Origin: an uncultured Spirochaetales bacterium
GTDB lineage: Bacteria; Spirochaetota; Spirochaetia; SZUA-6
Assembly: GCA_964596425.1 (NCBI GenBank)
Contig: CAZQTC010000023.1
Location: 648,190-712,189, forward strand
Length of the DNA: 64,000 nucleotides
Direction of reading: 5' to 3'
Shown here: positions 1 to 64,000 of the stretch, piece by piece
Numbering within the stretch: position 1 is the stretch's first letter
Layout of the letters: each line of letters opens with the position of its first letter
Notes under the pieces: model-generated
Told to the model about the DNA's origin: nothing
Database searches by the model: none
Seen by the model: the letters and a program-made list of their open reading frames with translations, nothing else
Translations under genes and position numbers: made by a program

Positions 1-813
1 ACATCCCTCCAAAAAAGGGAGAAATTCCGGAAAATAATGCCACAGTTCATCTGGATCAATCCCGTAAAGCTCGAGCTCTCTAATCCCCGGTGTGTCGATT
101 AAAGCTGTAGACTCATCTAACTGATAAAGCTTTGCAAAATTCGTAGTATGTGCACCCCTATTGTACTTTCTGGAAATTTCACCCACCTTTATATCCCAGT
201 CCGGGCAAATAGCGTTCAAAATAGAGGATTTCCCAACACCGGATTGACCAGCAAAAACCACAGTATGCCCAAAAATGACAGATTTTAACTCTTCGATGCC
301 AATCCCCATCTTGGCCGAGGTGTATATAACCCGATACCCCGCCTTTTTAAAGTCACCTACTCGCCCATCCATTCCATCGGTAACCCCAAGATCAATCTTG
401 TTAATCACAACGATCGGTTCTAAACCACCGTACACTCCGCTTATTATCAATCTATCCAAAAACCGAGGTCTAAAGGGAGGATTATCCACAGAGCTCAAAC
501 ACACAAGTACATCGGCATTGGCGGCAATTATTTGAGGAGCTCTTTTCTTTTTATTCCAACGGACAAGAAACGATTTTCTGTTCTCTCGTCTTGTGATCCA
601 TCCCCTATCATCTAAGTGATCATCCGGTAAAAAAAACACAATATCACCAACCGCTATAGGATTGTAGTATCGCTTATCCTCTTTTAAAACCTTCCCCTTA
701 ATCCTGCATAACCACTCTCTCCCATCAGCTTTTACTGCGTATATATTATTTATTCCGTAAAAGACAATACCCCTAATAACATCTTTATTCTTTTTTTCAC
801 GCATCAAACTCAT
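1..813 (-). CDS. rsgA: Ribosome small-subunit biogenesis GTPase RsgA (YjeQ), C-terminus cut by window edge
   Basis: Reverse-strand reading from ATG at 811-813 gives MSLMREKK...NKIDL...VVFAGQSGVGKSSILNAI...DTPGIRELELYGIDPDE...GC. This is the circularly permuted G4-G1-G3 GTPase order typical of RsgA. The frame stays open to position 1, so it is absent from the ORF track because it runs off the edge. Confidence 0.8.
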   Translation of the reverse strand, partial: MSLMREKKNKDVIRGIVFYGINNIYAVKADGREWLCRIKGKVLKEDKRYYNPIAVGDIVFFLPDDHLDDRGWITRRENRKSFLVRWNKKKRAPQIIAANADVLVCLSSVDNPPFRPRFLDRLIISGVYGGLEPIVVINKIDLGVTDGMDGRVGDFKKAGYRVIYTSAKMGIGIEELKSVIFGHTVVFAGQSGVGKSSILNAICPDWDIKVGEISRKYNRGAHTTNFAKLYQLDESTALIDTPGIRELELYGIDPDELWHYFPEFLPFLEGC

Positions 814-1697
814 AAATCTATCTTTCCCATAAACTGCAAACCATATTTTTTAGCAAATCTGAGATAAGAATCCTCAAAAGGAGGATCCCCTGTCAAGTAG
901 AATGCATCCTCAGAAATAGTATTTTTCATTCCTTCTATATACACACCTGTTCCTGCTAATTTATCAATCAATTCCCTCTCCCTATCTATTTCTCGTTTCA
1001 AGCCTTCACTCTCCAATACCCGTATTACCTGATTACTCACTCCTTCGGTAGAATCCACCACTTCAATTCCACTACCCAAAACTTCTTTAATCTCTTCTCT
1101 AATCAGTACGAAGTGAGTACATCCAAGTACAACAGATTTCACCCCCAAATCTCTTACCCCTTCAAGTGCTCTCTGTAATTGTGCAATTCGTTCATCTATC
1201 GTCAAACTAAAATAGTATTTCTCCACAAGTTCCACTATACCGCTTGCAGGATACTTCACAACCTCGCATCCCTTAGCATATGTTTCAATTAAATTCCCAA
1301 GATATTCATCCTCCACCGTTCTCTTGGTAGCCAATACCGCAATCTTTTCACCGTCGCACCTGCTTGCTGCAGGCTTAACAGCCGGTACCACTCCCACAAA
1401 GGGTAAATTAAACTTATCTCGCAATTCAGAAAGAGCAACAACGGAGGCAGTATTACAAGCAATCACCACTAACTTTGGATTTTCCCTCTCCACAAGTTTG
1501 GAGACTCCCTCATACACAATTTTCTTAAGTGTCTCTGTATCTTTTTCTCCATAGGGGAAATTAGCCCTATCAGCCAGGTACACATATCTCTCTCCCGGAG
1601 CTTTGCGTCTCGTAATCATTAAATAGGGCAACCCCCCAACCCCGGAATCAAAAAAAGCAATTGGACGTGTATTATGTAATTCAAAAGACAATCCCAT
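810..1697 (-). CDS. murI: Glutamate racemase
   Basis: Motifs FFDSGVGGL, IACNTAS, LGCTHF are present. AGGAG lies 7 nt upstream of the internal ATG at 1697, so the true start is likely there rather than the track start at 1730. There is a 4-nt overlap with the rsgA start. Confidence 0.85.
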   Translation of the reverse strand: MGLSFELHNTRPIAFFDSGVGGLPYLMITRRKAPGERYVYLADRANFPYGEKDTETLKKIVYEGVSKLVERENPKLVVIACNTASVVALSELRDKFNLPFVGVVPAVKPAASRCDGEKIAVLATKRTVEDEYLGNLIETYAKGCEVVKYPASGIVELVEKYYFSLTIDERIAQLQRALEGVRDLGVKSVVLGCTHFVLIREEIKEVLGSGIEVVDSTEGVSNQVIRVLESEGLKREIDRERELIDKLAGTGVYIEGMKNTISEDAFYLTGDPPFEDSYLRFAKKYGLQFMGKIDL

Positions 1698-1773
1698 GCA
1701 AACTCCTACAGCACAACTTACTATAAACAAAAATAAATATAAAGTTTCACAGTCCTTCTATCAATTCCAATTC

Positions 1774-1802
1774 TTGTTATATTACCAGTTTTACTGTAAA
1801 AT
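1774..1802 (+). promoter_or_regulatory. sigma70-like promoter (TTGTTA-17nt-TAAAAT) directly upstream of pentapeptide-repeat gene
   Basis: TTGTTA at 1774-1779, a 17-nt spacer, TAAAAT at 1797-1802. ATG codons at 1804 and 1810 sit only 2-8 nt downstream of the -10, implying a leaderless or very short-leader mRNA. Confidence 0.35.
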
Positions 1803-1803
1803 T

Positions 1804-2409
1804 ATGAACATGTTTCCCACAAAAAAATGCGCAAAAGAAGGATGTAACGAATACGCACTGACTAATAGTGAGTTCTGTATCAATCACATTCCAAACAGAG
1901 AAAAATATATATCCGATCTAAAAAAACTACTTCAAGAGCGAGATTATTTTAGAGATCTATCCGCATGCGGTATAGAACTGGAGAACATGGATCTGTCGGG
2001 AAAACATTTTACCGAGTGCAATTTTTCAAAATCAAGATTCAAAAACGTTAAATTTGACGCTACAAAGATAACAATGGTGTTTTTTGATTTTTCCCTATTT
2101 GAAAACTGCAGCTTCAAAGAAACAGAAATCCGTTGTACGGTATTTGGAGGCTCCAAAATAAACAACTGCACCTTCGAGGGTTCAGACATATTAAGATGCA
2201 ATTTTAACGGGACCATTTGTACAAATGTTTCATTTAACGGCTCCGATCTTTATTCCTCCAGATTTGTCAATTCCTCGCTCAATAATATTCAACTAATTGA
2301 TTGCAATCTCAAAAATGTCCATTTCGAGAAAAGCATTAAACACAACGTAAATATGAAGTACTCAAACATAGAAGAAGCATATCTTGAAGATGAGGAAATT
2401 ACACTATGA
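1804..2409 (+). CDS. Pentapeptide-repeat protein with N-terminal Cys/His cluster (CxxxxC...CxxH)
   Basis: Tandem 5-residue repeats (CNFSK SRFKN VKFDA ... CTFEG SDILR CNFNG TICTN VSFNG SDLYS). The N-terminus reads KKCAKEGCNEYALTNSEFCINH. The track start at 1696 overlaps the murI start, so the internal ATG at 1804 or 1810 is the more likely start. Confidence 0.6.
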   Translation: MNMFPTKKCAKEGCNEYALTNSEFCINHIPNREKYISDLKKLLQERDYFRDLSACGIELENMDLSGKHFTECNFSKSRFKNVKFDATKITMVFFDFSLFENCSFKETEIRCTVFGGSKINNCTFEGSDILRCNFNGTICTNVSFNGSDLYSSRFVNSSLNNIQLIDCNLKNVHFEKSIKHNVNMKYSNIEEAYLEDEEITL

Positions 2410-2975
2410 AATTTTTTACCCACTTTTCCATTGTAGGATTTTCGAATTCTTATATACTTGGCCCGGATGAAGGCGGTGATGCCGTACTTATAGATCCTGG
2501 AATTTTCGATGTCAAGCTCCTACAACTTATAGAAAAAAACAGACTTTATATTAAATATATCCTTATAACCCACGCTCATCTTGCTCACGTTAAAGGAATA
2601 AAAACAATATTAAAAATATACGATGCAAGGATATATTCGTACAGGGATAGTATCCTGGACATACCCACCAACAAAGTAAGAGAATTGGACAAAATCAAGG
2701 CCGGTGAGTTCATATTTGATGTGTACGAAACACCTGGACATTCCTCCGATTCCCTAATATACGTTATGCAACATTTTATATTCACAGGAGATACCCTAAC
2801 AGCAGGTCTCCTAGGTTCTACAGACACAGGGTACGCCAGAGGTCTTATACTTTCCTCCATAAGAAAAAAAATTCTCACATTTGACGATTCCTTCTTCGTG
2901 TTTCCCGGACACGGTCCTCCCTCTAAGATAGAAATAGAGAGAAAAACCAATCCATACCTCAATGACAAATTGTAA
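2406..2975 (+). CDS. MBL-fold metallo-hydrolase, variant metal motif THAHLAH
   Basis: ILITHAHLAH (HxHxDH with D replaced by A), TPGHSSDS, FTGDTL, FPGHGP. The ATG overlaps the upstream stop (ATGA), so the two genes are translationally coupled. Confidence 0.7.
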   Translation: MKFFTHFSIVGFSNSYILGPDEGGDAVLIDPGIFDVKLLQLIEKNRLYIKYILITHAHLAHVKGIKTILKIYDARIYSYRDSILDIPTNKVRELDKIKAGEFIFDVYETPGHSSDSLIYVMQHFIFTGDTLTAGLLGSTDTGYARGLILSSIRKKILTFDDSFFVFPGHGPPSKIEIERKTNPYLNDKL

Positions 2976-2995
2976 CCCTTCTACCTAGAAAAAGA

Positions 2996-4039
2996 TTAAC
3001 AGGAAGCCAGGCTTTTAAGTACCATCCTGAATCTGGGGGGAAGTGGGGCCATAAACATTTTCAATTCAAATAACTTCCCATACGAAGAATACCCTTTTAA
3101 CGCGGTCGAATCTTTCCAATTCAACTCCTCCTTTAATTCCCCTAAAGAATCAAAACTGGTAGGTATTCTTATCCAAATTTTATACGCATGGAGCATAAGG
3201 GTGGCATCCGGGAAAAGTTTATCCTTACGGGAATAAATTGGATCTCCAAGTATTGGGCATCCAAGATACCTCATGTGCACTCTTAGCTGATGAGTCCGAC
3301 CCGTCCTTGGCCTGAGCAATACAAAAGAATAATCCGTAAAACTTCTAAGCACTCTGTAATCCGTTACAGCCCGTTTACCCCTGTCGGGTTCGTTAGTCCA
3401 GGCAAACCTTTTTCTGTTTTTTTTATCACGTATTAGATTCACATCTATCCGCCCCTTTGAGTTCGGAAGCACCCCCTTCACAACAGCGAGATATAGCTTT
3501 TTCACCCTTCGTGATTTAAATTCCCGGGAAAGAAATTCCAAAGTTTCCAAATTTTTAGCGGTTACCAAAACACCGCTGGTATCCTTATCCAATCTGTGTA
3601 CTATTCCGGGTCTGAGATCACCTATAGATTCATAAATCGCATCATTTATTTCTGAGGAAGAAGTATTTAGCTTTTCCCTAAGCGAAGCGTAGCGAAAGAC
3701 AAGAGCATTCACAACGGTACCAGAGTAATTTCCCGGTGCAGGATGCACAACCATTCCTTGCGGTTTATTAATTACAAGAACATTATCATCCTCATAGATA
3801 ACATCCAGAGAGATATTCTCCGGATTAATTTTTGGTGGTAATGGTTTTCTATACAAAACCATTACCCTGTCACCCAATTTTACCCTCTTTCCCAGTTTAA
3901 CCTCTCTACCATTCACAAAGGCCTTCAACACCCACTGTCGTATTTGACTTCTCGAACATAACTTCATTACATCCGAGACAAAACTATCGACTCTCATACC
4001 ATCGTAGAGTGGGTCATTAACAAAAGCTTCCAGAGTCAA
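2996..4039 (-). CDS. rluD: RluA-family 23S rRNA pseudouridine synthase with N-terminal S4 domain (RluD-like)
   Basis: HRLDKDTSGVLV catalytic motif. The N-terminal S4-like segment is MRVDSFVSDVMKLCSRSQIRQWV...NGREVK. The track start is a TTG, so the exact start is uncertain. Confidence 0.75.
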   Translation of the reverse strand: MTLEAFVNDPLYDGMRVDSFVSDVMKLCSRSQIRQWVLKAFVNGREVKLGKRVKLGDRVMVLYRKPLPPKINPENISLDVIYEDDNVLVINKPQGMVVHPAPGNYSGTVVNALVFRYASLREKLNTSSSEINDAIYESIGDLRPGIVHRLDKDTSGVLVTAKNLETLEFLSREFKSRRVKKLYLAVVKGVLPNSKGRIDVNLIRDKKNRKRFAWTNEPDRGKRAVTDYRVLRSFTDYSFVLLRPRTGRTHQLRVHMRYLGCPILGDPIYSRKDKLFPDATLMLHAYKIWIRIPTSFDSLGELKEELNWKDSTALKGYSSYGKLFELKMFMAPLPPRFRMVLKSLASC

Positions 4040-4068
4040 ATCTCTCCCAGAATCATTCCCAGATATTT

Positions 4069-4530
4069 TTATTCACCCTCCTTACCGTTCTTACTGTTCA
4101 GCACTTCTGTCTTGGGAAATTGAAACACTCCAAGCAAATAATCACTCACTGCCAAAATAAAAGACAGAGAGAGAGAACTAACAAGTATCCCCAGTTTCTC
4201 ACCATTCGTATATGGGACTGCATTGTACCCTCTAAATGGCCACGGGCTATAAGCCGGGCTCATACCATTAGAAAAATATCGGTACAAATCATAGCCCTCA
4301 AAGGAAAAGAATAGCATGAACGGTATTGAACCAAAAAATACAATCTCACCCCGTCGAAGTTCTCTAAGCCACCTCGGGAACTCATCTTCACTGTACGGCT
4401 GGGGCTTTTTCTCCTCTTTTTGAATGGCCGATGTGCTTGGTTCAGAGGAATTTTGATTTTCCCCTTCTCCATAAGAGAAAATACCTACCAGTATAAAGAT
4501 ACATATCAATAATATTGTAACTTTATGCAT
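4069..4530 (-). CDS. Hypothetical protein with N-terminal signal/TM segment
   Basis: ORF with a hydrophobic N-terminus (MHKVTILLICIFILVGIFSYG) and a second hydrophobic stretch; no recognisable domain. Confidence 0.4.
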   Translation of the reverse strand: MHKVTILLICIFILVGIFSYGEGENQNSSEPSTSAIQKEEKKPQPYSEDEFPRWLRELRRGEIVFFGSIPFMLFFSFEGYDLYRYFSNGMSPAYSPWPFRGYNAVPYTNGEKLGILVSSLSLSFILAVSDYLLGVFQFPKTEVLNSKNGKEGE

Positions 4531-4552
4531 CTCCTACCCTTCTAAAAAATGT

Positions 4553-5251
4553 TCAACTCCGCTTACCAAATATGGCTGTTCCAATTCTTAAAAGATTAGA
4601 ACCCTCTTCCACGGCTATTTCGTAATCACCTGACATCCCCATGGAGAGGATGTCAAAATCAAGTTCTGGATATTTATCTTTAGTTTTCTCAAATAACACC
4701 CTTAACTTATTAAATGCTTCTCGTATTTTCTTTTCATCATCCGTCAATGGTCCTACAGTCATTAACCCCCTTATTCGCAATTTCTCTAACTCCATCACCC
4801 TTTCAAGTACCGAGAAATACTCATCCTCACCTTTAAACCCAAACTTGGACTCTTCACCCGAGGTATTAATCTCAAAGAGAACGTCTATAATTCTTCCCAT
4901 TTCACCACACCGTTTATTAAGAGCCTCTGCCGTCTCATATTTATCTATTGACTGAACGGTATGAAAAATCCAGGCGGCAGTTTTAGCCTTGTTTCTCTGC
5001 AAATGTCCAATAAGATGTAGCTCCACAGGCTCACTTACTTGAATATACTTATCAAAAGCCTCGTTTACCCTATTTTCACCAAAGAGGGTAAAACCTGCTT
5101 TTATTGCCATCTCCACATATTCTACCGGAAAGGTCTTCGTTACAGCCATTATTCGAACTTCTTCTACCCTCCTATTAGATCTATCACACGCCCTCCTAAC
5201 ATTTTCTTTGATCCTCTCATAATTGTCCCGTATAGTTTCTAAATCAATCAT
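4553..5251 (-). CDS. yggS: YggS-family pyridoxal-phosphate homeostasis protein
   Basis: IMAVTKTFP (PLP lysine) and HLIGHLQRNKAK motifs; about 230 aa, as expected for an alanine-racemase-N-like fold. Confidence 0.8.
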   Translation of the reverse strand: MIDLETIRDNYERIKENVRRACDRSNRRVEEVRIMAVTKTFPVEYVEMAIKAGFTLFGENRVNEAFDKYIQVSEPVELHLIGHLQRNKAKTAAWIFHTVQSIDKYETAEALNKRCGEMGRIIDVLFEINTSGEESKFGFKGEDEYFSVLERVMELEKLRIRGLMTVGPLTDDEKKIREAFNKLRVLFEKTKDKYPELDFDILSMGMSGDYEIAVEEGSNLLRIGTAIFGKRS

Positions 5252-5321
5252 TCCTAAACTCCAATAAAAATCTTTAAAAGGGATTTAATCTCCCTTGCCT
5301 TTGATTATCTTACCACTTATC

Positions 5322-5912
5322 TTACCACCTAAGACCCCCAATAGGTGGATATGCCTTTTTTAATGCAATTGTCAATGGGACTCCACCTATAATCCCAGCC
5401 ACATTTTGCAAAACATTGCCAGGCAACTCAACCAAGGCAGCACCAAAACCCACAATAAATGTCTCTGCAAGGAGATATCCCCCCGCCATAACTACAGTAC
5501 CCCCTACAAAAGCAAGTACCAACCTAACAATAACTTGCCAACTAAAATTTCCCATAAGAAAATCCGCAGCTTCAACCCTGTCCAGTTTCTCTCTTTTTTG
5601 AACAGCCATTCCAACAATCAACCCAATAACAAACCCCTGAAACCCATGAGCCAAAAGTGTAATCGGAGCCCACTGAGCAAAACCACCCAATATATCCGCT
5701 AATGAAGTACCCAGGCCCCCGGTTATAAACGCTGTGAACGGCCCAAAGGCAAAGGCTGAAAAATATATGGCCACATCTCCCAGATTTATATAGCCTCGAG
5801 TCGGGGCAACAGGAATCCTAACCGCAAGTGTAAAAACTGTTGTTATGGCAGTTAAGATGGTAATGGTTGAAATACGTAACGCAAGGCTCTTTTGCACCTC
5901 TGTTTTTGTCAT
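5322..5912 (-). CDS. ECF transporter substrate-specific (S) component
   Basis: A 196-aa polytopic membrane protein, Gly/Ala-rich, lying directly downstream of EcfT and the EcfAA' ATPase. GGAGGGAG lies 4 nt upstream of its ATG. Confidence 0.6.
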   Translation of the reverse strand: MTKTEVQKSLALRISTITILTAITTVFTLAVRIPVAPTRGYINLGDVAIYFSAFAFGPFTAFITGGLGTSLADILGGFAQWAPITLLAHGFQGFVIGLIVGMAVQKREKLDRVEAADFLMGNFSWQVIVRLVLAFVGGTVVMAGGYLLAETFIVGFGAALVELPGNVLQNVAGIIGGVPLTIALKKAYPPIGGLRW

Positions 5913-5968
5913 CTTACTCCCTCCAAAAAATTAATCCCATAATAATTTAATAATCAAAGTTAAAATAA

Positions 5969-6739
5969 TTAACCGATTTTGAAAAAAAATAAAGGGAACA
6001 ACATAATTCCACAGAACAAAAATACCACAAGCAAATCTCTCAAAGCGTATCTAAAATTTTTCAACTCAAGATACGAACTTCTCCTTTTCCTCCTTCCCAG
6101 ACCTCTACACTCCAAACTCATTGCAAGCGTAGGTATCCGTTTTATCGCATATATCATCAGAGAAACCAAAATAGGAAACACTTTAGCTCTGCTGCCTTTA
6201 ACATTATCCCCTGGAAACACCCCCCGGAGCTTATGGGCACTCTTAATATCATTATAAACATCTGTCAAGTAGGGAATATACCGAAGCGAAACCGTTATCG
6301 TAAGAGCAAACCGAAAGGGCAGACCGAACCATCTAAGAGTTAATATAGCCTCTGTTTGGGTTGTGGAGAGATAAAAGAGAAAAAAAACCAGAGTTATACC
6401 ACAAAATCGAATGACTAATCTGAAACCTAACAGAAGTCCATCTACCGTAATGATAGGGATTCTTCCTATAACAACTAAAACTTCACCACTCCTATTAAAA
6501 AGAGGAGTTAATACAAAAATTAATAAAAGAAGAGGTGCTATGCCAAACAGTGGTGGTTTAAGAGATCTAACCCCAAAAAATGCAACACTCAGCAAAATTG
6601 TCAAAATTAAATACCCCAATAAAAAAACAAGAGATATATTAAGAAAAAACACAACTAAGAATATAACCAGAAATACTATTTTTGCTCTGGGATCAAACTC
6701 TCTTATTAATCCCGCTCTCATTAATCTAATTCCCCCCAC
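5969..6739 (-). CDS. ecfT: Energy-coupling factor transporter transmembrane protein EcfT (CbiQ family)
   Basis: A 256-aa polytopic membrane protein positioned between the ECF ATPase and the S component. Confidence 0.7.
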   Translation of the reverse strand: MGGIRLMRAGLIREFDPRAKIVFLVIFLVVFFLNISLVFLLGYLILTILLSVAFFGVRSLKPPLFGIAPLLLLIFVLTPLFNRSGEVLVVIGRIPIITVDGLLLGFRLVIRFCGITLVFFLFYLSTTQTEAILTLRWFGLPFRFALTITVSLRYIPYLTDVYNDIKSAHKLRGVFPGDNVKGSRAKVFPILVSLMIYAIKRIPTLAMSLECRGLGRRKRRSSYLELKNFRYALRDLLVVFLFCGIMLFPLFFFKIG

Positions 6740-6754
6740 TAATCAATTTTGTTA

Positions 6755-8299
6755 TCAATGCATCTCTCTCAATACCCCATCGGTGAAAACAAAAATCTTA
6801 TTAGATACCATCTTAGCCATTCTGATATCATGGGTTATAAATATTAATGCCTCCTCTTTAGAGTACAGTTTGGAGAGTAAAAATAACAGATCAACAGAAG
6901 AGATACCAGAATCTATCTCGTCAAGAATGAGAACCTTCCTTCTAAGCAAATAATAAGTCGCAGCCTGTAATTTACGTTTGGCCCCAAAGCTTAATAATGT
7001 GGGAGGAGTCTCCAATGGAGGAAGCAAAAATTCTTTGGCTATCCTAGAAACCGTTTCCTCTATCTCAACCTTAGACATTCCTTTCAATTTCAAACCCAAT
7101 GCAAGTTCGTCACGGATTGTCGGTAAAAATATTTGATAATCCGGATCCTGAAATATATAACCAATATATGAGTTCAACTTTGCAGCAGATGCCTCTTTCA
7201 ACTCTATACCATTTCTTCTCCTATCATTCTCACCTTCAGAACTTCTTTCATCTTCACTAAGGATTCTAATCGTACCACTATCCGGTTTTAATATCCCGCA
7301 GAGAATCTTAGCGAAAGTAGACTTTCCAGAACCATTTTTTCCGAGAAGGGCAATCACCTCACCTTGATTGACTGTAAAGCTTTCCACCATCAACCTGAAC
7401 ACATGCAAATTCTCATCTATACCACCACTACTACCTGTGGCATAGGAAAACTCTAAATTGTCTACATTTACAAGCGGCAAATTATCAGACGAAACAGTGC
7501 CCCCTCCAATCCATTCTATCTTTACATCTGATGAATCAAATAAAACCCCTCGCTTAGTCAAATCATCCAAAAAAGTCTCCACATTTTCCCTCTCATATCG
7601 AATCAACCCTCGTTTATCCAACACATAATAATCACTAACAACCTCTCTGTAGATATCAAACCACTTGGAGGCAAACAAAATTGAAGTTCTTTCAGATTCA
7701 AAAAATAACATAAGCAGGTGTTCTCTTATATCACTATCCAATTCGTCAAAGGTCTCATCAAAAATATAGAGAGAGGGAGATATTGCCAGGAGAGCAGCTA
7801 CCATCAATCTCTTTTTCTCCCCCCCCGAGAGATTGTGGGGATTTTCACCCTTATATCGTGACAAACCAACTATTTCTAAAGCCCTATCAACCCGACGAAT
7901 AATCTCCTCTCTGGGATATCCCAACGATTCAAGGGCAAACGCAATCTCCGTATCACAGGAAGTGGTGAGTATTTGTTCATCCGGATTCTGAAAAACAATT
8001 CCGACATCCTCTACCAAATCATATGGGTTGCTACTCAGCACATCCTTTCCATTCAAAAGCACACGACCCTCAATATAACCTCCCGTAAACCTCGGAATCA
8101 AACCACAAAATATTCTCGCTAATGTGGTTTTTCCCGTATCGGGGGGAGCAAGAATAAGGGATATGGAACCCTTTTTTACCCTAAGATTTAAACCGGAAAA
8201 TAAAATTTCCGTCCTAAAATTAGAATACTCCGGATAGCGAAAGGACAAATTCTTTACATCCAGAAGCTCGTTTTCTTCACCTGTAAAACTTCCAAACAC
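6755..8299 (-). CDS. ECF transporter ATPase, fused duplicated EcfA-EcfA' (YkoD-like)
   Basis: Two complete ABC cassettes in one protein. Walker A motifs are APPDTGKTT and GKNGSGKST, the signature is LSGGEKKR, and Walker B is IFDE / ILDE. Confidence 0.8.
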   Translation of the reverse strand: MFGSFTGEENELLDVKNLSFRYPEYSNFRTEILFSGLNLRVKKGSISLILAPPDTGKTTLARIFCGLIPRFTGGYIEGRVLLNGKDVLSSNPYDLVEDVGIVFQNPDEQILTTSCDTEIAFALESLGYPREEIIRRVDRALEIVGLSRYKGENPHNLSGGEKKRLMVAALLAISPSLYIFDETFDELDSDIREHLLMLFFESERTSILFASKWFDIYREVVSDYYVLDKRGLIRYERENVETFLDDLTKRGVLFDSSDVKIEWIGGGTVSSDNLPLVNVDNLEFSYATGSSGGIDENLHVFRLMVESFTVNQGEVIALLGKNGSGKSTFAKILCGILKPDSGTIRILSEDERSSEGENDRRRNGIELKEASAAKLNSYIGYIFQDPDYQIFLPTIRDELALGLKLKGMSKVEIEETVSRIAKEFLLPPLETPPTLLSFGAKRKLQAATYYLLRRKVLILDEIDSGISSVDLLFLLSKLYSKEEALIFITHDIRMAKMVSNKIFVFTDGVLREMH

Positions 8300-8356
8300 A
8301 CCACCACAATAGAAATAAATAAAAGAACAATCAATACCAATATTGACAATTTCAAA

Positions 8357-9184
8357 ATGTTGAAACTATATAACGTAAGAATGGAAGAACACAAAAATAA
8401 TACTGCAAGACTTATTATAGGAACCAGCGGGTATTCGTACCCTGACTGGGTAGGCACATTTTATCCCCCCAACCTTTCCCGGAAGGATTTTCTTAAATAT
8501 TACACCACATATTTTGACGGGGTCGAACTAAATTACACTTATTACTCTCCCCCAAAGGCAAAAACTCTGGAAAAAATGGTTAATCAAACCCCCAGAGATT
8601 TTGTCTTCTCAGTTAAAGCTCACAAAAGCTTCACCCACGAACGGAAAGAAATTACATCCAGTTCTGTAAAAGATTTTCTTACACAGCTCCAACCGTTAAA
8701 AGAATCAAACAAGCTTGCAGTAGTTCTTCTACAGTTCCCCTATAGTTTCCACTATACAAAACAAAATAGATACTTTCTCTGCAAACTTCTCGATAATTTC
8801 AGGGAAGTCCCTCTGGCAGTTGAGTTCCGTAATAAAGAATGGCAGAGAGACTCCGTAATCAAAGAGCTAAGAGATAGAGATATTTCATACGTCAATGTTG
8901 ACCTTCCCTCACTTAAAAATCTCCCATCACCGACGGGCATCATAACCTCACATATAGGTTACTTAAGGTTCCATGGCCGTAACAGCGACAACTGGTGGAG
9001 TGGCAATAATGTGAGCAGATACGATTACAGATATACAGATGAAGAATTGAATCAATGGATTTTACCTATAAAAAGAATGCTAAGTACAAGCTCTCTCTTA
9101 CTTGTTTTTTTTAACAACCACCGAAACGGGAAAGCTACACAGGATGCAAAAAAGTTAAAATCCCTACTTAGATCTGCCTATTAA
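8357..9184 (+). CDS. DUF72 family protein (YecE-like)
   Basis: LIIGTSGYSYPDW near the N-terminus and the overall length fit DUF72. The true start is possibly the internal Met at about 8381. Confidence 0.7.
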   Translation: MLKLYNVRMEEHKNNTARLIIGTSGYSYPDWVGTFYPPNLSRKDFLKYYTTYFDGVELNYTYYSPPKAKTLEKMVNQTPRDFVFSVKAHKSFTHERKEITSSSVKDFLTQLQPLKESNKLAVVLLQFPYSFHYTKQNRYFLCKLLDNFREVPLAVEFRNKEWQRDSVIKELRDRDISYVNVDLPSLKNLPSPTGIITSHIGYLRFHGRNSDNWWSGNNVSRYDYRYTDEELNQWILPIKRMLSTSSLLLVFFNNHRNGKATQDAKKLKSLLRSAY

Positions 9185-9198
9185 ATTTGCTTACCAGA

Positions 9199-10533
9199 TT
9201 AACCTTTCTTAATCCCCCTAGCCCTCATCCTACTAAAATAATCCGCAACACTAGCTAGCCATCCCCTATCACTCTTGCTTTCCTCAGCAGAAAATCCCTT
9301 AAAACTATCCTTTCTATCCTCTAGTCCGAGAAGGTACTCCATAACAGAAATATCTCCTACACTCCCATATATAGAATTAAGAACCCTTTCATACACAGGC
9401 TTCGCCTCTCTAACCATATCCTCTGGCACCTCAACTTTTCCCAGAATACTTCTTACAACATCCGAGAGTAAAATTTTATCGAGAGAACGTGAGGGTACCA
9501 ACCCCAGACTCCTATCACCTGTTGAAATCAAGAGCCCATTATTAATAAAGAGAAATTTGAAGTACAATACATCGTTAACTGACATAGAAATCTTCAAACT
9601 GATCTCTTCTACCGTCGGGGCGGTTTCTCCTCTATAAAACTTATTTGCAATATAGAGATACACTTCCAATCCTATCAAAAGTCTCTCGGAAGAACTCATA
9701 GCCCCGAAACTTCTTTTAAACCATATAGATTTACGGTGTTGATACAGATAAGTTATCTCCACAGCCAGAAGAACAATCACCCACGCGACATATAGCCACA
9801 ACAGTAGTATAGGAATAGCGGCAAGTGATCCATATATTACCGACATCCTAAAAAAATACTGTGTCCATAGAAAAAATATTTTTTTCGCTACCTCCCACAA
9901 AATAGTGCCAATGACAGCTCCTACCAAACTGCTGATAAAATCCACCTTACCCGAGGGTAAAACTTGAATGATTAAGAGAAACGAGAGAAACAAAACAATA
10001 AGAGGAACTATATTGAGAGTGAGATTAAATGTCCCCCCTATAAGTGATTTAACCATTCCCGTAAGATTTAACCCGATACTAAACAGAAAACTTCCAACCA
10101 CTAAAACAGAGATATATGCAACTACCCGTCTTAAAGAAAAGGCTTTAGCCTTGCTACCCCATATATCGTTAAAATTGCCCTGAATTGTATTAAGGAGGAA
10201 AACCGCAGTTACGAGAAATGTAAAGAGTCCAATTACTCCCAACGCTCTGGCATTTGTAACAAAGTGGGAGATATACTCCATAATAAGTTGTTGTCTCGCC
10301 GGTAAAAACTGTTTTACAAGTGTTTGCTGAATATCTTGAACGAGACTTTCAACTACCCCAAATGCTGATAACAGGTAAAAGAGAAGTGCAGAAAATGGAA
10401 CCAGTGCAAGAAGAGTGTTAAAAGATAGACCGGAGGCCCTGACAAAGCACCTATCGGCCTGAAATTTTTCCCAAAGTCGCTTTAAGAATATTACAACACC
10501 CGAAAAAAATTTCTTCACAGAACCGCGGTCCAA
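9199..10533 (-). CDS. YihY/BrkB-family inner-membrane protein with C-terminal extension
   Basis: Polytopic membrane core of about 290 aa with the YihY pattern, plus a roughly 150-aa soluble C-terminal region. Confidence 0.6.
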   Translation of the reverse strand: MDRGSVKKFFSGVVIFLKRLWEKFQADRCFVRASGLSFNTLLALVPFSALLFYLLSAFGVVESLVQDIQQTLVKQFLPARQQLIMEYISHFVTNARALGVIGLFTFLVTAVFLLNTIQGNFNDIWGSKAKAFSLRRVVAYISVLVVGSFLFSIGLNLTGMVKSLIGGTFNLTLNIVPLIVLFLSFLLIIQVLPSGKVDFISSLVGAVIGTILWEVAKKIFFLWTQYFFRMSVIYGSLAAIPILLLWLYVAWVIVLLAVEITYLYQHRKSIWFKRSFGAMSSSERLLIGLEVYLYIANKFYRGETAPTVEEISLKISMSVNDVLYFKFLFINNGLLISTGDRSLGLVPSRSLDKILLSDVVRSILGKVEVPEDMVREAKPVYERVLNSIYGSVGDISVMEYLLGLEDRKDSFKGFSAEESKSDRGWLASVADYFSRMRARGIKKG

Positions 10534-11462
10534 TTTTCCATTTCATTCTTAAACGGAGGATTTGCACCCGGCCGAGAACACGTTATTGAGGCTGCCTTAA
10601 TGGCATATTCCAAAGCTTTTTTGACACTATCACCCTTTAATTTTTCAATTGACTCAATTTCCAATATCCTCTCCTCGTGGAGATAAGAGAGAAAAGCCGC
10701 ATGAAATGTATCCCCCGCTCCAACAGTATCCGCTATAGGAATATCAATAGCATCCACTCTCACCAATCCATCACTACAAAGGGCAAAGGCCCCCTTTGCA
10801 GCCATAGTCACTATAACAATCGAGGCTCCCTTTTTAATCAATATATCGGCTGCCTCTTCCAACTGCATCGCGGGGTATAACCACTTAATATCCTCATCAC
10901 TGGCCTTTACAATATGAGAATGACTAACTAGAGATTCAAACATCTTTAAATAACTCTCTCTATTAGTAATTAAACCTGGCCTGATATTCGGATCAAAAGA
11001 AATAACCCGCTTACCATACTCTCTAAAGATCAACTTTCTTATAGTACTACTACCTGGCTCCAAAAGCAGAGAGATAGAACCAAATTCGAGGCATCTAACA
11101 TTATCTGAAAATTCTTTAGGAAGATCCTCCATTCTTAAGTCTCTATCGGCAGAAGCCTCACTATAAAAAGCATACCTGGCAGAACCATCTTCCCCTTTAT
11201 CAACAAAAGCAAGCGTTGTGTTTCTATCCACACGTTTCACAAATCCCGTCTCAACACTATTGGCCTCAAGATTATTAACCAATATATCACCAAAGAAATC
11301 AGAGGATATTTTCCCAAGAAAAGCTACCTCTACACCCAGCCGGGCAATAGCAATTGCCGTATTATATGGCGACCCTCCGGGAACAGGCAGGAACATTCGT
11401 TTTCCCTCCTCAGTTTTTCCCGGAAGCATATCAATAAGAGCCTCACCACAGCATAAAATCAT
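10515..11462 (-). CDS. PfkB-family carbohydrate kinase (fructokinase-like)
   Basis: N-terminal MILCCGEALIDM and the DTVGAGDTFHAAFL anion-hole motif; GAGGGA lies 6 nt upstream of the ATG. Confidence 0.75.
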   Translation of the reverse strand: MILCCGEALIDMLPGKTEEGKRMFLPVPGGSPYNTAIAIARLGVEVAFLGKISSDFFGDILVNNLEANSVETGFVKRVDRNTTLAFVDKGEDGSARYAFYSEASADRDLRMEDLPKEFSDNVRCLEFGSISLLLEPGSSTIRKLIFREYGKRVISFDPNIRPGLITNRESYLKMFESLVSHSHIVKASDEDIKWLYPAMQLEEAADILIKKGASIVIVTMAAKGAFALCSDGLVRVDAIDIPIADTVGAGDTFHAAFLSYLHEERILEIESIEKLKGDSVKKALEYAIKAASITCSRPGANPPFKNEMENWTAVL

Positions 11463-11549
11463 ACCATCCCTCGCAAACTTACTCTGTCACTCTTACCCGA
11501 TCCCTACTTTACATAAATACTCCACTCAGAAGAATACTATAAATTAAAC

Positions 11550-12830
11550 CTACACTTGCTTCAAGGCATTATCAATATCCTCTATTATATCATCCACATT
11601 CTCAATCCCTACTGACATCCTTATATAATCAGGTGTTACCCCGGAATCTAACTGCTCTTTCTCCGACAACTGTTGATGTGTCGTACTTGCGGGGTGGATA
11701 ACGAGAGTCTTTGCATCCAAAATATTTGCGAGATGGGAACATAATTTAACCGAGGAAATAAATTTTTTGCTAGCTTCAAATCCTCCTTTAACACCAAACC
11801 CAATTATTGCACCCTTACCCAGAGGAAGATATTTATTGGCAAGCTCGTAATATTTGCTCGATTTTAAACCGGGATAGTTGACCCAGCTAACCTTCGGATG
11901 CTTTTCTAAAAACTCAGCTACCCGCTGGGCATTATCACAGTGTCTCTGCATCCTTACATGTAAACTCTCCAACCCCTGAATAAATAAAAACGCATTGAAA
12001 GGTGACATTGCAGCCCCAAGGTCCCTCAACATTGTCACACGGAGTTTAACGATGTAAGCCGCATTCCCAAAACTTTCGACGTATCTTATCCCATGATAAC
12101 TCGGGTCCGGTTCTACAAGCTCGGGAAACTTACCGTTATTCCAATTAAAATTCCCGGAGTCAACCACAACCCCTCCTATAGAGGTACCATGCCCCCCAAT
12201 TATCTTGGTTGTAGAATGAATTACAATATCTGCCCCGTATTCGAATGGTTTTATAAGATAGGGAGAGGTAACCGTATTATCAATAACCAACGGAATCCCA
12301 TTTTTGTGAGCAATCTCAGCCACCCTTTCTATATCAAGAACATCCAGCTTGGGATTTCCTAAGGTTTCTCCATAAATCATCTTTGTTTTCGGAGTTATAG
12401 CCCGCTCAAAATTAGAGGGATCCTCAGGATCGACAAATCTAGTTTTTATCCCAAATCTTTCAAAGGTGTAGTGAAATAAGTTATAAGTTCCCCCGTATAA
12501 ACTCGTCGAGGCTACAATTTCTTCCCCCTCTCGCAGGATATTCAACGTGGCCAAAGTTATAGCAGCCATACCAGAAGAGGCAGCAACGGCTCCAACCCCC
12601 CCCTCGAGATCGGCAATTCGTTTTTCAAATACCTCGAGTGTTGGATTACCAATCCTCGTATAGATATACCCCTCTTCCTTAAGCGCAAAGAGATCTGCAG
12701 CATGTTCAGGACTCTTAAAAAGGTATGAGGTTGTTTGATATATAGGAACAGCCCTTGAGAGGGTGGTCTTATCACCCTCAAACCCAGAGTGTAAAAGCTT
12801 GCTTTCAAATTTAAGATTATCAGGAAGCAT
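11550..12830 (-). CDS. metY: O-acetylhomoserine aminocarboxypropyltransferase (sulfhydrylase), PLP-dependent
   Basis: [12 protein letters not shown], and [10 protein letters not shown] (PLP lysine) motifs; AAAGGGAGG lies upstream of the ATG. Confidence 0.8.
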
Positions 12831-13015
12831 AGGAATTTTCCTCCCTTTTCAATAATTTGATTACTTAATTGATAGCAATATTACATCTCTCACACTATTA
12901 TGAATAGCCCTAAAAGAGAAAATCTGACAAAATTTTTAAAGGATTAATATTGACAAAATCCATGTATGCTGTTAGTTTTCCACTTACCTAGGGATAGTTA
13001 TAGAGTGTTATGAAG

Positions 13016-13088
13016 GGGCGGTTAGCTCAGTTGGGAGAGCGTCTGGTTTACACCCAGAAGGTCATAGGTTCGAGCCCTGTACCGCCCA
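13016..13088 (+). tRNA. tRNA-Val (anticodon TAC)
   Basis: A manual cloverleaf fits. The acceptor stem is GGGCGGT/ACCGCCC and the D arm is GCTC..GAGC. The anticodon stem is TCTGG/CCAGA with loop TTTACAC. The T arm is ATAGG-TTCGAGC-CCTGT and the discriminator is A. No CCA is encoded. Confidence 0.85.
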
Positions 13089-13111
13089 TTATTAAGCATA
13101 TAAGTGTTAAA

Positions 13112-13150
13112 AAGCCTTTCTCAGTTTTGAATGAGAAAGGCTTTTTAATT
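13112..13150. terminator. Bidirectional rho-independent terminator
   Basis: AAGCCTTTCTCA-gttttgaa-TGAGAAAGGCTT, a 12-bp stem flanked by T-runs on both strands. It sits between tRNA-Val and the convergent minus-strand gene. Confidence 0.6.
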
Positions 13151-13184
13151 ACTATCTCACACACCTAAGCAGAAAGATTGCAAA

Positions 13185-13742
13185 CTAAAATTTCTTAATG
13201 TTTTTGGTAAGCAGTTTCTCTACACTACCACTAAACTGCTTCTCTCTCTGTATCAGATCGTAGCGTATCTTTCCACACAGCTCAGAGAGACTCATACTAA
13301 TCTTATCTGATTCCATAGGGCTAATTTGTGAATCATCCGAGATTTTCTTTATTGTATCAATAAATTTCGTGTACTGGGTTAAAACCTCATAGCTAGCCAC
13401 AATTGATATCTTATGTGTCAAGAACTCAAGATGAAGCAAATCCGTTTTTTCCAATCGCCCCTTAGAAATCAATGATTCTATAAAACTTATTAACTCAATG
13501 TACAAAGTGGATTTAAGATCGAATATCTTAACCCGCTGCTCTTTTTCTAACTCTACCTCACTCTGCTTATTAATTAAAGCAGCCGTTATCGTAATGGTTG
13601 CTATTGTACCGAGGATTATAAGTATAACCTCTTGCATATAAGGAAAAGATTTCGAACGATAGTACGCTACCTGAAGATAAAAGAATCCCAGGGTAAAAGT
13701 GATTATGGTTAATATAAAATATTTATTACTGTTTTTCATCAT
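13185..13742 (-). CDS. Hypothetical membrane protein (two N-terminal TM helices, helical C-terminus)
   Basis: ORF with hydrophobic segments at the N-terminus; its stop overlaps the upstream hpf-like gene start (ATGA). Confidence 0.4.
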   Translation of the reverse strand: MMKNSNKYFILTIITFTLGFFYLQVAYYRSKSFPYMQEVILIILGTIATITITAALINKQSEVELEKEQRVKIFDLKSTLYIELISFIESLISKGRLEKTDLLHLEFLTHKISIVASYEVLTQYTKFIDTIKKISDDSQISPMESDKISMSLSELCGKIRYDLIQREKQFSGSVEKLLTKNIKKF

Positions 13743-14089
13743 CTCTTTCGTTTATACAGATAATCCTTTCGTTCCAGCTCTTTTTGACGCTTCATAGTCT
13801 TTTTAAACTCAGAAAACAATTTTTCCGTAACACTCATAAGAACCGGACCCTCTTCAACAGTAAGAATCTTCTTACTATTCAAATTCAAAGAAGCACTAAT
13901 TTTGTAGGTTTTTCCCGATTTGTCCACTATAACTTCGAGTGTCAAATCCTTATCGTAATTCTTAAAAAGCTCCTCCACATAAAGTTGTTTCTCCTTCCAA
14001 AAAGCAACAAACCCCTCACGTACCTCTTCGTTTTCAATTTCTTTCAGGTTCTTCAATTCTAACTTAACCATTTTTTCCCTCTCTTTCAT
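13739..14089 (-). CDS. hpf: Ribosome hibernation promoting factor / RaiA-family protein (short form)
   Basis: At 116 aa the sequence follows the beta-alpha-beta-beta-beta-alpha pattern of E. coli HPF/YfiA. The matching segments are VKLELKN..EIENEEVREGFVAFWKEKQLYVEEL..LTLEVIVDK..YKISASLNLNSKKILTVEEG..VLMSVTEKLFSEFKKTMKRQKE. This is an inference from pattern only. Confidence 0.5.
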   Translation of the reverse strand: MKEREKMVKLELKNLKEIENEEVREGFVAFWKEKQLYVEELFKNYDKDLTLEVIVDKSGKTYKISASLNLNSKKILTVEEGPVLMSVTEKLFSEFKKTMKRQKELERKDYLYKRKR

Positions 14090-14094
14090 TTTTA

Positions 14095-14703
14095 TTATTC
14101 CTTAAATTTTTTCTTCCAGTATCTCTTGGCTATAAATATACCCGTCACAATTACAACAAAAACAAGTACTACACTTCCTATCTTCTCTACGGTACTGATC
14201 CTGCTATTTAAATTCTCACCAACAAAATATCCTACAATTATATAAAAAGGAATAAATATTACAGCAGCAAGGGAATCAAAAAGAAGAAATTTTTTTATAT
14301 CCATATGTAGAAAACCTGCTGCTATCATCATAGAAGCCCTTATCCCAACAATAAAACGCGAGAGAAAAATTATTCTCGGACCATTCTTCTCTATAAACTT
14401 TTCCCCTTTTTCTATACTCTCTCGCTTAACCAGACGAGAAAAGAAACGTGATCTCAAAAGGTAATTACCAGCGAACTTAGCAAGAAAAAAGAGGAACAAG
14501 TCTCCACAGAGAATCCCTAAAAATGCGATCAAAATCGAATATGGAAAAACAATAATCCCCTCATTTGTCAAATAACCTACAATTATTAGGGCCGCTTCCT
14601 CGGAGATCGGCAGGGCAAAGGAGAGAGAAAACAAAAAAATAAAAACTGCAAAATAAGAGTAGTAACCTATAAAGTAAGTTAACGAATCTACAACACCTGA
14701 CAT
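14095..14703 (-). CDS. DedA/TVP38-family membrane protein
   Basis: A 202-aa polytopic protein with a conserved DedA-like core (EEAALIIVGYL...GNYLLRS). Confidence 0.7.
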   Translation of the reverse strand: MSGVVDSLTYFIGYYSYFAVFIFLFSLSFALPISEEAALIIVGYLTNEGIIVFPYSILIAFLGILCGDLFLFFLAKFAGNYLLRSRFFSRLVKRESIEKGEKFIEKNGPRIIFLSRFIVGIRASMMIAAGFLHMDIKKFLLFDSLAAVIFIPFYIIVGYFVGENLNSRISTVEKIGSVVLVFVVIVTGIFIAKRYWKKKFKE

Positions 14704-14717
14704 CTAAATATCCGATT

Positions 14718-15647
14718 CTATACTGCCGTTCTCTCCACAATTGTCTGCATCTCTACACTTATATTTCGATTCTTGATACTCTGAACTAGAATCAAAACTA
14801 TAAACAAAAGATTCAATACGGTAGAGGCAAAGACAAAGTATTCAAATACTCTATTCTGAACGGCAAATATCAAAAAATAAAACACATTAGCAGAGGGACC
14901 AACAAGACTCCATACCTTCAACAGCAGCGTATTCTTCTTTATGTATAACTTTTTATAGAACTCCATATCCTCTTCACTGAGAGATTCTTCCCACTTACGC
15001 CTAAAAGAAAAATTACTGGTGAAAAATATTTGAAGTTTCACGTAGTAAAGATAACAATAAAACAATATTCTCTTCAGAGAACTCTCCTCTGCAGCAATTC
15101 TCTCCATAACAGATGCAACATCATCTTTTATCTCCTCTTTTCCCTCTAGAAGATTGATATATTTCGTCTTTACCTTGTCGTAACTGATTGCAGAAAGAAT
15201 TCGTCCTACAGAAGCTAGAATTATAACAAAGAAAATAAAATGATAGTTATCACTATACTGATAGGAATACCTAAGAAGTCCTATATAGGCACCCAAATAA
15301 ACCACAACAGTATTAATATAATCGACTGCCCCATCAAGAACCCTGCCAAATAACGAATACATAGATTTCAAACGAGCTAGTTGCCCATCGGCACAATCAA
15401 AAATATTAGCTACCTGAAAAGCAATTGCACCGTAAACAAAAAATGAGGGTTTCCCTACAGCCAATAATATACCCGCTAACACTCCCCATAATAATCCCAA
15501 AACCGTTACAGAATTAGGGGTTAGACCTGTCTTGTCCAAAAGCTTTGCAAGCAAAAATCCCAGAGGCCTGTAGATATAGAGATCTGCCAATTCCTCTGTA
15601 TTACTATTTCCCGCTTTTAAAGATTTGAGAAATTCTTCTTTTTTCAT
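14718..15647 (-). CDS. CDP-alcohol phosphatidyltransferase family protein with C-terminal extension
   Basis: The canonical D-x2-DG-x2-AR-x8-G-x3-D-x3-D motif is present as DCADGQLARLKSMYSLFGRVLDGAVD. Confidence 0.75.
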   Translation of the reverse strand: MKKEEFLKSLKAGNSNTEELADLYIYRPLGFLLAKLLDKTGLTPNSVTVLGLLWGVLAGILLAVGKPSFFVYGAIAFQVANIFDCADGQLARLKSMYSLFGRVLDGAVDYINTVVVYLGAYIGLLRYSYQYSDNYHFIFFVIILASVGRILSAISYDKVKTKYINLLEGKEEIKDDVASVMERIAAEESSLKRILFYCYLYYVKLQIFFTSNFSFRRKWEESLSEEDMEFYKKLYIKKNTLLLKVWSLVGPSANVFYFLIFAVQNRVFEYFVFASTVLNLLFIVLILVQSIKNRNISVEMQTIVERTAV

Positions 15648-16011
15648 TATCTAATCCTTACATAGGGTATCCAATTTACAAAGTACCATATTTTATAAAA
15701 TTTTTAATTTTACGAGCAAAGAAGTCCGTATCTAAAGATTTATCTATTTTTAGAATAAAGTCAATTTCACAAGAGTAATAATTCATCATTAACGAAAACA
15801 TTTGACAGAAATAAGATACCATTTTTTGCATTGTTTTACAAAAGAATTCTTCTCGGTAGAACATCCGAAGTATGAATTTCTTGATAAATAACCGATAGAT
15901 TACTACTTATCGACGTATCTAGACCCACAATAATTTACCACCTTTACAAATACTACCTATCGTATTATTCTTTTAGTGTAGACAGAATATCTTACTTTTT
16001 AGGAGGTCTAT

Positions 16012-17127
16012 ATGAAAAAGGTACTAACTACCGTTATTATCTTTTTCATAGCCTTTGGTCTATACTCCCAGGCCATTGATACCAATCTCTTAGACCTCTC
16101 TAAGGCAAAAGTATCGATTGCCGGTCCTCAAAGCGTCTACATTCGTTCGATCTACTACAACGGGAAACAACTCTCGGTACTTTTGAAGTATAACGGTACC
16201 AATGGCGCTACGGTCTATGGGCCATACTATGAAAAGGATAAGTTGTTACTTGACTCGTACAACTTAAACTACACTAAGCTAAGTATAGCTGGACCCAACG
16301 AAATTATGGTTTCGAACCTAATTTTGGGTAATCAAGCGTACTCAGGGGTACTTAAATGGACGGGTGATGCAACGCTCGTTGTAGATAGCTACTGGAAGAG
16401 CAAAATGCCAGAAACCAACGAGGTAAAAATTGCCAACCTCCAAAATACAATAACATCGCTCAAAGAGAAATATTCAAAACAAATTTCAACTCTTCAAGAG
16501 CAAATAGCCTCTCTTAAAAAAGCTAAGGCTGTTACAACTGTACAACCTGTTCAAAAGAAACCCCAGCGAGTTGTCCTTTCAAGTTTTAGTGGTGGCAAGG
16601 CACTCTTTGGTAATTGGAGTGTAGGTTACGGGTATGCAGAACAGAAGAATACCTCTCTAAAGTTTGCAAAATACTCCATACCACTCTACCAAAGTCAGGA
16701 TCTTACTTCCTATTCTTTCACCGCAAACGCACAAGGTTCACGCGGCTGGGTTGGTTACGGACTCCACTTCTTTGCCTCCGGTGAACAAACAGGAAAAGGT
16801 TACGGCTTTGGGAGATCATACCTTGTATGGCTAACCAGAGATTTTGCTCACTATCAGGCGAATGATACGTATCTTCAGCTATACGAATCGTTCAACGATG
16901 TAAAGATGATACAACTCGCAAGTGTAAAAATACCGCAAAGCATAACCTCTACATTAACAGTAGAAGCTTTGTACAACAAATCCACAGGACAAATAACAGT
17001 CTCTGTAAATGGAGAAAAGCAGTTGAGTTTCACAGTGGAATCCCCTATCTACAGCGGGAACAAAATAGTACTAAGAACTCTCGGTGGTCCTGTCAAATTT
17101 ACCAGCATCGAGGTAAAAACCCAGTAA
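16012..17127 (+). CDS. Secreted hypothetical protein (signal peptide, central coiled coil, beta-rich C-terminal domain)
   Basis: MKKVLTTVIIFFIAFGLYSQA signal peptide. TAGGAGG lies 6 nt upstream of the ATG. A heptad-like segment NLQNTITSLKEKYSKQISTLQEQIASLKK is present. Confidence 0.5.
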   Translation: MKKVLTTVIIFFIAFGLYSQAIDTNLLDLSKAKVSIAGPQSVYIRSIYYNGKQLSVLLKYNGTNGATVYGPYYEKDKLLLDSYNLNYTKLSIAGPNEIMVSNLILGNQAYSGVLKWTGDATLVVDSYWKSKMPETNEVKIANLQNTITSLKEKYSKQISTLQEQIASLKKAKAVTTVQPVQKKPQRVVLSSFSGGKALFGNWSVGYGYAEQKNTSLKFAKYSIPLYQSQDLTSYSFTANAQGSRGWVGYGLHFFASGEQTGKGYGFGRSYLVWLTRDFAHYQANDTYLQLYESFNDVKMIQLASVKIPQSITSTLTVEALYNKSTGQITVSVNGEKQLSFTVESPIYSGNKIVLRTLGGPVKFTSIEVKTQ

Positions 17128-17176
17128 AATTGATTTTTCACTTTCGTGAAGTTGGAAGCTGAAGCTCCGAAAGATA

Positions 17177-17207
17177 AGCCCCTCACTCGGTGAGGGGCTT
17201 TTTTAGA
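17177..17207 (+). terminator. Rho-independent terminator
   Basis: AAGCCCCTCAC-tcg-GTGAGGGGCTT followed by TTTTTT, immediately after the 16012-17127 stop. Confidence 0.65.
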
Positions 17208-17261
17208 TTCTAATTACAAAAAGCCATATCAGAATCTTTAGCCTGGTTTTTCGAAGATTTT

Positions 17262-17291
17262 TAAAAAAACAGCCACCTCCCTTGAGGTGGC
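17262..17291 (-). terminator. Rho-independent terminator for tRNA-Val(GAC)
   Basis: On the minus strand, GCCACCTC-aagg-GAGGTGGC is followed by TGTTTTTTT, about 20 nt past the tRNA 3' end. Confidence 0.55.
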
Positions 17292-17310
17292 CATACCGTA
17301 AGGATTTATA

Positions 17311-17384
17311 TGGGCGACACTGGACTCGAACCAGTGACCCCTAGCGTGTCGAGCTAGTGCTCTAACCATCTGAGCTAGCCGCCC
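17311..17384 (-). tRNA. tRNA-Val (anticodon GAC)
   Basis: The reverse complement GGGCGGCTAGCTCAGATGGTTAGAGCACTAGCTCGACACGCTAGGGGTCACTGGTTCGAGTCCAGTGTCGCCCA folds as a cloverleaf. The D-loop GGTTAGAGC and T-arm GGTTCGAGTCC are very close to the E. coli tRNA-Val(GAC) pattern. The anticodon loop is TCGACAC, which has C at position 33 where U is usual. Confidence 0.8.
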
Positions 17385-17401
17385 TATCAGAATACATATA
17401 G

Positions 17402-17431
17402 ATAATAACTGTAGAAAAAACTTTTTGTCAA
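17402..17431 (-). promoter_or_regulatory. Candidate sigma70 promoter for tRNA-Val(GAC)
   Basis: On the minus strand: TTGACA (17431-17426), an 18-nt spacer, TATTAT (17407-17402), about 17 nt before the mature tRNA 5' end. Confidence 0.3.
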
Positions 17432-17455
17432 GAAAGAACAATCCTAAAAAAATAG

Positions 17456-17830
17456 CTACAATCTTACCCGTACAATTTGATGGAGAACAAACTCCGGCAA
17501 TTCAATCTCCACTCCATTCTCCACTTCCTCAACAGCCAATTCCTTGTCATCGGGATAGACAAGTGAAACTTCCCTAACCTTTCCGAGCATTTCCGACAGA
17601 AAAAGTCTGCCACCCAAAACAGGTACTGCGTCACCACCCGTAAACTCGGCCATTTTAGAGACCGCATGGATTATAATTTCCTTACCTCCGGCTCGTAGAT
17701 AACTACTGATTCCCAAAATATCAGGATACTCAGTTTTCAACCGAATTGAGGGCAAAGGAAGATAATTTTCCATTAATCCCCTAAAAAAAGCTTTCACCCA
17801 ATTAAAACCTCCCCTAGTTATACTGAACAA
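17456..17830 (-). CDS. Hypothetical protein (124 aa)
   Basis: ORF with no recognisable motif; Gly-rich segments EFTGGDAVPVLGG. Confidence 0.35.
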   Translation of the reverse strand: MFSITRGGFNWVKAFFRGLMENYLPLPSIRLKTEYPDILGISSYLRAGGKEIIIHAVSKMAEFTGGDAVPVLGGRLFLSEMLGKVREVSLVYPDDKELAVEEVENGVEIELPEFVLHQIVRVRL

Positions 17831-17842
17831 ATCAAACCCTTA

Positions 17843-18004
17843 TCAATAAGTGGAAACATCACTCTGCACTATGCCTATATCAGCACTGATTTTTCTCTCT
17901 CCTAGATGCTCCTCAAATTTTTCGATCTCCCTACAGCTCGCCTCAATCCTCCTAGCCTCTTTATACTCAAGTGTTCCATCTGAATGCTGAGAACCACTGT
18001 ACAT
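17843..18004 (-). CDS. Candidate small protein (53 aa) with strong Shine-Dalgarno
   Basis: On the minus strand GGGAGG lies 8 nt upstream of the ATG at 18004, and the ORF encodes MYSGSQHSDGTLEYKEARRIEASCREIEKFEEHLGERKISADIGIVQSDVSTY. It falls below the 60-aa cutoff of the ORF track. Confidence 0.2.
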   Translation of the reverse strand: MYSGSQHSDGTLEYKEARRIEASCREIEKFEEHLGERKISADIGIVQSDVSTY

Positions 18005-18302
18005 AAAGACTCGCCTCCCTGAGCCGCTATCTCAGATAGCTGCAAGTATATACACTCTCTTCTTCTTATAATTTCTTATAATGATATACCTCAAATACAT
18101 CTCCCGGACTAAATTGGGGATACTCTCCCACTGCTGTATCTCTAGCATAGGTCACAGATAGCCAATTACCCGCCCAGGACTCCGTAAATTGATAATTCAA
18201 TAAATCCCTCATTCCCTTACTATAACTTCCAATAGTTTTCAAAACGAAAACAAAAGAAAAGAAAAAAAACAAAAATATCCTAATTGAAATAGTTGTACAA
18301 TC

Positions 18303-18311
18303 CCTGTATAA
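18303..18311 (+). promoter_or_regulatory. Extended -10 promoter (TGtTATAAT) for M42 peptidase gene
   Basis: cTGtATAAT at 18303-18311, about 48 nt upstream of the ATG; TTAGGAGT RBS is 8 nt before the ATG at 18360. Confidence 0.35.
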
Positions 18312-18359
18312 TCCAATCATTGCAATATTTCAATATACTAACAATTAGGAGTAAATATA

Positions 18360-19403
18360 ATGAACCCAGAATCAATTGAGTTTCTTAAACACCTCATAGA
18401 CAAAATTAGCCCATCAGGTTATGAGAAAGAAGCAACAGAGTACTGGAAGTCCAGGACCAAAGAATTTACCGATAAAATCTCATGCGATGTCCACGGAAAT
18501 TGTATAGGTGTATTAAACCCAGAGGGCAAACCCACTATAATGCTTGCAGGTCACATAGATGAAATAGGCTACATGGTTAAATATATAGACGAAGATGGAT
18601 TTATATACTTTGTAACCATAGGCGGAATAGACCTACACCTCGTTCCGGGGCAGAGAGTATGGATAAAAAACCGGGCAGGAAAGAGAATAACGGGGGTAAT
18701 AGGCAAAAAACCGGCCCATTTGCTTGAAGAAACAGAGAAAAAACAGATAGCAACGATTGATCAGCTTTGCATAGACATAGGAACAAACAGTGAAGAAGAA
18801 ACGAGAAAGCTTGTAGAAATCGGAGACGTGGCGGTTCCGGCTGTAGCCTTTGAAAGGTTAAACGACGACATAGCCATAGCAAGAGGATTTGATGATAGAG
18901 CAGGTGCATTTGTGGTAAGCGAGACTCTAAGGCGATTATCAGAAACCCGGACCAAAGCTTCTGTATACGGCGTTGCAACAGTGCAGGAAGAAATAGGTCT
19001 TCGCGGAGCAAAAACCAGCGCCTATGGAATTTCCCCTGATATAGGTATAGCGATAGACGTTACCTTTGCAACAGACTACCCTCAAATGGAAAAAAAGAAA
19101 GCGGGAGATATAAAGATCGGAGGCGGCCCTGTCATTGCCAGGGGTCCCAACATGACTCACGATATAACCGATCGTCTAATTGAGGTAGCAAAAGAAAACA
19201 ACATTCCATACCAGATAGAGGCCATTCCCCGCGGCACTGGTACCGATGCCAATGTAATTCAACTTACAAAGGCAGGAGTTGCAACAGGGTTAGTGAGTAT
19301 ACCGCTAAGATACATGCACACACCTGTGGAATTGCTCAGTCTTACAGACCTCGATAATGTTTCAAAACTACTGGCAGCTTTTATTTCAAGGGTTTCCTCT
19401 TAA
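18360..19403 (+). CDS. M42-family metallo-aminopeptidase (FrvX/CelM/glutamyl aminopeptidase-like)
   Basis: GHIDEIGYMV and GFDDRAG metal-ligand motifs; 347 aa. Confidence 0.8.
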   Translation: MNPESIEFLKHLIDKISPSGYEKEATEYWKSRTKEFTDKISCDVHGNCIGVLNPEGKPTIMLAGHIDEIGYMVKYIDEDGFIYFVTIGGIDLHLVPGQRVWIKNRAGKRITGVIGKKPAHLLEETEKKQIATIDQLCIDIGTNSEEETRKLVEIGDVAVPAVAFERLNDDIAIARGFDDRAGAFVVSETLRRLSETRTKASVYGVATVQEEIGLRGAKTSAYGISPDIGIAIDVTFATDYPQMEKKKAGDIKIGGGPVIARGPNMTHDITDRLIEVAKENNIPYQIEAIPRGTGTDANVIQLTKAGVATGLVSIPLRYMHTPVELLSLTDLDNVSKLLAAFISRVSS

Positions 19404-19432
19404 AAACTTCAACGCAGAGATTTCAGAGAGCC

Positions 19433-22400
19433 TTACTTATGGGCGCCCTGTGTCATAAATTCCTGATATCGCTCCATAAGATCCACCTTCTGCTCGGAGG
19501 TTAGTTTCTTAGATTCTTTGGAGCGTTCTATGACAGTTCGTCTTACAGAGGGATCCGGGTCTGTAACAAGCTCATACAATACCTCATAGGGCGTATTGGA
19601 GTGCCTTGCCACGCCAACCCTAATCTCTGTATGCACAGATTTAGCCAATTTTCGCAGGGTTTGTGGACGTGTCTTTTTATTTAATACCTTTTCAAGCGCA
19701 TCCATATACGAGCGGGAATGACTCTCAAGCTCGTTATAATCAGACCAGCGTTCCGTTCCATCGTGATTCACTATCATACAGGTAGCCTTGTCCCCCTGAG
19801 AGTAAAAATACTCCGTGGTCTCAAATGTCTCTTTGGGGGGCGAAATCGTACCCGTTGTCCCGTTAACAGTAACTATAACACCATCCTCTATCATCTCATG
19901 GACAGTTTTATCATAGTTAACATCAAAACCCGTAACAATAGGGATAGTAAGGTACTCCTTTGCCATCTCAATTACACGAGAGAGAGTCCCCCCCCTTTCG
20001 GAAACAATCCCCTTTAAATGGGGATCGGAAAAGTAACGTCCAATATTTTTACTAAGATTGTTGGTTAAAAGAATATAATCCTCATCCGATTGATTTGGGT
20101 CCAAACGCTCTATGTAGCGAATCTTACCGGTTATCTCTCCAGGCAAAGCACCCATACCTTTGATTTTTTTACCTGTATATACCCTATCCGTTTTTTGTAT
20201 TAACTTAATCAACCCGTACTCCGGATCAATCTGAACCTCCTCGCCCTGATAGGGGGCCAGTAACTTCACCGCATCCTTGTTGAGAAGCAATGTAATACCC
20301 TTACCCTTAGTAACTATCGCAGAGTGACTCCCAGGCCCCCCGGCCTCCACAACAAGGGCATTTATCTTGTTAAGATCAACCTCTACACCAGGCTTTAGCT
20401 CGTGCACAACAACTATATCATTCTCTCTAACCACGGAGAGATCACTGTCATCCTCAATCACGTGAATCCACCCCGTCGTTAACGGTCCTCGGGTTACCAC
20501 AGTACCCTTAAATATCTCTTTTCCCACGTAATAGGCTCCCTTTCTCTGTTTGAGCAACTTACTCACCTCAATAAAGAAACGCGTTTTTAACCCGTAAATC
20601 GTTCTTGTACCATAAAATATATTTCGCTTCTCTACTTTAAATGCAAGCTGTACCTTCATCCCTTCAGCCATCCTTGCAAGCTCTTCAGTGGCCTTACTAA
20701 TATGAATCAATTTATCCAAAAGTCCATCAGCAGTAAGGAAAAAATTCTCTGTGATCTCTGCATCCCGACAGCGTCTAAAGTTGAGATAGTACCCCCCCTT
20801 AGTTGGAACTCCCCAAAAGACATCACCAGAAAAAAATTCCGGGAGGGAATTCAGCATTTTCCCCCGGGGTTCTATCCCTCTTCTTCCGTACAAGCCAAAG
20901 GAAACTCTCTTAAAATCCGGAAGTGCAATAACAAAACCATCCTTTGAAATAAAATACTTGACCCTACGTTTCCGCTTCTGGAAAAATAATAGGAGGGTAT
21001 TTCCTAATTTCTTATCGCGTATCGGAAGTACACTTTTATCCGGTTTGGGACTTCTAAGAAAAGGAAAAGTTTTTCTTATATAGTTAATGAAAAATTTCTC
21101 CTCTGAAAATTTTTTCTTAACAAAGGGCAGCAACAGATAACGTCTCTCTTGGGGACTAAGCTTATCGTAGTCTTCGTCTGTTTTTACCGGATGGTCCTTA
21201 AAGAAATCCGGAAGTTTGGAAATCCATCCCCTGGGAGACTCCAAAATGCTCTGTTTCACATAGTAAGCCGTTCTTAAAACAATACTAAAGAGATTTTCAT
21301 AATCAAGAATAAAGGCGAGAATATCAGCCTCTCTTCGAGGCAGAGTTCTTATATTCCTCAATATTTTTTTGTATGGATTATACTCGAAAATCGTCAATCG
21401 CGAACCAAGGTACCTATCTTTACTATCATAAATATCATGAACCTTAATTCCAACTCCAACAGGTTTAATCCAATACCCATTAATCTGCACGATATCTTCA
21501 TCATCAATCTTATAGGGAAGCCATATATTAATATTAATTCCATAACCTGTGGTAATAATATACCTCTCCCCCCATTGTTGCCTTACCGCATCCCGTTCTA
21601 TTAGAATCCCACGTTTATTCCTATGAAGAGCGGGTTTCTCCGGATAGGGACCCTTATGCTCTTCCTTCTGGCCAAGTTTATGAAAAGTATCCGCAAGTCC
21701 AGAGTTGTGGATCTCCATAATAGGGGAAAACTCACTATCATCGCATAGATACGAGAGATCACCCTCCTCCCAACCATCAAAAACAATATTTCCCCCTAGA
21801 AGTTCGGGTACCCCGGATACAGGGGGGTAAAGCTCCAACTCCCGCATCATGTGGCTTGCTATGGCTCTATCCTCACCTACAATTATGTTAAAAGCCCCGG
21901 ACTCACAGTAATTACACATAGAATCCTGACCGAATGATAGACTTTTATTTTTGATAAAATCTTCCAAGTTATGGAGGGGAACAAATAAATTACCTGATTC
22001 CAGGGTTTTCCTAATCTCAACCACATCCATGGAAACAATTTTTCTAAAATCCTTTATCGCCTGGACAGGATTCTCGTTAAAAATCCGTTCGAAATCCTCC
22101 TGTAAATATTTGAGCCGTCCGGAGACAAGGTACTTCCATTTGCTCAATTTTTCTTCATTAATCTCCAACACAAATGCTAATGTCCAGTGAAAATCCTTCA
22201 GCAAACCATTCTGCAGATCCTCCCTCTTTAAAAGGGTGGATTTTGACTCTATAAGATCCAAGGCGACAACAAGATCCTCCCGGTTAATAGCCGATAATGT
22301 CTTTAAAAGATCGATCGCGGGTTTTGTGGAAAAAGAGTTTCTAAAACCATCTAAAATTATACGGGTAGTACCAACCCTTATCTTTTTATACACCTCGTAG

Positions 22401-23482
22401 ACCCGATCGATTAATGAGTTGGTAAGATTGCTAAAAACAAAAACCAGATCCGAAAGCCGATGCCCAACATTGCCACCTGCCTTCTCCACAATCTGATCCA
22501 GAAAATACAAACCCAAAACAGTAAGTATCTTTTTGGTACTCTCAGAGCCAAGTTCATCAAAGAGATCCAAAAGTCTGTTTATCTCACGAAAGTTAAAAAT
22601 AATAGCATTTTCTGTCTCTTCGTTATGAATCAAACTCTTAAGAATATCCCATGCCTCGGCTCGTACATAGCTATACGTCTCTAATGTATGTGCAATAATA
22701 CTCGCAGGATCCCTGTGAGTCTTTTTCATAACCGCCTGAAACATTGTTTCTATAACAATCTCGTAAAGCGGAACCTCGCGTTTTTGATGAAGTGCCGAGA
22801 GAATATAAAAAACCGCTCTTATCGTTTCTTTACCCGGCGGTTCCTTTAAAAATACCAGATTATTCTCCACTTTTATTGCAAAGCTATTATCAGGATCATT
22901 TATCAAAGATATAAAGGAATGTTCCAATCCTTTAGAACCGGCCTCGGGATTCAAAGCCTGATTTACCGCATCAATATACGCATTAATAGCCGCCCCCATT
23001 ATATCGTAATCCACAAAAGAACCTATGAAGGTCTTCCCTGTCTTTGTATCATCGACTTGAATCGTAACCTCAACCAACCCCTCAATTCTGTGTGCTACCA
23101 TCCTGATCTCAATAGGATGATTCGCATTTAACCTAAACCTTTCCTCCCCACTTGCATTCTGAGCTGCCTTTACCGCAGTATTAACCACACCCTCTACCTC
23201 AGTAGCAATACCCCTAATTTTCTTGCCATCTATATCCAGAAGAACCTCAGCATTGTAGAATCCTCGTCTTTTAGATGATTGCATTGAATATGAAACGAGA
23301 GAAACATTGGGAGCTTTCTGGCTTACAGAGATAGCGGCTAACAGCTGTTCGGTATCTATTCCCTCGGAGAAAATATGTTCAATCTCCTGGAGTTTTTCGG
23401 TGAGTCTTATCTCATCTTCACTTATCTTTTTTAAAAAAATATTTTTCTCACTCTTTAAATCACTCTTTGTTAAACGTTCCAC
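19433..23482 (-). CDS. Large multidomain protein with tandem PEP-utilizing-enzyme mobile (swivel) domains
   Basis: A 1349-aa protein. Two PEP-utilizers-like segments sit near the C-terminus. The first (VVEAGGPGSHSAIVTKGKGITLLL) keeps a His. The second (SERGGTLSRVIEMAKEYLTIPIVTGFDV...VNGTTGTI) has Arg in place of the His. The N-terminal roughly 190 aa resembles the LeuA C-terminal regulatory domain (..IMGAAINAYIDAVNQAL). The C-terminal tail has a HEAT-like repeat (ELVTDPDPSVRRTV). The track start is a GTG. Confidence 0.6.
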   Translation of the reverse strand: MERLTKSDLKSEKNIFLKKISEDEIRLTEKLQEIEHIFSEGIDTEQLLAAISVSQKAPNVSLVSYSMQSSKRRGFYNAEVLLDIDGKKIRGIATEVEGVVNTAVKAAQNASGEERFRLNANHPIEIRMVAHRIEGLVEVTIQVDDTKTGKTFIGSFVDYDIMGAAINAYIDAVNQALNPEAGSKGLEHSFISLINDPDNSFAIKVENNLVFLKEPPGKETIRAVFYILSALHQKREVPLYEIVIETMFQAVMKKTHRDPASIIAHTLETYSYVRAEAWDILKSLIHNEETENAIIFNFREINRLLDLFDELGSESTKKILTVLGLYFLDQIVEKAGGNVGHRLSDLVFVFSNLTNSLIDRVYEVYKKIRVGTTRIILDGFRNSFSTKPAIDLLKTLSAINREDLVVALDLIESKSTLLKREDLQNGLLKDFHWTLAFVLEINEEKLSKWKYLVSGRLKYLQEDFERIFNENPVQAIKDFRKIVSMDVVEIRKTLESGNLFVPLHNLEDFIKNKSLSFGQDSMCNYCESGAFNIIVGEDRAIASHMMRELELYPPVSGVPELLGGNIVFDGWEEGDLSYLCDDSEFSPIMEIHNSGLADTFHKLGQKEEHKGPYPEKPALHRNKRGILIERDAVRQQWGERYIITTGYGININIWLPYKIDDEDIVQINGYWIKPVGVGIKVHDIYDSKDRYLGSRLTIFEYNPYKKILRNIRTLPRREADILAFILDYENLFSIVLRTAYYVKQSILESPRGWISKLPDFFKDHPVKTDEDYDKLSPQERRYLLLPFVKKKFSEEKFFINYIRKTFPFLRSPKPDKSVLPIRDKKLGNTLLLFFQKRKRRVKYFISKDGFVIALPDFKRVSFGLYGRRGIEPRGKMLNSLPEFFSGDVFWGVPTKGGYYLNFRRCRDAEITENFFLTADGLLDKLIHISKATEELARMAEGMKVQLAFKVEKRNIFYGTRTIYGLKTRFFIEVSKLLKQRKGAYYVGKEIFKGTVVTRGPLTTGWIHVIEDDSDLSVVRENDIVVVHELKPGVEVDLNKINALVVEAGGPGSHSAIVTKGKGITLLLNKDAVKLLAPYQGEEVQIDPEYGLIKLIQKTDRVYTGKKIKGMGALPGEITGKIRYIERLDPNQSDEDYILLTNNLSKNIGRYFSDPHLKGIVSERGGTLSRVIEMAKEYLTIPIVTGFDVNYDKTVHEMIEDGVIVTVNGTTGTISPPKETFETTEYFYSQGDKATCMIVNHDGTERWSDYNELESHSRSYMDALEKVLNKKTRPQTLRKLAKSVHTEIRVGVARHSNTPYEVLYELVTDPDPSVRRTVIERSKESKKLTSEQKVDLMERYQEFMTQGAHK

Positions 23483-23559
23483 AGATTTAGAATATTGGAA
23501 ATCTTATTCCTTAGTCAATTTTGTTTTACTTTATTTAATAAAGAATTTAATAAAGAAAT

Positions 23560-23970
23560 TCATCTCAAAAAAAACCGACCTCGCATTATAAATTGTAATG
23601 GAGACCTAGCACCCCTTACATCAAAAGAAACAAACTCCACCCCACCCCCTGGAATCTTTTTAACTCGATATATATACACAATCGGTGGATCAAAATACCT
23701 ATCAACAGCATTGACAGGCTTAAAATGCCTTATAGCAAACTCCCATCTGGTTCCGTTCTTTTTGAAATTTCCTTCAAATATAGCCTTCCCTCTAGCACTC
23801 TGCTTCACAAAGATGAACTTATCATCCTTAATGGAGAGAGTTTCCTTTATCTTAAGAGTAGCCTCGGTTCCCTTAAAAATCAAAGTACGCTGATATACCG
23901 TAGTAGCACAAGAAACAAGAAAAAGAAATAGAACAGAAAACATTAAAAGATAAGAGATTTTTCTTCCCAT
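23560..23970 (-). CDS. Hypothetical lipoprotein
   Basis: Lipoprotein signal peptide MGRKISYLLMFSVLFLFLVSC with an LVSC lipobox. Confidence 0.5.
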   Translation of the reverse strand: MGRKISYLLMFSVLFLFLVSCATTVYQRTLIFKGTEATLKIKETLSIKDDKFIFVKQSARGKAIFEGNFKKNGTRWEFAIRHFKPVNAVDRYFDPPIVYIYRVKKIPGGGVEFVSFDVRGARSPLQFIMRGRFFLR

Positions 23971-24009
23971 CGGCTTCCTCCTGTTTCTAATTATAACACA
24001 GGAGTCGAG

Positions 24010-24354
24010 TTAATCTCCAGAACTCGAACTTAAATTTTCCGAGTAATCAGGGGAAGAAGAATCAGAAAGGGAATCAATAGAAAGCACCCGCTGAAGATGG
24101 CTAAATACAGGCAAACCCAACCTTATCTGGTACTGCATAAGATCTTTCTCATAGTTGTTTCTACCACAGAGATAATCCCTAAAGGTTAATTCAATTCCCT
24201 TTACACGCAATGCAATCATTTTTCGCAGCAAAGAGCGAAGAAGTTTAGCATTTTCGTCATTACCCGATATTTCATTAAGGCGCTTAAGGTCCTTACGGAG
24301 TAATTTTTCCATTTCAGCAAGACTCGCAATCCAACTCTTCATAAATCTCCCCAC
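24010..24354 (-). CDS. Hypothetical protein (114 aa) downstream of cheY, own GGGGAG RBS
   Basis: ORF with GGGGAG 5 nt upstream of the ATG. The N-terminal half is helical and charged and the tail is Ser-rich and acidic; no recognisable domain. Confidence 0.4.
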   Translation of the reverse strand: MGRFMKSWIASLAEMEKLLRKDLKRLNEISGNDENAKLLRSLLRKMIALRVKGIELTFRDYLCGRNNYEKDLMQYQIRLGLPVFSHLQRVLSIDSLSDSSSPDYSENLSSSSGD

Positions 24355-24495
24355 TTGTACGAGATGTGCACTTTTTAAATGGAGATAAAAAGACTAGCAC
24401 CTCTTTATTATCGGCTCGCTTTCAAAGAAATATTATACACCTTTTTCCATAAGTGGAAAAGACTTAAATTTACTAACAGCGGGAAATTTATATCA

Positions 24496-24933
24496 CTACT
24501 TCTTAAGAACCATTAAGACTCGCTCAAGAACCTTCTTTCTGTCAAGAGGCTTAACAATATAATTCTTAGCTCCAAGCAACAATGCTTTTTTTACAAGGTC
24601 TTGTTTTCCCAGAGCACTAATCATTATAACCTTTGCATTTTTATCAAACTCTAAAATCTTCTCCAATGCAGTAATGCCATCCATTTTAGGCATAGTAATA
24701 TCCATCGTTACAAGATCAATATTGGGGTACAATTCCTTATATTTTTCAACCCCCTCCTCACCGTCAGAGGCAGTGTCGGCTATCTCAAATCCTTCAGAGT
24801 TTAATATCTGGGTTATCTGTTTTTTCACAAACATTGAATCATCCACTATTAAAACACGATACGGGGTACCATCTTCCTTTATCCCATCAGGTTCTCTCTC
24901 ATTTATGCTCGGAAAATCCGTCTTTGTCTTCAT
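24496..24933 (-). CDS. cheY: Chemotaxis response regulator CheY
   Basis: Single REC domain: RVLIVDDS..., phosphoacceptor LVTMDITMP, SALG, KPL. Confidence 0.85.
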   Translation of the reverse strand: MKTKTDFPSINEREPDGIKEDGTPYRVLIVDDSMFVKKQITQILNSEGFEIADTASDGEEGVEKYKELYPNIDLVTMDITMPKMDGITALEKILEFDKNAKVIMISALGKQDLVKKALLLGAKNYIVKPLDRKKVLERVLMVLKK

Positions 24934-24945
24934 TTATTTTCCTCC

Positions 24946-25410
24946 CTAATTTTTTTCACGTACGGCAACGTTTATTTCAAGTTTTCCCAATGGCATCTCT
25001 ATAGGCACTATCAAAGCCTCAACAGAGACATCTGAGACCTCCATTTTTTTACCGGTAAATATAGCCGGTGGAGTAATATCAAACTTAAAACCAAGCTCCG
25101 ATAATTTAGTAACCGCCTGAGCTGTAATCATATTGGCAAGCTCGGTAATTGTTGCCTTTGTTAAATCATCCAATTTCGTCATCTGCTCACCATTCATTGC
25201 AGATGCTATTGCCAACGCTGTTTCTTCTGTCATATCAAATAACACCCTTCCCTCAACATCACCAGTCAACCCTATTATTGCAGTAACCCCTAAAACAGGC
25301 TGTGAGGATGATTTTAAATATAATTCTCCTCTTGTCAATTCCGTACCCAGAACTTCCTTAAGAATGTTAAATGCTGCTTCCACAAAAGGATTAATATACT
25401 CGACACGCAT
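24946..25410 (-). CDS. cheX: CheY-P phosphatase CheX (CheC/CheX family)
   Basis: A 154-aa protein beginning MRVEYINPFVEAAFNILKEVLG with a CheC-like fold pattern, in the canonical spirochete position between cheW and cheY. Confidence 0.75.
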   Translation of the reverse strand: MRVEYINPFVEAAFNILKEVLGTELTRGELYLKSSSQPVLGVTAIIGLTGDVEGRVLFDMTEETALAIASAMNGEQMTKLDDLTKATITELANMITAQAVTKLSELGFKFDITPPAIFTGKKMEVSDVSVEALIVPIEMPLGKLEINVAVREKN

Positions 25411-25443
25411 TGTCTCCCCCTTTTAAATCTTCTCAAAATTAAT

Positions 25444-26772
25444 TTAATACTTTTCCACTTTATAGGCTATCACATTTCCCTCCTGGAGCTTATACCACTC
25501 CTTCGCTGGCAATGTCTCATTTAATCCGAGAATCACAATTCCACCCTCATTCAACATCGTTTTAAACTGATCGATCAACCACTCCTGTTTATCTGGTTTC
25601 TGAAAAGAGAGAATATCCCTCGCAACTATTATGTCCTGTTTTGGGTAATCGTTTCTATTAAGGACATCATGATACTCAAAGGTTATTAAATCTTTTATCT
25701 CACGCTTAAATCTATACCTACCACTATCTACCTCTTCAACAAACCCGTTATCCAACATAAAACTTGGTATTTGATCTTTAGAAACTACCAGATTAGGGGC
25801 TGTGGATATATTGAGTAAATCTTTATCATTAGCCCACACCTTTATCATGTTGTTTTTATACCTATCCCGTAAAATCGCCGCTATTGAGTAAGACTCGTAA
25901 CCCTTCCCACACCCCAAATTCCACACATTTATTATTCCCTGATAGCGCTCAGGAAGAATCTTTTGAAGGTTTTCCTTGTAATCGTTTCCCCACAGCATCC
26001 CGGTATAGGGGGAGTAAAAGGGTCGCAAAAAATTCTCAGCATCCGAAGCATTTTCCAACTGAACCTTCTCTCCAGCAGAGGTACGAAGGTTTTTCCACTC
26101 CTCAAATCTTCTCTTTGTCCATTCATAATTTAAGTCAGTGACATAAAAAGACTTAAACGTGACAAGAGTTTCTGCCACAAACTTAAACTCAATATCTTCC
26201 TCATCCGTTTTTACCTTTATCTCTTTTTCCGGTGCTTTGTATTCTATTCTCTCCTCTCGGTCATACGTAGAGGCTAATACCTCCTCCTTACCAAAAATTC
26301 TATCCACATCAAGGATAATATAGAGTTTACTATCACTCTCAACTACCCCGCTTATATATTTAACATTAATATCACTAAAGAGCGGATGAGGAGGCTTTAT
26401 CTCTTCCTTCGCAATTCCAACAACCCTATCAATCTGATCCACTATAACACCAAGGGTAATATCCTCAAGCTTGAGTATAAGAACGTCTTCTTCCCTCTTA
26501 TTAGGATCCATAATAGGAACATGAAACATTTTCCTTAGATCAATTATAGGAATAATCTCACCCCGAAGATTATGCACCCCTCTTACAAATGGAGCAGTAT
26601 TGGGAACCATGGTAAACTTACTCTCTTTAAGAATCTCTTTTATTTTCATTATGTCTATAGCATACTCTTTTCCGCCGAGAGAAAAGGTAATAATCTTAAA
26701 ATCTATCTTTTTCTTTAATTTTTGTTCCTCTGTTAATTCCTGAATTGTATCACTCATATACTGCCCATCCAT
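25444..26772 (-). CDS. CheW-domain protein fused to C-terminal CheR-type SAM methyltransferase domain (CheW3-like)
   Basis: The N-terminal CheW domain reads FSLGGKEYAIDIMKIKEI...VRGVHNLRGEIIPIIDLR. The C-terminal half carries the CheR MTase motifs VWNLGCGKGYESYSIAAIL and DIIVARDILSFQ...EGGIVILGLNE. Confidence 0.75.
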   Translation of the reverse strand: MDGQYMSDTIQELTEEQKLKKKIDFKIITFSLGGKEYAIDIMKIKEILKESKFTMVPNTAPFVRGVHNLRGEIIPIIDLRKMFHVPIMDPNKREEDVLILKLEDITLGVIVDQIDRVVGIAKEEIKPPHPLFSDINVKYISGVVESDSKLYIILDVDRIFGKEEVLASTYDREERIEYKAPEKEIKVKTDEEDIEFKFVAETLVTFKSFYVTDLNYEWTKRRFEEWKNLRTSAGEKVQLENASDAENFLRPFYSPYTGMLWGNDYKENLQKILPERYQGIINVWNLGCGKGYESYSIAAILRDRYKNNMIKVWANDKDLLNISTAPNLVVSKDQIPSFMLDNGFVEEVDSGRYRFKREIKDLITFEYHDVLNRNDYPKQDIIVARDILSFQKPDKQEWLIDQFKTMLNEGGIVILGLNETLPAKEWYKLQEGNVIAYKVEKY

Positions 26773-26777
26773 ATAAT

Positions 26778-29078
26778 CTATACTATAGTGGTAGATTTAA
26801 CTCTCTCACTCTCATGCTTAAGCCCAAGCTCGAGGAGCTGATTAACATCTAAAATCAACGCTACCGTACCATCACCAAGAATAGTTGCACCTGCTATGCC
26901 AGGGGTGTTTGTAAACCTATCACGCAGTGGCTTAATAACCACATCTTCCTCACCAATCAAAGAATCCACCATAAGTCCAACCTTTTTATCACCACTTCCA
27001 ACGATCACTATAAAGTAGAATTGCCGATTCTCATCCGTGGGGATTCTAAACAACCTATTCAACCTCAATAGAGAGAGTACATCTTTGCGTATATTAAAAA
27101 CCTCGTAACTATCGAGCATTTTTATCTCGGATGGCTTTATACGCAGACTCTCGATTACAGAGGTAATAGGAATAGCATAGATCTCTTCTCCTACCTTCAC
27201 GAGCAAACCTTGAATAATTGCCAATGTTAAGGGAAGTTTTATCGTAAATGTTGTACCCTTACCTTTCTCGGAAAATACCTCGACCGTCCCATTCAACTTC
27301 TCAACCTGTTTTCTTACAACATCAAGTCCTACACCTCTTCCCGATATATTGGTAATCTTTGTAGCCGTTGAAAACCCAGGCTCAAAGATAAGGTTAAACG
27401 CCTCAATATCGGTTAAACTCTTATTTGGATGTATCAAACCCCTCTCAACAGCTCGTTTCTTGACCGCCTCCACATCGATACCCTTACCATCGTCCGAGAT
27501 TTCGATAACAATCATGTTTCCTTCATTTCTCGCCTTAAGAAGAATATGACCCTCTTCCGACTTTCCAGTCTTAACCCTCTCGGTCGGGGACTCAATTCCA
27601 TGGTCAATAGAATTCCTAACACAGTGAATCAATGGATCGAGTAAATCTTCAATTACTGACTTATCAAGCTCTGTATCTTCACCCTCTATATCCAATACTA
27701 TCTTCTTCTTCAAATTTTTCGATAGATCCCTAACAAGCCTCGGAAACCTCGAAAATATCTGAGAAACGGGGACCATTCTTATTCTCATAACCCCTTCTTG
27801 AAGATCCCCTGTAATCCTACTTAAGTTTTGAGCGTTACTCCTAAATTGATTAACTGTTGCCTTTAAATTGGCTTCAAAATTATCAAATATATTAAAGAGT
27901 TCCCCGAAATTTTCTTGAAGTTCTTTCTTTATCGAGACACCGTTACGCCCATTGTTACTGGTAAACGATTCTATTCTCTCCTCTATAAAAGCGAAGAGAT
28001 CCTTTAACTTTTCTCTATACAGAACCTGGGTTTCCTGCAACTCTTGTAAATTACTAACAAATGTATTAGCAATCTGATTAAATGTAGCCTTATTAATTAC
28101 AGTTTCACTTACAAGATTTAAAAGATCATCAACTCTACTACTATCAACACGTAACACAGAACCATGGACTACAGGTTTCTTAACCTGTTTCTGTTTCTGA
28201 ACCTCTTCAACTTTTTCGGGTTTCCCAACTGCCTCTTTCTCCGGAGGTTTTTCCTCTTTCCTCTCTTCACCTTCCTTTGACTTTTCACTCTCCTCTCCCC
28301 TTGCCGTCGAGACAGGCTCCACCACAGAGGCAAGAGTTACATCGGGTATCTCGCAAATTTTCTGTATCTCCTCCGGTTTCTCCTCGGTAGCAACCCAATA
28401 CTCCACCTCGGGATAAAAATTATCCTCATAGAGTTTTTCGAATTCGGGGGTAGTTTTAACTATTCTCCCTATCTCCTTTAGCGCTGCATATACCTGAACC
28501 CCTCCAACCGTATTCATTACATAATCCGGATTAAATTTTACAGTTACCTTGTAAACCGTCGAACTTTTAGCTATCTCTTCTATCTCTAACTTCTCAAGCT
28601 CGCTAAGTTCTTTAAGCTCCGGTTGAGAAGTAGTTGTTTCCTCTTTCTTAGCCCTCTCGGTCTTCGTATCGGCTTTCTTCTGGTCTCCAAGCAATGATTT
28701 TAAAGCCTCGGCCGTTTCACTAATATCCTCGCTATACACCTCCCCACTCAAACGAGCTTCGAGCATTGCCTTAATTATATCAAGAGACGTCAAGAGTTGA
28801 TCCACAACCTCCGGGGTTGTACGTAAATTGCCCGAACGAAGCTCGTCCAACACATCCTCCACTATATGGGTAAACTCCGCTATTTCATTCATTTCTACCG
28901 TAGCGGCGCCTCCCTTTAGTGTATGAGCCGCCCTAAAAATTTCATCTATGGCTTCATGGTTATCAGGTTCGTTCTCCAGAAGCAAAATATTCTGTTCCAG
29001 AGTTTCCACCTGAGCCTGAGCTTCTTCGAAAAAATCCTTTAAAAGCTCTTCGTTTGCCGGATCTAAATAATCACTCAT
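26778..29078 (-). CDS. cheA: Chemotaxis histidine kinase CheA
   Basis: HPt motif HTLKGGAATVEM; HATPase G-boxes (NSIDHGIE, DDGKGID, GRGVGLDVV); C-terminal CheW-like domain. Confidence 0.9.
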   Translation of the reverse strand: MSDYLDPANEELLKDFFEEAQAQVETLEQNILLLENEPDNHEAIDEIFRAAHTLKGGAATVEMNEIAEFTHIVEDVLDELRSGNLRTTPEVVDQLLTSLDIIKAMLEARLSGEVYSEDISETAEALKSLLGDQKKADTKTERAKKEETTTSQPELKELSELEKLEIEEIAKSSTVYKVTVKFNPDYVMNTVGGVQVYAALKEIGRIVKTTPEFEKLYEDNFYPEVEYWVATEEKPEEIQKICEIPDVTLASVVEPVSTARGEESEKSKEGEERKEEKPPEKEAVGKPEKVEEVQKQKQVKKPVVHGSVLRVDSSRVDDLLNLVSETVINKATFNQIANTFVSNLQELQETQVLYREKLKDLFAFIEERIESFTSNNGRNGVSIKKELQENFGELFNIFDNFEANLKATVNQFRSNAQNLSRITGDLQEGVMRIRMVPVSQIFSRFPRLVRDLSKNLKKKIVLDIEGEDTELDKSVIEDLLDPLIHCVRNSIDHGIESPTERVKTGKSEEGHILLKARNEGNMIVIEISDDGKGIDVEAVKKRAVERGLIHPNKSLTDIEAFNLIFEPGFSTATKITNISGRGVGLDVVRKQVEKLNGTVEVFSEKGKGTTFTIKLPLTLAIIQGLLVKVGEEIYAIPITSVIESLRIKPSEIKMLDSYEVFNIRKDVLSLLRLNRLFRIPTDENRQFYFIVIVGSGDKKVGLMVDSLIGEEDVVIKPLRDRFTNTPGIAGATILGDGTVALILDVNQLLELGLKHESERVKSTTIV

Positions 29079-29203
29079 AATCGTATTAAATGATATATAA
29101 ACTACCCATTAAGTCAAGTAGAATGTATTTTTTATTGACACCCCTATTTCATAAAGCTAAGCTACCCATATACTTACCGCAAATAATTATGCCGGAGGAA
29201 AAA

Positions 29204-29911
29204 ATGGAATTTATCGTTGTTGAACACTCTCCTCAGATAAGAGAAAACCTGTGCTATATCCTACTAACACTCGGTGTAAAAGGAATCCCTGTGGCTAACA
29301 AAGATGAGGCACTAGAAATATTAAAGAACAAAGATATTAGTGGTGCAATCATTGATGTCGATAATAAAGAGGTGGAAGGACTTAAGTTAATAGAAGAAAT
29401 AAAACACAATGAAAAAACAAGAAACATTCATATAATTGTACACTCCGTACAATCTCAAAAAGAATTCGTGCTTAAAATGGTAGAAATGGGGGTTGTTGGA
29501 TACCTTCTCAAACCAATGGAAGAGGAAACAACAACGGAAAAATTAAAAAAAATTCTACAAAAATTAGAAACACATAGATTAGAAAGAAAACACATCAGAG
29601 TAAAACCAGACCCTGAAGAGATTCCAAGGCTACATTTTAGATTAACTGAGTATCCCAAACTAATTTCAGGGAAAATACTGGATATAAGCATGGGAGGAGT
29701 TGCCGTAGAATTATTCAATCCTCCACCGGAAGGGGTGCTACAGCCAAAAATGAAAATCCCCTCAATCCAATTTACACTCCTGAACAAACAAATAAATGCA
29801 GAGGGAGAAATCGTAATAGCAAGGGGGAACGTTATAGCCATAAAGTTCACAAATATACCAAGGGAGGATAGTATAAACCTTGCCAAGTATATATTCAAAC
29901 AAATATCCTGA
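29204..29911 (+). CDS. CheY-like receiver (REC) domain fused to PilZ c-di-GMP-binding domain
   Basis: GGAGG lies 7 nt upstream of the ATG at 29204. The REC-like N-terminus has FIVVEH, GAIIDVD, IIVHS and GYLLKP. The PilZ motifs are RKHIR (RxxxR) and DISMGG (DxSxGG). It is divergent from cheA. Confidence 0.65.
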   Translation: MEFIVVEHSPQIRENLCYILLTLGVKGIPVANKDEALEILKNKDISGAIIDVDNKEVEGLKLIEEIKHNEKTRNIHIIVHSVQSQKEFVLKMVEMGVVGYLLKPMEEETTTEKLKKILQKLETHRLERKHIRVKPDPEEIPRLHFRLTEYPKLISGKILDISMGGVAVELFNPPPEGVLQPKMKIPSIQFTLLNKQINAEGEIVIARGNVIAIKFTNIPREDSINLAKYIFKQIS

Positions 29912-29975
29912 CCAATTTCACAAATTTGATTTTTTTGAAATAAGAACTACAATTTTAGTGGAGGGAAAATTAAAC

Positions 29976-31148
29976 ATGAGAAAATTAAGTACGATAAGCA
30001 AATGTTCCAAATATAAAATTAGCAAATTGTTGAAAGTAAAAATTGTCATTTTCCTAGTAACGCTAACCCTTATTCCTTATAGAGTATTTTCTGCCAATGT
30101 AACGGTACCCTACTTAGAACTTATCACCAGAGGAACCGTCCAAAACGGATTGTATCAATTAACAACAAAGGGAGAAATGGATCTTGTAGTTGAAGGCGGA
30201 TACAAATTTGGAGGCAAATTAATCTTAAGCTACAATAGTGATAACCTGGAAACAAACTCATTAACGGACAGTCTCACTTTTAAAGGGGCCAGTGTAAGCA
30301 TCAAAAAACTTCTCTCTTTACCACTAAATTTCTCTTATTTCGTGGGAGAAAATGATACTTTTTGTTCAGGAAGTGATTTTACCAACATATTTGGAAGTAT
30401 TCCCATAACCTCTCAGTACTCTGGATACATATACTTCCCCGAAGGAATAATATATGATGGTATTTATACTATCTCGGGCACAGGTTTGAAATTAAAACTC
30501 ACTCCCACGAACAATTCACTTTACGCCCTCTACCTATACCAAGATTCCAACATAGTTCATACGGTTAACAATGAACAAACAGTATGGCTTGGACATTACT
30601 CAGGCGATTTCAGATTTATGCTCAATACAGAGCATATAAAATTTGAAGCCTTTGCCGGTATGACATTCCCTATCTCAAGCTACGGATACTATAGAGGTGG
30701 ACTTCTATTCTATACAGCCGATCAGGGAGTTGAATTCCTGGCGCAGGTGGGCATCCCAAGATGGGATCCTGCAACCGATCTATTCGGGATAAATTTATTC
30801 TACCTTCTATTCGAACCAAGGGTTCATATGGGATTCTTTTCAATCATACCAACCTTTTTCTGGCATCCGGAGTACTACAACCAAAAAGAAACAGGAGAGC
30901 TTGGTTCCTTCGATGTGAATGTAAATTTTCTATTTGGAAACCCCATTCAGTCACCAATAAGCGGAGGAGTCGAGAGCAATCTCTCCTTTAGTACCATAGG
31001 AAGCCAACAGTTTTTGGTTAAACTTTCCCCTTATATAGGATTTATAACTCAGGGTGTAATGTGGAAATTAAAGATAAATTTCAGACTGTGGCCTTTTTCC
31101 CTTACCAACTTTGTAGAATCATTTATCGGCATCAGGGCTGAATTTTGA
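29976..31148 (+). CDS. Hypothetical predicted outer-membrane beta-barrel protein
   Basis: GGAGGG lies 10 nt upstream of the ATG at 29976. It has a signal/TM segment, alternating hydrophobic/aromatic beta-strand-like composition, and a C-terminal aromatic residue (..RAEF). Confidence 0.45.
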   Translation: MRKLSTISKCSKYKISKLLKVKIVIFLVTLTLIPYRVFSANVTVPYLELITRGTVQNGLYQLTTKGEMDLVVEGGYKFGGKLILSYNSDNLETNSLTDSLTFKGASVSIKKLLSLPLNFSYFVGENDTFCSGSDFTNIFGSIPITSQYSGYIYFPEGIIYDGIYTISGTGLKLKLTPTNNSLYALYLYQDSNIVHTVNNEQTVWLGHYSGDFRFMLNTEHIKFEAFAGMTFPISSYGYYRGGLLFYTADQGVEFLAQVGIPRWDPATDLFGINLFYLLFEPRVHMGFFSIIPTFFWHPEYYNQKETGELGSFDVNVNFLFGNPIQSPISGGVESNLSFSTIGSQQFLVKLSPYIGFITQGVMWKLKINFRLWPFSLTNFVESFIGIRAEF

Positions 31149-31164
31149 CAAGGAGTAATAGAAA

Positions 31165-32076
31165 ATGAGCAAAAGCAAACGAAATACACTCTTATTCACA
31201 TTACTCCTCTTTTTTCTCCTTTCGTTTAGTCTATATTCGCTGGATGTTGGTATAAACTTTCGAATTGGAAATCTCGCTTTTAGGAATGACAGAACCGCCA
31301 ACGATACAACCTTTAACGGAACTAATTACTTTTATGGATTATCACTTTTCACCACAGCCTCTATCTCGGACAATTTTAGCTTTGAAAGCGGTTTCTTTAA
31401 CGATGCTATACTAAAGAATATCTCATACACAATATTCAACTACAGACAAAAATTTATCACCATAGGCGTTGGGCCATTCTTCGGTTTTTTTAACTCAACA
31501 AGCACAATTCTCAAATCCGGGATATCCACAAGCATACTCCTGGAACTTCCAGGAATTGTGTTTCTCCGATTTCGCTCCGACAGTACAATAGGGGGAAGAC
31601 TAATAGAGATTGGTGACTACATCCAGGAACGGAACAATATTTCGGCAGGTTACTACGTAAAAAATGCAATATGCTCTTTAAATCTATCCTCAAAGAAGTA
31701 CATACAAAAGGCGAGTTCCACCATAGAAACTGTCGATAGCCTTACAGAATACTCCTTTAAAACAGAAGTTTTTCAAAAAAATATGCCATACACTATAGAC
31801 ATTGCATTTGCCTACCAGACTCTAAAGAAGGAATTTATAACATCCACAACTACTACAAAACACACTCTAAACTCAATAATTCTAAAAACAAAACTTAAAT
31901 TTTTTATAGAGGAGTACTTGACACTCTACACAGATCTGGAGAGCAGCATCTATACCTTCGGCGAGGATGCACTCCTCGGGATATCCAATCCAGGCCCGGG
32001 AGGGTATCTTTTCCGATTAAATACAGGCGTTACACTTAACCTTGACAAAATCGTAAAACTCAACAGGATATTCTAA
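31165..32076 (+). CDS. Hypothetical predicted outer-membrane beta-barrel protein
   Basis: AAGGAG RBS; signal peptide MSKSKRNTLLFTLLLFFLLSFSLYS; Tyr/Phe-rich beta-like repeats; C-terminal Phe (..NRIF). Confidence 0.45.
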   Translation: MSKSKRNTLLFTLLLFFLLSFSLYSLDVGINFRIGNLAFRNDRTANDTTFNGTNYFYGLSLFTTASISDNFSFESGFFNDAILKNISYTIFNYRQKFITIGVGPFFGFFNSTSTILKSGISTSILLELPGIVFLRFRSDSTIGGRLIEIGDYIQERNNISAGYYVKNAICSLNLSSKKYIQKASSTIETVDSLTEYSFKTEVFQKNMPYTIDIAFAYQTLKKEFITSTTTTKHTLNSIILKTKLKFFIEEYLTLYTDLESSIYTFGEDALLGISNPGPGGYLFRLNTGVTLNLDKIVKLNRIF

Positions 32077-32123
32077 CCTGTCTCAAGGTTTACACCTATA
32101 ATTCGTTATCAAAAGAAATAAAA

Positions 32124-32918
32124 CTATTCCTCTCTTTTAACCGGATTTGTTAGCTTCCCCACATTTTCAATCTCTACAGTTATAGTATCACCATCTTTAA
32201 GGAACACAGGAGGAGTTCGCTTAAAACCAACCCCCTCCGGTGTACCCGTTAAAATTAGGGTACCAGGCAACAGAGTCATCTGACGAGACAAAAAGGCTAC
32301 CAATTGGAACGGATTGTTTATCAAATTTGAGGTATTCGAATTTTGCATAACCTTACCATTGAGCACACTTTTAATGCCAAGATTTGTAGGATCTATATCA
32401 GACACAATATATCTGCCAACAGGACAAAAAGTATCAAAGGATTTTGCTCTAATCCATTGAATATCTCTCTCAAATTGACAATCCCGGGCAGAAACATCGT
32501 TTGCACACACATAACCCAGTATATACTTGTTTGCTTCTCTCTCCGTTACATTTTTAGCTCGCTTACCAATTACAATACCCAATTCAGCCTCATAATCCAC
32601 ATAGTCAGGGGCCTCTTTTGGCAACAGGATATATTCACCATCACCTATGACCGAACTTGTGGCCTTCATAAAAAACTGAGGCTCTTTATTACTCTTCAAT
32701 CCCGTTTCCTCTATATGAGCTCTATAATTAAGTCCCATGGCAATAATATTAGGAGGTGAAAAGGGAACAAGAAAACGACTCACTTTGATCTCGTTCTCTG
32801 TCAAAGAGAAATCAGAAAAAATATCACCCGCAATCTCGTATTGTTTACCTTTTTCTTCGTAAAAAAATACAATTCGTGTTTCTCCGCCTTCCTCTATTAT
32901 TCCTTTACCATAGCGCAT
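32124..32918 (-). CDS. Fumarylacetoacetate hydrolase (FAH) family protein
   Basis: GLNYRAHIEE and CANDVSARD motifs typical of the FAH/HpcE/MhpD fold. Confidence 0.75.
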   Translation of the reverse strand: MRYGKGIIEEGGETRIVFFYEEKGKQYEIAGDIFSDFSLTENEIKVSRFLVPFSPPNIIAMGLNYRAHIEETGLKSNKEPQFFMKATSSVIGDGEYILLPKEAPDYVDYEAELGIVIGKRAKNVTEREANKYILGYVCANDVSARDCQFERDIQWIRAKSFDTFCPVGRYIVSDIDPTNLGIKSVLNGKVMQNSNTSNLINNPFQLVAFLSRQMTLLPGTLILTGTPEGVGFKRTPPVFLKDGDTITVEIENVGKLTNPVKREE

Positions 32919-33138
32919 ATAAAACTCTCCCTCTTTTTTCCCAAAATGCTTTTAAATCATTTTCAGACAAATAACAATTTCTAATTTGCATAGAATAAAA
33001 TTCTCAAAACCACTTGACAACTAGGGGATAATTGCCAAGATTTATATAAATTATATAAATTAATCTGATGCATAATTTATGTATACAAAGTATAGATCAT
33101 CTTATTGATTTATACCAGTAAAAACTAAGGAGGTTTTT

Positions 33139-33909
33139 ATGTTTAAAAAGGTACTAGTGCTGCTAGTAGCGTTTTTCTTCATAGGAGGAATGCTATTTGC
33201 AGAGGGAGCGAAAGAAAAAACAGCAAGCCAGAGCAAACCCCTACACATTGTTGTTGCCACAGATGCTACCTGGCCGCCCATGGAGATGGTTAACGAAAAG
33301 AAAGAGATAGTCGGCTTTGATATTGATCTCATGAAAGAGATAGCTAAAGCTGGTGGGTTTACCGTGGAGTTTAAAAATACGGCATGGGATGGTATTTTTG
33401 CCGGTCTTGCAGCTGGCAAGTATGACGCCGTTATGTCCTCCGTTACAATAACCGACGAAAGAAAGAAAAAGATGGATTTCTCTATCCCCTACATCAATGC
33501 GGGTCAGGTTCTTGTGGTAAGACAAGAAACCCAGGGGGTCTCTTCCCTAAAAGACATGATAGGTAAAACAGTAGGAGCCCAGATAGGTACAACTGGCTCC
33601 TTTGAGGTCGAAAAGGTCAAAGGGGTAAAACTAAAAACCTATGACGAAATAGGTCTTGCATTTGAGGATCTCATGAACAAGAGAATCGACGGAGTAGTCT
33701 GCGACAGACCTGTAGCGGCCAACTTTGCACTCCAGAACAAAAACTATAAGGGCCATTTAAAAATCGTAGGTAAACCGTTTACCAAAGAGGAGTATGGAAT
33801 AGCAGTAAGAAAGGGTAACAAAAAAGTTCTAGACGCGATAAACAGAGGATTAAAAAAGGTATTGGATTCAGGCATCAATCTGAAACTTGAGAAGAAATGG
33901 CTACAGTAA
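33139..33909 (+). CDS. Polar amino-acid ABC transporter substrate-binding protein
   Basis: AAGGAGG RBS, signal peptide, family-3 SBP pattern (ATDATWPPMEM...FDIDLM). Confidence 0.8.
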   Translation: MFKKVLVLLVAFFFIGGMLFAEGAKEKTASQSKPLHIVVATDATWPPMEMVNEKKEIVGFDIDLMKEIAKAGGFTVEFKNTAWDGIFAGLAAGKYDAVMSSVTITDERKKKMDFSIPYINAGQVLVVRQETQGVSSLKDMIGKTVGAQIGTTGSFEVEKVKGVKLKTYDEIGLAFEDLMNKRIDGVVCDRPVAANFALQNKNYKGHLKIVGKPFTKEEYGIAVRKGNKKVLDAINRGLKKVLDSGINLKLEKKWLQ

Positions 33910-34682
33910 AAAAAACACGAATAGAAATATCTGACGGGGCATTGATCCCGGAAAGGGAGGAGGAAGCCGTATTCTCAGCGTGGCGAATCTCCTTTTTCGG
34001 GGCACTTGCCCTTCTTATTTTGTTACCCATAGTATCGCCTGATCCATACAAACGAATCCTAGAATTTTTACCTGATGGTATAGCAAGAACATTTGAAGTT
34101 ACAGTTTTATCAATTTTCTTTGCTTTTTTTCTCGGTTTATTCACAGGACTGGGAAGAATCTCAAGAATAAAAATAATAAACAGGATTGCCACAATATATG
34201 TTGAGGTCATAAGAGGAATACCTCTATTGGTTCAAATATTTTATATCTACTATGCACTTGGAAAATTTTTGAGGATTCCTGATATAACCTCGGCGGTAGT
34301 GGCAATGGCTGTTTGCTATGGTGCCTATCTTGGAGAGATATTCAGAGCCGGTATACAATCTATTCCAAAAGGCCAGATGGAGGCAGCGTTGGCTCTGGGA
34401 ATGACGAGGAATCAAGCCATGTGGAAAATAATCCTTCCACAAACTATAAGGGTAGTACTTCCTCCCGTAGGTAATGAGTTTATCGCTCTTCTCAAGGATT
34501 CCTCCCTTGTCTCCATTCTTGCTGTTTCTGATTTACTCAGACGTGGAAGAGAATTTGCTTCAAAGACATTCTACTACTTTGAAACCTATACAATGGTAGC
34601 ACTTGTATACCTTGTTCTGACCTTATTTTTTTCAAGACTCGTAGCAATAATGGAAAAGAGGTTGAATAACTTTGAAAGATAG
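33897..34682 (+). CDS. Amino-acid ABC transporter permease (HisQ/GlnP-like)
   Basis: Polytopic; the EAA-like loop reads [16 protein letters not shown]. Confidence 0.8.
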
Positions 34683-35403
34683 AGTAAGAGTCATAAACGC
34701 AGTTAAACACTTTAAAAACGTAACCGCTTTAAACGGTGTAAGCCTATCGGTAAAACCAGGGGAAGTCGTCTTGATTATAGGGCCATCCGGAAGTGGGAAA
34801 AGTACACTCCTGAGATGTATAAACCGTCTCGAGAGATTAAACAGCGGTCAGATATGGATAGACGAAGAAGAGGTTACAAAACCAAAGGCTGACATTAGAA
34901 AAATTCGAGAAGAAGTTGGTATGGTCTTTCAATCTTTTAACCTCTTTCCTCACCTCACAGCCCTAAAGAATATCACACTTGCCCCAATTGTAGTAAAAAA
35001 GGTACCAGAAAAAGAGGCAGTAGAAAAAGCAAAAGCCCTCCTTTCACGAGTCGGTCTCAGTGATAAAGCAAATTCATACCCCAGCCAGCTCTCTGGGGGA
35101 CAGCAACAGAGAGTTGCAATTGCTAGAGCTCTAGCAATGGACCCAAAAGTTATGTTATTTGATGAGCCAACCTCTGCATTGGATCCAGAAATGATTAAAG
35201 AGGTCTTAGATGTAATGCTTGATCTGGCAAATGATGGAATGACAATGCTTGTAGTTTCTCATGAAATGGGTTTTGCAAAGGCCGCTGCCAATAAAGTAAT
35301 ATTCATGGACAATGGTGAAGTAATAGAAACAGGCTCGCCAGAGAAACTTTTTTCCAATCCAGAAGAGGAAAGAACGAAGCGCTTTCTAGACCACATTTTG
35401 TGA
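34672..35403 (+). CDS. Amino-acid ABC transporter ATP-binding protein (GlnQ-like)
   Basis: [34 protein letters not shown]. Confidence 0.85.
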
Positions 35404-35443
35404 GATCGTATTCTTCTGAGTTTATATTCTCTGACCATACAAA

Positions 35444-35469
35444 AAGAGACCCTCTGGTTAGGGTCTCTT
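35444..35469. terminator. Rho-independent terminator between convergent ABC ATPase and rpsU
   Basis: AAGAGACCC-tctggtta-GGGTCTCTT; a TTTTT run follows on the minus strand and a T-rich stretch on the plus strand. Confidence 0.55.
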
Positions 35470-35487
35470 ATATTTCTACAATCCTAC

Positions 35488-35700
35488 TTACTTCCCCTGA
35501 TTAAGCTTTCTCAATTTCTTAAGGCGCTTTCTTTCAAGGGCTTTCTTCTTTCTGTTCCTTATGGCTGAGGGTTTTTCATAAAACTCGCGCTTTTTCCACT
35601 CTCTAATTATACCCTCTTTCTCTACCTGCCGTTTAAAGCGTTTTATTGCCTTTTCAAGAAGTTCATCATCTCCCACAATTATCGAAGCTATACGAATCAC
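35488..35700 (-). CDS. rpsU: 30S ribosomal protein S21
   Basis: A 70-aa basic protein with [23 protein letters not shown]. Confidence 0.85.
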
Positions 35701-35718
35701 CTCCCTTCGAACGTTATT

Positions 35719-36837
35719 TTATGGTTTTTTAATATTATTCATAAATAAAGTTTTGTCAATCAAATTCTCTTGCAAGAAACATTTAGGATCCACTGCAACA
35801 CCCGACACCCTTATCTCCCAGTGGAGATGAGGGCCTGTAGCGAAACCGCTCATCCCAGAATATCCGATGACAGTTCCTCGTTTGACTACGTCTCCCCGTT
35901 TAACAACCAGTTTTGAAAGGTGATAGTATATGGAGAAAACTCCCGGCATATGCTCAAGCACTATGCTCTTACCCGTTATTATCCTGTCACCGGAAAAAAC
36001 TACCTCTCCATCGCCACATGCCTTAACAGGAGTCCCAACAGGAACAGCGTAGTCAATTCCATTATGTATACGCCGTTCTTTCTTTCCATCCAGGTAATCA
36101 TATTCCCGTCTCTCACCAAAAGATGAGGTAACTCTCACCGCCTTCACAGGAGGTAAAAATTTCTGAATGTAGAATACCTTCTCCCTATCAAAACTTCTTA
36201 AAATTTTAATTAATTCCCTCGTCTGTTCAAAGATCAGTGGATCTTTGCTCTCCTTTAACGCTGTCAAATGACTATTCAGAGCTAATTTCTCAAACCTGAA
36301 GTGCCTGTATTTGATTTTTAAATTGCTCACATAGAAAAAAATCCCCTTATCATTCCTGACCTTGAGGATTATCTTATAATCCCCGCTCTTAAAAAAGCTT
36401 GGAATCCCAAGCAAAATCATCCACACTTCCCCATTGCCTTTCCCAATCCGGGAAAACAACTTTTTACCAACACGAAAACCATAGGAACGCAGCAAATACT
36501 TTAAGGGTTTCCCCTCAAAGTATATCTTCAAAGAACGGAGAGTATAATCTTTCAACTCGGCAGGGGAAACTAAAAACATCTCAATTCCTTTTACACTTTT
36601 ATCAGTCTCAAAAACCACTTTTAACAATCCACCTAATTCCACCTCTCCCGCTGACTTTAAGGCAACACCTATCGAGTTTTCGTTTGTTTCTAAAATCCCT
36701 TCCTCAGAGATTTGGCCCACAAAGAAAAAATCTCTATCCCATCCATTTCTTAACGGTTTAACCTGAGCACATAACACCCCGAGGGAAAAGAAGAGAAGTA
36801 AAATCTTAAATGAGGCTTCAACAAATCTATTTATCAT
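35719..36837 (-). CDS. M23-family peptidase (LytM-like)
   Basis: HNGIDYAVPVGTPVKA and GPHLHWEIRV metal-binding motifs. Confidence 0.8.
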   Translation of the reverse strand: MINRFVEASFKILLLFFSLGVLCAQVKPLRNGWDRDFFFVGQISEEGILETNENSIGVALKSAGEVELGGLLKVVFETDKSVKGIEMFLVSPAELKDYTLRSLKIYFEGKPLKYLLRSYGFRVGKKLFSRIGKGNGEVWMILLGIPSFFKSGDYKIILKVRNDKGIFFYVSNLKIKYRHFRFEKLALNSHLTALKESKDPLIFEQTRELIKILRSFDREKVFYIQKFLPPVKAVRVTSSFGERREYDYLDGKKERRIHNGIDYAVPVGTPVKACGDGEVVFSGDRIITGKSIVLEHMPGVFSIYYHLSKLVVKRGDVVKRGTVIGYSGMSGFATGPHLHWEIRVSGVAVDPKCFLQENLIDKTLFMNNIKKP

Positions 36838-38933
36838 TTTATTAGCTTGATAATATTAAGTTGCAAGGTCTCCGCATTCTGGTAAAAGTTCCTCACAATC
36901 TTATAGATAATGTCAACTTTCATTCCCCGTTGCAAATTTACCGCTTCATCCGCTGCTTTCCAAAAAATTGCAGGCCATTTATATCTATCAGTTCTGAACA
37001 ACAATCTCAAATGAGAAATCTCCCTTTTACCAACTATATCAAAATCCTCGATTGTTATACCCCGGGTCAAGAAGATAAGAGGTGGATTTTTTTCTCCATA
37101 GGGTTCAAAGAATTTAATTACATCCTCTAAAGCAGGAGTTAAATATTTTACGGGAATCTCAGCATCAATATTTACCCTTTCAACCTCTTTCTCAGGAACG
37201 GTAATTGTATCCACAAAATCATAGAATTTCTTTTCAAAAGTCGGTACGTTCTCCTTTGATAAACTAAATCCCGCCGCGAAATCATGTCCCCCATAGTTCA
37301 ACAGGAGATCAGAAAAATTGTCCAGAAATTCCTTTATAGAAAACCTTGAAACACTTCGCAGAGACCCAATAGCCTTTTCATTAGCCTCTGTGATAACTAT
37401 CGCTGGCACTCCAAAACTGTTAACCAGGCGCGAAGCCATTATTCCAGCTATCCCTCTATGTATCGAGTAATCAACTACAAGGATAAATTTACCCCCCGTC
37501 CGATCGTAGGATTCCCTCGCTTTTTCAATTAGAGAATCCCATGCACTGTTTCCCAGATTCTTTCTCTTTCTGTTCAAACCTAAAATATAATCTACTAGCT
37601 CGTTCACCTCTGCACTATCCTGAGAGAGCAACAATCGTGTAGCTTTGCCAGGTTCTCCCATTCTGCCTGCCGAATTTATAAAGGGGGAAATTTGCCAGGC
37701 TACATCAATCGTTTTTAGCTCCTTCCCCGCCAAAGATTTCCTAATTAAAAGTTCTCTCAAACCGGTTCGCCTCGATTTGCTAAGTTGCTCCATTCCATAC
37801 CTAACAAGAATTCTATTTTCGTTCACAATTGGCATTAAGTCTGCAATAGTACCCAATGCCACAAGATCGAGTCGCTTAAAATAACTTTCAAAAACCTTCT
37901 CTTCTTTCTTTAATACAAGAGAAACAAAGAGTTCTCTGAGCGCATCTATCTCACCGTAGTTCTCACTGTTCCTCCCCAATTCATTCTTAATTCTCAAGAG
38001 ACTCTTTCCACCGAACTCGGGTAAAAGCTGTTTCACAAAATTTTCTATATCTGAGAATTCAAACTCATAGGCATTTCCAAATATTTTTCTTAATAACCTA
38101 ATTTGGAATGGTAAATTATAGACAATAACCTCATATCCCTTCAAAAAATCATACAAACGAGTCGATTCAAAATCCATAATACCAGGAACAAAATTTTCCG
38201 TTAGTCTCTCAATTTCTACAAGGTTATTTAACTTTACAACCTCAACTATAAATGTGTCATTAACAGGCCGAGCATTCAACAGACATACACTAACTCCGTA
38301 GAATGGTGTCTTAGAAAAGTATAAAGCCCATACAACCTTGGAAACAACACCACACCCCGAAAGCTCTTTAAAGGGATACCCACTATCAGCTACCTTCGGA
38401 TTTATTATTCCCAAAGCATTTGGAAGTTCTTCCCCAACGTTGTGATGATCAATAACTATCGTATCAACTCCCATTTCACGGGCAAGTTGAATTTCCTTTA
38501 CATTGGTTATTCCACAATCAACAGTAATTAACAGATCTGCTCCCGATTCTACCACCCTTCTTACAACATCGAAAGAAAGCCCATAATCATCCTCTCCCTC
38601 AGGAAGCATCCAGTCCACATTACCGCCCAGCTCCTCAATTGTTTCAACCAGAAGAACGGTAGAGGTAATCCCATCAACATCTCTATCACCAAAAACAAAT
38701 ATCTTCTCCCCACCCTCTATTGCCGTGTTAATTCTATCCACTACCTCTTCCATCCCCTCAAAGAGAAAGGGGTTATGTTGATACTTTAAATCTTTATGGG
38801 TAAAGAAAAAAATCTCTTCTGCAGAGAGTATTCCTCGCCTTACCAAAATGGAAGCCACTATCAAATTTACGTCATATTTCTTTGCAATATTTTTTACTAT
38901 TTCAGGATCAATTGCTTTCTTTACCCAGTCCAT
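36834..38933 (-). CDS. recJ: Single-stranded-DNA-specific exonuclease RecJ
   Basis: DHH motifs (GDRDVDGITSTV, IVIDHH), DHHA1 region, 699 aa. Confidence 0.85.
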   Translation of the reverse strand: MDWVKKAIDPEIVKNIAKKYDVNLIVASILVRRGILSAEEIFFFTHKDLKYQHNPFLFEGMEEVVDRINTAIEGGEKIFVFGDRDVDGITSTVLLVETIEELGGNVDWMLPEGEDDYGLSFDVVRRVVESGADLLITVDCGITNVKEIQLAREMGVDTIVIDHHNVGEELPNALGIINPKVADSGYPFKELSGCGVVSKVVWALYFSKTPFYGVSVCLLNARPVNDTFIVEVVKLNNLVEIERLTENFVPGIMDFESTRLYDFLKGYEVIVYNLPFQIRLLRKIFGNAYEFEFSDIENFVKQLLPEFGGKSLLRIKNELGRNSENYGEIDALRELFVSLVLKKEEKVFESYFKRLDLVALGTIADLMPIVNENRILVRYGMEQLSKSRRTGLRELLIRKSLAGKELKTIDVAWQISPFINSAGRMGEPGKATRLLLSQDSAEVNELVDYILGLNRKRKNLGNSAWDSLIEKARESYDRTGGKFILVVDYSIHRGIAGIMASRLVNSFGVPAIVITEANEKAIGSLRSVSRFSIKEFLDNFSDLLLNYGGHDFAAGFSLSKENVPTFEKKFYDFVDTITVPEKEVERVNIDAEIPVKYLTPALEDVIKFFEPYGEKNPPLIFLTRGITIEDFDIVGKREISHLRLLFRTDRYKWPAIFWKAADEAVNLQRGMKVDIIYKIVRNFYQNAETLQLNIIKLIK

Positions 38934-40240
38934 TAACTAACTATCTCTTTTAATACCCTTTCCTCTTTTTGCGGCGGTTCTTCACTATAGCTAACGGCAG
39001 ACTCTAACATCCGTATAGCTTGCTCCAGTTTATTTTCCTCTTCTGCATACACAAAACAAACCTCATCTCCATTACTCACAGCATCCCCCTTCACCCGTAA
39101 AAACTCAACTCCGACGGCAGGAAGAACATCATCCTCTTTCTTTGAACGACCAGCACCTAAAATCACAGTGGCAAGCCCTACCTTAAAAGCATCGATATTT
39201 CCAACGTATCCACTTCTATCGGCAATTAAGGGTTTCTTAAATTTAGCTTGGGGGCCTTTGGAAAGATCAAGAATGACCTCAGTATTACCATGTTGATACT
39301 CAACATTCTCCAGAAATTTATTAAATGCAGAACCGTCTTTTATTTTCTCTTCACATAGTTTAAGAGCCTCATTAAAGTCATCTCTAATTCCAGATAAAAC
39401 AATCATCCAGGCTGTTAACCTAAGTGTAAGCCCATACAAATCGCCAGGGCAATTACCCCTTAAGCACTCCACAGACTCCTCAACCTCTAAAAAATTACCA
39501 ACTTTCCTACCAAGAGGGGCATTCATATCACTAATCACCGCCACTACCCTTTTTCCAAGCTGATTACCCGTTTTAACAAGAGATTCAGCAAGAGCCACAG
39601 AATCATCGAAGGTTTTCATGAACGCACCAGAACCCGACTTTACATCAAATACCAGGGCGTCTGCGCCCTCCGCAAACTTTTTTGAGAGGATACTGGCAGT
39701 AATAAGAGGAATAGACTCTACCGTCGCCGTTACATCCCTTAAGGCATACATCTTCCTATCGGCAGGTACAACCCTCTCGCTTTGCCCTATCATACAGTAC
39801 CCCACTCTTTTAAGACCCTCAACAAACTCTTCCTTTGTTAAAGAAGTCGAATAACCGGGTATTGACTCAAGTTTATCAAGAGTTCCACCCGTATGACCCA
39901 AACCACGTCCACTCATCATGGGTACCTTTACCCCACACGCCGCAGCCAGAGGAGCAAGAATGAGCGACACCTTATCCCCTACACCACCGGTGGAGTGCTT
40001 ATCAACAAGAGGTTGATTAATCTCACTCAAATCGTACACATCACCCGATTCTATCATAACTTTGGTAAGATTACTCGCCTCCTCAAAAGACATTCCCCTA
40101 AAAAATACAGCCATTAAAAAAGATGCTATCTGATAATCAGGAATATCTCCCTTTACATAACCATCCACCAGAAAGCGGATCTCCTCCTCAGTCAGGTGAG
40201 CACCATCACGTTTTTTCATTATTAAATCAACAGCTCTCAT
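38933..40240 (-). CDS. pdp: Pyrimidine-nucleoside (thymidine) phosphorylase
   Basis: DKHSTGGVGDKVSL and SGRGLGHTGGTLDKLE motifs. Confidence 0.85.
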   Translation of the reverse strand: MRAVDLIMKKRDGAHLTEEEIRFLVDGYVKGDIPDYQIASFLMAVFFRGMSFEEASNLTKVMIESGDVYDLSEINQPLVDKHSTGGVGDKVSLILAPLAAACGVKVPMMSGRGLGHTGGTLDKLESIPGYSTSLTKEEFVEGLKRVGYCMIGQSERVVPADRKMYALRDVTATVESIPLITASILSKKFAEGADALVFDVKSGSGAFMKTFDDSVALAESLVKTGNQLGKRVVAVISDMNAPLGRKVGNFLEVEESVECLRGNCPGDLYGLTLRLTAWMIVLSGIRDDFNEALKLCEEKIKDGSAFNKFLENVEYQHGNTEVILDLSKGPQAKFKKPLIADRSGYVGNIDAFKVGLATVILGAGRSKKEDDVLPAVGVEFLRVKGDAVSNGDEVCFVYAEEENKLEQAIRMLESAVSYSEEPPQKEERVLKEIVS

Positions 40241-40328
40241 CTATCTCTCCTCTTTAAAAAATACTACAGCAGAGATTCACACTGTTTTTACATTATAACT
40301 ATAAAAACAATAAGAATATAGAGAAAAC

Positions 40329-40877
40329 CTACCTAAACATTACAGTTCTTAAGGGAATATACTCAGGCCCTTTTCTATGGAGCACAGATTGATACAATAC
40401 GAATCGGTCAAACACAAACGACATCCCTTTGTAAGAATCCTCTCCCCTCAATCTCTCAGTGTCTATCCGGGCAAATCTGTTTCGTGCGATTGTTATATGG
40501 GTTTGAAAGGGTCTACTATCTATCTCAAATCCAGCCTCTTTAATGAGTATTTCAAAAGCTCCATGAAATTTATACACCCGTTCTTTTCCCTCATCTATGT
40601 CGATAAAAATTACACGTGGATTCCCCCGTGACGGGAAAAAACCAATTTTCCCCAGAGAGGCTCTTAACCTCTCCACAACAAGCCGCTCATCATCCATGAT
40701 CGAATACAAACGTTCAAGCTCCTCATTATTAATTTCTCCAAAAAAATGTATTGTAAGATGAATGTTACTATTCTCCACCAGTTTTACATTCTCATACCTC
40801 TCCTTTATCAACCTAGCAATTCTTGCTATCTCTCCCTTCACATCTTCCGGAACCGGTAAAGCAGCAAAAACTCGCAT
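40329..40877 (-). CDS. thpR: RNA 2',3'-cyclic phosphodiesterase (ThpR/LigT, 2H family)
   Basis: Two H-x-T/S-x motifs (HLTIHF and HITIAR) about 80 aa apart. Confidence 0.75.
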   Translation of the reverse strand: MRVFAALPVPEDVKGEIARIARLIKERYENVKLVENSNIHLTIHFFGEINNEELERLYSIMDDERLVVERLRASLGKIGFFPSRGNPRVIFIDIDEGKERVYKFHGAFEILIKEAGFEIDSRPFQTHITIARNRFARIDTERLRGEDSYKGMSFVFDRFVLYQSVLHRKGPEYIPLRTVMFR

Positions 40878-40879
40878 AA

Positions 40880-41635
40880 CTACAAAAAATTCCTCCCACT
40901 CTCAAGTGTTTTCAGTGACACATCGAGCTGTTTTTGAATTCTTAAATATAAGAAATTCTTCAGAGAATCTACCGACTTACTCTCAAGCCCGATCCCAATA
41001 GAATCGCTTAGATCCATATCGCCTGTTTTTTTTATATACGCCCTTGCTCCCCTAGTCAAGGGGAGATGATTCTCGTTTTTACAGAGGCTACAAAAGAGAG
41101 AAGCGTCAATAGGTGAGTAAAATATTTCTTCTTCCCCCTCGATTCTTCTTCCGCATTTACTACAGATTTCAAGAGCAGGTAGGTATCCGGTAAGTTTTAG
41201 AAACTTCCATAGAAATTGTATAGAGAGCAATGCGAAAGTACTCGATTTTGAAATTTTGTCAAGAATACTCAACGCCCGGACAAAGAGATTAAATAAAATC
41301 TCGAAATCACTCCCCCCAGCTTTAGACTCCATAATAATCTCGCTCCATAGAGAGGCGATATAAAATTTCTTTATATTACCCCGAATCCCTTCAAATAAAT
41401 TTTTGGCCTCTACGTCGGTAAGCTTGTAACTCCCCGCAACAGGGTTTAGATAGAGATACAACAATGAGTAAGAAAATGGTTCCGTAACAATTCTAAACCT
41501 ATTACGCATTCTATAAGCCCCATGGGCTATCACGTTAACGATACCCAAGGAGGGCGAAAAAATTTTCAAACCCTTGTGTATCTCCCCAACCCTATACTTT
41601 CGTAATATTACTGCTTCTGTTACTATATTCCTCAT
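40880..41635 (-). CDS. recO: DNA repair protein RecO
   Basis: N-terminal OB-fold pattern (EAVILRKYRVGE) and C-terminal Zn finger CSKCGRR...CSLC. Confidence 0.8.
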   Translation of the reverse strand: MRNIVTEAVILRKYRVGEIHKGLKIFSPSLGIVNVIAHGAYRMRNRFRIVTEPFSYSLLYLYLNPVAGSYKLTDVEAKNLFEGIRGNIKKFYIASLWSEIIMESKAGGSDFEILFNLFVRALSILDKISKSSTFALLSIQFLWKFLKLTGYLPALEICSKCGRRIEGEEEIFYSPIDASLFCSLCKNENHLPLTRGARAYIKKTGDMDLSDSIGIGLESKSVDSLKNFLYLRIQKQLDVSLKTLESGRNFL

Positions 41636-41751
41636 AGAATAAAACTCACAACTAGTACTTCCTGGAAAGAATAATAATTCTATCCACTCCCAATAGCAAT
41701 AGCTTGACAGTTATCGATTCGCTTAATAACTTTTCATACGAGGAGAGAAGA

Positions 41752-44094
41752 ATGGGTTCTAATCTAGTTATTCCTGCAGATAAGATATTACCAAACAAGT
41801 TAGCTATCATAACTCTAATGGGAAAACCTATTTTCCCGGGTATATTTACCCCCCTAGTACTACCCGCAGGAAGAGATGTGGAAATAGTAGAAAATGCTCT
41901 GGCAGGAGATTCCTTTGTAGGGTTACTGCTCACCAAAGACGAAAACATAGAGAATCCAACGGCAGATGATCTCTATAAAACGGGAACAGTGGCAAAGATT
42001 GTTAAGAAGATAAATCTCCCTGATGGGGGAATAAATATATTCATCTCCACACAGAAGAGATTCACAGTGAAAAAGTTTCTCCACAAAGAACACCCCATCG
42101 TAGCTGCAGTCGAATACCTTGAGGATGAAAACTTTGAATCGGATGAGGTCAAAGCGCTAACTCGAGCATTGCTCAGCGAGATGAAACAGATATCCGAAAA
42201 CAATCCCCTATTCTCGGAAGAGATGCGACTCAACATGGTTAATATAGATCACCCGGGTAAAATAGCGGATTTTATAACCTCCATTCTCAATATCGAAAGG
42301 AAGGAACAACAAAATCTTCTGGAAATAACCGACGTAAGGGAACGGCTGGAAAAAGTCCTGGTTCATATCAAAAAAGAGCATGAATTACTAAAAATCCAGA
42401 AACGTATTCAGAAAGAGATAAACGAAAAAATATCCAAAAGCCAGCGGGAGTATTTTCTTAAAGAGGAGCTAAAGGCAATAAAAAAAGAGCTCGGTATGGA
42501 GGTTGATGCAAAAACCAGCGAGTATAACCGCCTAAAGGCAGCGATCGAAAAACTAAATCTGCAAGGAGAAGCAAAAGAACAGGTAGAACAGGAACTTGAG
42601 AAATTTGCTCTAATGGATCCCAACTCTTCCGAATTCGTGGTAACCAGAAATTACCTCGAAACTGTGGTCTCTCTTCCATGGGCCGATCCACCCAGCGATG
42701 AAATAGATATGGAGCGAGCAAAAAAGATACTCGATAAAGATCACTATGGTATGGAGGATGTAAAGGAACGCATAATAGAGTACCTTGCCGTTAGAAAAAT
42801 CAAGGGCGATACAAAGGGTTCAATACTCTGCCTGGTAGGTCCACCGGGAGTGGGTAAAACTTCTGTAGGAAAATCTATCGCCAGAGCCCTTAACAGAAAA
42901 TTCTTTAGATTTTCCGTGGGAGGAATGCGAGATGAGGCCGAAATCAAAGGGCACAGGAGAACTTATGTGGGAGCGATGCCAGGGAAAATTCTTCAAGGCT
43001 TGAAAATTGTCAAAACCAAAAATCCGGTATTCATGTTAGACGAAATTGATAAATTGGGAGCATCCTTTCAGGGAGATCCCTCTTCGGCACTTCTAGAGGT
43101 CTTAGATCCCGAACAGAACGTTGCCTTCAGAGACCACTATCTGGATCTTCCCTTCGACGTTTCTCACGTTCTCTTTATCACAACCGCTAATACATTGGAT
43201 ACAATTCCAACCCCGCTTCTCGATAGGATGGAGGTTATACGTCTCTCCGGTTACATAGATCAGGAGAAAGTCATTATTGCAAGAAAGTATCTAATACCCA
43301 AATCACTGGAGAGAAACGGCCTTAAAAAACAAGAGGTACACTACGAGAGAAAGACTCTATTTACAATTGCAGAAAAATATGCAAGAGAAGCCGGACTGCG
43401 CGAGTATGAAAAAGCTTTAGATAAAATCCATAGGAAGATAGCCAAGAAAAAAGTTCTTAATGAAATTGAGTTACCACTAAAGATCACAGTAGACGATTTA
43501 GAAGAATACCTGGGCAAACCCATATACTACGAGGATGATTTTAACAAGATAGTAAAACCTGGTATGGCAATAGGTTTGGCCTGGACCCCTCTAGGCGGAG
43601 CTATTCTGACTATAGAGGCAATATCCAATCCCGGGAAAGAGGGATTAAAACTTACCGGACAGATGGGAGATGTCATGCAGGAGTCGGCAAGTATAGCCTA
43701 CACCTATGTACGGCATATTGCAGGGGAGTTTGGAGTGACGCGGGAATATTTCGAAAATAATCAAATTCACCTACATATACCCGCAGGGGCCACTCCAAAG
43801 GATGGCCCATCCGCGGGAATAACAATGGCCTCGACCCTACTCTCACTTGCAACAAATAAGAAGATAAAGAGACGGTTAGCCATGACAGGAGAACTCTCAC
43901 TGATAGGCAGGGTACTACCCATTGGGGGATTGAAAGAAAAGGTTATAGCAGCTAAACGAAACAAAATAAAAGAGATTATCCTTCCGGAAAAAAACAGAAA
44001 AGACTTGGAGGAAATCCCCGATTATATAAAGAAGGGTATGAAATTTCACCTTGTATCCGATATGAGAGAGGTAATAGATATCATCTTTAATTGA
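41752..44094 (+). CDS. lon: ATP-dependent Lon protease
   Basis: GPPGVGKTS Walker A; catalytic PKDGPSAGITMASTL (Ser) and K in AAKRN. GGAG lies 7 nt upstream of the ATG at 41752. The track start at 41704 is a TTG inside a TTGACA -35-like hexamer. Confidence 0.9.
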   Translation: MGSNLVIPADKILPNKLAIITLMGKPIFPGIFTPLVLPAGRDVEIVENALAGDSFVGLLLTKDENIENPTADDLYKTGTVAKIVKKINLPDGGINIFISTQKRFTVKKFLHKEHPIVAAVEYLEDENFESDEVKALTRALLSEMKQISENNPLFSEEMRLNMVNIDHPGKIADFITSILNIERKEQQNLLEITDVRERLEKVLVHIKKEHELLKIQKRIQKEINEKISKSQREYFLKEELKAIKKELGMEVDAKTSEYNRLKAAIEKLNLQGEAKEQVEQELEKFALMDPNSSEFVVTRNYLETVVSLPWADPPSDEIDMERAKKILDKDHYGMEDVKERIIEYLAVRKIKGDTKGSILCLVGPPGVGKTSVGKSIARALNRKFFRFSVGGMRDEAEIKGHRRTYVGAMPGKILQGLKIVKTKNPVFMLDEIDKLGASFQGDPSSALLEVLDPEQNVAFRDHYLDLPFDVSHVLFITTANTLDTIPTPLLDRMEVIRLSGYIDQEKVIIARKYLIPKSLERNGLKKQEVHYERKTLFTIAEKYAREAGLREYEKALDKIHRKIAKKKVLNEIELPLKITVDDLEEYLGKPIYYEDDFNKIVKPGMAIGLAWTPLGGAILTIEAISNPGKEGLKLTGQMGDVMQESASIAYTYVRHIAGEFGVTREYFENNQIHLHIPAGATPKDGPSAGITMASTLLSLATNKKIKRRLAMTGELSLIGRVLPIGGLKEKVIAAKRNKIKEIILPEKNRKDLEEIPDYIKKGMKFHLVSDMREVIDIIFN

Positions 44095-44987
44095 TCTTTA
44101 ATTATGTAAAGGACAAAATCTTGAAACTACAACATACAAAACAATACACAATAGCACTAAGCATTGCAATTTTTACACTTGTTCAAATTACACTCGCTTC
44201 ATGCGAACGAAATGTTAAAAACATACCGGATTCCAACTTTGATATTACACTCGACGAACTAAAAGAGCTTATTTCCCCTCTTCCCCTACAAATACAAAAA
44301 AACATATTAAAAAGCCCCGGGCGCTTTTTAGAGGATATCTCACAAACATTCAATTACCCACGGGACCTGCTAATTCTTGTTGACAAAAAACACGGCCTTC
44401 CAAGCAACTACATACCGGCAGACCTTGTGAGCCTTAAACACTACAATGTAACCATATCCAAAAGCTACCTCAAACTGAGGAAAATAGTAATACCAGATCT
44501 CCTTGCGATGGTAAAAGCGGCAAGAAAGCATGGAATAGAAATAGTACTCTCCTCCACATACAGATCATATGCATACCAAAAACGACTGTACAACTACTAT
44601 GTAAGGACAGAGGGTAGGAAAAAGGCGGATAGAGAATCAGCCAAACCGGGACATTCACAGCACCAACTCGGAACAGCAATTGATTTTGGAAGCATAACGG
44701 ATAGTTTTATCAACACCTCACAGGGTAGATGGCTCATAGCCAATGCATGGCGTTACGGTTTTTCCTTATCCTACCCCAAAGGAGAAGAAAAAATCACCGG
44801 ATACAGATACGAATGTTGGCACTACAGATACGTGGGCAAACCTGCCGCCCGGATAATAAAGGAATACTTTGAAAATAGCCAACAACTATTCCTTGAGTTT
44901 TACAATAAAAATATAAATTTCCTTAAAGAAAAATACCTATCCAAACAACCCGATCAGAAAAAAACTAGAGTTTGGAAGCTTCAATAG
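44091..44987 (+). CDS. D-alanyl-D-alanine carboxypeptidase, M15B/VanY family, probable lipoprotein
   Basis: SSTYRSYAYQ, HSQHQLGTAIDF and ECWHYRY motifs. The track start is a TTG overlapping the lon stop. An alternative TTG at 44121, preceded by AAGGAC, would yield a lipoprotein signal ending in the lipobox LASC. Confidence 0.75.
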   Translation: MIFNYVKDKILKLQHTKQYTIALSIAIFTLVQITLASCERNVKNIPDSNFDITLDELKELISPLPLQIQKNILKSPGRFLEDISQTFNYPRDLLILVDKKHGLPSNYIPADLVSLKHYNVTISKSYLKLRKIVIPDLLAMVKAARKHGIEIVLSSTYRSYAYQKRLYNYYVRTEGRKKADRESAKPGHSQHQLGTAIDFGSITDSFINTSQGRWLIANAWRYGFSLSYPKGEEKITGYRYECWHYRYVGKPAARIIKEYFENSQQLFLEFYNKNINFLKEKYLSKQPDQKKTRVWKLQ

Positions 44988-45534
44988 CACCCTCTCTAAC
45001 AATAACAAGCTCGCCACTCGTAATATCCACAATGGTTGATGGTTTTCTATAAATAGCATCACCGGAATCCACAATTAACTCCACACTTTCACCAAACTTC
45101 TCAACAATCTTGCCTATACTGTTAATCTCTCTATCACCAGAGATATTAACACTGGTAGAATAAAGAGGTCTATCGATCTTGAATAACACCTGCCGTAAAA
45201 ACTCATCATCCGGGACTCTCAAGGCAACTGTATCCGAATTCCATGCCCCGGCTCTGACATTCATTATTATTGTCAAAGGCCCAGGCCAATGAGCAAGTAA
45301 ACTCTCCGGAATTTTATCATCAGAAAATCTCTTTACCCAGGAGGCATCGGGAACAAGCATCAGAAACTCTTTCCCCTTTTCACGTCTTTTAAGTTTCTGA
45401 ATCCTCCCCTTAGTCTCCGGGGCTATACCAAAGAATCCATAGATCGTATCACCACGCATTATTACAATTCCTCTTTTAGAGAGCACATCAACCACCGTCT
45501 CAAACAACTTATCCGATTTATCCTTCAGTACCAT
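44965..45534 (-). CDS. tsaC: L-threonylcarbamoyladenylate synthase (TsaC/YrdC family)
   Basis: A 189-aa YrdC fold (IVIMRGDTIYGFFG...LVPD); convergent 22-nt overlap with the VanY-like gene. Confidence 0.75.
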   Translation of the reverse strand: MVLKDKSDKLFETVVDVLSKRGIVIMRGDTIYGFFGIAPETKGRIQKLKRREKGKEFLMLVPDASWVKRFSDDKIPESLLAHWPGPLTIIMNVRAGAWNSDTVALRVPDDEFLRQVLFKIDRPLYSTSVNISGDREINSIGKIVEKFGESVELIVDSGDAIYRKPSTIVDITSGELVIVREGAIEASKL

Positions 45535-45542
45535 TATAAAGA

Positions 45543-45983
45543 CTACTCCCCACTTCGAATACGCCTGTAGAAACCTCTCAAGAGAGAAAATAGAAAAAAA
45601 ATAACAGGGAAAGTGATTCCTATAATTTTAAAGATAAGATTCTTATTGGTCTTAGGAATTTTAACATTCAGCAGACTACCAATAGTGTAATAGTTACTTT
45701 TGTCTTCGTAACTCCGTACCTTCACAAGCACCTCACTATCCGAAATATAGGTCAAAGCCCTCGCCTCTACCTCATTAGTTTCTGGATCTGTCTTTAACAT
45801 CCACATCTTCTCTTTCAGCTCCCGGTTTATTCCTTCGAGATTATCAATATTTTTTACCAGCTCCCTCTTTTTGACAAGCAATTTATTGTAATTCAATACA
45901 CCCTCGTCTCCAAAATAAAACGTAAGAAAAGACGCCACTATCAAACCTATGTATGAGACAACAAGTAATTTAAAAACTCTCAT
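45543..45983 (-). CDS. ftsB: Septum formation initiator family protein (FtsB/DivIC-like)
   Basis: N-terminal TM helix followed by a coiled coil (LLVKKRELVKNIDNLEGINRELKEKMWMLK). Confidence 0.6.
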   Translation of the reverse strand: MRVFKLLVVSYIGLIVASFLTFYFGDEGVLNYNKLLVKKRELVKNIDNLEGINRELKEKMWMLKTDPETNEVEARALTYISDSEVLVKVRSYEDKSNYYTIGSLLNVKIPKTNKNLIFKIIGITFPVIFFLFSLLRGFYRRIRSGE

Positions 45984-46041
45984 CCTTTATATAAACGGCT
46001 AATTCTGGTTTTTTTTCAAACGAATAATGACCTTTTTATTA

Positions 46042-46071
46042 TTGACAATTAAACTACCATTAGCGTAAATT
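46042..46071 (+). promoter_or_regulatory. Candidate sigma70 promoter of the acidic-protein/Maf operon
   Basis: TTGACA at 46042-46047, an 18-nt spacer, TAAATT at 46066-46071; the GGGGGA RBS precedes ATGATG at 46140. Confidence 0.35.
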
Positions 46072-46139
46072 AATAATGGTAAATAGGGAAAAAACTATTC
46101 CGATAATATGAATAATGAATAGTTTTTTCCCGGGGGATA

Positions 46140-48338
46140 ATGATGAGTAAAGAAGCAAGAGAAAACGATGATATTTCTCTATCCAGTACTGAGTTAGACT
46201 CTATACTAGAAAGTGCAGATGAAGTAACAGAGAACCAAGAAAAGGAAGAAGAAAATATAGAGGAATACGGTGTTTGGGTTAAAGTAGAACCCGAGGATGT
46301 AGAAGAAGAGATAAAGAAAGAGGAAACAGACAAGGGCTACGAACTTTCGGATTTAGAAAGTGAAAGAGAAGAAAATCCATTAACAGACGAGGAAGAGAAA
46401 TTGCTTGGAGAACTAGAAGAAAGAATTAAAGATAAAGAAAAACTATCCGGGACACAAGAAACAAATGAGGAACTACCCGATTTAGAAATAGAGGATCTGG
46501 AAGACATTGATCTGTCGGAGGATATAGAATTACCGGATATAGAATTACCCGAAGAAGAAACATTGGAGGAAACTCCAAAGGCAGAAGAAACAAAAGAAGA
46601 AACAAAAACGGAAGAGATAAAAGATAGGATCTCACCATCATCTGAGGAGAAAGTTGTATCAGAAACAACGCCTGAGTCAGAAGAGATGTCAATAGACCTT
46701 GAAAACCTGGAAGAAGTAGCGGAGGAACCTTCCTCCGAAGAACTCTTAGAAGAGTTAAATACTGAGAATCCATTCGAGGAGGACGCCGAGAGCTTAGAAA
46801 TTGAAGAACTACCAAACCTGGAAGAGGGTGAAGAGACCACGGAGGAGACCCCATCTTTAGGAGGGGAGAGAGAATCTCTAGAAATACCAGAGGAAAATCT
46901 TCCGGGTTTAGAAGAGACAGATCTAGAAAATCTCACAATTGAAGAACCGGAAATAGAACCTCTGGATCTCTCCGAAGACATAGGGGAAGTAGAAACAGAA
47001 GAAACACTTCCAACTGCGGAGAACGAAATAGAGGAAATCGAATTGGAAGAATCCCCACTGGAAGAAAAAGAAGAATCAACGGAAGAGTTACCTAAAATGG
47101 AAAATGAAACCGAGGAAAGCGAGTCCAATGAGCCTATTGAAGAGATTAGCCTTGAAGATTTCGGGATAGAAGAAACACCCCCAGAGGGCGAATTGCCGCC
47201 AGCAGGAGAGACATCAGAGGAGGAAGAGAAAAAGGAAGAGGAGATAGAGGTTCCCCTTAGTGAACAGGTAGTAACGGATGAACATTTTGATGATCTCGGC
47301 GCTTTAGAAAAGGAATTAACGGAAACGGAAGAAGAATCAATAGAGAGTAGGCCGGAGGTTTCTCAAGAGGATACCTATAAGCCCACAGGAATGACCGAAG
47401 AGAATTCTGCAACTATACTCCTCAAAATCGAAAAGGAGTTGAGTGAAATAAAGAACGATCTGGTAGAACTAAAAAGGGAACTCTCCGTCTTAAAAGAAAT
47501 ACCAACCATTAAAGAAGCGAAAGAACCCTCAAGGGCCGAGACAGAAGAAAAGGCCAGAGAGTCAACGGGCTTTTTTGAAGATTCCGAAGAAGACGAGACT
47601 ATAGCATTAACCAACGATGAGCTAGACAATATTTTAAGTAGTGCTGATATTACAGAAGAGGTGGTTGAAGAAAAACCAATTGTGATAGAAGAGGAACAGG
47701 CTCCCCAACAACCAAAGGAAACTTTGGAAGAAATTTCTCAAACAGAAACACCAGAGGAAGGGCCGTCTGAAGAATCATTGATGGACAAAGAGGATATCTT
47801 AAAATATGAAGAAGAAATAGGAAAAGAAAACATCCCTCAACAAGAAACCCCGCAAGAAATCTCTTTAGAGGAAGAGCAAGAGGTTTCAGAGGAAAAGCCA
47901 GAAATAGAAGAGATAGAACTGGAAATACCGGAGGAGGAAGAGCCAGTCCAGGCTCAAACTCCATCAATTTCTCCGGAAGAACCTCAACAACCCGCCGAGA
48001 TAACAGAAGAGGAGAGCGAAAAACCGGAAGAGATAGAACTGGAAATGCCAGAAACAGAAACACAAGGGGAGAAGGAGGAAGAAGCATTACAAGAAGAACG
48101 TGCTCCAGGTGAAAAAGAGACAACCCGGGAAGAAGAAATATCAACAGAAGGAGAAATAGAAAAACCTCAGGAGGAGAAAAAAATACCTGATGACTTAAAG
48201 GAAGAGATCAAGTCGGTACTTGCATATATGGATCAACTCCTTGAGGCTCTTCCTGAAGAAAAAATTCAGGAATTTGCTCGTTCCGAGTACTTTGGTGTAT
48301 ATAAAAAATTATTTGAAGAATTAGGATTAGGAACCTAA
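46140..48338 (+). CDS. Extremely acidic Glu-rich low-complexity protein (732 aa) with conserved N- and C-terminal segments
   Basis: By eye, about 45% of the central 650 aa are Glu. Repeated E-x-P-E-E-I-E-L-E units are present. A 24-nt direct repeat gaagagatagaactggaaat occurs at about 47910 and about 48022. The ELDxILxSADxTE motif occurs twice. The C-terminal tail has ordinary composition (SVLAYMDQLLEALPEEKIQEFARSEYFGVYKKLFEELGL). Confidence 0.7.
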   Translation: MMSKEARENDDISLSSTELDSILESADEVTENQEKEEENIEEYGVWVKVEPEDVEEEIKKEETDKGYELSDLESEREENPLTDEEEKLLGELEERIKDKEKLSGTQETNEELPDLEIEDLEDIDLSEDIELPDIELPEEETLEETPKAEETKEETKTEEIKDRISPSSEEKVVSETTPESEEMSIDLENLEEVAEEPSSEELLEELNTENPFEEDAESLEIEELPNLEEGEETTEETPSLGGERESLEIPEENLPGLEETDLENLTIEEPEIEPLDLSEDIGEVETEETLPTAENEIEEIELEESPLEEKEESTEELPKMENETEESESNEPIEEISLEDFGIEETPPEGELPPAGETSEEEEKKEEEIEVPLSEQVVTDEHFDDLGALEKELTETEEESIESRPEVSQEDTYKPTGMTEENSATILLKIEKELSEIKNDLVELKRELSVLKEIPTIKEAKEPSRAETEEKARESTGFFEDSEEDETIALTNDELDNILSSADITEEVVEEKPIVIEEEQAPQQPKETLEEISQTETPEEGPSEESLMDKEDILKYEEEIGKENIPQQETPQEISLEEEQEVSEEKPEIEEIELEIPEEEEPVQAQTPSISPEEPQQPAEITEEESEKPEEIELEMPETETQGEKEEEALQEERAPGEKETTREEEISTEGEIEKPQEEKKIPDDLKEEIKSVLAYMDQLLEALPEEKIQEFARSEYFGVYKKLFEELGLGT

Positions 48339-49681
48339 TGGGGCTTCTTCAAAAAGCTGATAGTCTAACTCAGAAAAAATCCTCCCGAGGAAGAGGACTT
48401 TTAAAACGCACATTAGAAATTCTCGAAAAAAATAAAACAAGTGAGGGTTATCCTACATTACCCCATCAAGAAGAAAGCAAATCCAAAACACGAACCTATA
48501 TCTCTCAAGAAGAGGTGGATCGTCTCCTCAAAGAGAGCAACAAGCGCAAAGAATATATAAGAAAAAACCTCCAGAACTGGAAAAAACACAAAAAGGTACC
48601 TACAGTACCTCTCACATGGGCCGAAGCCAATAGAGAAGCACCCACAATAACGCGTGACCCCACAATAAGAGAAGAGGATATCGAAACTCTTCTTAAAAAT
48701 AACAATAATAAAACTAAAGAAGAAAAGATGGGCGATTCTAGCACATCGGAATTGCTCATCGATAACTTGGATCTGTTACATAGAATGATCGAAGAGACAC
48801 CAGAGGGTATAGAAACACCAATAGCCGTGTTTTCCAAACTAAAAGAGTTTTTATCAATAAAAAAGGGAGCCATTCTTCTCTACGACCCACTGAGGATGGT
48901 GTTTGCTCCCTGGGCCAGTGTGGGTTATGACAAAACAACGCTTCACCGAATGCGAATTCCCATTGGTTTTTCTGAAAGTTTTAATTCAATAACGGGGGGC
49001 AACATAACTACTCTTCACGAGAATCTCGATGAGTACAGAAAATTTTTTTCAAACAGAGAGTTTAATCTTATAAACAGACTCATCTTCGTGCCTTTCATTT
49101 TCAACGAAAAGTTAATTGCTCTATTACTCATTCAAGAAGTAAGAGAGGGAATTACAGAGGAAAATCTAATTTCAATGTTCAAAGAACTTTCGCCTATAAT
49201 CTCTCAAAAAATATACAATGCAAGAGAGAAAAAATTCAAACTCCTAAAGGTGATGCAACCCGAAGAATTTGAATCTATCCGTGAAAAAATTCAAAGTGAC
49301 ATAAAAAGAGCACAAACCAACGAGAAAAAAGTAATTGCTTTACTACTATCTCTGGAAAATGTTACCGGCACTTTACCTAAAGAGATCATTGCTCATTCGG
49401 ATCAATATCGAATCAGTGAAGATATTGAAAAAATTCTAAAATCACTCTTTTACTCAACAGGGCGCGTATTCAAACTGAACAACTTCAATTACCTCATAGA
49501 CATCTTTAACATTAGAGAGCCTGACATGGAACTAATCCTAGATCAGCTCTTGTATAATCTCAATTATTTTCTGACAGATAAAAGCACCCATTTGGACCTT
49601 CATAACAAAATAAACTATAAATACAAAATTTTCCCCGATGAGGCAAAAACAGAAAGTGAATTACTCTCCGGACTCATCTAG
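48338..49681 (+). CDS. Hypothetical protein with central GAF-like region, translationally coupled to the acidic protein
   Basis: Its ATG overlaps the upstream TAA (TAATG). Residues roughly 140-290 have a GAF-like alternation; the C-terminal 150 aa are unassigned. Confidence 0.45.
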   Translation: MGLLQKADSLTQKKSSRGRGLLKRTLEILEKNKTSEGYPTLPHQEESKSKTRTYISQEEVDRLLKESNKRKEYIRKNLQNWKKHKKVPTVPLTWAEANREAPTITRDPTIREEDIETLLKNNNNKTKEEKMGDSSTSELLIDNLDLLHRMIEETPEGIETPIAVFSKLKEFLSIKKGAILLYDPLRMVFAPWASVGYDKTTLHRMRIPIGFSESFNSITGGNITTLHENLDEYRKFFSNREFNLINRLIFVPFIFNEKLIALLLIQEVREGITEENLISMFKELSPIISQKIYNAREKKFKLLKVMQPEEFESIREKIQSDIKRAQTNEKKVIALLLSLENVTGTLPKEIIAHSDQYRISEDIEKILKSLFYSTGRVFKLNNFNYLIDIFNIREPDMELILDQLLYNLNYFLTDKSTHLDLHNKINYKYKIFPDEAKTESELLSGLI

Positions 49682-49697
49682 AGGCAACTAACTTTAA

Positions 49698-51335
49698 ATG
49701 TGCAAAGTTGAATTATCCCTATCACGTAACAAACTTCCAACGGCAAAAATAAATGGCATTCGGTATCATTCCACCTATGATCCTCAAAGAGAAGCAATTC
49801 GATTCTTAGAAAACGCATTAGGTACACCTAATTCACATCTTCCCCTTTGCCTTATCATTATCGGAGCCGGTCTAGGATATCTGGAAACAGCCGCAAAAGC
49901 GATAAACTCTTCAATTAAGGTAATAAATATTCATCTATGCGAAGAGCTCTTAAAATATCGCTTTCCAATCTCCACCAACTCAGTAGTCTACAGCACACCA
50001 ATTCAACTATTAAGATACCTAAAAACAAAGATAGCAGAATTCGAGCTACCCGGACTCAAAGTAATAGAGTGGCCTCCAGCTAATAAACTTTTTCCACACA
50101 AAATAAAAGAAGTGAGAGAAACCATTCTGACTCTGACAAAAGAATATTCAGGAAATTTCAAGACAACCATTGCATTGGGGAAACGATGGATAAAAAATTC
50201 TTTCTTAAATTTTCTCTTTTTCGACTCTCCTATAAAGGACATACACTTCACGAATAATCCCATAATTGTTATTACAGCCTCCGGGCCAACACTCGAACAC
50301 TCCCTGTCCATCATAAAAAAATACAGAAAATACATCTTCCTAATAGCTCTTCCATCTTCTCTTCCAATGTACTCATACTATGAAATACAACCAGATCTCC
50401 TCGTACTTACAGATCCCGGATACTATTCCATCTATCATTTAAGTTTCTACACAAGAGGTAAATTAAATCTCCTAATGCCCTACTCCGGGGTTACCGGACT
50501 ATGGGATTTAAATTACACCCTGTTTCCTATCCTTCAAACTAATTTTTTTGAGATCGAGCTGGCTAAAAAAGCCAAACTGAAACTTCTGACAATACCCTCG
50601 CAGGGAACCGTAGCCGCCACTGCTCTAAACTACTCTGCAAATCTGAACCCCAGCGCTATCGTCTTTGCAGGGTTGGATTTATGCTTTTATGATGTTTTCT
50701 CCCACGCCAGAATAAGCGGCAGCGATTACTATTTTTACCTAACGAGTAATAAGTTACATCCCTACCTCACAGAAAAAGTCTTCAAACTCTATTCAGAAAA
50801 ATACATCGCACTAAAGACACAAGAGAATAACAGCACGATTAATCACTATATGTCAGAACCACTGTATCTATACTCAAAATGGTTTAGTAATACGGCAGAG
50901 CAATTTAACCTGCCCCTTTTTAGATTAAACGCCTCTCCGGTTAAACTTCGAGGCTTTATAAATATTGAGGAGGAAGAATTTAAATCTATAATCCGTTCCT
51001 CCGGAGCAAATGCAAGTAAATTAGGCAAACACGCCTTCAGGATTGAATACTACAAACATCAATACCCTAATTTCACAGAGAGAAAACAACTCTTAAAAAA
51101 GCTAATAGAACATTGGTTATCAGAATTAACCGTCATCGAGAAAACGAAAATAACCCCAAGCTTATTAAATGATACCTTTTTCAACTTTGCCTATTATTTT
51201 GACTTAAAAAAACTGAGTGAATTAAAGCAAAATATTATCGAAAATAATTATAGGAGGGCCAGAGAGCTAGTTGTAGAGTTAAATGATTCAATACACACAT
51301 TTCTCAACAAATATCTGGATATCCTACAGAAATAA
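49698..51335 (+). CDS. Motility accessory factor (Maf)-family protein, DUF115 / MptE-like putative flagellin glycosyltransferase
   Basis: Conserved core IVITASGPTL...LVLTDPGYY...IVFAGLDLCFYD, matching the Maf GxGPSL ... D ... G(I/L)D pattern. It is a paralog of the next gene. Confidence 0.65.
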   Translation: MCKVELSLSRNKLPTAKINGIRYHSTYDPQREAIRFLENALGTPNSHLPLCLIIIGAGLGYLETAAKAINSSIKVINIHLCEELLKYRFPISTNSVVYSTPIQLLRYLKTKIAEFELPGLKVIEWPPANKLFPHKIKEVRETILTLTKEYSGNFKTTIALGKRWIKNSFLNFLFFDSPIKDIHFTNNPIIVITASGPTLEHSLSIIKKYRKYIFLIALPSSLPMYSYYEIQPDLLVLTDPGYYSIYHLSFYTRGKLNLLMPYSGVTGLWDLNYTLFPILQTNFFEIELAKKAKLKLLTIPSQGTVAATALNYSANLNPSAIVFAGLDLCFYDVFSHARISGSDYYFYLTSNKLHPYLTEKVFKLYSEKYIALKTQENNSTINHYMSEPLYLYSKWFSNTAEQFNLPLFRLNASPVKLRGFINIEEEEFKSIIRSSGANASKLGKHAFRIEYYKHQYPNFTERKQLLKKLIEHWLSELTVIEKTKITPSLLNDTFFNFAYYFDLKKLSELKQNIIENNYRRARELVVELNDSIHTFLNKYLDILQK

Positions 51336-51337
51336 AA

Positions 51338-53020
51338 GTGGCGGACCTATCAATGAATAAAAAAATTTATGAAAGAAACCTTTTAGCACTCTCAGTCAAC
51401 AATCCTGAAATTTCCTCCAGGCTAAAAATACTTGAAGAAAAAAAAAGTACAGTACATTTTGTAATATCAAAAACAAATCTGCTTATCCCAACAATAAACA
51501 CCCCCAATGGTAATATACCATTACACTCCACCTTTGACCCTATAAAGGAAGGTTACCGATACTACACCACAACTCCAAAGGGAGAATTTATGATATTTAT
51601 AGGTTTCGGAGGCGGCTACCATATTCTTCCCTTCCTTAAACATAAAGAAATATCTCAGATTCTCGTCATAGAAAAAAACATCCTTCTCTTCAAGTCGGTA
51701 CTTGAAAACATTGACGTGAGAGAAATCCTCACAGATCCACGACTGACTCTTCTAGTAGAAAGTTCTCCCGAACAAATTAAACACTTTTTACTATCTAATT
51801 ACTTTCCCGCCATCTCCGGAGACTTACAAACCATAATCCTACAACCAATACTACGAATTGAAAAAAACTTCCTCAATGAAACAGTTAACGCCATAAAGGC
51901 AGCCATAAGTAAAATCGCCGATGATTACACGGTTCAAGCGCATTTTGGCAAGAAATGGTTCACCAATACTCTCTTAAATCTCGCTGCAGCAGAAAAATCC
52001 TATTTAACCTTAAAACCAATAAAAGAAGTAATGATAACAGGAGCAGGACCCTCTCTTGAAGCACAACTCGACAAAATCAAAGAAATAAAAAAAAGAGCCC
52101 TTCTCCTGGCTACCGATACATCATTACCCTTTCTATTAGATAATGATGTAATTCCGGACATGGTTATCTCCATAGATTGCCAACAGGTGAGTTATCATCA
52201 TTTCTTAAAGGGGTTACCACCAGATGTCCCTCTAATTATAGATCTTGCATCTCCCCCTATACTAACACGACTAACGGAAAAGATTATTTTCTTCTCGAGC
52301 AACCACCCCTTTTCTATATTTGTAAATCGCAAATGGAGAAGTTTTCCAATTATTGACACCTCTGGTGGTAATGTCTCCCACGCTGCTGTTTCTCTTGCCC
52401 ACAAACTCGGAGCCGAGAGAATTTATCTGTTTGGAATTGACTACTCATACCCGGAGGGTAAAGTATATGCGAGGGGTACCTATATATATCCATATTTCCG
52501 CTCCCTGGAAAAGCGTACCACTCCTTTAGAAACAAAGCTCTTTGAATTTATAATGCGTAACAAAGCAATAAGTAAAACATTTAAAAATGGCACTGTTATT
52601 TATACCACAAAACCAATGAGTAGCTACCAAACAAGGTTAGAAGAATACATCAACACCCTCGACTGTGAAATTATTCAAATCCCCGGCAGGGGAATATCAT
52701 TAAACATACCCTCCAACATCCAACGTTCCACCAAATCCGTTCTTAGAAAAATATTTGCCGCAGGTCCCTACACCGTATCATGGCGACAATTTTTACAGGA
52801 GTATTTATCCCTGGTAGAAAAATTACCAGAACCATACTTACCTCTAGGGAAATACTTAAAAAATCTTTCTATGGAAGAGCGAGATATATGGTTCACTCAA
52901 TTTCCAGCAGCTGCTGCTATAAGGGAACTGGACAAATTATCCGAAGTTACTCCGCCCGAACTATTAAAGTACGTAAGAGAATGGACACTATCCAAAGTAA
53001 AACACATTCTAGAGAGTTAA
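51338..53020 (+). CDS. Motility accessory factor (Maf)-family protein, DUF115 paralog
   Basis: VMITGAGPSLEAQ...MVISIDCQQ...RIYLFGIDYSYPEG. The start is ambiguous: the GTG at 51338 or the ATG at 51353. Confidence 0.65.
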   Translation: MADLSMNKKIYERNLLALSVNNPEISSRLKILEEKKSTVHFVISKTNLLIPTINTPNGNIPLHSTFDPIKEGYRYYTTTPKGEFMIFIGFGGGYHILPFLKHKEISQILVIEKNILLFKSVLENIDVREILTDPRLTLLVESSPEQIKHFLLSNYFPAISGDLQTIILQPILRIEKNFLNETVNAIKAAISKIADDYTVQAHFGKKWFTNTLLNLAAAEKSYLTLKPIKEVMITGAGPSLEAQLDKIKEIKKRALLLATDTSLPFLLDNDVIPDMVISIDCQQVSYHHFLKGLPPDVPLIIDLASPPILTRLTEKIIFFSSNHPFSIFVNRKWRSFPIIDTSGGNVSHAAVSLAHKLGAERIYLFGIDYSYPEGKVYARGTYIYPYFRSLEKRTTPLETKLFEFIMRNKAISKTFKNGTVIYTTKPMSSYQTRLEEYINTLDCEIIQIPGRGISLNIPSNIQRSTKSVLRKIFAAGPYTVSWRQFLQEYLSLVEKLPEPYLPLGKYLKNLSMEERDIWFTQFPAAAAIRELDKLSEVTPPELLKYVREWTLSKVKHILES

Positions 53021-53043
53021 ACTATAAATTCCAACACCAAACC

Positions 53044-53871
53044 TCAATAATAAATAATCCCACCGTATCCAACAAACGAATCACCCGGGAAAATATCGTA
53101 GCTCGTATAATAATCCAGAAGAGTACTACGTTTCAAACCACTTTTAATTGCAAATGCTAAAGCGACGGCAGCGCCACCAGCAGAACAGGCAGATCTATTT
53201 TTCACAGCATGCTCAATTGCCTCTTTAGGTTTGAAATTAAGCATCAATTCTAAATACCCTCTATCATTCACCTCTTTAACCCACTTCACCGCCTGCTTCC
53301 CACTTCCAGCTGGCATAAAACCGTAATTCAACCCATAGTGAGTTAGATCTGTAGAACCTATAACAGCCACCTTCCTTCCCATTTCCTTTGCCACATCGTA
53401 TATTACTTCTCCAAGATGTATTGCTTCTTCGGAGGGTGCAGCTCTCATGCCTATAACCTTTTTTTTCGGGAATAGATACTTTACAAAGGGAAGTTGGATT
53501 TCCACACAGTTATCCGCATATCTATCTTCGTATAACTCAATCTTCTCCCTAATCCAATTTAACATCTCCGTATCAGCTTCAAGTACACCCAACGGGGTTT
53601 CGAATCCCTCTTCAAACTCCGCATAAAGACCATCAGAGGGAGTAAGATGCCCCCCGACAATGACAATGGTATCAATTTTCCGGTCAATAGAACTTAATAC
53701 CTCGAGCGCCACTTTACCAGAAAACTCCCATCCGGCGTGGGGAACAATTCCCGCTCTTGCAGTAGTAACTGTGGTCTTAATCCTTCCAAGTTCTCTCTCT
53801 ATCCTCTCACGGGTTTCATCACCCCTAGCAGGATACCAACCAACAGGCAAGGTTCTTTCTCTTATTCTCAT
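53044..53871 (-). CDS. MEMO1-family protein (AmmeMemoRadiSam system protein B-like)
   Basis: GWYP, VPHAGWEFSG and GSTDLTHYG motifs. Confidence 0.75.
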   Translation of the reverse strand: MRIRERTLPVGWYPARGDETRERIERELGRIKTTVTTARAGIVPHAGWEFSGKVALEVLSSIDRKIDTIVIVGGHLTPSDGLYAEFEEGFETPLGVLEADTEMLNWIREKIELYEDRYADNCVEIQLPFVKYLFPKKKVIGMRAAPSEEAIHLGEVIYDVAKEMGRKVAVIGSTDLTHYGLNYGFMPAGSGKQAVKWVKEVNDRGYLELMLNFKPKEAIEHAVKNRSACSAGGAAVALAFAIKSGLKRSTLLDYYTSYDIFPGDSFVGYGGIIYY

Positions 53872-53963
53872 TTTTACCTTCTCCCAAGGAACAAATAATT
53901 AACGTTGAAATAAAGAAATAAAAAATTAGTTCACATTCTCCTTATTATTAATATAATAATAAC

Positions 53964-55124
53964 ATGAAAAAAACAATCTCAGTTTTTGTAATAATCAGTG
54001 TTGTTTTTTACGTTTTTACGCTTTTGTTCTTCGGTATTAAATACAAAACAACCCGTGATCACAATCTTAAACAGATCAACTCACAATTCAAGGAACTAAA
54101 AATCCTAATCTCGTCAGTATACTCCGCTACCAATTCATTCAGTTCAAAATACTTCAAAATGCGAGTTCACCAAATAGTAAAAAATAACAAACGACTCAGA
54201 TTAATCATGATATCCAGTTCCCAAGGTCAAATAGAGTATCTGTATACCAAAAACCGCTCTATAGTAAATAGAACAATTCTCGAAAAACCCCAAACTAACG
54301 TCAGCAAACTTAAAAAGCCACCCCTATTCTATCTCCATCCTCTTATACATAGTTACATTAAAAGCCCATTAATACCTATAAACAGCAACAGCTATGAACT
54401 TCATGCAATTTACACCGTTGTTTCCCATGGGGAATTATACAAACTCGTTAAAGACATGTTTTATACCTTTGTAGCATTTTTTATAGTAGTTTTTATATTC
54501 TCACTCTATCTTTTAACCGCCACGGGTCAAACAGCGCTTCCCTCTAACATGTCACGTGGTATTTCTAGTACCTCTAAACTTGATGTTTCGAAATCCCCGA
54601 AAGATACTACCAGCAGTATGTACTCCCCTATTTCTGGTGTAACGTGGAAAGAATACCTTGACGTAAAATTAGAGGATGAACTAAAAAAAGCAGATATTGG
54701 AAATTATAACCTTTCATTGGCAATTATAAAAATTGATGATTTTGAAGAATTAGAAAATCGAGAAGAGATATACTTATCACTCGTCAAAACTGTTCTCAAC
54801 AGATTTCCCGCAAAAAACTTTGTTTTTGAATGGGATGGGGGACTTGCATTAATCCTCCCCAAAACAGACATCAAACAAGCAATAAAAAAAATGGAAAAAC
54901 TACGGCAGAGTATTATTAACAAGTACTATACGACCTACAAATTTAGTATTTCTATAGGGATAAGTGCTAAAAATAATAGGGATATTTCCTCACCACAATT
55001 GATAAAGGAAACATCCCTCTCTCTAAAAAAGGCCATCTCTGAAGGAAAAAATCAGGTAATAGCCTTTAATGCGGATCCTGAGAAATATGCCAAAATACAC
55101 CCGGATCCAGAACAGTACAATTAA
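53964..55124 (+). CDS. Membrane protein with degenerate GGDEF domain (signature replaced by GGLAL)
   Basis: Two TM helices flank a roughly 140-aa periplasmic region. The C-terminal GGDEF-like domain reads LSLAIIKIDDFEELE...FVFEWDGGLALILP...FSISIGIS...KKAISEGKNQVIAF. Confidence 0.6.
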   Translation: MKKTISVFVIISVVFYVFTLLFFGIKYKTTRDHNLKQINSQFKELKILISSVYSATNSFSSKYFKMRVHQIVKNNKRLRLIMISSSQGQIEYLYTKNRSIVNRTILEKPQTNVSKLKKPPLFYLHPLIHSYIKSPLIPINSNSYELHAIYTVVSHGELYKLVKDMFYTFVAFFIVVFIFSLYLLTATGQTALPSNMSRGISSTSKLDVSKSPKDTTSSMYSPISGVTWKEYLDVKLEDELKKADIGNYNLSLAIIKIDDFEELENREEIYLSLVKTVLNRFPAKNFVFEWDGGLALILPKTDIKQAIKKMEKLRQSIINKYYTTYKFSISIGISAKNNRDISSPQLIKETSLSLKKAISEGKNQVIAFNADPEKYAKIHPDPEQYN

Positions 55125-56159
55125 TTACTTCTTACTCTTACTATTTTCCTTCTTCTCTACCTTCACCTTTTTCTTCTCAATTGCGCTTATCGGTTTGAAT
55201 ATCCTCTTCAACTGCCATACACTAACTACATAGGTATACTTACCATTCGCAGGTTTGACATAAAACTGCTCTTTACCTTTTAGCTTATTACCAACATACA
55301 CCTTAAAGGTTTTATTATTCTGAGTTGTAATCTCAAAATATGTATCACCGTTTTTTATCCCTGTATCTGCGGATTTATCAGTAACAAACTTCACACCCTC
55401 AAAATCAACAAGATCGCTAGTAAGAAGATTAACCTTATCCTCGTCAAGGGTTAGATTTTCTTTACCCTCAATTTTCCATACGGTCTCCTTATCTTTTGTA
55501 GCTCCCCTGTAGAGAGTATAGTTTATGGTGGGATTTTTATCTTTCTTATCAAAGGCTGCCTTCTTGAAGAATACAATTTTTAGTATATCTTTTACCTTTA
55601 AATCCTTAGGCATAATCTTTAAATACGACCAGAAATCACCCGCGGGATTCATATAATAAGAGAGAACCTCGCTAATGAGGTACACATTGTTACCCGTACT
55701 CTTTCTGATATAGTATCCACTTCCTCCGATGCCACCCTTTCCTATTAACAAATCAACAATTTTTTTGCCCTTAATATCATAGAACGTGAAATGGCGAGCC
55801 CTCTTTTCTACAACATCAAAATTATCCCAATTCTTAGGATTTTTAGAGATAAGTTTTCCCTCTTTAAGTTTCGTAAATTCATCCAGCAAATCACTAATTT
55901 TCCCGGAATCCGCGGGGTAGAGTGAATTATTTAACACTACCCACCATTTGTTCGTGCTATCCTTCTTCAGCGTTATAGATCCCGAGGGATTTGAAATAAC
56001 AATCTTAGTCACTGCACTTTTCTTAAAACCGGGATATAAAAGTCTTTGAGTTTTTCTCTTCTCCACATTCTCTGGGGAAAAAATCACCCCAAGAATATAA
56101 GTTGCAGTTAAAACAAATATCACTATAACAGAAATTATTACCTTCTTTTTAAAATCCAT
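55125..56159 (-). CDS. DUF4340-like protein (GldG-associated)
   Basis: N-terminal TM anchor with a Lys-rich beta-rich body; it is the last gene of the ABC-2/GldG cluster. Confidence 0.55.
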   Translation of the reverse strand: MDFKKKVIISVIVIFVLTATYILGVIFSPENVEKRKTQRLLYPGFKKSAVTKIVISNPSGSITLKKDSTNKWWVVLNNSLYPADSGKISDLLDEFTKLKEGKLISKNPKNWDNFDVVEKRARHFTFYDIKGKKIVDLLIGKGGIGGSGYYIRKSTGNNVYLISEVLSYYMNPAGDFWSYLKIMPKDLKVKDILKIVFFKKAAFDKKDKNPTINYTLYRGATKDKETVWKIEGKENLTLDEDKVNLLTSDLVDFEGVKFVTDKSADTGIKNGDTYFEITTQNNKTFKVYVGNKLKGKEQFYVKPANGKYTYVVSVWQLKRIFKPISAIEKKKVKVEKKENSKSKK

Positions 56160-56160
56160 C

Positions 56161-57771
56161 TTAACCCTCCTCCGATGATGATAATAATTTTCTCTGTCTC
56201 TTCCTCGAGAGGAACCTAAATACTCCGTAGAGTATTACAAGTAGAGGAATAAAAACCACATTCACCACCTCAGTTAGAAGAGCCATGGTAATTCGCTTTT
56301 TTGGATCTTGAATCTTGTTGAGTCTCATATCTCGAACAACTCGCGTCTTAATAGTGAGGAGGTCTGCATCATTGGTAAGCCAAGTAGAACAATTCTCCAC
56401 AAAATCAAGATTGTAAAATGCATCGGTATACTGTAATAAACTCGAGGGAAAATCCGAATCACCAACAACAATTATCCTCGTTTCTTTGCTCTTATTGATT
56501 TTCTTTTCATTGGCCCATGGACTCTTTTCTCCCTCTCGTTTAGGCACAGACTTATCAGCAAAAAAACTGCTAAAACTACCTGTAACCGCATAGGCCAGGG
56601 TATACTGTCCTCTATTCTCTGTACCGATATAATTCAACATATCCGACTGGTAAGGATTTGTCATAAACTTCTTTTTCATAACCCATGCTTGCTTTGTTGT
56701 TTTTATAAGCGCCTCCGCTTTAAGTCCTGACTTCTTATTCCATACAAGAGGACTTGCCCAATATAGATCCAAACCCTGAAATCTAGCCGTTATAGGATTT
56801 TTACGGGAGACATTTTGGCTGGAAATAGTAATCCATTCTGGATACTTACCTATTATCTGCCACATTGTTTGCCCAAAGAGCTGTCGTGGTATTCTAAAAG
56901 TTTTGTTATACTTATCCAGAACAAGCTCGCGTTTAACATCTATGCCATAAGCCTTTAGCATATCGAGAATAGGAGATTTTTCAATCTTAGTAGCTCGTAA
57001 ATTGTTTTTCATATCAATCCTGATACCATCAACCAAGAAAAGAATCTTTCCTCCCTTCATAAGGTATTGATCTATGGGATAGACATCATAGTTATCAAAT
57101 CCACCGTCACCAATTACTATAAGGAGGGATATATCTGATGGAATAGCCTTCCCAGGAGTTATCTGGCTAACCTCAAAATTAGCAGAAAGTTGAGACGCCA
57201 TAGACCTATAGTTACTATAGGTTCTATCTGGGTTGGCTATAATAATACCAATTTTTTTGTGCTGGTTTTTTACAATCCTTCTTATTTTGGAAGTTAACTC
57301 ATACTCAAGCGTATCGGTACTTGCCACTACGGGGAGGGTATCATGCCTATCAAGATATTCAATTACAATACCAGTGTAAACCATTGCCACACTACGCTCA
57401 TTTTTCTCAACCACCTCTATCTGCTGTGGAGCAACTCCAAGACTCTGAGCGGTTGCAGTATCCCCCGTTTTAGCAGGATCAACTATCGAAACCACTATCT
57501 TCCCGTGCGAATATGCTGCATATTCATTCAGCAAATCTATAATCCTCTGGGGAAATGTATACAATCGTCTTAATTTATCAGATACGTAGTAGATTATATT
57601 AACCCTCTCAGGAATTTCCTGGAAAAGTTCCTTCGAAACTTTAGAGATGGTAAACTCCTTATTCGCCGTGAGGTCTATCCGAGTAAAAAACCTATTGGTG
57701 TTAAGACCCACAAGCACGAAAATTATTAAAACCAAAACCAATATTGTTATTTCTCTTAGTTTCTTATTCAT
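56161..57771 (-). CDS. GldG-family ABC-transporter auxiliary protein
   Basis: A 536-aa protein with TM helices at both ends and a large periplasmic body, immediately after the ABC-2 permease. Confidence 0.65.
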   Translation of the reverse strand: MNKKLREITILVLVLIIFVLVGLNTNRFFTRIDLTANKEFTISKVSKELFQEIPERVNIIYYVSDKLRRLYTFPQRIIDLLNEYAAYSHGKIVVSIVDPAKTGDTATAQSLGVAPQQIEVVEKNERSVAMVYTGIVIEYLDRHDTLPVVASTDTLEYELTSKIRRIVKNQHKKIGIIIANPDRTYSNYRSMASQLSANFEVSQITPGKAIPSDISLLIVIGDGGFDNYDVYPIDQYLMKGGKILFLVDGIRIDMKNNLRATKIEKSPILDMLKAYGIDVKRELVLDKYNKTFRIPRQLFGQTMWQIIGKYPEWITISSQNVSRKNPITARFQGLDLYWASPLVWNKKSGLKAEALIKTTKQAWVMKKKFMTNPYQSDMLNYIGTENRGQYTLAYAVTGSFSSFFADKSVPKREGEKSPWANEKKINKSKETRIIVVGDSDFPSSLLQYTDAFYNLDFVENCSTWLTNDADLLTIKTRVVRDMRLNKIQDPKKRITMALLTEVVNVVFIPLLVILYGVFRFLSRKRQRKLLSSSEEG

Positions 57772-57781
57772 CGCTCTACCC

Positions 57782-58507
57782 TCACTTCCACTTATTCAGT
57801 ATCAGTACTTTAACATTCAAATAGAAAAACAAACCTGTCACTATCAGGTAAAAGAACAAATCCCTTGTATCAATTAAACCCTTCCTAAAGGTTTCAAAAT
57901 GGTAACCTAGAGAAAAATAATTAAAAACTGAGGCTAACCATACGGGTAGGTTTACCAACTGATTGACCTGGTTCACCAATGTCAAAAAGAGTAAAATAAT
58001 AAGTCCAGAAACAAACGCAGAAATCTGGTTGGTAGACACAGCAGAAATAAATAAACCTATAGAAATTCCTGTTGTTCCGATAAGCAAGACACCCAGGTAT
58101 TCACCGAATATCTGCCCGGCATCAAACCTTCCCATAAAACTTAACAGAATTGGAACAGGGAGAGTTAAAACAATCATAATAAATAGAACAATAAAAGTAC
58201 TTAAAAATTTTCCAAGGACAAGTTGATACTCCTTATATGGAAGGGTCATTAATACTTCGATAGTTCCAAGTTTCTTTTCCTCCGCCCAGATTCTCATAGT
58301 TAGAGCAGGAATAAGTATTATAAATACCGTTGGCATGATCGCAAAATAAGCTCTAAGAGAGGCCACATTTTGCGCAAAAAAATTCTGTAGGTAAAAAAAC
58401 CATATAGAGGTAAAAACTAAGAAAGCCGTTACCGCTACATATGCTATAGGAGAGTTAAAATAGCTCTTTAACTCCTTTTTAACCAGACTCACCGTACTAG
58501 TTGGCAT
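57782..58507 (-). CDS. ABC-2 family transporter permease (GldF-like)
   Basis: A 241-aa protein with 6 predicted TM helices; it overlaps the upstream ATPase gene. Confidence 0.7.
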   Translation of the reverse strand: MPTSTVSLVKKELKSYFNSPIAYVAVTAFLVFTSIWFFYLQNFFAQNVASLRAYFAIMPTVFIILIPALTMRIWAEEKKLGTIEVLMTLPYKEYQLVLGKFLSTFIVLFIMIVLTLPVPILLSFMGRFDAGQIFGEYLGVLLIGTTGISIGLFISAVSTNQISAFVSGLIILLFLTLVNQVNQLVNLPVWLASVFNYFSLGYHFETFRKGLIDTRDLFFYLIVTGLFFYLNVKVLILNKWK

Positions 58508-59450
58508 GGTTTCCCCCTTCTCTTGTTAATTTGATGAATATATCTTCAAGACTAAAACGCTCCGGTATCATAGCCAGTATTTTATATCCCTCCTTCACTG
58601 CCCAATCAAATATTACCTCTTCAGCATCACTTTCGGGATCAAGAGAAAGATGGAAATTAACCTTATTTTCTTCAATCTTTTTACTACTCAGTATCTTCCT
58701 TATCACTTTTAAACTCTTAAGAGCCTCCTCAATGGCACTAAGCTCTTTCCCCTTAAGGGTTAGATCAAGCATAACCTCTCCTTTCATCTCCCTCCCAATC
58801 TCATCCGTTGTACCACTGGCAACAATCTTACCCTCATTCAGTATGAGAACATTACTGCATGTCGCTTCTACCTCTTGTAAAATATGGGTTGAGAGAATGA
58901 CTGTCTTCTCTTTGCCCAGTTGTTTGATTAGTTCCCTTATCTCAATTATTTGATTAGGATCAAGCCCGCTTGTTGGCTCGTCTAGAATCAGTATCTCAGG
59001 GTTATGAATAATAGCCTGAGCCAATCCTGTTCTCTGTCTATACCCCTTCGACAAACTACCGATCGTCTTATACACTACTCCCTCCAGACTGCACTCATCT
59101 ATAACCCTTTCTATTCTTTCCTTTTTGTTAGAACCAACCAAACCACGGGCATCTGCTATGAAATCGAGGTACTCCATAACATTTAAATCTGGATAAAGAG
59201 GTGCGGTTTCGGGCAGGTAACCAAGAGAGCGTTTGACATTGAGCGGATCCTCATAGATGTTAAAACCATTTAAAGTTGCATCGCCGTATGAGGGAAACAT
59301 AAAACACGTTAGCATTTTCATTATGGTCGTTTTCCCCGCTCCATTTGGGCCTAACAGTCCCACAATTTCTCCTCTCTCGATCTTAAAAGACACCCCTTTA
59401 ACTGCCTCAAGTGAACCGTAGTACTTACCTAATCCGTTTACCTCGATCAT
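58497..59450 (-). CDS. ABC transporter ATP-binding protein (GldA-like)
   Basis: GPNGAGKTT, LSKGYRQR and ILDEPTSGLD motifs. GGAGG lies 6 nt upstream of the ATG. Confidence 0.85.
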   Translation of the reverse strand: MIEVNGLGKYYGSLEAVKGVSFKIERGEIVGLLGPNGAGKTTIMKMLTCFMFPSYGDATLNGFNIYEDPLNVKRSLGYLPETAPLYPDLNVMEYLDFIADARGLVGSNKKERIERVIDECSLEGVVYKTIGSLSKGYRQRTGLAQAIIHNPEILILDEPTSGLDPNQIIEIRELIKQLGKEKTVILSTHILQEVEATCSNVLILNEGKIVASGTTDEIGREMKGEVMLDLTLKGKELSAIEEALKSLKVIRKILSSKKIEENKVNFHLSLDPESDAEEVIFDWAVKEGYKILAMIPERFSLEDIFIKLTREGGNHAN

Positions 59451-59558
59451 GAGAATCCTCCAAAACTAAAATAGATAGATATACAATATATAAAACATAA
59501 TCTTATAACAAATAGAGGGTCAAGGCTAGAGAAAAAATTATTCAAAAGCGGTTTGTTT

Positions 59559-60485
59559 TCAATCCGGATTTGGTAAATTTATACCCTGCAAATCTCTTGT
59601 TAAGAAAGTGTTGGCGAATACAGATCGTGCCTCTTCCAAAAGCCGCTTCAAATCCTTTTCCGTATAACGAGGACTATAATGGATTAACCCCAATCTTCCC
59701 ACATTTCCTTCCTTTGCTATTTTTGCCGCCTGAACAGAGGTAAGGTGTTTTTTCTCCCTCGCACTCTCGAGTAACTCACTGGTAAACATTCCCTCACATA
59801 TCAGAAGATCAGAATCCCGTACATTACCGGCAATACTCTCTAGAAAGAGGGTATCAGTCACAAACGAGAACTTCCTTCCCCGCCTCTTCGGGCCCATAAC
59901 ATCCTCAGGATGGACTACTCTCCCATCCGAGGCCTTAACAGCTCTCCCGCTCTGCAGGGTCGACCACAGGGGTCCCTTCGGAACGTTTAATTTCATAGCT
60001 CGTTCCGGATAAAAAACTCCCGGTCTTTCATCCTCCTCAAAGGTGTAACCTACACATGGTTTTGAATGTAAAAGATTAAAACTCTTAACAGAAAAACCCT
60101 TCCTTTTGAAAATTACCCCCTCACCCTCTATCTCTTTAACCACAATCTCATAATTGATATACATATCCAAAATTTTTCTGTTTGCGTGCACATACTCCCT
60201 TATTTTCGGAGGCCCAAAAATATAGAGAGGTTCTTCTCTCTCCACCTGAGAGGAAAGCATAAGTATACCCGGAAGACCTGTTACATGGTCTGCATGTGTA
60301 TGAGAAATAAATATCGCACCAATTTTTTTCCATCTCAGATTAAGCCGTCTCAAGGCAATCTGGGTTCCTTCCCCACAATCAAACAAAAAAATTTCACCCT
60401 CCCGACGCAAAAGTACAGAGGTCAACCCCCTGTTAGGCAAGGGCATCATACCACCTGTTCCTAAAACAAACACCTCAAAACCCAT
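59559..60485 (-). CDS. rnz: Ribonuclease Z / MBL-fold hydrolase
   Basis: Starts MGFEVFVLGTGGMMP with the FISHTHADHV motif. The true start is likely the internal Met at 60485 rather than the track start at 60560. Confidence 0.7.
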   Translation of the reverse strand: MGFEVFVLGTGGMMPLPNRGLTSVLLRREGEIFLFDCGEGTQIALRRLNLRWKKIGAIFISHTHADHVTGLPGILMLSSQVEREEPLYIFGPPKIREYVHANRKILDMYINYEIVVKEIEGEGVIFKRKGFSVKSFNLLHSKPCVGYTFEEDERPGVFYPERAMKLNVPKGPLWSTLQSGRAVKASDGRVVHPEDVMGPKRRGRKFSFVTDTLFLESIAGNVRDSDLLICEGMFTSELLESAREKKHLTSVQAAKIAKEGNVGRLGLIHYSPRYTEKDLKRLLEEARSVFANTFLTRDLQGINLPNPD

Positions 60486-60730
60486 AGTCACCTCTAGCTT
60501 TCGTTTGTTTGAATTCAATCGGTAAAAGTTAATATAAATAAACAATTTGTTAAACACCAAATAGTGAAAATTTGTAACACATTAAAAAGCTATATTTGTG
60601 TCATTTTTATACAGATATACCCATATTAACCCACCCTGTATCATTTTTACCCTAAGAAACAACAACAGAACAAAACATATTAATCTCATCTATATTTCTT
60701 TACAACATAAGCAAATACATCCTGCAAATT

Positions 60731-60746
60731 TGGCATATTTATTGCT
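60731..60746 (+). promoter_or_regulatory. sigma54 (RpoN)-type -24/-12 promoter upstream of hsp20
   Basis: TGGCATATTTATTGCT matches TGGCACG-N4-TTGCW with the GG-N10-GC spacing exact. It lies about 55 nt upstream of the hsp20 ATG. Two 16-nt direct repeats sit at -160 and -120. Confidence 0.45.
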
Positions 60747-60800
60747 TATAAATCAGTGAAAAAATCGAAACAGAAAAATACAATGGAAGGAGGTGATAAT

Positions 60801-61223
60801 ATGAACCTGGTAAAGTACAAACCGACTGATATCTCATTCTTCGATTGGGATACAGTTTTAGATAGATTTTTTGAAGATCCTATCTTTGATACCAACGTTC
60901 CAGCAGTAGACCTGAAAGAGGAAGATGATAAATTCCTCATGGAGGTAGAACTTCCCGGTCTTACAGAAAAGGACATAGAACTGAAAATCGAAGGGAATCT
61001 GTTAACCCTTAGTTCCAAGAAAGAAATGACACGGGATGAAAAGAAAGACGGATACATAATCAAAGAGAGGAGACATACATCCTTTACTAGAAGTTTCACC
61101 TTGCCAAACTCAGTTGATAAAGACAAAATCGAAGCGGAGTTTAAAAACGGTTTACTCACGATAACGTTCCCCAAGATAGAATCTAAAAAGCCGAAACTTA
61201 TCAGTATAAAGAACAAGAAGTAG
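60801..61223 (+). CDS. Hsp20/alpha-crystallin family small heat-shock protein
   Basis: GAAGGAGGTG RBS lies 7 nt upstream of the ATG at 60801. The alpha-crystallin domain reads VDLKEEDDKFLMEVELPGLTEKDIELKIEGNLLTLS...FTRSFTLP...KNGLLTITFPK. Confidence 0.85.
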   Translation: MNLVKYKPTDISFFDWDTVLDRFFEDPIFDTNVPAVDLKEEDDKFLMEVELPGLTEKDIELKIEGNLLTLSSKKEMTRDEKKDGYIIKERRHTSFTRSFTLPNSVDKDKIEAEFKNGLLTITFPKIESKKPKLISIKNKK

Positions 61224-61249
61224 GCAGGGTCCCAGACAAAGAGAGCAAA

Positions 61250-61281
61250 AGAAGCCACCTTTGCTGGTGGCTTCTTTTTTG
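61250..61281. terminator. Bidirectional rho-independent terminator between hsp20 and the M16 peptidase gene
   Basis: AGAAGCCACC-tttgct-GGTGGCTTCT followed by TTTTTTG; an A-run precedes it, so it is also followed by T's on the minus strand. Confidence 0.65.
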
Positions 61282-61284
61282 TTT

Positions 61285-64000
61285 CTACTCCGGTAGCTCA
61301 AAAATATTCTTTGAGATTTTTTCGTCATGTTCCTTTTCTCTTTCTATCATTTCTCTACCAGCTATAACAACGGTTCCACCTTTGCTATATGCCGATTCGA
61401 GTTCGTGAGCGACCCGGACAATGGCCTCCCTGGAAGCAAATTTCATAATCTTTCTTCGTTCTTCTCTCAACTCATCCGTTATTTTCCCCAACAACCTTTT
61501 AAGACTTACAAACCCTTTCTCTCCCGGATCTATGGGGCGTTCTTCCCTTCCAATCGTACCCAGAATCGAATTTTTAAACTGCCTATCTGATAACTCCTCT
61601 ATCGAAGAAAGTCCATTTCTATATTCCAGAAGAGTGTTTACAATATTGGGGTCCCTATAAGAGCAAAGTACAAATGTCCCCTCACTACTATAATTAAAGG
61701 CAAAGGCACCGTAGGCCCCTCCCTTCATTCGAATTCTCTCCCAGAGGTAACCTGTACGTAATAGATGTGCCAGTATAGATTGAAAAGGCTCTCTTCCATC
61801 TCCAAACCGTCTTGCTTTTAACGCCTTAGAAACAAAACCAACTTTAGAAGAAACGGCAAGGGTTTCACATTCTCTTCCTGTTTTACCACTGATAAGAGGG
61901 TCCGCTTTTAGAGATTCAATAAACTCACTAAACCCTTTGCCTTTATTTACCATACCTTCCCTACCCTCTCCATGCGTAAATTGGTCAAGAAATTCCTTCC
62001 TAATGGCCATGAGCACATCATTCCTATCCTCCAGTGAAGCAGTAACATTTAGTATCATCTGGCCTTTAAGTATTATCTCTCGAAGAGACTCAAGGGTTTC
62101 TGCAAGTTCATCGATAAATCCGACTTCTCTATCTGCCTTTTCCACCAGATAATTCAAAAAGATATATTGTGACACACCCTGCCATATCTCCTCTATTCGA
62201 GCAGGCTTAGAAACCATACTTCTAGCCCTAAGCATTGCAAACAGATGCCCCTCTGGTATAAGCTCACCCTTAAAATCATTTCTAAACTCAACTAAAACGT
62301 TTTTTAAATGTTCTCTATCAGAAAAATCCGCCTTACAGATAATCTCTCTTACCAGCGATACCGCCCTACTGAATCTAGCCTTTAGAGCCTTAACCCTAAA
62401 AAACATATGAGTAGAAAATGTGTCTATAGGTTGCCCAACAATATTACTCAATTCAAGTGTGGTATAGAAACCGCCGGTAAATTTTGCCAATAATCTAGCC
62501 ACCTCATCGTACTTTTTATCTTTTAAACCACTTTTACAAATCACTCTTCCCAAAAGGGGAAGCAAAATTCTCATATTCTCATCTATATGCGAAATATCAA
62601 ACCCAATATCAAGATAGATTACACCATTAGTATAGATGTCATGAAAGTAAAGATCACACCCCTCCACATCTATTTCTTCTATGGGGATTTTCTCTACACT
62701 TTCAGGTATATCTTCCACCCTCAGAGTAGGAATTTTGTCCAGATCCTCCTTCGAATCAGGAGATTCTAGAAAGTTCCTTAACTTCTCCACTTCCTTTTTC
62801 ACCCTTTCTCTATCTGATTCCCCCATCAGAGAGACAATTTTTGCCAATTTTTCATCAATAGCAATAGAAATCCTATCCTTATACTCCGGGTCAGGATATA
62901 CAACCACGGTACTTCTATGCCTGTTATCGAGAAATACCTCTTTAATTAGACTTTCCAGCTTAAAACCATTATCTATCTCCGATTTTAATCTATCCATATA
63001 GTCGTTAAAAATAAGGGTCTCCTCTGGTTCTAAGCCATGCAACCATCCCCTTAGGGTTTTCCTCATCAATCTAAGGGCAAAAGGAGCGCCATTCCCCCTT
63101 ATTTCCCTATTCCTAAACTCAACCCTATGAACAGCAGCATCTACCAACTCCCTATCAATACCCTGAGCAACCAGCTCTTCAAGGGTATCAAAAACAAGAT
63201 TCTCTATCGCCTCTCTCCTTTCCCTATCCGTGCCTCGTAACCCTACCGAAAACACCGATTGTTTCAGCTCTGTAGTGAGTCCTGTACCAGGCGCTAGATC
63301 TTCTCCCAGTCTAGACTCTATAAGACGTTTCCGTAGAGGAGAACCAGGATTGCCTACCAGAAGTTCGGAAATAACCTCCATAATAATCAGTCTGTAGGGA
63401 TCAGTCACAGGAACAGCAGCCCAATTGAGCAAAACGGTGGTTTTTCTTCCAGTATCAGTTCCCTTCTTCAGAGGATAAGTCCTCTCTACAACCACCGGTT
63501 TACCCCACTCAGTTTGAAAAGGGATCTCCACGTTAATATCCAGAGGTTCAAATTTAGAGAGGAACTCTCTATTCAAAAAATCAAGATGTTTCTCAGTAGA
63601 TATATTTCCATATAGGAATATATGGGAGTTCGAGGGATGGTAATAACGGCGGTGAAAATTCAGAAATTTTTCATAGGTTAAATCAGGAATTGACCATGGT
63701 TCACCTCCAGAATCAAAACCATAGGGTGTATCCGGGAACAATGATCTATACGACATATCCTCCACAAGCACTTCCGGATCGGAATACGCTCCCTTCATTT
63801 CATTAAAAACAACACCAACAAAACGAGCTACTTTATCAGTTTCCCCTGATCCCAGAGAATTTCCAGAGGAAGACTCCCCTCCAAACTCAACATGATACGC
63901 CTCCTGCATAAAAGTTTCCTTCCGCATTAGAGGAAAAAACACAGCATCCCCATAGACAAGCATCAGGTTGTAAAAATCCTTCTCCACCAGACTGCTGGCG
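61285..64000 (-). CDS. M16C-family (PreP/pitrilysin-like) zinc peptidase, N-terminus beyond window
   Basis: More than 900 aa. The earliest in-window residues NLMLVYGDAVFFPLMRKETFMQEAYHVEF match the segment just after the HxxEH zinc motif of PreP-like enzymes. The motif itself must therefore lie past 64000. Confidence 0.65.
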   Translation of the reverse strand, partial: ASSLVEKDFYNLMLVYGDAVFFPLMRKETFMQEAYHVEFGGESSSGNSLGSGETDKVARFVGVVFNEMKGAYSDPEVLVEDMSYRSLFPDTPYGFDSGGEPWSIPDLTYEKFLNFHRRYYHPSNSHIFLYGNISTEKHLDFLNREFLSKFEPLDINVEIPFQTEWGKPVVVERTYPLKKGTDTGRKTTVLLNWAAVPVTDPYRLIIMEVISELLVGNPGSPLRKRLIESRLGEDLAPGTGLTTELKQSVFSVGLRGTDRERREAIENLVFDTLEELVAQGIDRELVDAAVHRVEFRNREIRGNGAPFALRLMRKTLRGWLHGLEPEETLIFNDYMDRLKSEIDNGFKLESLIKEVFLDNRHRSTVVVYPDPEYKDRISIAIDEKLAKIVSLMGESDRERVKKEVEKLRNFLESPDSKEDLDKIPTLRVEDIPESVEKIPIEEIDVEGCDLYFHDIYTNGVIYLDIGFDISHIDENMRILLPLLGRVICKSGLKDKKYDEVARLLAKFTGGFYTTLELSNIVGQPIDTFSTHMFFRVKALKARFSRAVSLVREIICKADFSDREHLKNVLVEFRNDFKGELIPEGHLFAMLRARSMVSKPARIEEIWQGVSQYIFLNYLVEKADREVGFIDELAETLESLREIILKGQMILNVTASLEDRNDVLMAIRKEFLDQFTHGEGREGMVNKGKGFSEFIESLKADPLISGKTGRECETLAVSSKVGFVSKALKARRFGDGREPFQSILAHLLRTGYLWERIRMKGGAYGAFAFNYSSEGTFVLCSYRDPNIVNTLLEYRNGLSSIEELSDRQFKNSILGTIGREERPIDPGEKGFVSLKRLLGKITDELREERRKIMKFASREAIVRVAHELESAYSKGGTVVIAGREMIEREKEHDEKISKNIFELPE

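Follow-up and report, generated by a model that had tools for sequence, protein, structure and literature searches.

The 1349-residue protein encoded at 19433..23482 of the window, the 64-kb stretch of DNA analysed here as a whole, is real, soluble and composed of several domains; it is under strong selection and belongs to a spirochete family restricted to certain lineages, in which a phosphohistidine swivel carrier is reused in a previously undescribed architecture. From the N-terminus onward, a LeuA_dimer domain, about 800 orphan residues, a swivel with His1053, a swivel with Arg1169 and a short helical-repeat tail follow each other. The swivel phosphohistidine domain is the moving part of PEPS/PPDK, enzyme I and RPH-type dikinases as well as of their split versions. 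The protein probably functions in regulated phosphotransfer, and our best reading, held at a probability of roughly 0.45, is that it would represent a new swivel-phosphocarrier architecture under allosteric gating.

Domain architecture

The first-pass annotation had correctly delimited a single ORF of 1349 aa and left its strand unstated, which is minus. The three strings quoted there are all located in the translation (GSFVDYDIMGAAINAYIDAVNQAL, residues 154–177; GGPGSHSAIVTKGKGI, residues 1048–1063; GGTLSRVIEMAKEYLTIPIV, residues 1164–1183), and membrane segments are not predicted. The ORF and its parts are as follows.

19433..23482, minus strand: whole ORF, single, 1349 aa, GTG start
22955..23347, minus strand: LeuA_dimer-type allosteric/dimerisation domain, residues 46–176 (Pfam PF08502)
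21998..22942, minus strand: orphan region A, residues 181–495, predicted all-helical at low confidence (AF2 pLDDT <50)
21263..21997, minus strand: conserved core of the orphan region, residues 496–740, from the alignment with the distant L008 copy
20528..21262, minus strand: orphan region C, residues 741–985, helices followed by repeated beta-beta-beta-beta-alpha units
20189..20527, minus strand: swivel domain 1, residues 986–1098 (best PF00391 stretch 1019–1086)
19835..20188, minus strand: swivel domain 2, His-less, residues 1099–1216 (NCBIfam PRK08296.1-5; PDB 2hro/5hv1)
19436..19834, minus strand: linker and LRV/HEAT-like helical-repeat tail, residues 1217–1349, repeats from about residue 1271

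The LeuA_dimer-like character previously ascribed to the N-terminus is substantiated by a match to PF08502 at 30.9 bits, exceeding the curated cut-off of 24.9 and spanning profile positions 9–130 of 131. From the NCBIfam 2-isopropylmalate synthase (LeuA) models, only the regulatory C-terminal end is matched (about 120 residues; positions 356–516), and the HMGL-like catalytic TIM barrel of 2-isopropylmalate/citramalate synthase gave no Pfam match in the protein.

The claims that a PPDK-type ATP-grasp domain and a PEP-binding TIM barrel are missing and that the architecture is non-standard hold as well, as PPDK_N, PEP-utilizers_C and HMGL-like models gave zero Pfam and NCBIfam matches at E ≤ 1 and, among the PEP synthase, PPDK and enzyme I models of Pfam, NCBIfam and PDB, the swivel parts alone are matched. 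A standard PEP synthase/PPDK layout was rejected on the same searches. Likewise, hhalign returned probabilities of only 0.4% for the PpsA ATP-grasp domain (1–345) and 0.9% for the PpsA C-terminal half. Neither a recognisable HPr-binding domain nor a RIF-type substrate-binding domain (NCBIfam being among the searches) was detected, and HPr and EIIA domains are absent by Pfam and NCBIfam. For the HPr-binding helical subdomain of enzyme I, TIGR01417 matches only at positions 146–234 of 565, with no further enzyme I region found in PDB searches. Besides, models of anti-phage defence systems (PADLOC) had 0 matches at E ≤ 0.1.

The proposed HEAT-like character of the C-terminal tail is only weakly supported. 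AF2 places helical repeats in the last 90 residues with confidence (pLDDT 70–94), but the Pfam LRV score of 19.6 bits is just below the cut-off of 21.6, HEAT_2 is matched weakly (E 0.26) and the Foldseek match to an alphaREP, albeit at a probability of 0.97, has an E of 0.12.

The two swivel domains

That there are two tandem swivels, of which only one bears the histidine, was claimed before and is now confirmed by alignments to structures. PF00391 (PEP-utilizers) is matched at 60.1 bits (cut-off 23.1; E 1.5e-16) in two stretches. In swivel 1, the histidine at the catalytic position, His1053 (codon 20324–20326), lies within GGPGSHSAI and aligns with the histidine of the PEP synthase 8a8e swivel. 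H1053 never varies, and neither does the GGxxSHSAI around it, whether in the intact clusters or in relatives of about 36% identity. Where the canonical GGxTS/CH motif has its regulatory Thr, this swivel carries Gly, and the residues after the histidine read SAIVTK versus the AAI/VI/VA/SR consensus of canonical swivels (PMC12167813).

Swivel 2 is matched by NCBIfam PRK08296.1-5 over residues 1099–1214 (E 1.1e-13) and, in PDB, by enzyme I 2hro and rifampin phosphotransferase 5hv1/5fbs. Since GGTLSR in the sequence GGTLSRVIE aligns to GGRTSH of enzyme I 2hro (HMMER), Arg1169 (codon 19976–19978) is placed on the column of the catalytic histidine. The lack of His is thus not an alignment artefact. 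Each of the four intact clusters has Arg in this column, and a relative of about 36% identity has Gln. Swivel 2 is the best-conserved domain of the protein, with 82% mean pairwise identity and a dN of 0.053. For either swivel, the top-scoring NCBIfam models are the RPH-like PRK06241 and PRK08296, matched in their C-terminal swivels.

The orphan region

An unrecognised middle part of about 800 residues had been noted, and in line with this, a search of 1.84 billion representatives with residues 181–990 detected no relatives beyond family members and fragments of them. Region A is without match in Pfam, PDB and library searches. In the core (residues 496–740), 62% of the columns are invariant across the four intact clusters, and several motifs are retained down to about 38% identity versus the L008 copy, namely PLxNxxDFxKNxxLSFxQDxxCNYCES (with C523 and C526), LLGGNIVF, IHNSGLxDTxHKxGQKxExxGPYPxKPALHRNKRGIxIERDAxRQ, TTGYGININ and GxGIKxHD. 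The AF2 models reach mean pLDDT values of 52 and 50, with values <50 for residues 181–640 and for swivel 2; within the orphan region, only region C and the end of the core, from about residue 640, are confidently modelled. These models are poor because the alignment is shallow, so that the orphan region may yet hide a known fold.

Family and conservation

The family consists of four intact 90%-identity clusters, all from spirochete (Spirochaet-) MAGs, and is known so far from only a few uncultured lineages of marine or hydrothermal origin. Orthologues (P0001–P0004) are 67–100% identical over 99% of the length. Given orthologues at 67–85% identity, with a dN of 0.05–0.17 and a saturated dS, the ORF is not a chance one. 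As judged by these substitution rates, every domain is under purifying selection, the His-less swivel included. Copies at greater distance carry frameshifts or deletions or are interrupted by a transposase; with the gene being decayed or interrupted in several populations, it is therefore dispensable there.

The che neighbourhood

As annotated before, the gene is located directly downstream, on the same strand, of a che operon plus two small genes, all on the minus strand.

23560..23970, minus strand: lipoprotein gene, 136 aa, lipobox LVSC, upstream, present in every syntenic locus
24010..24354, minus strand: gene of a small helical protein, conserved core of about 88 aa, upstream, conserved
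24496..29078, minus strand: che operon (Pfam)
24496–24933, minus strand: cheY (Pfam)
24946–25410, minus strand: cheX (Pfam)
25444–26772, minus strand: cheW-cheR fusion (Pfam)
26778–29078, minus strand: cheA (Pfam)

When inspecting synteny in other spirochetes, the linkage was found to be kept in every lineage with visible context. The order cheA, cheW-cheR, cheX, cheY, small gene, lipoprotein gene and big gene, all co-oriented, is present in five lineages (L002, L001, L011/L012, L018–L020). This position suggests that the output of the protein may bear on chemotaxis or motility.

Alternatively, the protein might have a metabolic or housekeeping role as an enzyme, with its gene being next to the che operon in this clade only by coincidence, which we consider a serious contender, at somewhat less than even odds. 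The linkage is confined to one fairly compact clade, and distant decayed copies adjoin parA/parB or peptidase genes instead of che. Also the family of the small helical protein is wider than that of the big gene, with distant members in non-che contexts, where S-methyltransferase and AdoHcy hydrolase genes are found adjacent. Moreover, the intergenic gaps of 141 bp and 77 bp carry promoter-like hexamers, albeit not above chance, as promoter and terminator scans gave nothing exceeding chance. What speaks against an incidental adjacency is a seven-gene order kept in five lineages despite saturated synonymous sites and a downstream flank of the big gene that varies among them.

Proposed function and alternative readings

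In the favored reading as a gated phosphocarrier, H1053 would be transiently phosphorylated and shuttle the phosphoryl group from a donor site to an acceptor site. One or both of these sites may be provided by the invariant core of residues 496–740 with its CxxC, invariant His, Arg and Lys residues and Gly-rich loops. The LeuA-type N-terminal domain is predicted to dimerise the protein and might gate its activity by binding of a small metabolite, in analogy to the Leu/Ile feedback on LeuA/CimA. The His-less swivel would be a conserved pseudo-domain incapable of carrying phosphate, which may stabilise the dimer or else dock in a swivel-binding site, thereby inhibiting the protein itself or recruiting a partner, while the helical-repeat tail would mediate protein contacts. 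In favor of this reading are the domain and motif matches, the purifying selection on every domain, the conservation of His1053 at distance and the che synteny. Points against it are the poor AF2 models, the deviations of the swivel 1 motif from the consensus, the lack of PTS and stand-alone ATP-grasp genes in the window, a che linkage limited to one clade, the promoter and terminator scans at chance level and the decay of the gene in several populations.

It is unlikely, in our view, that the protein is instead a cryptic single-chain dikinase, whose orphan region would conceal a strongly diverged ATP-grasp together with a domain for substrate binding. As in rifampin phosphotransferase or PEP synthase, phosphate would then proceed from ATP via pyrophospho-His and phospho-His to a small-molecule substrate, with the N-terminal regulator and the dead swivel as add-ons. 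The best scores of both swivels against RPH-like models, the RPH structures among the PDB matches, the RPH-like order of a large N-terminal part followed by a swivel and the invariant Gly-rich and Arg/Lys/His-rich loops of the core would fit such an enzyme. As a lead only, EDFIKNKSLSFGQDS resembles by eye EDMPDASFAGQQE of E. coli PpsA. Speaking against it are the missing PPDK_N match, the negligible hhalign probability for the PpsA ATP-grasp and the restriction of PDB profile matches to the swivels. More generally, next to the phosphotransfer or regulatory protein proposed in the first-pass annotation, a dikinase is possible as well, either one whose donor and substrate domains are new or have diverged beyond recognition or one with a separate ATP-grasp partner as in HpeHI/PpsAB (PMC12167813).

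A protein lacking any donor domain of its own, in which H1053 is charged in trans and passes the phosphate on, appears less likely still. Its donor could be a separate ATP-grasp subunit (HpeI to HpeH, PpsB to PpsA) or PTS enzyme I/HPr, as for DhaM, whose enzyme-I-like swivel receives phosphate by the enzyme I/HPr relay. In line with this, swivel 1 shares the SHSAI motif with Staphylococcus enzyme I, the NCBIfam models DhaM and PTS_I_fam match the swivels weakly, and HpeHI, CreHI and PpsAB split swivel and ATP-grasp between proteins (PMC12167813). Neither the window nor the syntenic loci, however, contain a stand-alone ATP-grasp (PPDK_N) gene or the PTS genes ptsI and ptsH, and the RIF-type substrate-binding domain defining HpeH/PpsA was not detected.

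Least plausible among these alternatives is a metabolite-binding adaptor with interaction modules in which neither swivel transfers phosphate, as the invariance of H1053 and its motif would be difficult to account for if the residue had no part in catalysis or phospho-regulation, even though conservation is highest in the swivel that has lost its His, HEAT/LRV-like tails are typical of interaction modules and swivel 1 is matched by the NCBIfam pyruvate-kinase model PRK06354. Bacillus-type pyruvate kinases possess an extra C-terminal PEP-utilizers domain that has been proposed as an interaction or regulatory module.

Quite a long shot is the extension of the phosphocarrier reading to a new chemotaxis input, with the LeuA-type domain sensing a branched-chain amino acid or 2-oxoacid, the orphan core charging His1053 from a cellular phosphodonor and the protein, as a metabolite-gated phosphohistidine donor, acting on the CheY or CheA encoded immediately upstream. 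The signal might then be the phosphoryl group or a phosphorylation-dependent conformation transmitted via dead swivel and tail, and motility could conceivably be coupled to metabolic state in a manner unrelated to the E. coli PTS–CheA link.

The family would add a layout in which the swivel is flanked by an approximately 800-residue region without relatives in 1.84 billion representative proteins, is paired with a strongly conserved, catalytically dead copy of itself and is subordinate to an allosteric domain of LeuA type. Phosphorylation of H1053, if it occurs, would require a donor or acceptor site of a new kind within the orphan core, and a functional che linkage would mean that spirochete chemotaxis receives a metabolic input of a new sort. 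The interest is limited by the confinement of the family, known from sequence inference, to a few uncultured marine or hydrothermal spirochete lineages and by its decay in others.

Comparison with known systems

As in LeuA/CimA, residues 46–176 cover nearly the whole PF08502 profile and contain the C-terminal D-I-x-x-A-x-x-x-A-Y-x-x-A-x-N motif, whereas the domain is N-terminal here and lacks an attached HMGL-like catalytic barrel. With PEP synthase/PPDK, the protein shares a swivel 1 aligning His on His with the 8a8e and 2ols swivels, but it is without PPDK_N and PEP-utilizers_C and has Gly for Thr in GGxTS/CH. Similarity to Staphylococcus enzyme I is seen in the SHSAI context and in the alignment of swivel 2 to residues 111–235 of 2hro; in contrast to PTS enzyme I, PtsP and DhaM, however, a PEP-binding TIM barrel, an HPr-binding subdomain and HPr/EIIA domains are missing. 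PtsP (GAF-EI), a fusion of an N-terminal small-molecule sensor to a phosphohistidine carrier, follows an analogous logic.

RPH and the HpeHI, CreHI and PpsAB systems demonstrate that a swivel may work together with domains for substrates other than PEP, and also with an ATP-grasp located on a separate subunit (PMC12167813; PMC4844700), the latter being the case for HpeH/PpsA (PMC12167813). Similar to these, a swivel with a GGxxSH motif follows a large N-terminal part, and the C-terminal swivel of RPH (5hv1/5fbs) is matched by swivel 2. Different from them, no ATP-grasp or RIF-type domain is detectable, and unlike in RPH-type proteins, the active swivel is not C-terminal but followed by the His-less swivel and the tail, and a LeuA_dimer domain is present at the N-terminus. 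VadK (Rv1127c), which derives from PPDK by truncation and has a regulatory function as a His autokinase (bioRxiv 10.1101/2025.10.30.685616), retains the ATP-binding domain at a size of about 50 kDa, whereas none is detectable in the 1349-aa protein. In both swivel proteins, however, part of the classical dikinase layout has been lost, and VadK serves in regulation, not in central metabolism (bioRxiv 10.1101/2025.10.30.685616). HpeH/PpsA and VadK are precedents for swivel proteins beyond the classical three-domain layout.

Gene and domain layout

The region 19433-23482 on the minus strand is a single unbroken open reading frame of 1349 codons with a GTG start, very probably representing a real gene with a non-standard architecture. 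The three sequence strings cited in the first-pass annotation were all located (residues 154-177, 1048-1063 and 1164-1183). In the Pfam search, two stretches of the PEP-utilizers phosphohistidine domain (PF00391, hereafter swivel; 60.1 bits, E 1.5e-16) and a LeuA_dimer domain (PF08502) at residues 46-176 (30.9 bits versus a cut-off of 24.9 bits, profile positions 9-130 of 131) were found, and the protein contains bona fide members of these two domain families, of the former twice. An LRV/HEAT signal at residues 1286-1322 stayed below threshold. According to NCBIfam placement, swivel 1 spans residues ~986-1099 and swivel 2 residues ~1099-1214, the latter matching PRK08296.1-5 (E 1.1e-13). The 1349-aa protein shows no membrane-spanning hydrophobic segment, its top 19-residue Kyte-Doolittle mean being 1.28.

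His-bearing and His-less swivels

In HMMER alignments, H1053 of swivel 1 falls on the catalytic His (GGPGSHSAIV opposite GGRTSHAAIV of PEP synthase 8a8e), and R1169 of swivel 2 occupies the catalytic His column (GGTLSRVIEM opposite GGRTSHSAIM of enzyme I 2hro). Together with the reading frame and the Pfam and NCBIfam domains, this confirms the odd layout with one His-bearing and one His-less swivel noticed in the first-pass annotation. The Arg is identical across all four intact 90%-identity clusters, and a relative of about 36% identity reads ERGVRLAQIANFARIYLSIPVMTGF in the same stretch of swivel 2, with Gln in the R1169 column. Hence, loss of the His from swivel 2 is old and not the alignment artefact considered with the original observation. 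The H1053 motif is invariant, even at 36% identity.

Against the 85% orthologue, constraint on the window gene is tightest in swivel 1 (dN 0.048), followed by the His-less swivel 2 (0.053), and no domain exceeds swivel 2 in mean pairwise identity (82%). As the most conserved module, the dead swivel is no relic. Internal duplication of the swivels was undetectable, with no similarity between the two in BLASTP and no repeats in self-hhalign.

Family, selection and decay

Among 5.8 billion sequences, only four 90%-identity clusters were found (100, 85, 71 and 67% identical to the 1349-aa protein); each is full length and stems from MAGs annotated as Spirochaetales or Spirochaetota. Synonymous divergence of the window gene from its 85% orthologue has reached or passed saturation, at a dN of 0.05-0.17. 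A genome scan gave three loci and a metagenome scan six, one of the latter, L004 (77% identity), being close and intact and sharing its contig with the orthologue P0003 at locus L002. The other five, at 37-41% identity, are all broken by frameshifts or deletions and pseudogene-like:

L005-L009 (distant copies): metagenome contigs Ga0164310, Ga0164318, Ga0190359, Ga0190361 and Ga0180300
L005 and L006: N-terminal half missing; frameshifts and in-frame stops common to both
L007: LeuA_dimer-like and first helical part kept; middle gone
L008: frameshift splitting the gene; swivel 2 missing
L009: large internal deletion

L006 has parA/parB and the remnant of a DPPY-type methyltransferase gene upstream. 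In the close relative L020 (7122-7945), the gene runs only to residue ~117 before giving way to a DDE-transposase-like reading frame, owing either to insertion of an IS or to an IS-associated assembly break. In view of the broken distant copies, the shortened L020 gene and the low dN, some lineages keep the gene under strong selection and others discard it.

Gene neighborhood

On the same strand, the gene for the 1349-aa protein is preceded by cheA, a cheW-cheR fusion, cheX, cheY and genes for a small helical protein and a lipoprotein. This order of seven genes recurs at L002 (71%), L001 (67%), L011/L012 (85%) and L018-L020, with the CheW-CheR fusion kept in all syntenic loci and a variable flank downstream of the 1349-aa protein gene.

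25444-26772, minus strand: CheW-CheR fusion, 442 aa; CheW domain 27-163, CheR SAM-binding domain 257-431
24010-24354, minus strand: small helical protein; family of at least 38 clusters, no Pfam domain
29090-29911, plus strand: REC-PilZ gene, divergent from cheA

Since synonymous divergence is saturated, the che synteny exceeds trivial relatedness, albeit still within a single clade; at the distant decayed copies, no che genes adjoin. A link to chemotaxis is suggested from gene position only, and a functional tie of the 1349-aa protein to it appears rather doubtful. That the che adjacency is incidental, an explanation cutting across all other readings, is quite conceivable, considering the preserved order on the one side and the single clade and the che-free distant copies on the other.

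Distant members of the small helical protein family (L014-L017) adjoin PF02574 S-methyltransferase genes, at L016 and L017 also an AdoHcy hydrolase gene, and these contexts hint at a link to methyl-group/methionine metabolism rather than chemotaxis. As the family is wide and occurs elsewhere without the 1349-aa protein gene, the small protein is no dedicated partner of the latter and was rejected as marker of a dedicated module. Promoter-like and terminator-like sites at the locus were at chance level.

The REC-PilZ gene is followed by two conserved ORFs (29880-31148 and 31165-32076) without Pfam or NCBIfam match, an arrangement recurring in L011 and L018-L020. At 46140-53020 (plus strand), two Pfam-less ORFs (732 and 447 aa) are followed by two MptE-like/Maf-like ORFs (545 and 560 aa), and the group may constitute a flagellin-glycosylation cluster. 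Two tRNA-Val genes, with TAC (13016-13088, plus strand) and GAC anticodon (17311-17384, minus strand), lie 4 kb apart on opposite strands. Most window genes are on the minus strand, GC content is ~39% and all 4-kb bins have a GC skew below zero (from about -0.01 to -0.32, most of them between -0.1 and -0.3).

The orphan region

For the PPDK_N ATP-grasp, the PEP-utilizers_C TIM barrel, an HMGL-like barrel, HPr, EIIA and other families, no match at E<=1 was obtained with Pfam and NCBIfam. The NCBIfam models for PEP synthase, PPDK, enzyme I, RPH-like proteins (RPH, rifampin phosphotransferase), PigC and DhaM match solely in their swivel segments, and the swivels were the only matches when PDB sequences were profile-searched with the family alignment. 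A standard PEP synthase, PPDK or enzyme I architecture is thus ruled out. In hhalign, the profile of residues 181-990 reached probabilities of 0.4 and 0.9% against the ATP-grasp and TIM-barrel halves, respectively, of E. coli PEP synthase PpsA. Searching 1.84 billion cluster representatives with this profile (HMMER) yielded seven proteins, all being the family or short pieces of it, which makes the central 800 residues an orphan by every sequence method applied. Two homologue searches for deepening the alignment returned the same four clusters and no others; defence-system models and a plasmid collection gave no match to the protein.

When aligning the intact proteins with L008, the least-damaged distant copy, conservation is densest at residues 496-740, including the following core motifs:

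PLxNxxDFxKNxxLSFxQDxxCNYCES, with the invariant CxxC C523/C526
LLGGNIVF
IHNSGLxDTxHKxGQKxExxGPYPxKPALHRNKRGIxIERDAxRQ
TTGYGININ
GxGIKxHD

Invariant Gly, His, Arg, Lys and Cys crowded in this way would be as expected of a ligand-binding or catalytic site. The CxxC codons lie at 21905-21916 (minus strand), C523 and C526 being two of few cysteines (0.4% of the protein), and the invariant H592, H601 and H620 are close by; together, these residues form a possible candidate metal site. AlphaFold2 models reach a mean pLDDT of 52 for residues 181-990 and of 50 for residues 850-1349, with usable stretches only at residues 640-990 and in the final 90 residues; likeness to a PUR-alpha/Whirly-like beta-beta-beta-beta-alpha fold is weak and not significant. 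A cryptic single-chain RPH-like dikinase could accommodate the matching swivels and the conserved core, and is nevertheless unlikely considering that the RPH-like models match solely in the swivel and the ATP-grasp comparison gave such a low probability.

Proposed mechanism

The family is restricted to few uncultured lineages, its structure models are of low confidence and its function is inferential. In LeuA, the LeuA_dimer domain binds the feedback inhibitor at the dimer interface; most plausibly, the LeuA-type domain here would likewise dimerize the protein and gate it by a small metabolite. The swivel His motif is known solely for shuttling phosphoryl groups from one site to another (PMC4844700, PMC12167813). 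Because of this and its invariance, we infer that H1053 is a phosphocarrier, the odds of its actually being phosphorylated being about even. Classical donor and acceptor sites being absent, one or both of these sites would reside in the invariant core 496-740 or on a partner protein. The simplest reading of the dead swivel is a pseudo-domain that occupies or mimics a swivel docking site, for autoinhibition, partner recruitment or dimer bracing. This overall picture of a phosphocarrier His, LeuA-type gating, an orphan core or partner site and a pseudo-swivel, deduced from sequence, is given a probability of roughly 0.45.

Charging in trans, with a separately encoded ATP-grasp protein or the PTS acting on H1053, would also account for the missing donor site and is quite improbable, neither ptsI and ptsH nor a stand-alone ATP-grasp gene being found in the window or the syntenic loci; the window is free of PTS genes of any kind. 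Least probable is a non-catalytic adaptor, which would suit the conserved dead swivel and fits poorly with the invariant H1053 motif. The initial interpretation as a phosphotransfer or regulatory protein rather than a dikinase is supported in part: the exclusion of the standard dikinase layout stands, and the phosphocarrier picture is still tentative.

Relation to known proteins

The 1349-aa protein lacks what defines PEP synthase/PPDK, enzyme I and LeuA, and, as far as testable, also what defines dikinases of the RPH and HpeH type (HpeH, swivel subunit of the split dikinase HpeHI). In full-text searches of the literature, no description of a tandem of active and dead swivel or of the whole architecture was found. 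Alike in logic is PtsP, combining a sensor with a phosphohistidine carrier, and VadK, a PPDK-derived regulatory His autokinase, likewise has a swivel and departs from the classical layout (bioRxiv 10.1101/2025.10.30.685616). Beside these, the 1349-aa protein would be a phosphotransfer protein that combines the swivel principle with an orphan core; its architecture is odd and strongly selected.

Follow-up and report, generated by a model that had tools for sequence, protein, structure and literature searches.

A conserved four-gene operon of uncultured spirochetes encodes predicted Maf-type glycosyltransferase paralogs together with an acidic, mostly disordered protein and a GAF/GGDEF-like partner

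Why should two putative Maf-type glycosyltransferases be encoded directly downstream of an extremely acidic protein and a sensor-like protein, and do the four products belong to one functional unit? The question is raised by a locus in the window, i.e., the whole stretch of 64,000 nucleotides analysed here. The earlier note had described it as a four-gene operon on one strand, preceded by a single candidate promoter and with its first two genes coupled via TAATG, and the reexamination bore out all three points:

46140–48338, + strand: g1, open reading frame of 732 aa with an ATG start
48338–49681, + strand: g2, open reading frame of 447 aa
49698–51335, + strand: g3, open reading frame of 545 aa
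51338–53020, + strand: g4, open reading frame of 560 aa with a GTG start
46042–46071, + strand: candidate sigma-70-type promoter TTGACA-18-TAAATT (consensus scan and sequence; a pattern match only)

The candidate promoter is situated in the 156-bp intergenic region separating g1 from the divergent divIC gene, and the ATG of g1 at 46140 is preceded by a GGGGGA ribosome-binding site. As read directly off the sequence, g1 and g2 overlap in TAATG, g2 and g3 are separated by a 16-nt gap, and g3 and g4 by a 2-nt gap; a scan of the window sequence revealed no terminator-like sites on the + strand between the four genes. An alternative ATG start of g4 at 51353 yields a protein of 555 aa, the length called by others. 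All four proteins are devoid of signal peptides and transmembrane segments, which leaves the periplasmic location once considered for the acidic protein unsupported. The pI of g2–g4 is basic (8.7–9.3), and g1 is strongly acidic.

The same gene order was found elsewhere: across 49 non-redundant loci, in which identity to the window's g2 is no higher than 28–40%, the order g1-g2-g3-g4 is fixed in all informative cases (28/28, 33/33 and 27/27). In most lineages the genes overlap or lie at most 8 nt apart, and the overlaps differ by lineage (1-nt, 4-nt, 8-nt or 11-nt), suggesting that translational coupling has been maintained. The operon g1–g4 is thus real and tightly packed, and uncultured spirochetes share it; a genome scan for the block returned a single MAG and no confirmed case in a cultured spirochete. 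It is conceivable, though unlikely, that the pairs g1-g2 and g3-g4 have no functional relation and are adjacent merely because of the strong long-range synteny of this spirochete lineage. Indeed, the loci with the block also share Lon, Sua5 and DivIC on its upstream side and Memo, a degenerate-GGDEF protein and DUF4340 on its downstream side, and genes of plainly unrelated function (Lon, Sua5, DivIC, Memo, an ABC transporter) are conserved in almost the same set of loci, so part of the order conservation may be phylogenetic inertia. However, the lineage-specific junctions and the lack of internal terminator-like sites speak against mere neighbourhood, as do a shared motif tying g1 and g2 to g3 (see below) and the behaviour of the flanks: some loci have and others lack VanY, a phosphoesterase, DUF1015/TP_0183_C and Memo, but the four-gene core never breaks.

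The claim that g3 and g4 are two DUF115/Maf paralogs was confirmed by Pfam search, since both exceed the PF01973 gathering cut-off of 34.6 bits: g3 with 56.1 bits (5e-15; residues 184–332, nt 50247–50693) and g4 with 115.6 bits (2.7e-33; residues 224–373, nt 52007–52456). The g4 protein also harbors Maf_flag10_N (PF20157; 33.5 bits, 3.8e-8, cut-off 23.5; residues 84–147, nt 51587–51778). For g3 there is no direct match to PF20157, yet its alignment with g4 starts as early as residue 19 (24% identity over 433 aa, E 1e-16). The similarity of g4 to the Maf structure PDB 5MU5 (E 7.5e-8) extends over about 290 residues; a PDB sequence search with g3 gave no match, and the Pfam search found no TPR domain in either protein. 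In the Magnetospirillum enzyme (MmMaf), residues E324 and D415 are critical (bioRxiv 10.1101/2020.06.03.131540); these align with D280/D368 of g4 and D239/D327 of g3, invariant in 11 orthologues. S342 of g4 is conserved, the conserved Ser position being S or T in g4 orthologues and S or P in those of g3, and the nucleotide-sugar loop xGPS/T is kept in both paralogs. Judging from these sequence features, g4 appears to be a canonical Maf-type glycosyltransferase and g3 its diverged paralog. The NCBIfam PseD-domain model also matches g4 (E 4.7e-20, 71.7 bits). As a PseD equivalog (NF050051), g4 was rejected: its score compares with a cut-off of 670 bits, and only model positions 1–376 of 640 are matched.

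Flagellins are the substrates of every Maf enzyme characterised so far (bioRxiv 10.1101/2023.12.03.569772; bioRxiv 10.1101/2020.06.03.131540). In spirochetes, FlaB of Treponema denticola bears nonulosonic-acid O-glycans at 4–5 Ser/Thr sites (PMC13439194) and FlaB of Leptospira is O-glycosylated (bioRxiv 10.64898/2026.02.02.703089), neither report naming a transferase. With the Maf proteins of Magnetospirillum (5MU5), Campylobacter, Helicobacter, Aeromonas and Shewanella (Maf-1/Maf-2), g3 and g4 share the MAF_flag10/MptE-like domain, the counterparts of E324/D415 and the GPS loop, g4 additionally sharing the Maf N-terminal domain; the arrangement of two paralogs side by side is likewise known from Shewanella and Campylobacter. 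At the same time, canonical maf genes usually reside inside flagellar or Pse/Leg biosynthesis clusters, whereas the g1–g4 locus is outside any such cluster, its transferases lack the TPR domain, and g3 is strongly diverged.

The earlier note knew of no described Maf locus with an acidic and a sensor-like partner, and none was found in the searchable literature. Still, the concept of a Maf accessory factor is not new: Maf-2, which has no flagellin-binding domain of its own, requires the cis-encoded adaptor GlfM, a soluble 89-residue four-helix bundle that binds Maf-2 and bridges it to flagellin, whereas Maf-1 relies on its own TPR domain (Unay, Kint & Viollier, bioRxiv 10.1101/2023.12.03.569772). 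The window's operon resembles this system in that non-enzymatic partners are encoded directly upstream of the Maf genes; it differs in the nature of these partners, here a polyanionic, disordered protein of 732 aa and a GAF/GGDEF-like one of 447 aa, as compared with GlfM as described. "Maf plus adaptor" is thus already known, and what is new is these particular partners.

By analogy with Maf-2/GlfM, we give roughly even chances to the locus being a cytoplasmic FlaB O-glycosylation module equipped with a scaffold and an adaptor/sensor. What the sequences show directly is gene structure and order, family and fold assignments, catalytic-residue conservation and motif distribution; FlaB as the acceptor, the donor sugar, the formation of a physical complex and the parts played by g1 and g2 are inferred. 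Prior to export, g3 and g4 would O-link a nonulosonic-acid derivative to Ser/Thr residues of the core flagellins, FlaB, the two paralogs possibly differing in the sites or sugars for which they are specific, like Maf-1 and Maf-2 of Shewanella. The earlier note had suggested nonulosonic-acid biosynthesis genes elsewhere in the genome as a check; within the 64 kb of the window, and in those flanks of related loci that were annotated, neither these nor flagellin or flagellar-structure genes are present. At a distance of about 17 kb from the block there is a che operon. The lack of local flagellar and sugar genes, the conserved wider synteny and the sub-threshold PseD score of g4 all count against the FlaB module.

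The part assigned to g2 depends on its domain composition. This basic protein begins with a poorly structured N-terminal part (start MGLLxKA), followed by two domains:

48785–49237, + strand: GAF domain of g2, residues about 150–300, with the invariant block LLLYDP...FAPWAS.GYD.TTLHR.RIPLG
49277–49678, + strand: GGDEF-like (nucleotidyl-cyclase fold) domain of g2, residues about 314–447, with the conserved motif LDPFRLxED

At the level of folds, g2 qualifies as both GAF and GGDEF; the original description of the protein as GAF-like was therefore right as far as it went and incomplete in missing the degenerate GGDEF-like domain. The [GAS]G[DE]EF signature is absent from 24/24 family members, the hairpin reading RQGxF or NNFNY, and no RxxD I-site is seen at the equivalent position of the alignment read by eye. 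On this sequence evidence g2 would be a pseudo-enzyme with a catalytically dead GGDEF-like domain. A precedent is PelD, a receptor composed of GAF and degenerate GGDEF domains and controlling a glycosyltransferase. By the same logic, g2 may sense a ligand and so act as an adaptor for the transferases or regulate them. It differs from PelD (PDB 4DMZ; the Pel polysaccharide machinery's receptor for c-di-GMP) in having neither transmembrane segments nor, by eye, the RxxD I-site at the equivalent position; the sequence similarity of the two is undetectable.

The acidity of g1 is considerable, but less extreme than first described: Glu makes up 32.2% of the residues (D+E 37%), about one residue in three instead of the claimed every second one. 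The acidic fraction is 34–46% per 50-aa window across most of the protein, whose net charge is about -215 and pI about 4. That g1 is a real protein holds, given its conservation at the protein level in >280 database clusters; the ordinary composition ascribed to its N-terminal cap does not, since 34% of the cap residues are acidic. Tandem DNA repeats were looked for as a source of the acidity and not found. AlphaFold2 (AF2) returned a mean pLDDT of 47, with 532/732 residues below 50 (about 73% predicted disorder). Against this background, several conserved islands stand out:

46266–46283, + strand: YGVWVK island, g1 residues 43–48, invariant or nearly so across the family
47397–47495, + strand: predicted long helix, g1 residues 420–452 (AF2 block with pLDDT 79–94)
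48183–48335, + strand: C-terminal three-helix domain, g1 residues 682–732 (IPDDLKEEIKSVLAYMDQLLEALPEEKIQEFARSEYFGVYKKLFEELGLG; AF2 and conservation)

In the YGVWVK island, Y43, G44, W46 and K48 are invariant in alignment A9 (46 sequences), and V45 and V47 reach 90% conservation or more in alignment A5 (23 sequences). The helix 420–452 has conserved heptad-like residues (I430, E431, L434, I437, L444) and, as modelled, is probably a coiled coil. The C-terminal helices (684–703, 706–714 and 716–727; pLDDT 81–89) contain many invariant columns. If the locus is a FlaB glycosylation module, g1 would act as its flexible scaffold, with the coiled coil, the three-helix domain and the LTxDELDNIL motif (see below) as docking sites.

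Alternatively, the Maf pair might glycosylate a non-flagellin acceptor, either g1 itself or another cytoplasmic or cell-envelope protein, with g2 as a regulator. The locus is unlinked to flagellar or flagellin genes, and g1, the first gene of the operon, is strictly co-inherited with the transferases and contains 14% Ser+Thr in long, exposed disordered stretches. We nevertheless hold this distinctly unlikely: within the disordered linkers, whose length ranges from 483 to 785 aa, Ser and Thr are not conserved in position, the parts of g1 that are conserved are helices and motifs of the kind found at binding sites and not acceptor loops, the protein lacks an export signal, and the characterised Maf enzymes all have flagellins as their acceptors.

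More than 100 homologues retrieved with the conserved islands of g1 bear a precomputed PF27359 label (E down to 7e-62), as do the syntenic g1 counterparts. Assigned via these labels of its homologues, g1 is a probable member of PF27359 "TP_0179", a Pfam family widespread in Spirochaetia and as yet uncharacterised, and hence would be no orphan. Its length range and conserved islands agree with the family; the window's subgroup differs in an extra N-terminal extension, carrying a second motif copy and absent from most members. The family is named after TP0179 of Treponema pallidum, which appears in the searchable literature as a "hypothetical protein" only. Some family members are called "FimV" by JGI auto-annotation. 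As a FimV/HubP polar landmark, g1 was rejected: Pfam gave no matches to LysM or the FimV C-terminal domain, and no hydrophobic segment was found (maximum Kyte–Doolittle 19-residue mean 0.57). The "FimV" label reflects acidic composition only.

The feature linking g1 to its neighbours is a short linear motif similar to the EIDAL motif of flagellar proteins, found in regex scans and alignments:

47607–47636, + strand: LTNDELDNIL, g1 residues 490–499, family-wide invariant EIDAL-like motif
46179–46208, + strand: LSSTELDSIL, g1 residues 14–23, the first EIDAL-like motif of the protein (regex scan, alignments A1/A2)
48500–48529, + strand: ISQEEVDRLL, g2 residues 55–64, EIDAL-like motif (regex scans, alignment A4)

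The family consensus of the 490–499 motif is ETIALTGDELDNILNTA[DE]ITEE, with L490, T491, D493, E494, L495, D496, N497, I498 and L499 invariant in 46 sequences. The 14–23 copy is confined to the N-terminally extended subgroup of the window and missing from most members in A5/A9; that of g2 occurs in the window's g2 subgroup only. Over all fetched loci, the motif gave 60 matches in g1 open reading frames, 8 in g2, 3 in g3 and 0 in g4, and the remaining stop-free segments, about 490,000 aa in total, gave 0 (vs 71 in g1–g3); these counts refer to a motif defined post hoc, after it had been noticed, and its similarity to EIDAL serves as a lead and does not amount to a test. FliM carries the related LSQxEIDALL. 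The EIDAL motif is read by CheY-P and FlhG (PMC6946799; bioRxiv 10.1101/2022.04.21.489128). The g1 and g2 copies are near the FliM/FliY N-termini in pattern and, like them, form a short amphipathic helix inside a disordered region; still, g1 and g2 are unrelated to the C-ring, and the likeness is a pattern resemblance only. By this resemblance, the motif in g1–g3 is a putative CheY-P/FlhG docking site. Its occurrence in g1 and some g2 and g3, but never in g4, suggests that the copies could recruit one common partner, which would be g4 or an external EIDAL reader (FlhG, CheY-P).

The motif may also be read without any glycosylation, the four proteins forming a spirochete-specific organising or signalling complex, e.g., a hub at the cell pole or division site or a device that senses nucleotides, in which the MptE-like domains would bind nucleotide and g1 would be a HubP/FimV-like landmark or an FlhG/CheY-docking protein. 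Besides the EIDAL resemblance, the "FimV" labels, the invariable adjacency of the block to divIC and the two signalling-type folds of g2 are consistent with such a complex, as is the name of PF01973, which is derived from a pterin diphosphokinase. It is rather unlikely, however, as g4 matches the Maf N-terminal domain and crystal structure, the Maf catalytic acids are kept in both g3 and g4, g1 lacks the hallmarks of FimV, and the divIC adjacency amounts to divergent transcription inside a broadly syntenic region. A more speculative extension of FlaB glycosylation, to which we assign a low probability, envisages g1 as a spirochete-specific polyanionic, disordered hub whose EIDAL-like helices would dock the Maf pair onto FlhG and/or CheY-P at the nascent flagellar basal body, physically coupling FlaB glycosylation to flagellar assembly or export and subjecting it to gating by a small ligand that g2 senses. 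If true, protein glycosylation would have a level of organisation that has not been described before.

Long antisense open reading frames also occur within g1, e.g., at 46337–47128 (- strand); these are by-products of its GAA-rich codons.

The earlier note described an operon of four consecutive plus-strand open reading frames (ORFs), and this description was confirmed as accurate apart from the Glu frequency of the first product. The block is organized as follows:
46042–46071, plus strand: candidate promoter TTGACA-18-TAAATT, inside the 156-bp divergent intergenic region 5' of g1
46140–48338, plus strand: g1, ORF of 732 aa, acidic protein
48338–49681, plus strand: g2, ORF of 447 aa, GAF plus GGDEF-like protein
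49698–51335, plus strand: g3, ORF of 545 aa, Maf paralog
51338–53020, plus strand: g4, ORF of 560 aa with a GTG start, Maf paralog
Other gene callers place the start of g4 at the ATG at 51353, yielding 555 aa. The g1/g2 junction is a TAATG with a 1-nt overlap, followed by gaps of 16 nt (g2/g3) and 2 nt (g3/g4); a ribosome-binding site (GGGGGA) lies ahead of the g1 ATG, and no terminator-like sites were seen between the four genes on the plus strand. The GC content of the window is ~39%. In none of the four products is any stretch hydrophobic enough to suggest a signal peptide or a transmembrane helix; g2–g4 are basic (pI 8.7–9.3), whereas the pI of g1 is ~4.

Conservation of the block was assessed in 73 related loci, obtained by looking up exact proteins and by scanning metagenomes with a g2 profile, by running local HMMs of g1–g4 on their six-frame ORFs. 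The g2 gene was present in 71 of these, representing 49 non-redundant loci, with an identity to the window copy of 28–40% in the metagenome scan. In non-redundant loci with enough flank, g1 was always located upstream of g2 (28/28), and g3 (33/33) and g4 (27/27) downstream of it, strand and order being identical in all informative loci; in most lineages, neighboring genes as called either overlap, by 1, 4, 8 or 11 nt, or are separated by ≤8 nt. All named source genomes are metagenome-assembled genomes (MAGs) of uncultured Spirochaetota/Spirochaetia. A caveat to this conservation is that the wider neighborhood is largely kept too, with Lon, VanY, Sua5, and DivIC on the upstream side and, on the downstream side, Memo, a membrane protein with a degenerate GGDEF domain, DUF4340, and an ABC transporter, a picture that unrelated neighbors held together by synteny could also produce. 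Still, the four-gene core is unbroken in every case despite variation of the flanks, e.g., a phosphoesterase inserted in two loci (L010 and L011) or, in a locus from a distant Spirochaetaceae MAG (L014), the insertion of DUF1015 and of a TP_0183_C gene together with a missing Memo. Mere synteny is therefore regarded as decidedly unlikely. A scan of genome contigs with subgroup-specific peptide patterns from the g1 alignment retrieved one MAG only, on the same contig as one of the fetched loci (L006). In two long-read contigs (L007 and L009), Lon, g1, and g3 are each split into several ORFs, most likely representing sequencing-error frameshifts and not pseudogenes.

Both g3 and g4 are related to the Maf enzymes. 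The g4 protein matches PF01973 (MptE-like/DUF115) at 2.7e-33 and the Maf N-terminal domain PF20157 at 3.8e-8, and its residues 81–372 match the crystal structure of the Magnetospirillum Maf (5MU5, E 7.5e-8); its match to the NCBIfam PseD model comprises the N-terminal 376 positions only, far under the equivalog cut-off. The g3 protein matches PF01973 at 5e-15, shares 24% identity with g4 over 433 residues, and, judging by sequence, is the more derived of the two. The critical residues of the Magnetospirillum enzyme are E324 and D415 (Sulzenbacher et al., as quoted in bioRxiv 10.1101/2020.06.03.131540), and equivalent residues have been mutagenised in the Clostridium and Geobacillus enzymes (bioRxiv 10.1101/2020.06.03.131540). 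Their counterparts, D280/D368 in g4 and D239/D327 in g3, are invariant in all 11 orthologues aligned, and so is the xGPS loop; a further conserved Ser position is occupied by S or T in the orthologues of g4 and by S or P in those of g3. Since the critical acids and the loop are kept, both proteins look like competent Maf-type transferases.

According to PMC4065374, flagellin is glycosylated by Maf enzymes in the cytoplasm prior to export. In Shewanella, Maf-1 binds flagellin through its own TPR domain and Maf-2 via a cis-encoded 89-residue adaptor, GlfM (bioRxiv 10.1101/2023.12.03.569772). In spirochetes, the core flagellin FlaB of T. denticola carries nonulosonic-acid O-glycans at 4–5 Ser/Thr sites, stabilising the core and the core–sheath contacts (PMC13439194), and Leptospira FlaB is also O-glycosylated, with functional consequences (bioRxiv 10.64898/2026.02.02.703089); the transferase is named in neither of these two reports. 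The favoured reading, given roughly even chances, is that FlaB glycosylation in the window lineage is carried out by g3 and g4. As these two lack a recognisable acceptor-binding domain, g1 would assist them as a scaffold and g2 as an adaptor that senses a ligand.

The putative scaffold, g1, contains 32.2% Glu and 5.1% Asp and bears a net charge of ~−215; the earlier statement that every second residue is Glu was thus an overstatement, the measured frequency being ~1 in 3. An origin as a tandem-repeat (VNTR) artefact was rejected, as the micro-repeats are two-copy only and the non-repetitive islands are conserved. In an AlphaFold2 model based on 46 sequences, 532 of the 732 residues are predicted to be disordered, and confident helices are confined to residues 83–103, 420–452 (pLDDT up to 94; a probable coiled coil), and 684–727, the last forming a C-terminal three-helix domain. 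Invariant across the family (483–785 aa, with linkers of variable length) are YGVWVK, LTxEEExLL, the coiled coil, ETIALTGDELDNILNTA[DE]ITEE, and the C-terminal PEEKIQEFAxSEYFxxYKKLFEELGLG. A Foldseek search of the PDB with the g1 model was empty, which is unsurprising given the disorder, and a PDB sequence search with the islands yielded chance-level matches only. The Pfam copy used, which lacks the PF27359 model, gave no match to g1; the PF27359 ‘TP_0179’ label is precomputed on its syntenic counterparts and on >100 homologues retrieved via the conserved islands. The ‘FimV’ naming of the family (JGI) was rejected as due to composition only.

The namesake of PF27359 is a hypothetical protein of Treponema pallidum, and the Pfam family names suggest that the block may reach this species (TP0179). 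In L014, a PF27487 ‘TP_0183_C’ gene (4571–5476, plus strand) is found just upstream of divIC and a TP_0179-family gene, hinting that T. pallidum TP0179–TP0183 may be the equivalent neighborhood. The exact window g1 sequence is absent from a collection of 15 billion proteins. Many contigs from short reads, among them L001–L003, L005, L016, L018, and L021, begin or stop inside the g1 gene; the GAA-rich low-complexity region breaks assemblies, so that databases contain too few members of the family and many of these only in truncated form. Long Ser-/Leu-rich antisense ORFs within g1 (46337–47128, 46426–46854, and 47650–48144, all minus strand) are artefacts of the GAA/GAG-rich coding strand, not genes.

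For g2, the earlier ‘GAF-like’ call was right as far as it went, and a GGDEF-like cyclase fold devoid of its motif has to be added. The GAF domain is hallmarked by the conserved signature LLLYDP...FAPWAS.GYD.TTLHR.RIPLG and the cyclase-like domain by LDPFRLxED. None of the 24 family members compared possesses GG[DE]EF, and no RxxD I-site was seen by eye at the usual place of the alignment; hence, g2 is a pseudo-enzyme with two signalling folds, and an active diguanylate cyclase was rejected on the absence of the GGDEF motif. A word-indexed profile search gave at least 24 matches, but exhaustive HMMER revealed a far larger family, in which 353 representative clusters reach E ≤ 1e-10 and 124 of them E ≤ 1e-30, almost all being 260–450 aa long and matching over the full length; a PDB sequence search with the g2 profile yielded chance-level matches only. 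Signalling folds of this kind would also suit an organising or signalling complex performing no glycosylation, which is considered unlikely given the retained catalytic acids of g3 and g4.

A short motif, [LIVM][ST]xx[ED][LIVM][DE]x[LIVM][LIVM], is shared within the block:
g1 residues 14–23: LSSTELDSIL
g1 residues 490–499: LTNDELDNIL
g2 residues 55–64: ISQEEVDRLL
The stop-free segments of the window, 26,900 aa in total, contain no match beyond these three. Across the 73 fetched loci, the pattern matched 60 times in g1 ORFs, eight times in g2, three times in g3, never in g4, and never in all other stop-free segments (~490,000 aa); having been defined after the motif was seen, it makes this enrichment descriptive. 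The occurrence in different block members depending on the lineage is as expected if the motif docks a single shared partner. The pattern is like that of the EIDAL peptide of FliM/FliY, read by CheY-P (PMC6946799) and FlhG (bioRxiv 10.1101/2022.04.21.489128), a resemblance to be taken as a lead only.

The 64-kb window contains no genes of flagellin, flagellar structure, or nonulosonic-acid biosynthesis. This would be compatible with an acceptor other than flagellin, g1 itself included, which is considered distinctly improbable. A spirochete-type chemotaxis operon and a receiver–PilZ gene are located 17–22 kb upstream of the block, and two further genes follow it:
~24496–24933, minus strand: CheY
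24946–25410, minus strand: CheX
25444–26772, minus strand: CheW–CheR fusion
26778–29078, minus strand: CheA
29204–29911, plus strand: receiver–PilZ gene, divergent from the chemotaxis operon
53044–53871, minus strand: Memo-family gene, convergent with g4
53964–55124, plus strand: membrane protein with a second degenerate GGDEF domain (PF00990, E 2.5e-5), having WDGGLAL at the RxGGDEF position
In most of the related loci whose downstream flank is long enough, the last two genes likewise come after the block (L014 is without Memo), and they may form a larger functional neighborhood with it.

Maf enzymes, the adaptor principle, and the Pfam accession of the g1 family are already known, while the searchable literature yielded no description of the obligate association of the four genes, the folds assigned to g2, the g1 architecture, or the shared motif, and no functional data on TP0179–TP0183, spirochete DUF115, or spirochete Maf either. 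Kept across deeply diverged Spirochaetia, the block provides concrete candidates for the FlaB transferases along with two unstudied partner proteins, g1 and g2. If FlaB glycosylation by g3 and g4 holds true, it would offer genetic targets for motility and virulence work in the spirochetes that cause syphilis and periodontal disease, perhaps in others too, and would broaden the ‘Maf plus adaptor’ principle to an adaptor of quite another kind, a disordered polyanion plus a pseudo-enzyme sensor.

A defence-system reading was rejected, as PADLOC gave no matches. Elsewhere in the window, six ORFs of 153–422 aa (29880–31148, 31165–32076, and 16012–17127, plus strand; 13185–13742, 4069–4530, and 60746–61258, minus strand) had no Pfam match, the threshold being E ≤ 0.01 for three of them and E ≤ 0.001 for the others. 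A 1349-aa protein encoded at 19433–23482 (minus strand) features a PEP-utilizers domain and a weak LeuA_dimer match.

Follow-up and report, generated by a model that had tools for sequence, protein, structure and literature searches.

What switches on a small heat-shock protein gene in a spirochaete is the question raised by this locus, which lies in a 64-kb stretch of DNA (hereafter the window; GC ~39%). Chaperone-gene induction in most spirochaetes is poorly known; RpoH is missing from Leptospira and likewise from many spirochaetes (PMC12655853, for Leptospira). A sigma-54 promoter in front of hsp20, as an earlier note on this DNA had proposed, would offer a concrete route for the control of proteotoxic stress. 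We examined the spacer upstream of hsp20 in the window and in related genomes, and the coordinates of its features are collected in Table 1.

Table 1. Features of the hsp20 locus, given as window coordinates and ordered from the distal activator site to the terminator.
Feature	Position	Strand	Remarks
Putative distal activator site UAS1, TGTGTCATTTTTATACA	60597..60613		1 mismatch to TGTRTCA-N3-TGAYACA; centre ~-152 from predicted start
Spacer between UAS1 and UAS2	60614..60636		half-site-like heptamers ATACCCA (60617) and TAACCCA (60627), 10-bp step
Putative proximal activator site UAS2, TGTATCATTTTTACCCT	60637..60653		starts 94 nt upstream of TGG; exactly 40 bp from UAS1
AT-rich dyad element, TATATTTCTTTAC-AA-CATAAGCAAATA	~60689..60718		window copy of conserved palindrome TAATTCnTTATA-n-TATAAnGAATTA
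Predicted sigma-54 (RpoN) -24/-12 element, TGGCATATTTATTGCT	60731..60746	+	unique in window; 70/80 loci
Predicted transcription start, conserved GTG	60756..60758	+	11-13 nt 3' of -12 GC; anchored columns +25 to +27
Shine-Dalgarno, AGGAGGTGA	60788..60796	+	4 nt 5' of ATG 60801; strong; invariant among closest relatives
hsp20 CDS	60801..61223	+	140 aa, alpha-crystallin domain; monocistronic
Hairpin, probable terminator	61247..61278		13 pairs; T-runs on both sides/strands; common to hsp20 and convergent M16/PreP peptidase gene

The hsp20 product carries a PF00011 HSP20 domain in the gene call on an identical public contig, and an identical copy of the protein is found in the metagenome-assembled genome GCA_054028995.1. 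Its homologues (n = 264 at E ≤ 1e-10) keep the ELPGLTEKD and FKNGLL motifs, and those named by source are labelled Spirochaetota, Spirochaetales or Spirochaetes. A start at GTG 60756, where the mechanical open reading frame begins, was rejected because the call on the identical contig gives 140 aa from ATG 60801. The hairpin downstream of the gene is probably a bidirectional terminator for hsp20 and the M16/PreP-type peptidase gene. When neighboring genes were clustered across the hsp20 loci, no conserved neighbor of hsp20 was found, regulator or other.

On the minus strand, rnz starts at ATG 60485 (308 aa) in the gene call on the identical contig. The mechanical rnz frame is longer (59559-60560, minus strand; 333 aa from TTG 60560), and a GAGGTG upstream together with the gene call favors the 308-aa product. 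With rnz starting at ATG 60485, the rnz/hsp20 spacer spans 315 bp (60486-60800), the length that the earlier note had assigned to the divergent region. Its rnz-proximal half also contains a direct repeat, AATTTGTTAAACACCAAATAG / AATTTGTAACACATTAAAAAG, with copies 25 bp apart (window 60544-60589) and only partial conservation in the nearest relatives; this repeat may belong to an rnz promoter or operator.

Within the spacer we found a match to the sigma-54 -24/-12 consensus in the sense orientation, its end 54 nt before the hsp20 ATG (60801). The GG of TGGCATATTTATTGCT falls at 60732-33 and the GC at 60744-45, and the two doublets thus have the canonical distance of exactly 10 nt; the coordinates and the correct spacing given in the earlier note were confirmed. 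The element agrees with TGGCAC-N5-TTGCW at 10 of 11 specified consensus positions (the sixth position is T in the window and C in the consensus). On both strands of the 64-kb window, TGGCA-N6-TTGCW occurred once against a shuffle expectation of 0.16, and at least one match appeared in 14 of 100 window shuffles. Taken from the window by itself, the promoter call is only suggestive.

What makes the call decisive is conservation. We collected 80 loci encoding Hsp20 relatives from species-representative genomes, of which 76 were labelled spirochaete, the exceptions being two Alphaproteobacteria and two Bacteroidota MAGs. The pattern TGGCA[CT]-N5-nTGC[AT] was present upstream of hsp20, on the sense strand, in 70 of these 80 homologous loci, against 0.09 matches expected by chance for 80 upstream regions. 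This expectation came from control sequence in the rest of the same loci (551 kb, both strands, 1.1 million strand positions), which held four other copies. The motif was absent from all four non-spirochaete loci. In most of the 70 loci it stood 44-80 nt from the hsp20 start codon, and in a motif-anchored alignment each position of TGGCAC and TGC carried 1.6-2.4 bits of information, against ~0 bits in the flanks. Because the loci span 31% to 67% GC and Hsp20 identities of ~40% to 88%, the motif is kept by selection and does not reflect a spacer inherited in common. Among the nearest relatives, with an Hsp20 identity of 88% and rnz-hsp20-peptidase synteny as in the window, the promoter keeps its GG and GC while its spacer bases differ, and the remainder of the intergenic region is poorly alignable. 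The earlier note had let its proposal stand or fall with conservation upstream of hsp20 orthologues, and there the motif is kept in about 70 Spirochaetota genomes in which the surrounding sequence is not. From these comparisons we infer dependence on sigma-54, and a functional hsp20 promoter of this type is almost certainly present. Transcription from the predicted start would yield a leader of ~44 nt.

Elements of other heat-shock systems were also sought. CIRCE, TTAGCACTC-N9-GAGTGCTAA, had no match in the window at ≤3 mismatches, in keeping with the earlier remark that none is present here. The HspR/HAIR operator (CTTGAGT-N7-ACTCAAG) and the sigma-32 promoter (CTTGAAA-N13-17-CCCCATnT) were both absent from the 315-bp spacer at ≤4 mismatches. 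The predicted leader is purine-rich and unstructured, its fold being no better than that of shuffles (z = +0.77), and with no Rfam family match in addition an RNA thermometer was rejected.

Further upstream, two sequences 40 bp apart, start to start, had been described as direct repeats at 60597 and 60637; they read TGTGTCATTTTTATAC(A) at 60597-60613 and TGTATCATTTTTACCC(T) at 60637-60653. The positions and the spacing held, but the term direct repeat did not, as both are imperfect palindromes of 17 bp that belong to the TGTRTCA-N3-TGAYACA family and stand in tandem. UAS1 is the only match to the palindrome in the window with ≤1 mismatch; it forms a conserved island among the closest relatives and has a counterpart in most of the 71 anchored loci. 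UAS2 matches well in its left half, whereas its right half is degenerate (3 mismatches), an 'ACCCA'-type variant as in L007, L008 and L009.

Nearly every hsp20 promoter was preceded by one to three copies of TGTRTCA-N3-TGAYACA, some of them perfect palindromes (TGTATCATTATGATACA in L042, TGTATCATAATGACACA in L056). Most striking among the conserved features is the spacing: in the hsp20 upstream regions, 40 of 69 pairwise distances between sites were exactly 40 bp; as a control, the 96 scattered matches elsewhere in the loci included no 40-bp pair. Spacings of 18-22 bp between sites were counted eight times, and a weaker third site was found within the 23-bp spacer in L049, L054, L028, L051, L013 and L014. 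The corresponding spacer of the window may be read as holding such a weak third site. Across 60607-60653 of the window, half-site-like heptamers recur at 10-bp steps (TTATACA, ATACCCA, TAACCCA and TTACCCT at 60607, 60617, 60627 and 60647).

Enhancers of NtrC-family systems (NtrC, PrpR, ZraR) are 7-3-7 palindromes at which several phased dimers nucleate a hexamer. Dyad symmetry, conservation, position and the rigid 40-bp spacing support the view that the two palindromes are putative enhancer-binding-protein sites. In most loci the distance from the start of the proximal site down to the TGG of the -24 element is 89-107 nt, and the earlier suggestion that the repeats lie where such sites are expected is borne out.

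Between the activator sites and the promoter lies a conserved AT-rich palindrome that the earlier note had missed. When the 93 nt 5' of the promoter were searched with an unbiased Gibbs sampler, it settled on an AT-rich 25-bp motif with two-fold symmetry, TAATTCnTTATA-n-TATAAnGAATTA, and the window's copy is a conserved island in the nearest relatives. In about two thirds of the listed loci the motif starts at -40 to -47 from TGG, and in roughly fifteen others it starts ~10, 20 or 30 bp further upstream; these shifts in steps of ~10 bp suggest a helical-phase constraint. It stands out within GC-rich spacers as well (for example L056, L043 and L040). Its position is that of IHF sites in proteobacterial sigma-54 promoters, but unlike an IHF site it is two-fold symmetric, and the E. 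coli IHF consensus WATCAANNNNTTR had no match in the window's element and a perfect match in 2 of 71 loci. The symmetry points to a homodimer as ligand, and we propose that the element binds a DNA-bending or co-activator protein.

The same arrangement was found at other genes. We scanned metagenome contigs for a proximal site plus promoter, using the degenerate pattern TGnnTCA-N3-TGAnnCA, and used only matches with a TGTRTCA half-site, as many of the others represent other bEBP systems. Also among the matches to the degenerate pattern were prpB (TGTTTCA...TGAAACA) and glnA loci in which bEBP genes are neighbors, and the recovery of these operons together with their activator genes supports reading the geometry as a bEBP site. 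Matches belonging to PrpR/prpB, NtrC/glnA and a 126-aa gene were set aside as separate bEBP systems.

The TGTRTCA-type matches included further hsp20 genes. In eight metagenome loci (L086, L110, L116, L122, L124, L130, L143 and L144), the promoter stood upstream of a gene for a 284-298-aa group-2 sigma factor, whose best NCBIfam scores were to the RpoS and RpoD models, both below cut-off, and whose named close homologues are all Spirochaetia, Spirochaetales or Spirochaetes. To guard against selection bias, three sigma-factor loci (L204, L206 and L208) were picked by protein identity, blind to the promoter. All three carry the full architecture (L204 7726-8000, L206 7645-8000, L208 7676-8000): TGGCAC-N5-TTGCW ~25-30 nt before the sigma-gene ATG, a pair of sites exactly 40 bp apart (7809/7849, 7807/7847 and 7810/7850, respectively) and the AT-rich palindrome. 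In each of them the sigma gene is divergent from a solitary groES. The 64-kb window contains no such RpoS-like sigma-factor gene, and the link comes from other genomes. The elements shared by both genes indicate that hsp20 and the RpoS-like sigma factor have one cis-regulatory design in Spirochaetia.

The genes for a sigma-54 factor and an activator were sought as well. Motif scans of the 64-kb window detected neither rpoN nor a bEBP gene, and a tblastn search for bEBPs gave the same result; by motif scan and tblastn, a bEBP was encoded within 4 kb of hsp20 in only one of the 80 loci (L028). According to a 2025 survey, all 15 of its Spirochaetia genomes carry one sigma-54 gene (PMC12316311). 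Related Spirochaetota loci do contain bEBP genes (L028, L209 and L210), with NtrC-type regulators in L028 and L209. A sensor-less bEBP of 317-335 aa, with AAA+ and HTH_8 only and a GAFTDA loop instead of GAFTGA, is encoded at L209 18797-19750 and L210 18812-19819 (both minus strand). Its gene, ~8 kb from that of the sigma factor, is flanked by rpsA and a TPR gene, and a CHASE2 adenylate/guanylate cyclase comes next. Treponema denticola has the same order of rpsA, bEBP and TPR (TDE2080-2079-2078; PMC3914990). The sensor-less bEBP is missing at that position in L204, and neither a UAS nor a sigma-54 promoter of its own was found. Since the rpsA-TPR synteny explains its position and it has no UAS or promoter of its own, the L209/L210 protein stays a candidate activator only; the NtrC-type two-component regulator in L209 is another.

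We propose the following mechanism, to which as a whole we assign a probability of roughly 0.8. Sigma-54 RNA polymerase would transcribe hsp20 from the element at 60731-60746, starting near G60756-58, and an NtrC-family enhancer-binding ATPase would open the closed complex. The activator would bind as dimers to the two 17-bp palindromes (three in other genomes), which are 40 bp apart on roughly one helix face and precede the start by ~110-150 bp. The AT-rich palindrome would probably be occupied by a second protein, which, as a co-activator or by bending the DNA, would bring the activator to the polymerase. The inducing signal is presumably heat or proteotoxic stress. The same cis-architecture at the RpoS-like gene beside groES suggests a sigma-54 stress regulon that is conserved in spirochaetes and has the hsp20 promoter among its outputs.

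Three other readings of the locus have to be set against this mechanism. That the motif and repeats of the window are functionless chance matches in AT-rich intergenic DNA would accord with the shuffle counts given above and with UAS-like matches (≤2 mismatches) showing no window-wide enrichment, but this reading is already refuted by the comparative data, which place the motif in loci of widely differing GC and Hsp20 identity as conserved islands in otherwise unalignable spacers. Alternatively, hsp20 could be read from a sigma-70-type promoter, with the TATAAT-like stretch after TGC acting as a -10 and TGGCAC/TGC as an overlapping operator. There is weak 'TaAt.AT' conservation downstream of the -12 element (0.3-0.5 bits) and a 9/12 sigma-70-like match at 60756-60784, the only one on the hsp20 strand of the spacer. 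That match is within chance expectation for the scanned region (60300-61400), where the scan gave no more sites than shuffles, and it would put the start inside the ribosome-binding site. Moreover, nothing at a workable distance is conserved as a -35, since the only TTGGCA is 11 nt from the AT stretch, and the strongest conservation falls exactly on GG-N10-GC. A sigma-70 promoter was rejected on these grounds, and we consider this reading highly improbable.

The remaining reading accepts the sigma-54 promoter as real and gives the palindromes to another factor, a repressor or an accessory activator, with the bEBP acting from solution in an enhancer-free manner. It would fit with the search described above, which tied no bEBP to the palindromic sites in the window or the 80 hsp20 loci, and with Borrelia, whose rpoS sigma-54 promoter, as described in PMC3037356, works from a minimal fragment, with Rrp2 acting without a demonstrated enhancer. 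However, a position of ~-110 to -150, dyad symmetry, 7-3-7 geometry and fixed helical phasing are typical of NtrC-family enhancers, and the same pattern retrieves bona fide bEBP-controlled operons. We judge an enhancer-free bEBP unlikely here, and favor an NtrC-family activator at the paired sites.

The proposed enhancer resembles NtrC/PrpR/ZraR-type enhancers (17-bp 7-3-7 palindromes bound through HTH_8) in length, in symmetry and in the phased copies ~100-150 bp upstream, whereas its half-site, TGTRTCA, is distinct, its 40-bp pairing is strict, its targets are hsp20 and an RpoS-like sigma gene, and no adjacent activator gene was found. In Myxococcus, a heat-shock gene is under sigma-54 in the HsfA/HsfB-lonD system. 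The earlier note had called an RpoN-controlled small heat-shock protein an unusual wiring; the sigma-54 reading is supported, but precedents exist. In E. coli, ibpB has a sigma-54 promoter, with sigma-54 binding by ChIP, as summarized in PMC2831329 (citing Kuczynska-Wisnik et al. 2001), and as here an IbpA/Hsp20-family gene follows a -24/-12 promoter. That promoter, as described there, lies within the ibpAB operon, is weak (TGGTAA...TTGCT), has no defined enhancer and supplements a sigma-32 promoter, whereas the spirochaete promoter is apparently the sole one of hsp20, is near consensus and has a conserved two-site enhancer and a third element. The 2025 survey (PMC12316311) predicts clusters of heat-shock genes under sigma-54 for Bacteroidota and Planctomycetota. 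The chaperone and heat-shock genes under sigma-54 in these clusters and in Myxococcus (GroEL, IbpA, DnaK, GrpE, lonD) belong to other phyla, and the enhancer motif is not shared.

A parallel within the phylum is the Rrp2-RpoN-RpoS cascade of Borrelia burgdorferi, where a sigma-54 promoter also drives an RpoS-like sigma-factor gene. By analogy, the gene under hsp20-type architecture parallels that cascade, its product being likened to RpoS by NCBIfam scores below cut-off. The systems differ in that Borrelia has no known Rrp2 enhancer and hsp20 is not a described target there, whereas the loci studied here have paired sites and hsp20 as a target. The Fur-family protein BosR of Borrelia binds an AT-rich sequence just upstream of, and overlapping, the rpoS -24/-12 element (PMC3037356). 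The BosR repeat TAAATTAAAT differs from the palindrome described here and the motifs are not obviously alike, so for this element the BosR parallel is a lead only. A wider possibility is that an ancestral, Spirochaetota-wide sigma-54 stress regulon existed, in which hsp20 and the RpoS-like sigma factor would be co-activated by one bEBP at paired sites together with a second protein, bound as a dimer to the AT-rich palindrome. Borrelia Rrp2-RpoN-RpoS-BosR would then descend from it in reduced form, its enhancer lost, and a BosR-like co-activator would ancestrally have had its site at the AT-rich palindrome. We put this forward tentatively and regard it as rather doubtful.

No description of sigma-54 control of hsp20 in spirochaetes was found in the literature: hsp20 is not mentioned as a sigma-54 target in the Leptospira and Borrelia reviews and regulon papers or in a broad comparative study. 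For Spirochaetia, the 2025 survey (PMC12316311) reports neither sigma-54 heat-shock clusters nor the sHSP orthologous group in its text or in those supplementary files that could be consulted. The mechanism is well known in kind, and the regulon itself, with its enhancer motif, strict 40-bp pairing, AT-rich palindrome and pairing of hsp20 with an RpoS-like sigma factor, appears to be undescribed. For the RpoN-RpoS switch of Borrelia, which is of medical importance, the RpoS-like gene beside groES would provide a counterpart in free-living spirochaetes, and the architecture touches two puzzles of that system: the apparent lack of an enhancer, and what BosR does there as an additional DNA-binding protein. 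The two motifs defined here, the 17-bp and the AT-rich palindrome, and the pairing at 40 bp can be used to map the regulon in complete spirochaete genomes and to find its activator.

Several further observations were made along the way. Five metagenome loci (L088, L093, L156, L164 and L170) encode a 126-127-aa protein of uncharacterised function behind a sigma-54 promoter and a TGTTTCAGGATGAGACA or TGTTTCAGCATGAGACA site, with a bEBP gene on the same contig, and appear to form a sigma-54 system of their own that is uncharacterised. In L099 and L166, a bEBP gene is accompanied by a similar site, TGTTTCAGTTTGAGACA, and the shorter ORF called there (84 aa, from an internal start) can be aligned with the C-terminal portion of the 126-127-aa protein. 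In L038, a second sigma-54-type element, TGGCATGCTTCTTGCA (4688-4703, plus strand), lies directly downstream of hsp20, in front of a small gene whose hydrophobic product is probably a membrane protein or secreted; no activator site is present within 260 nt. Finally, GC skew is negative in all 4-kb bins of the window (1-64000; -0.01 to -0.32), which is consistent with a single replication arm and with the strong strand bias that spirochaetes typically show.
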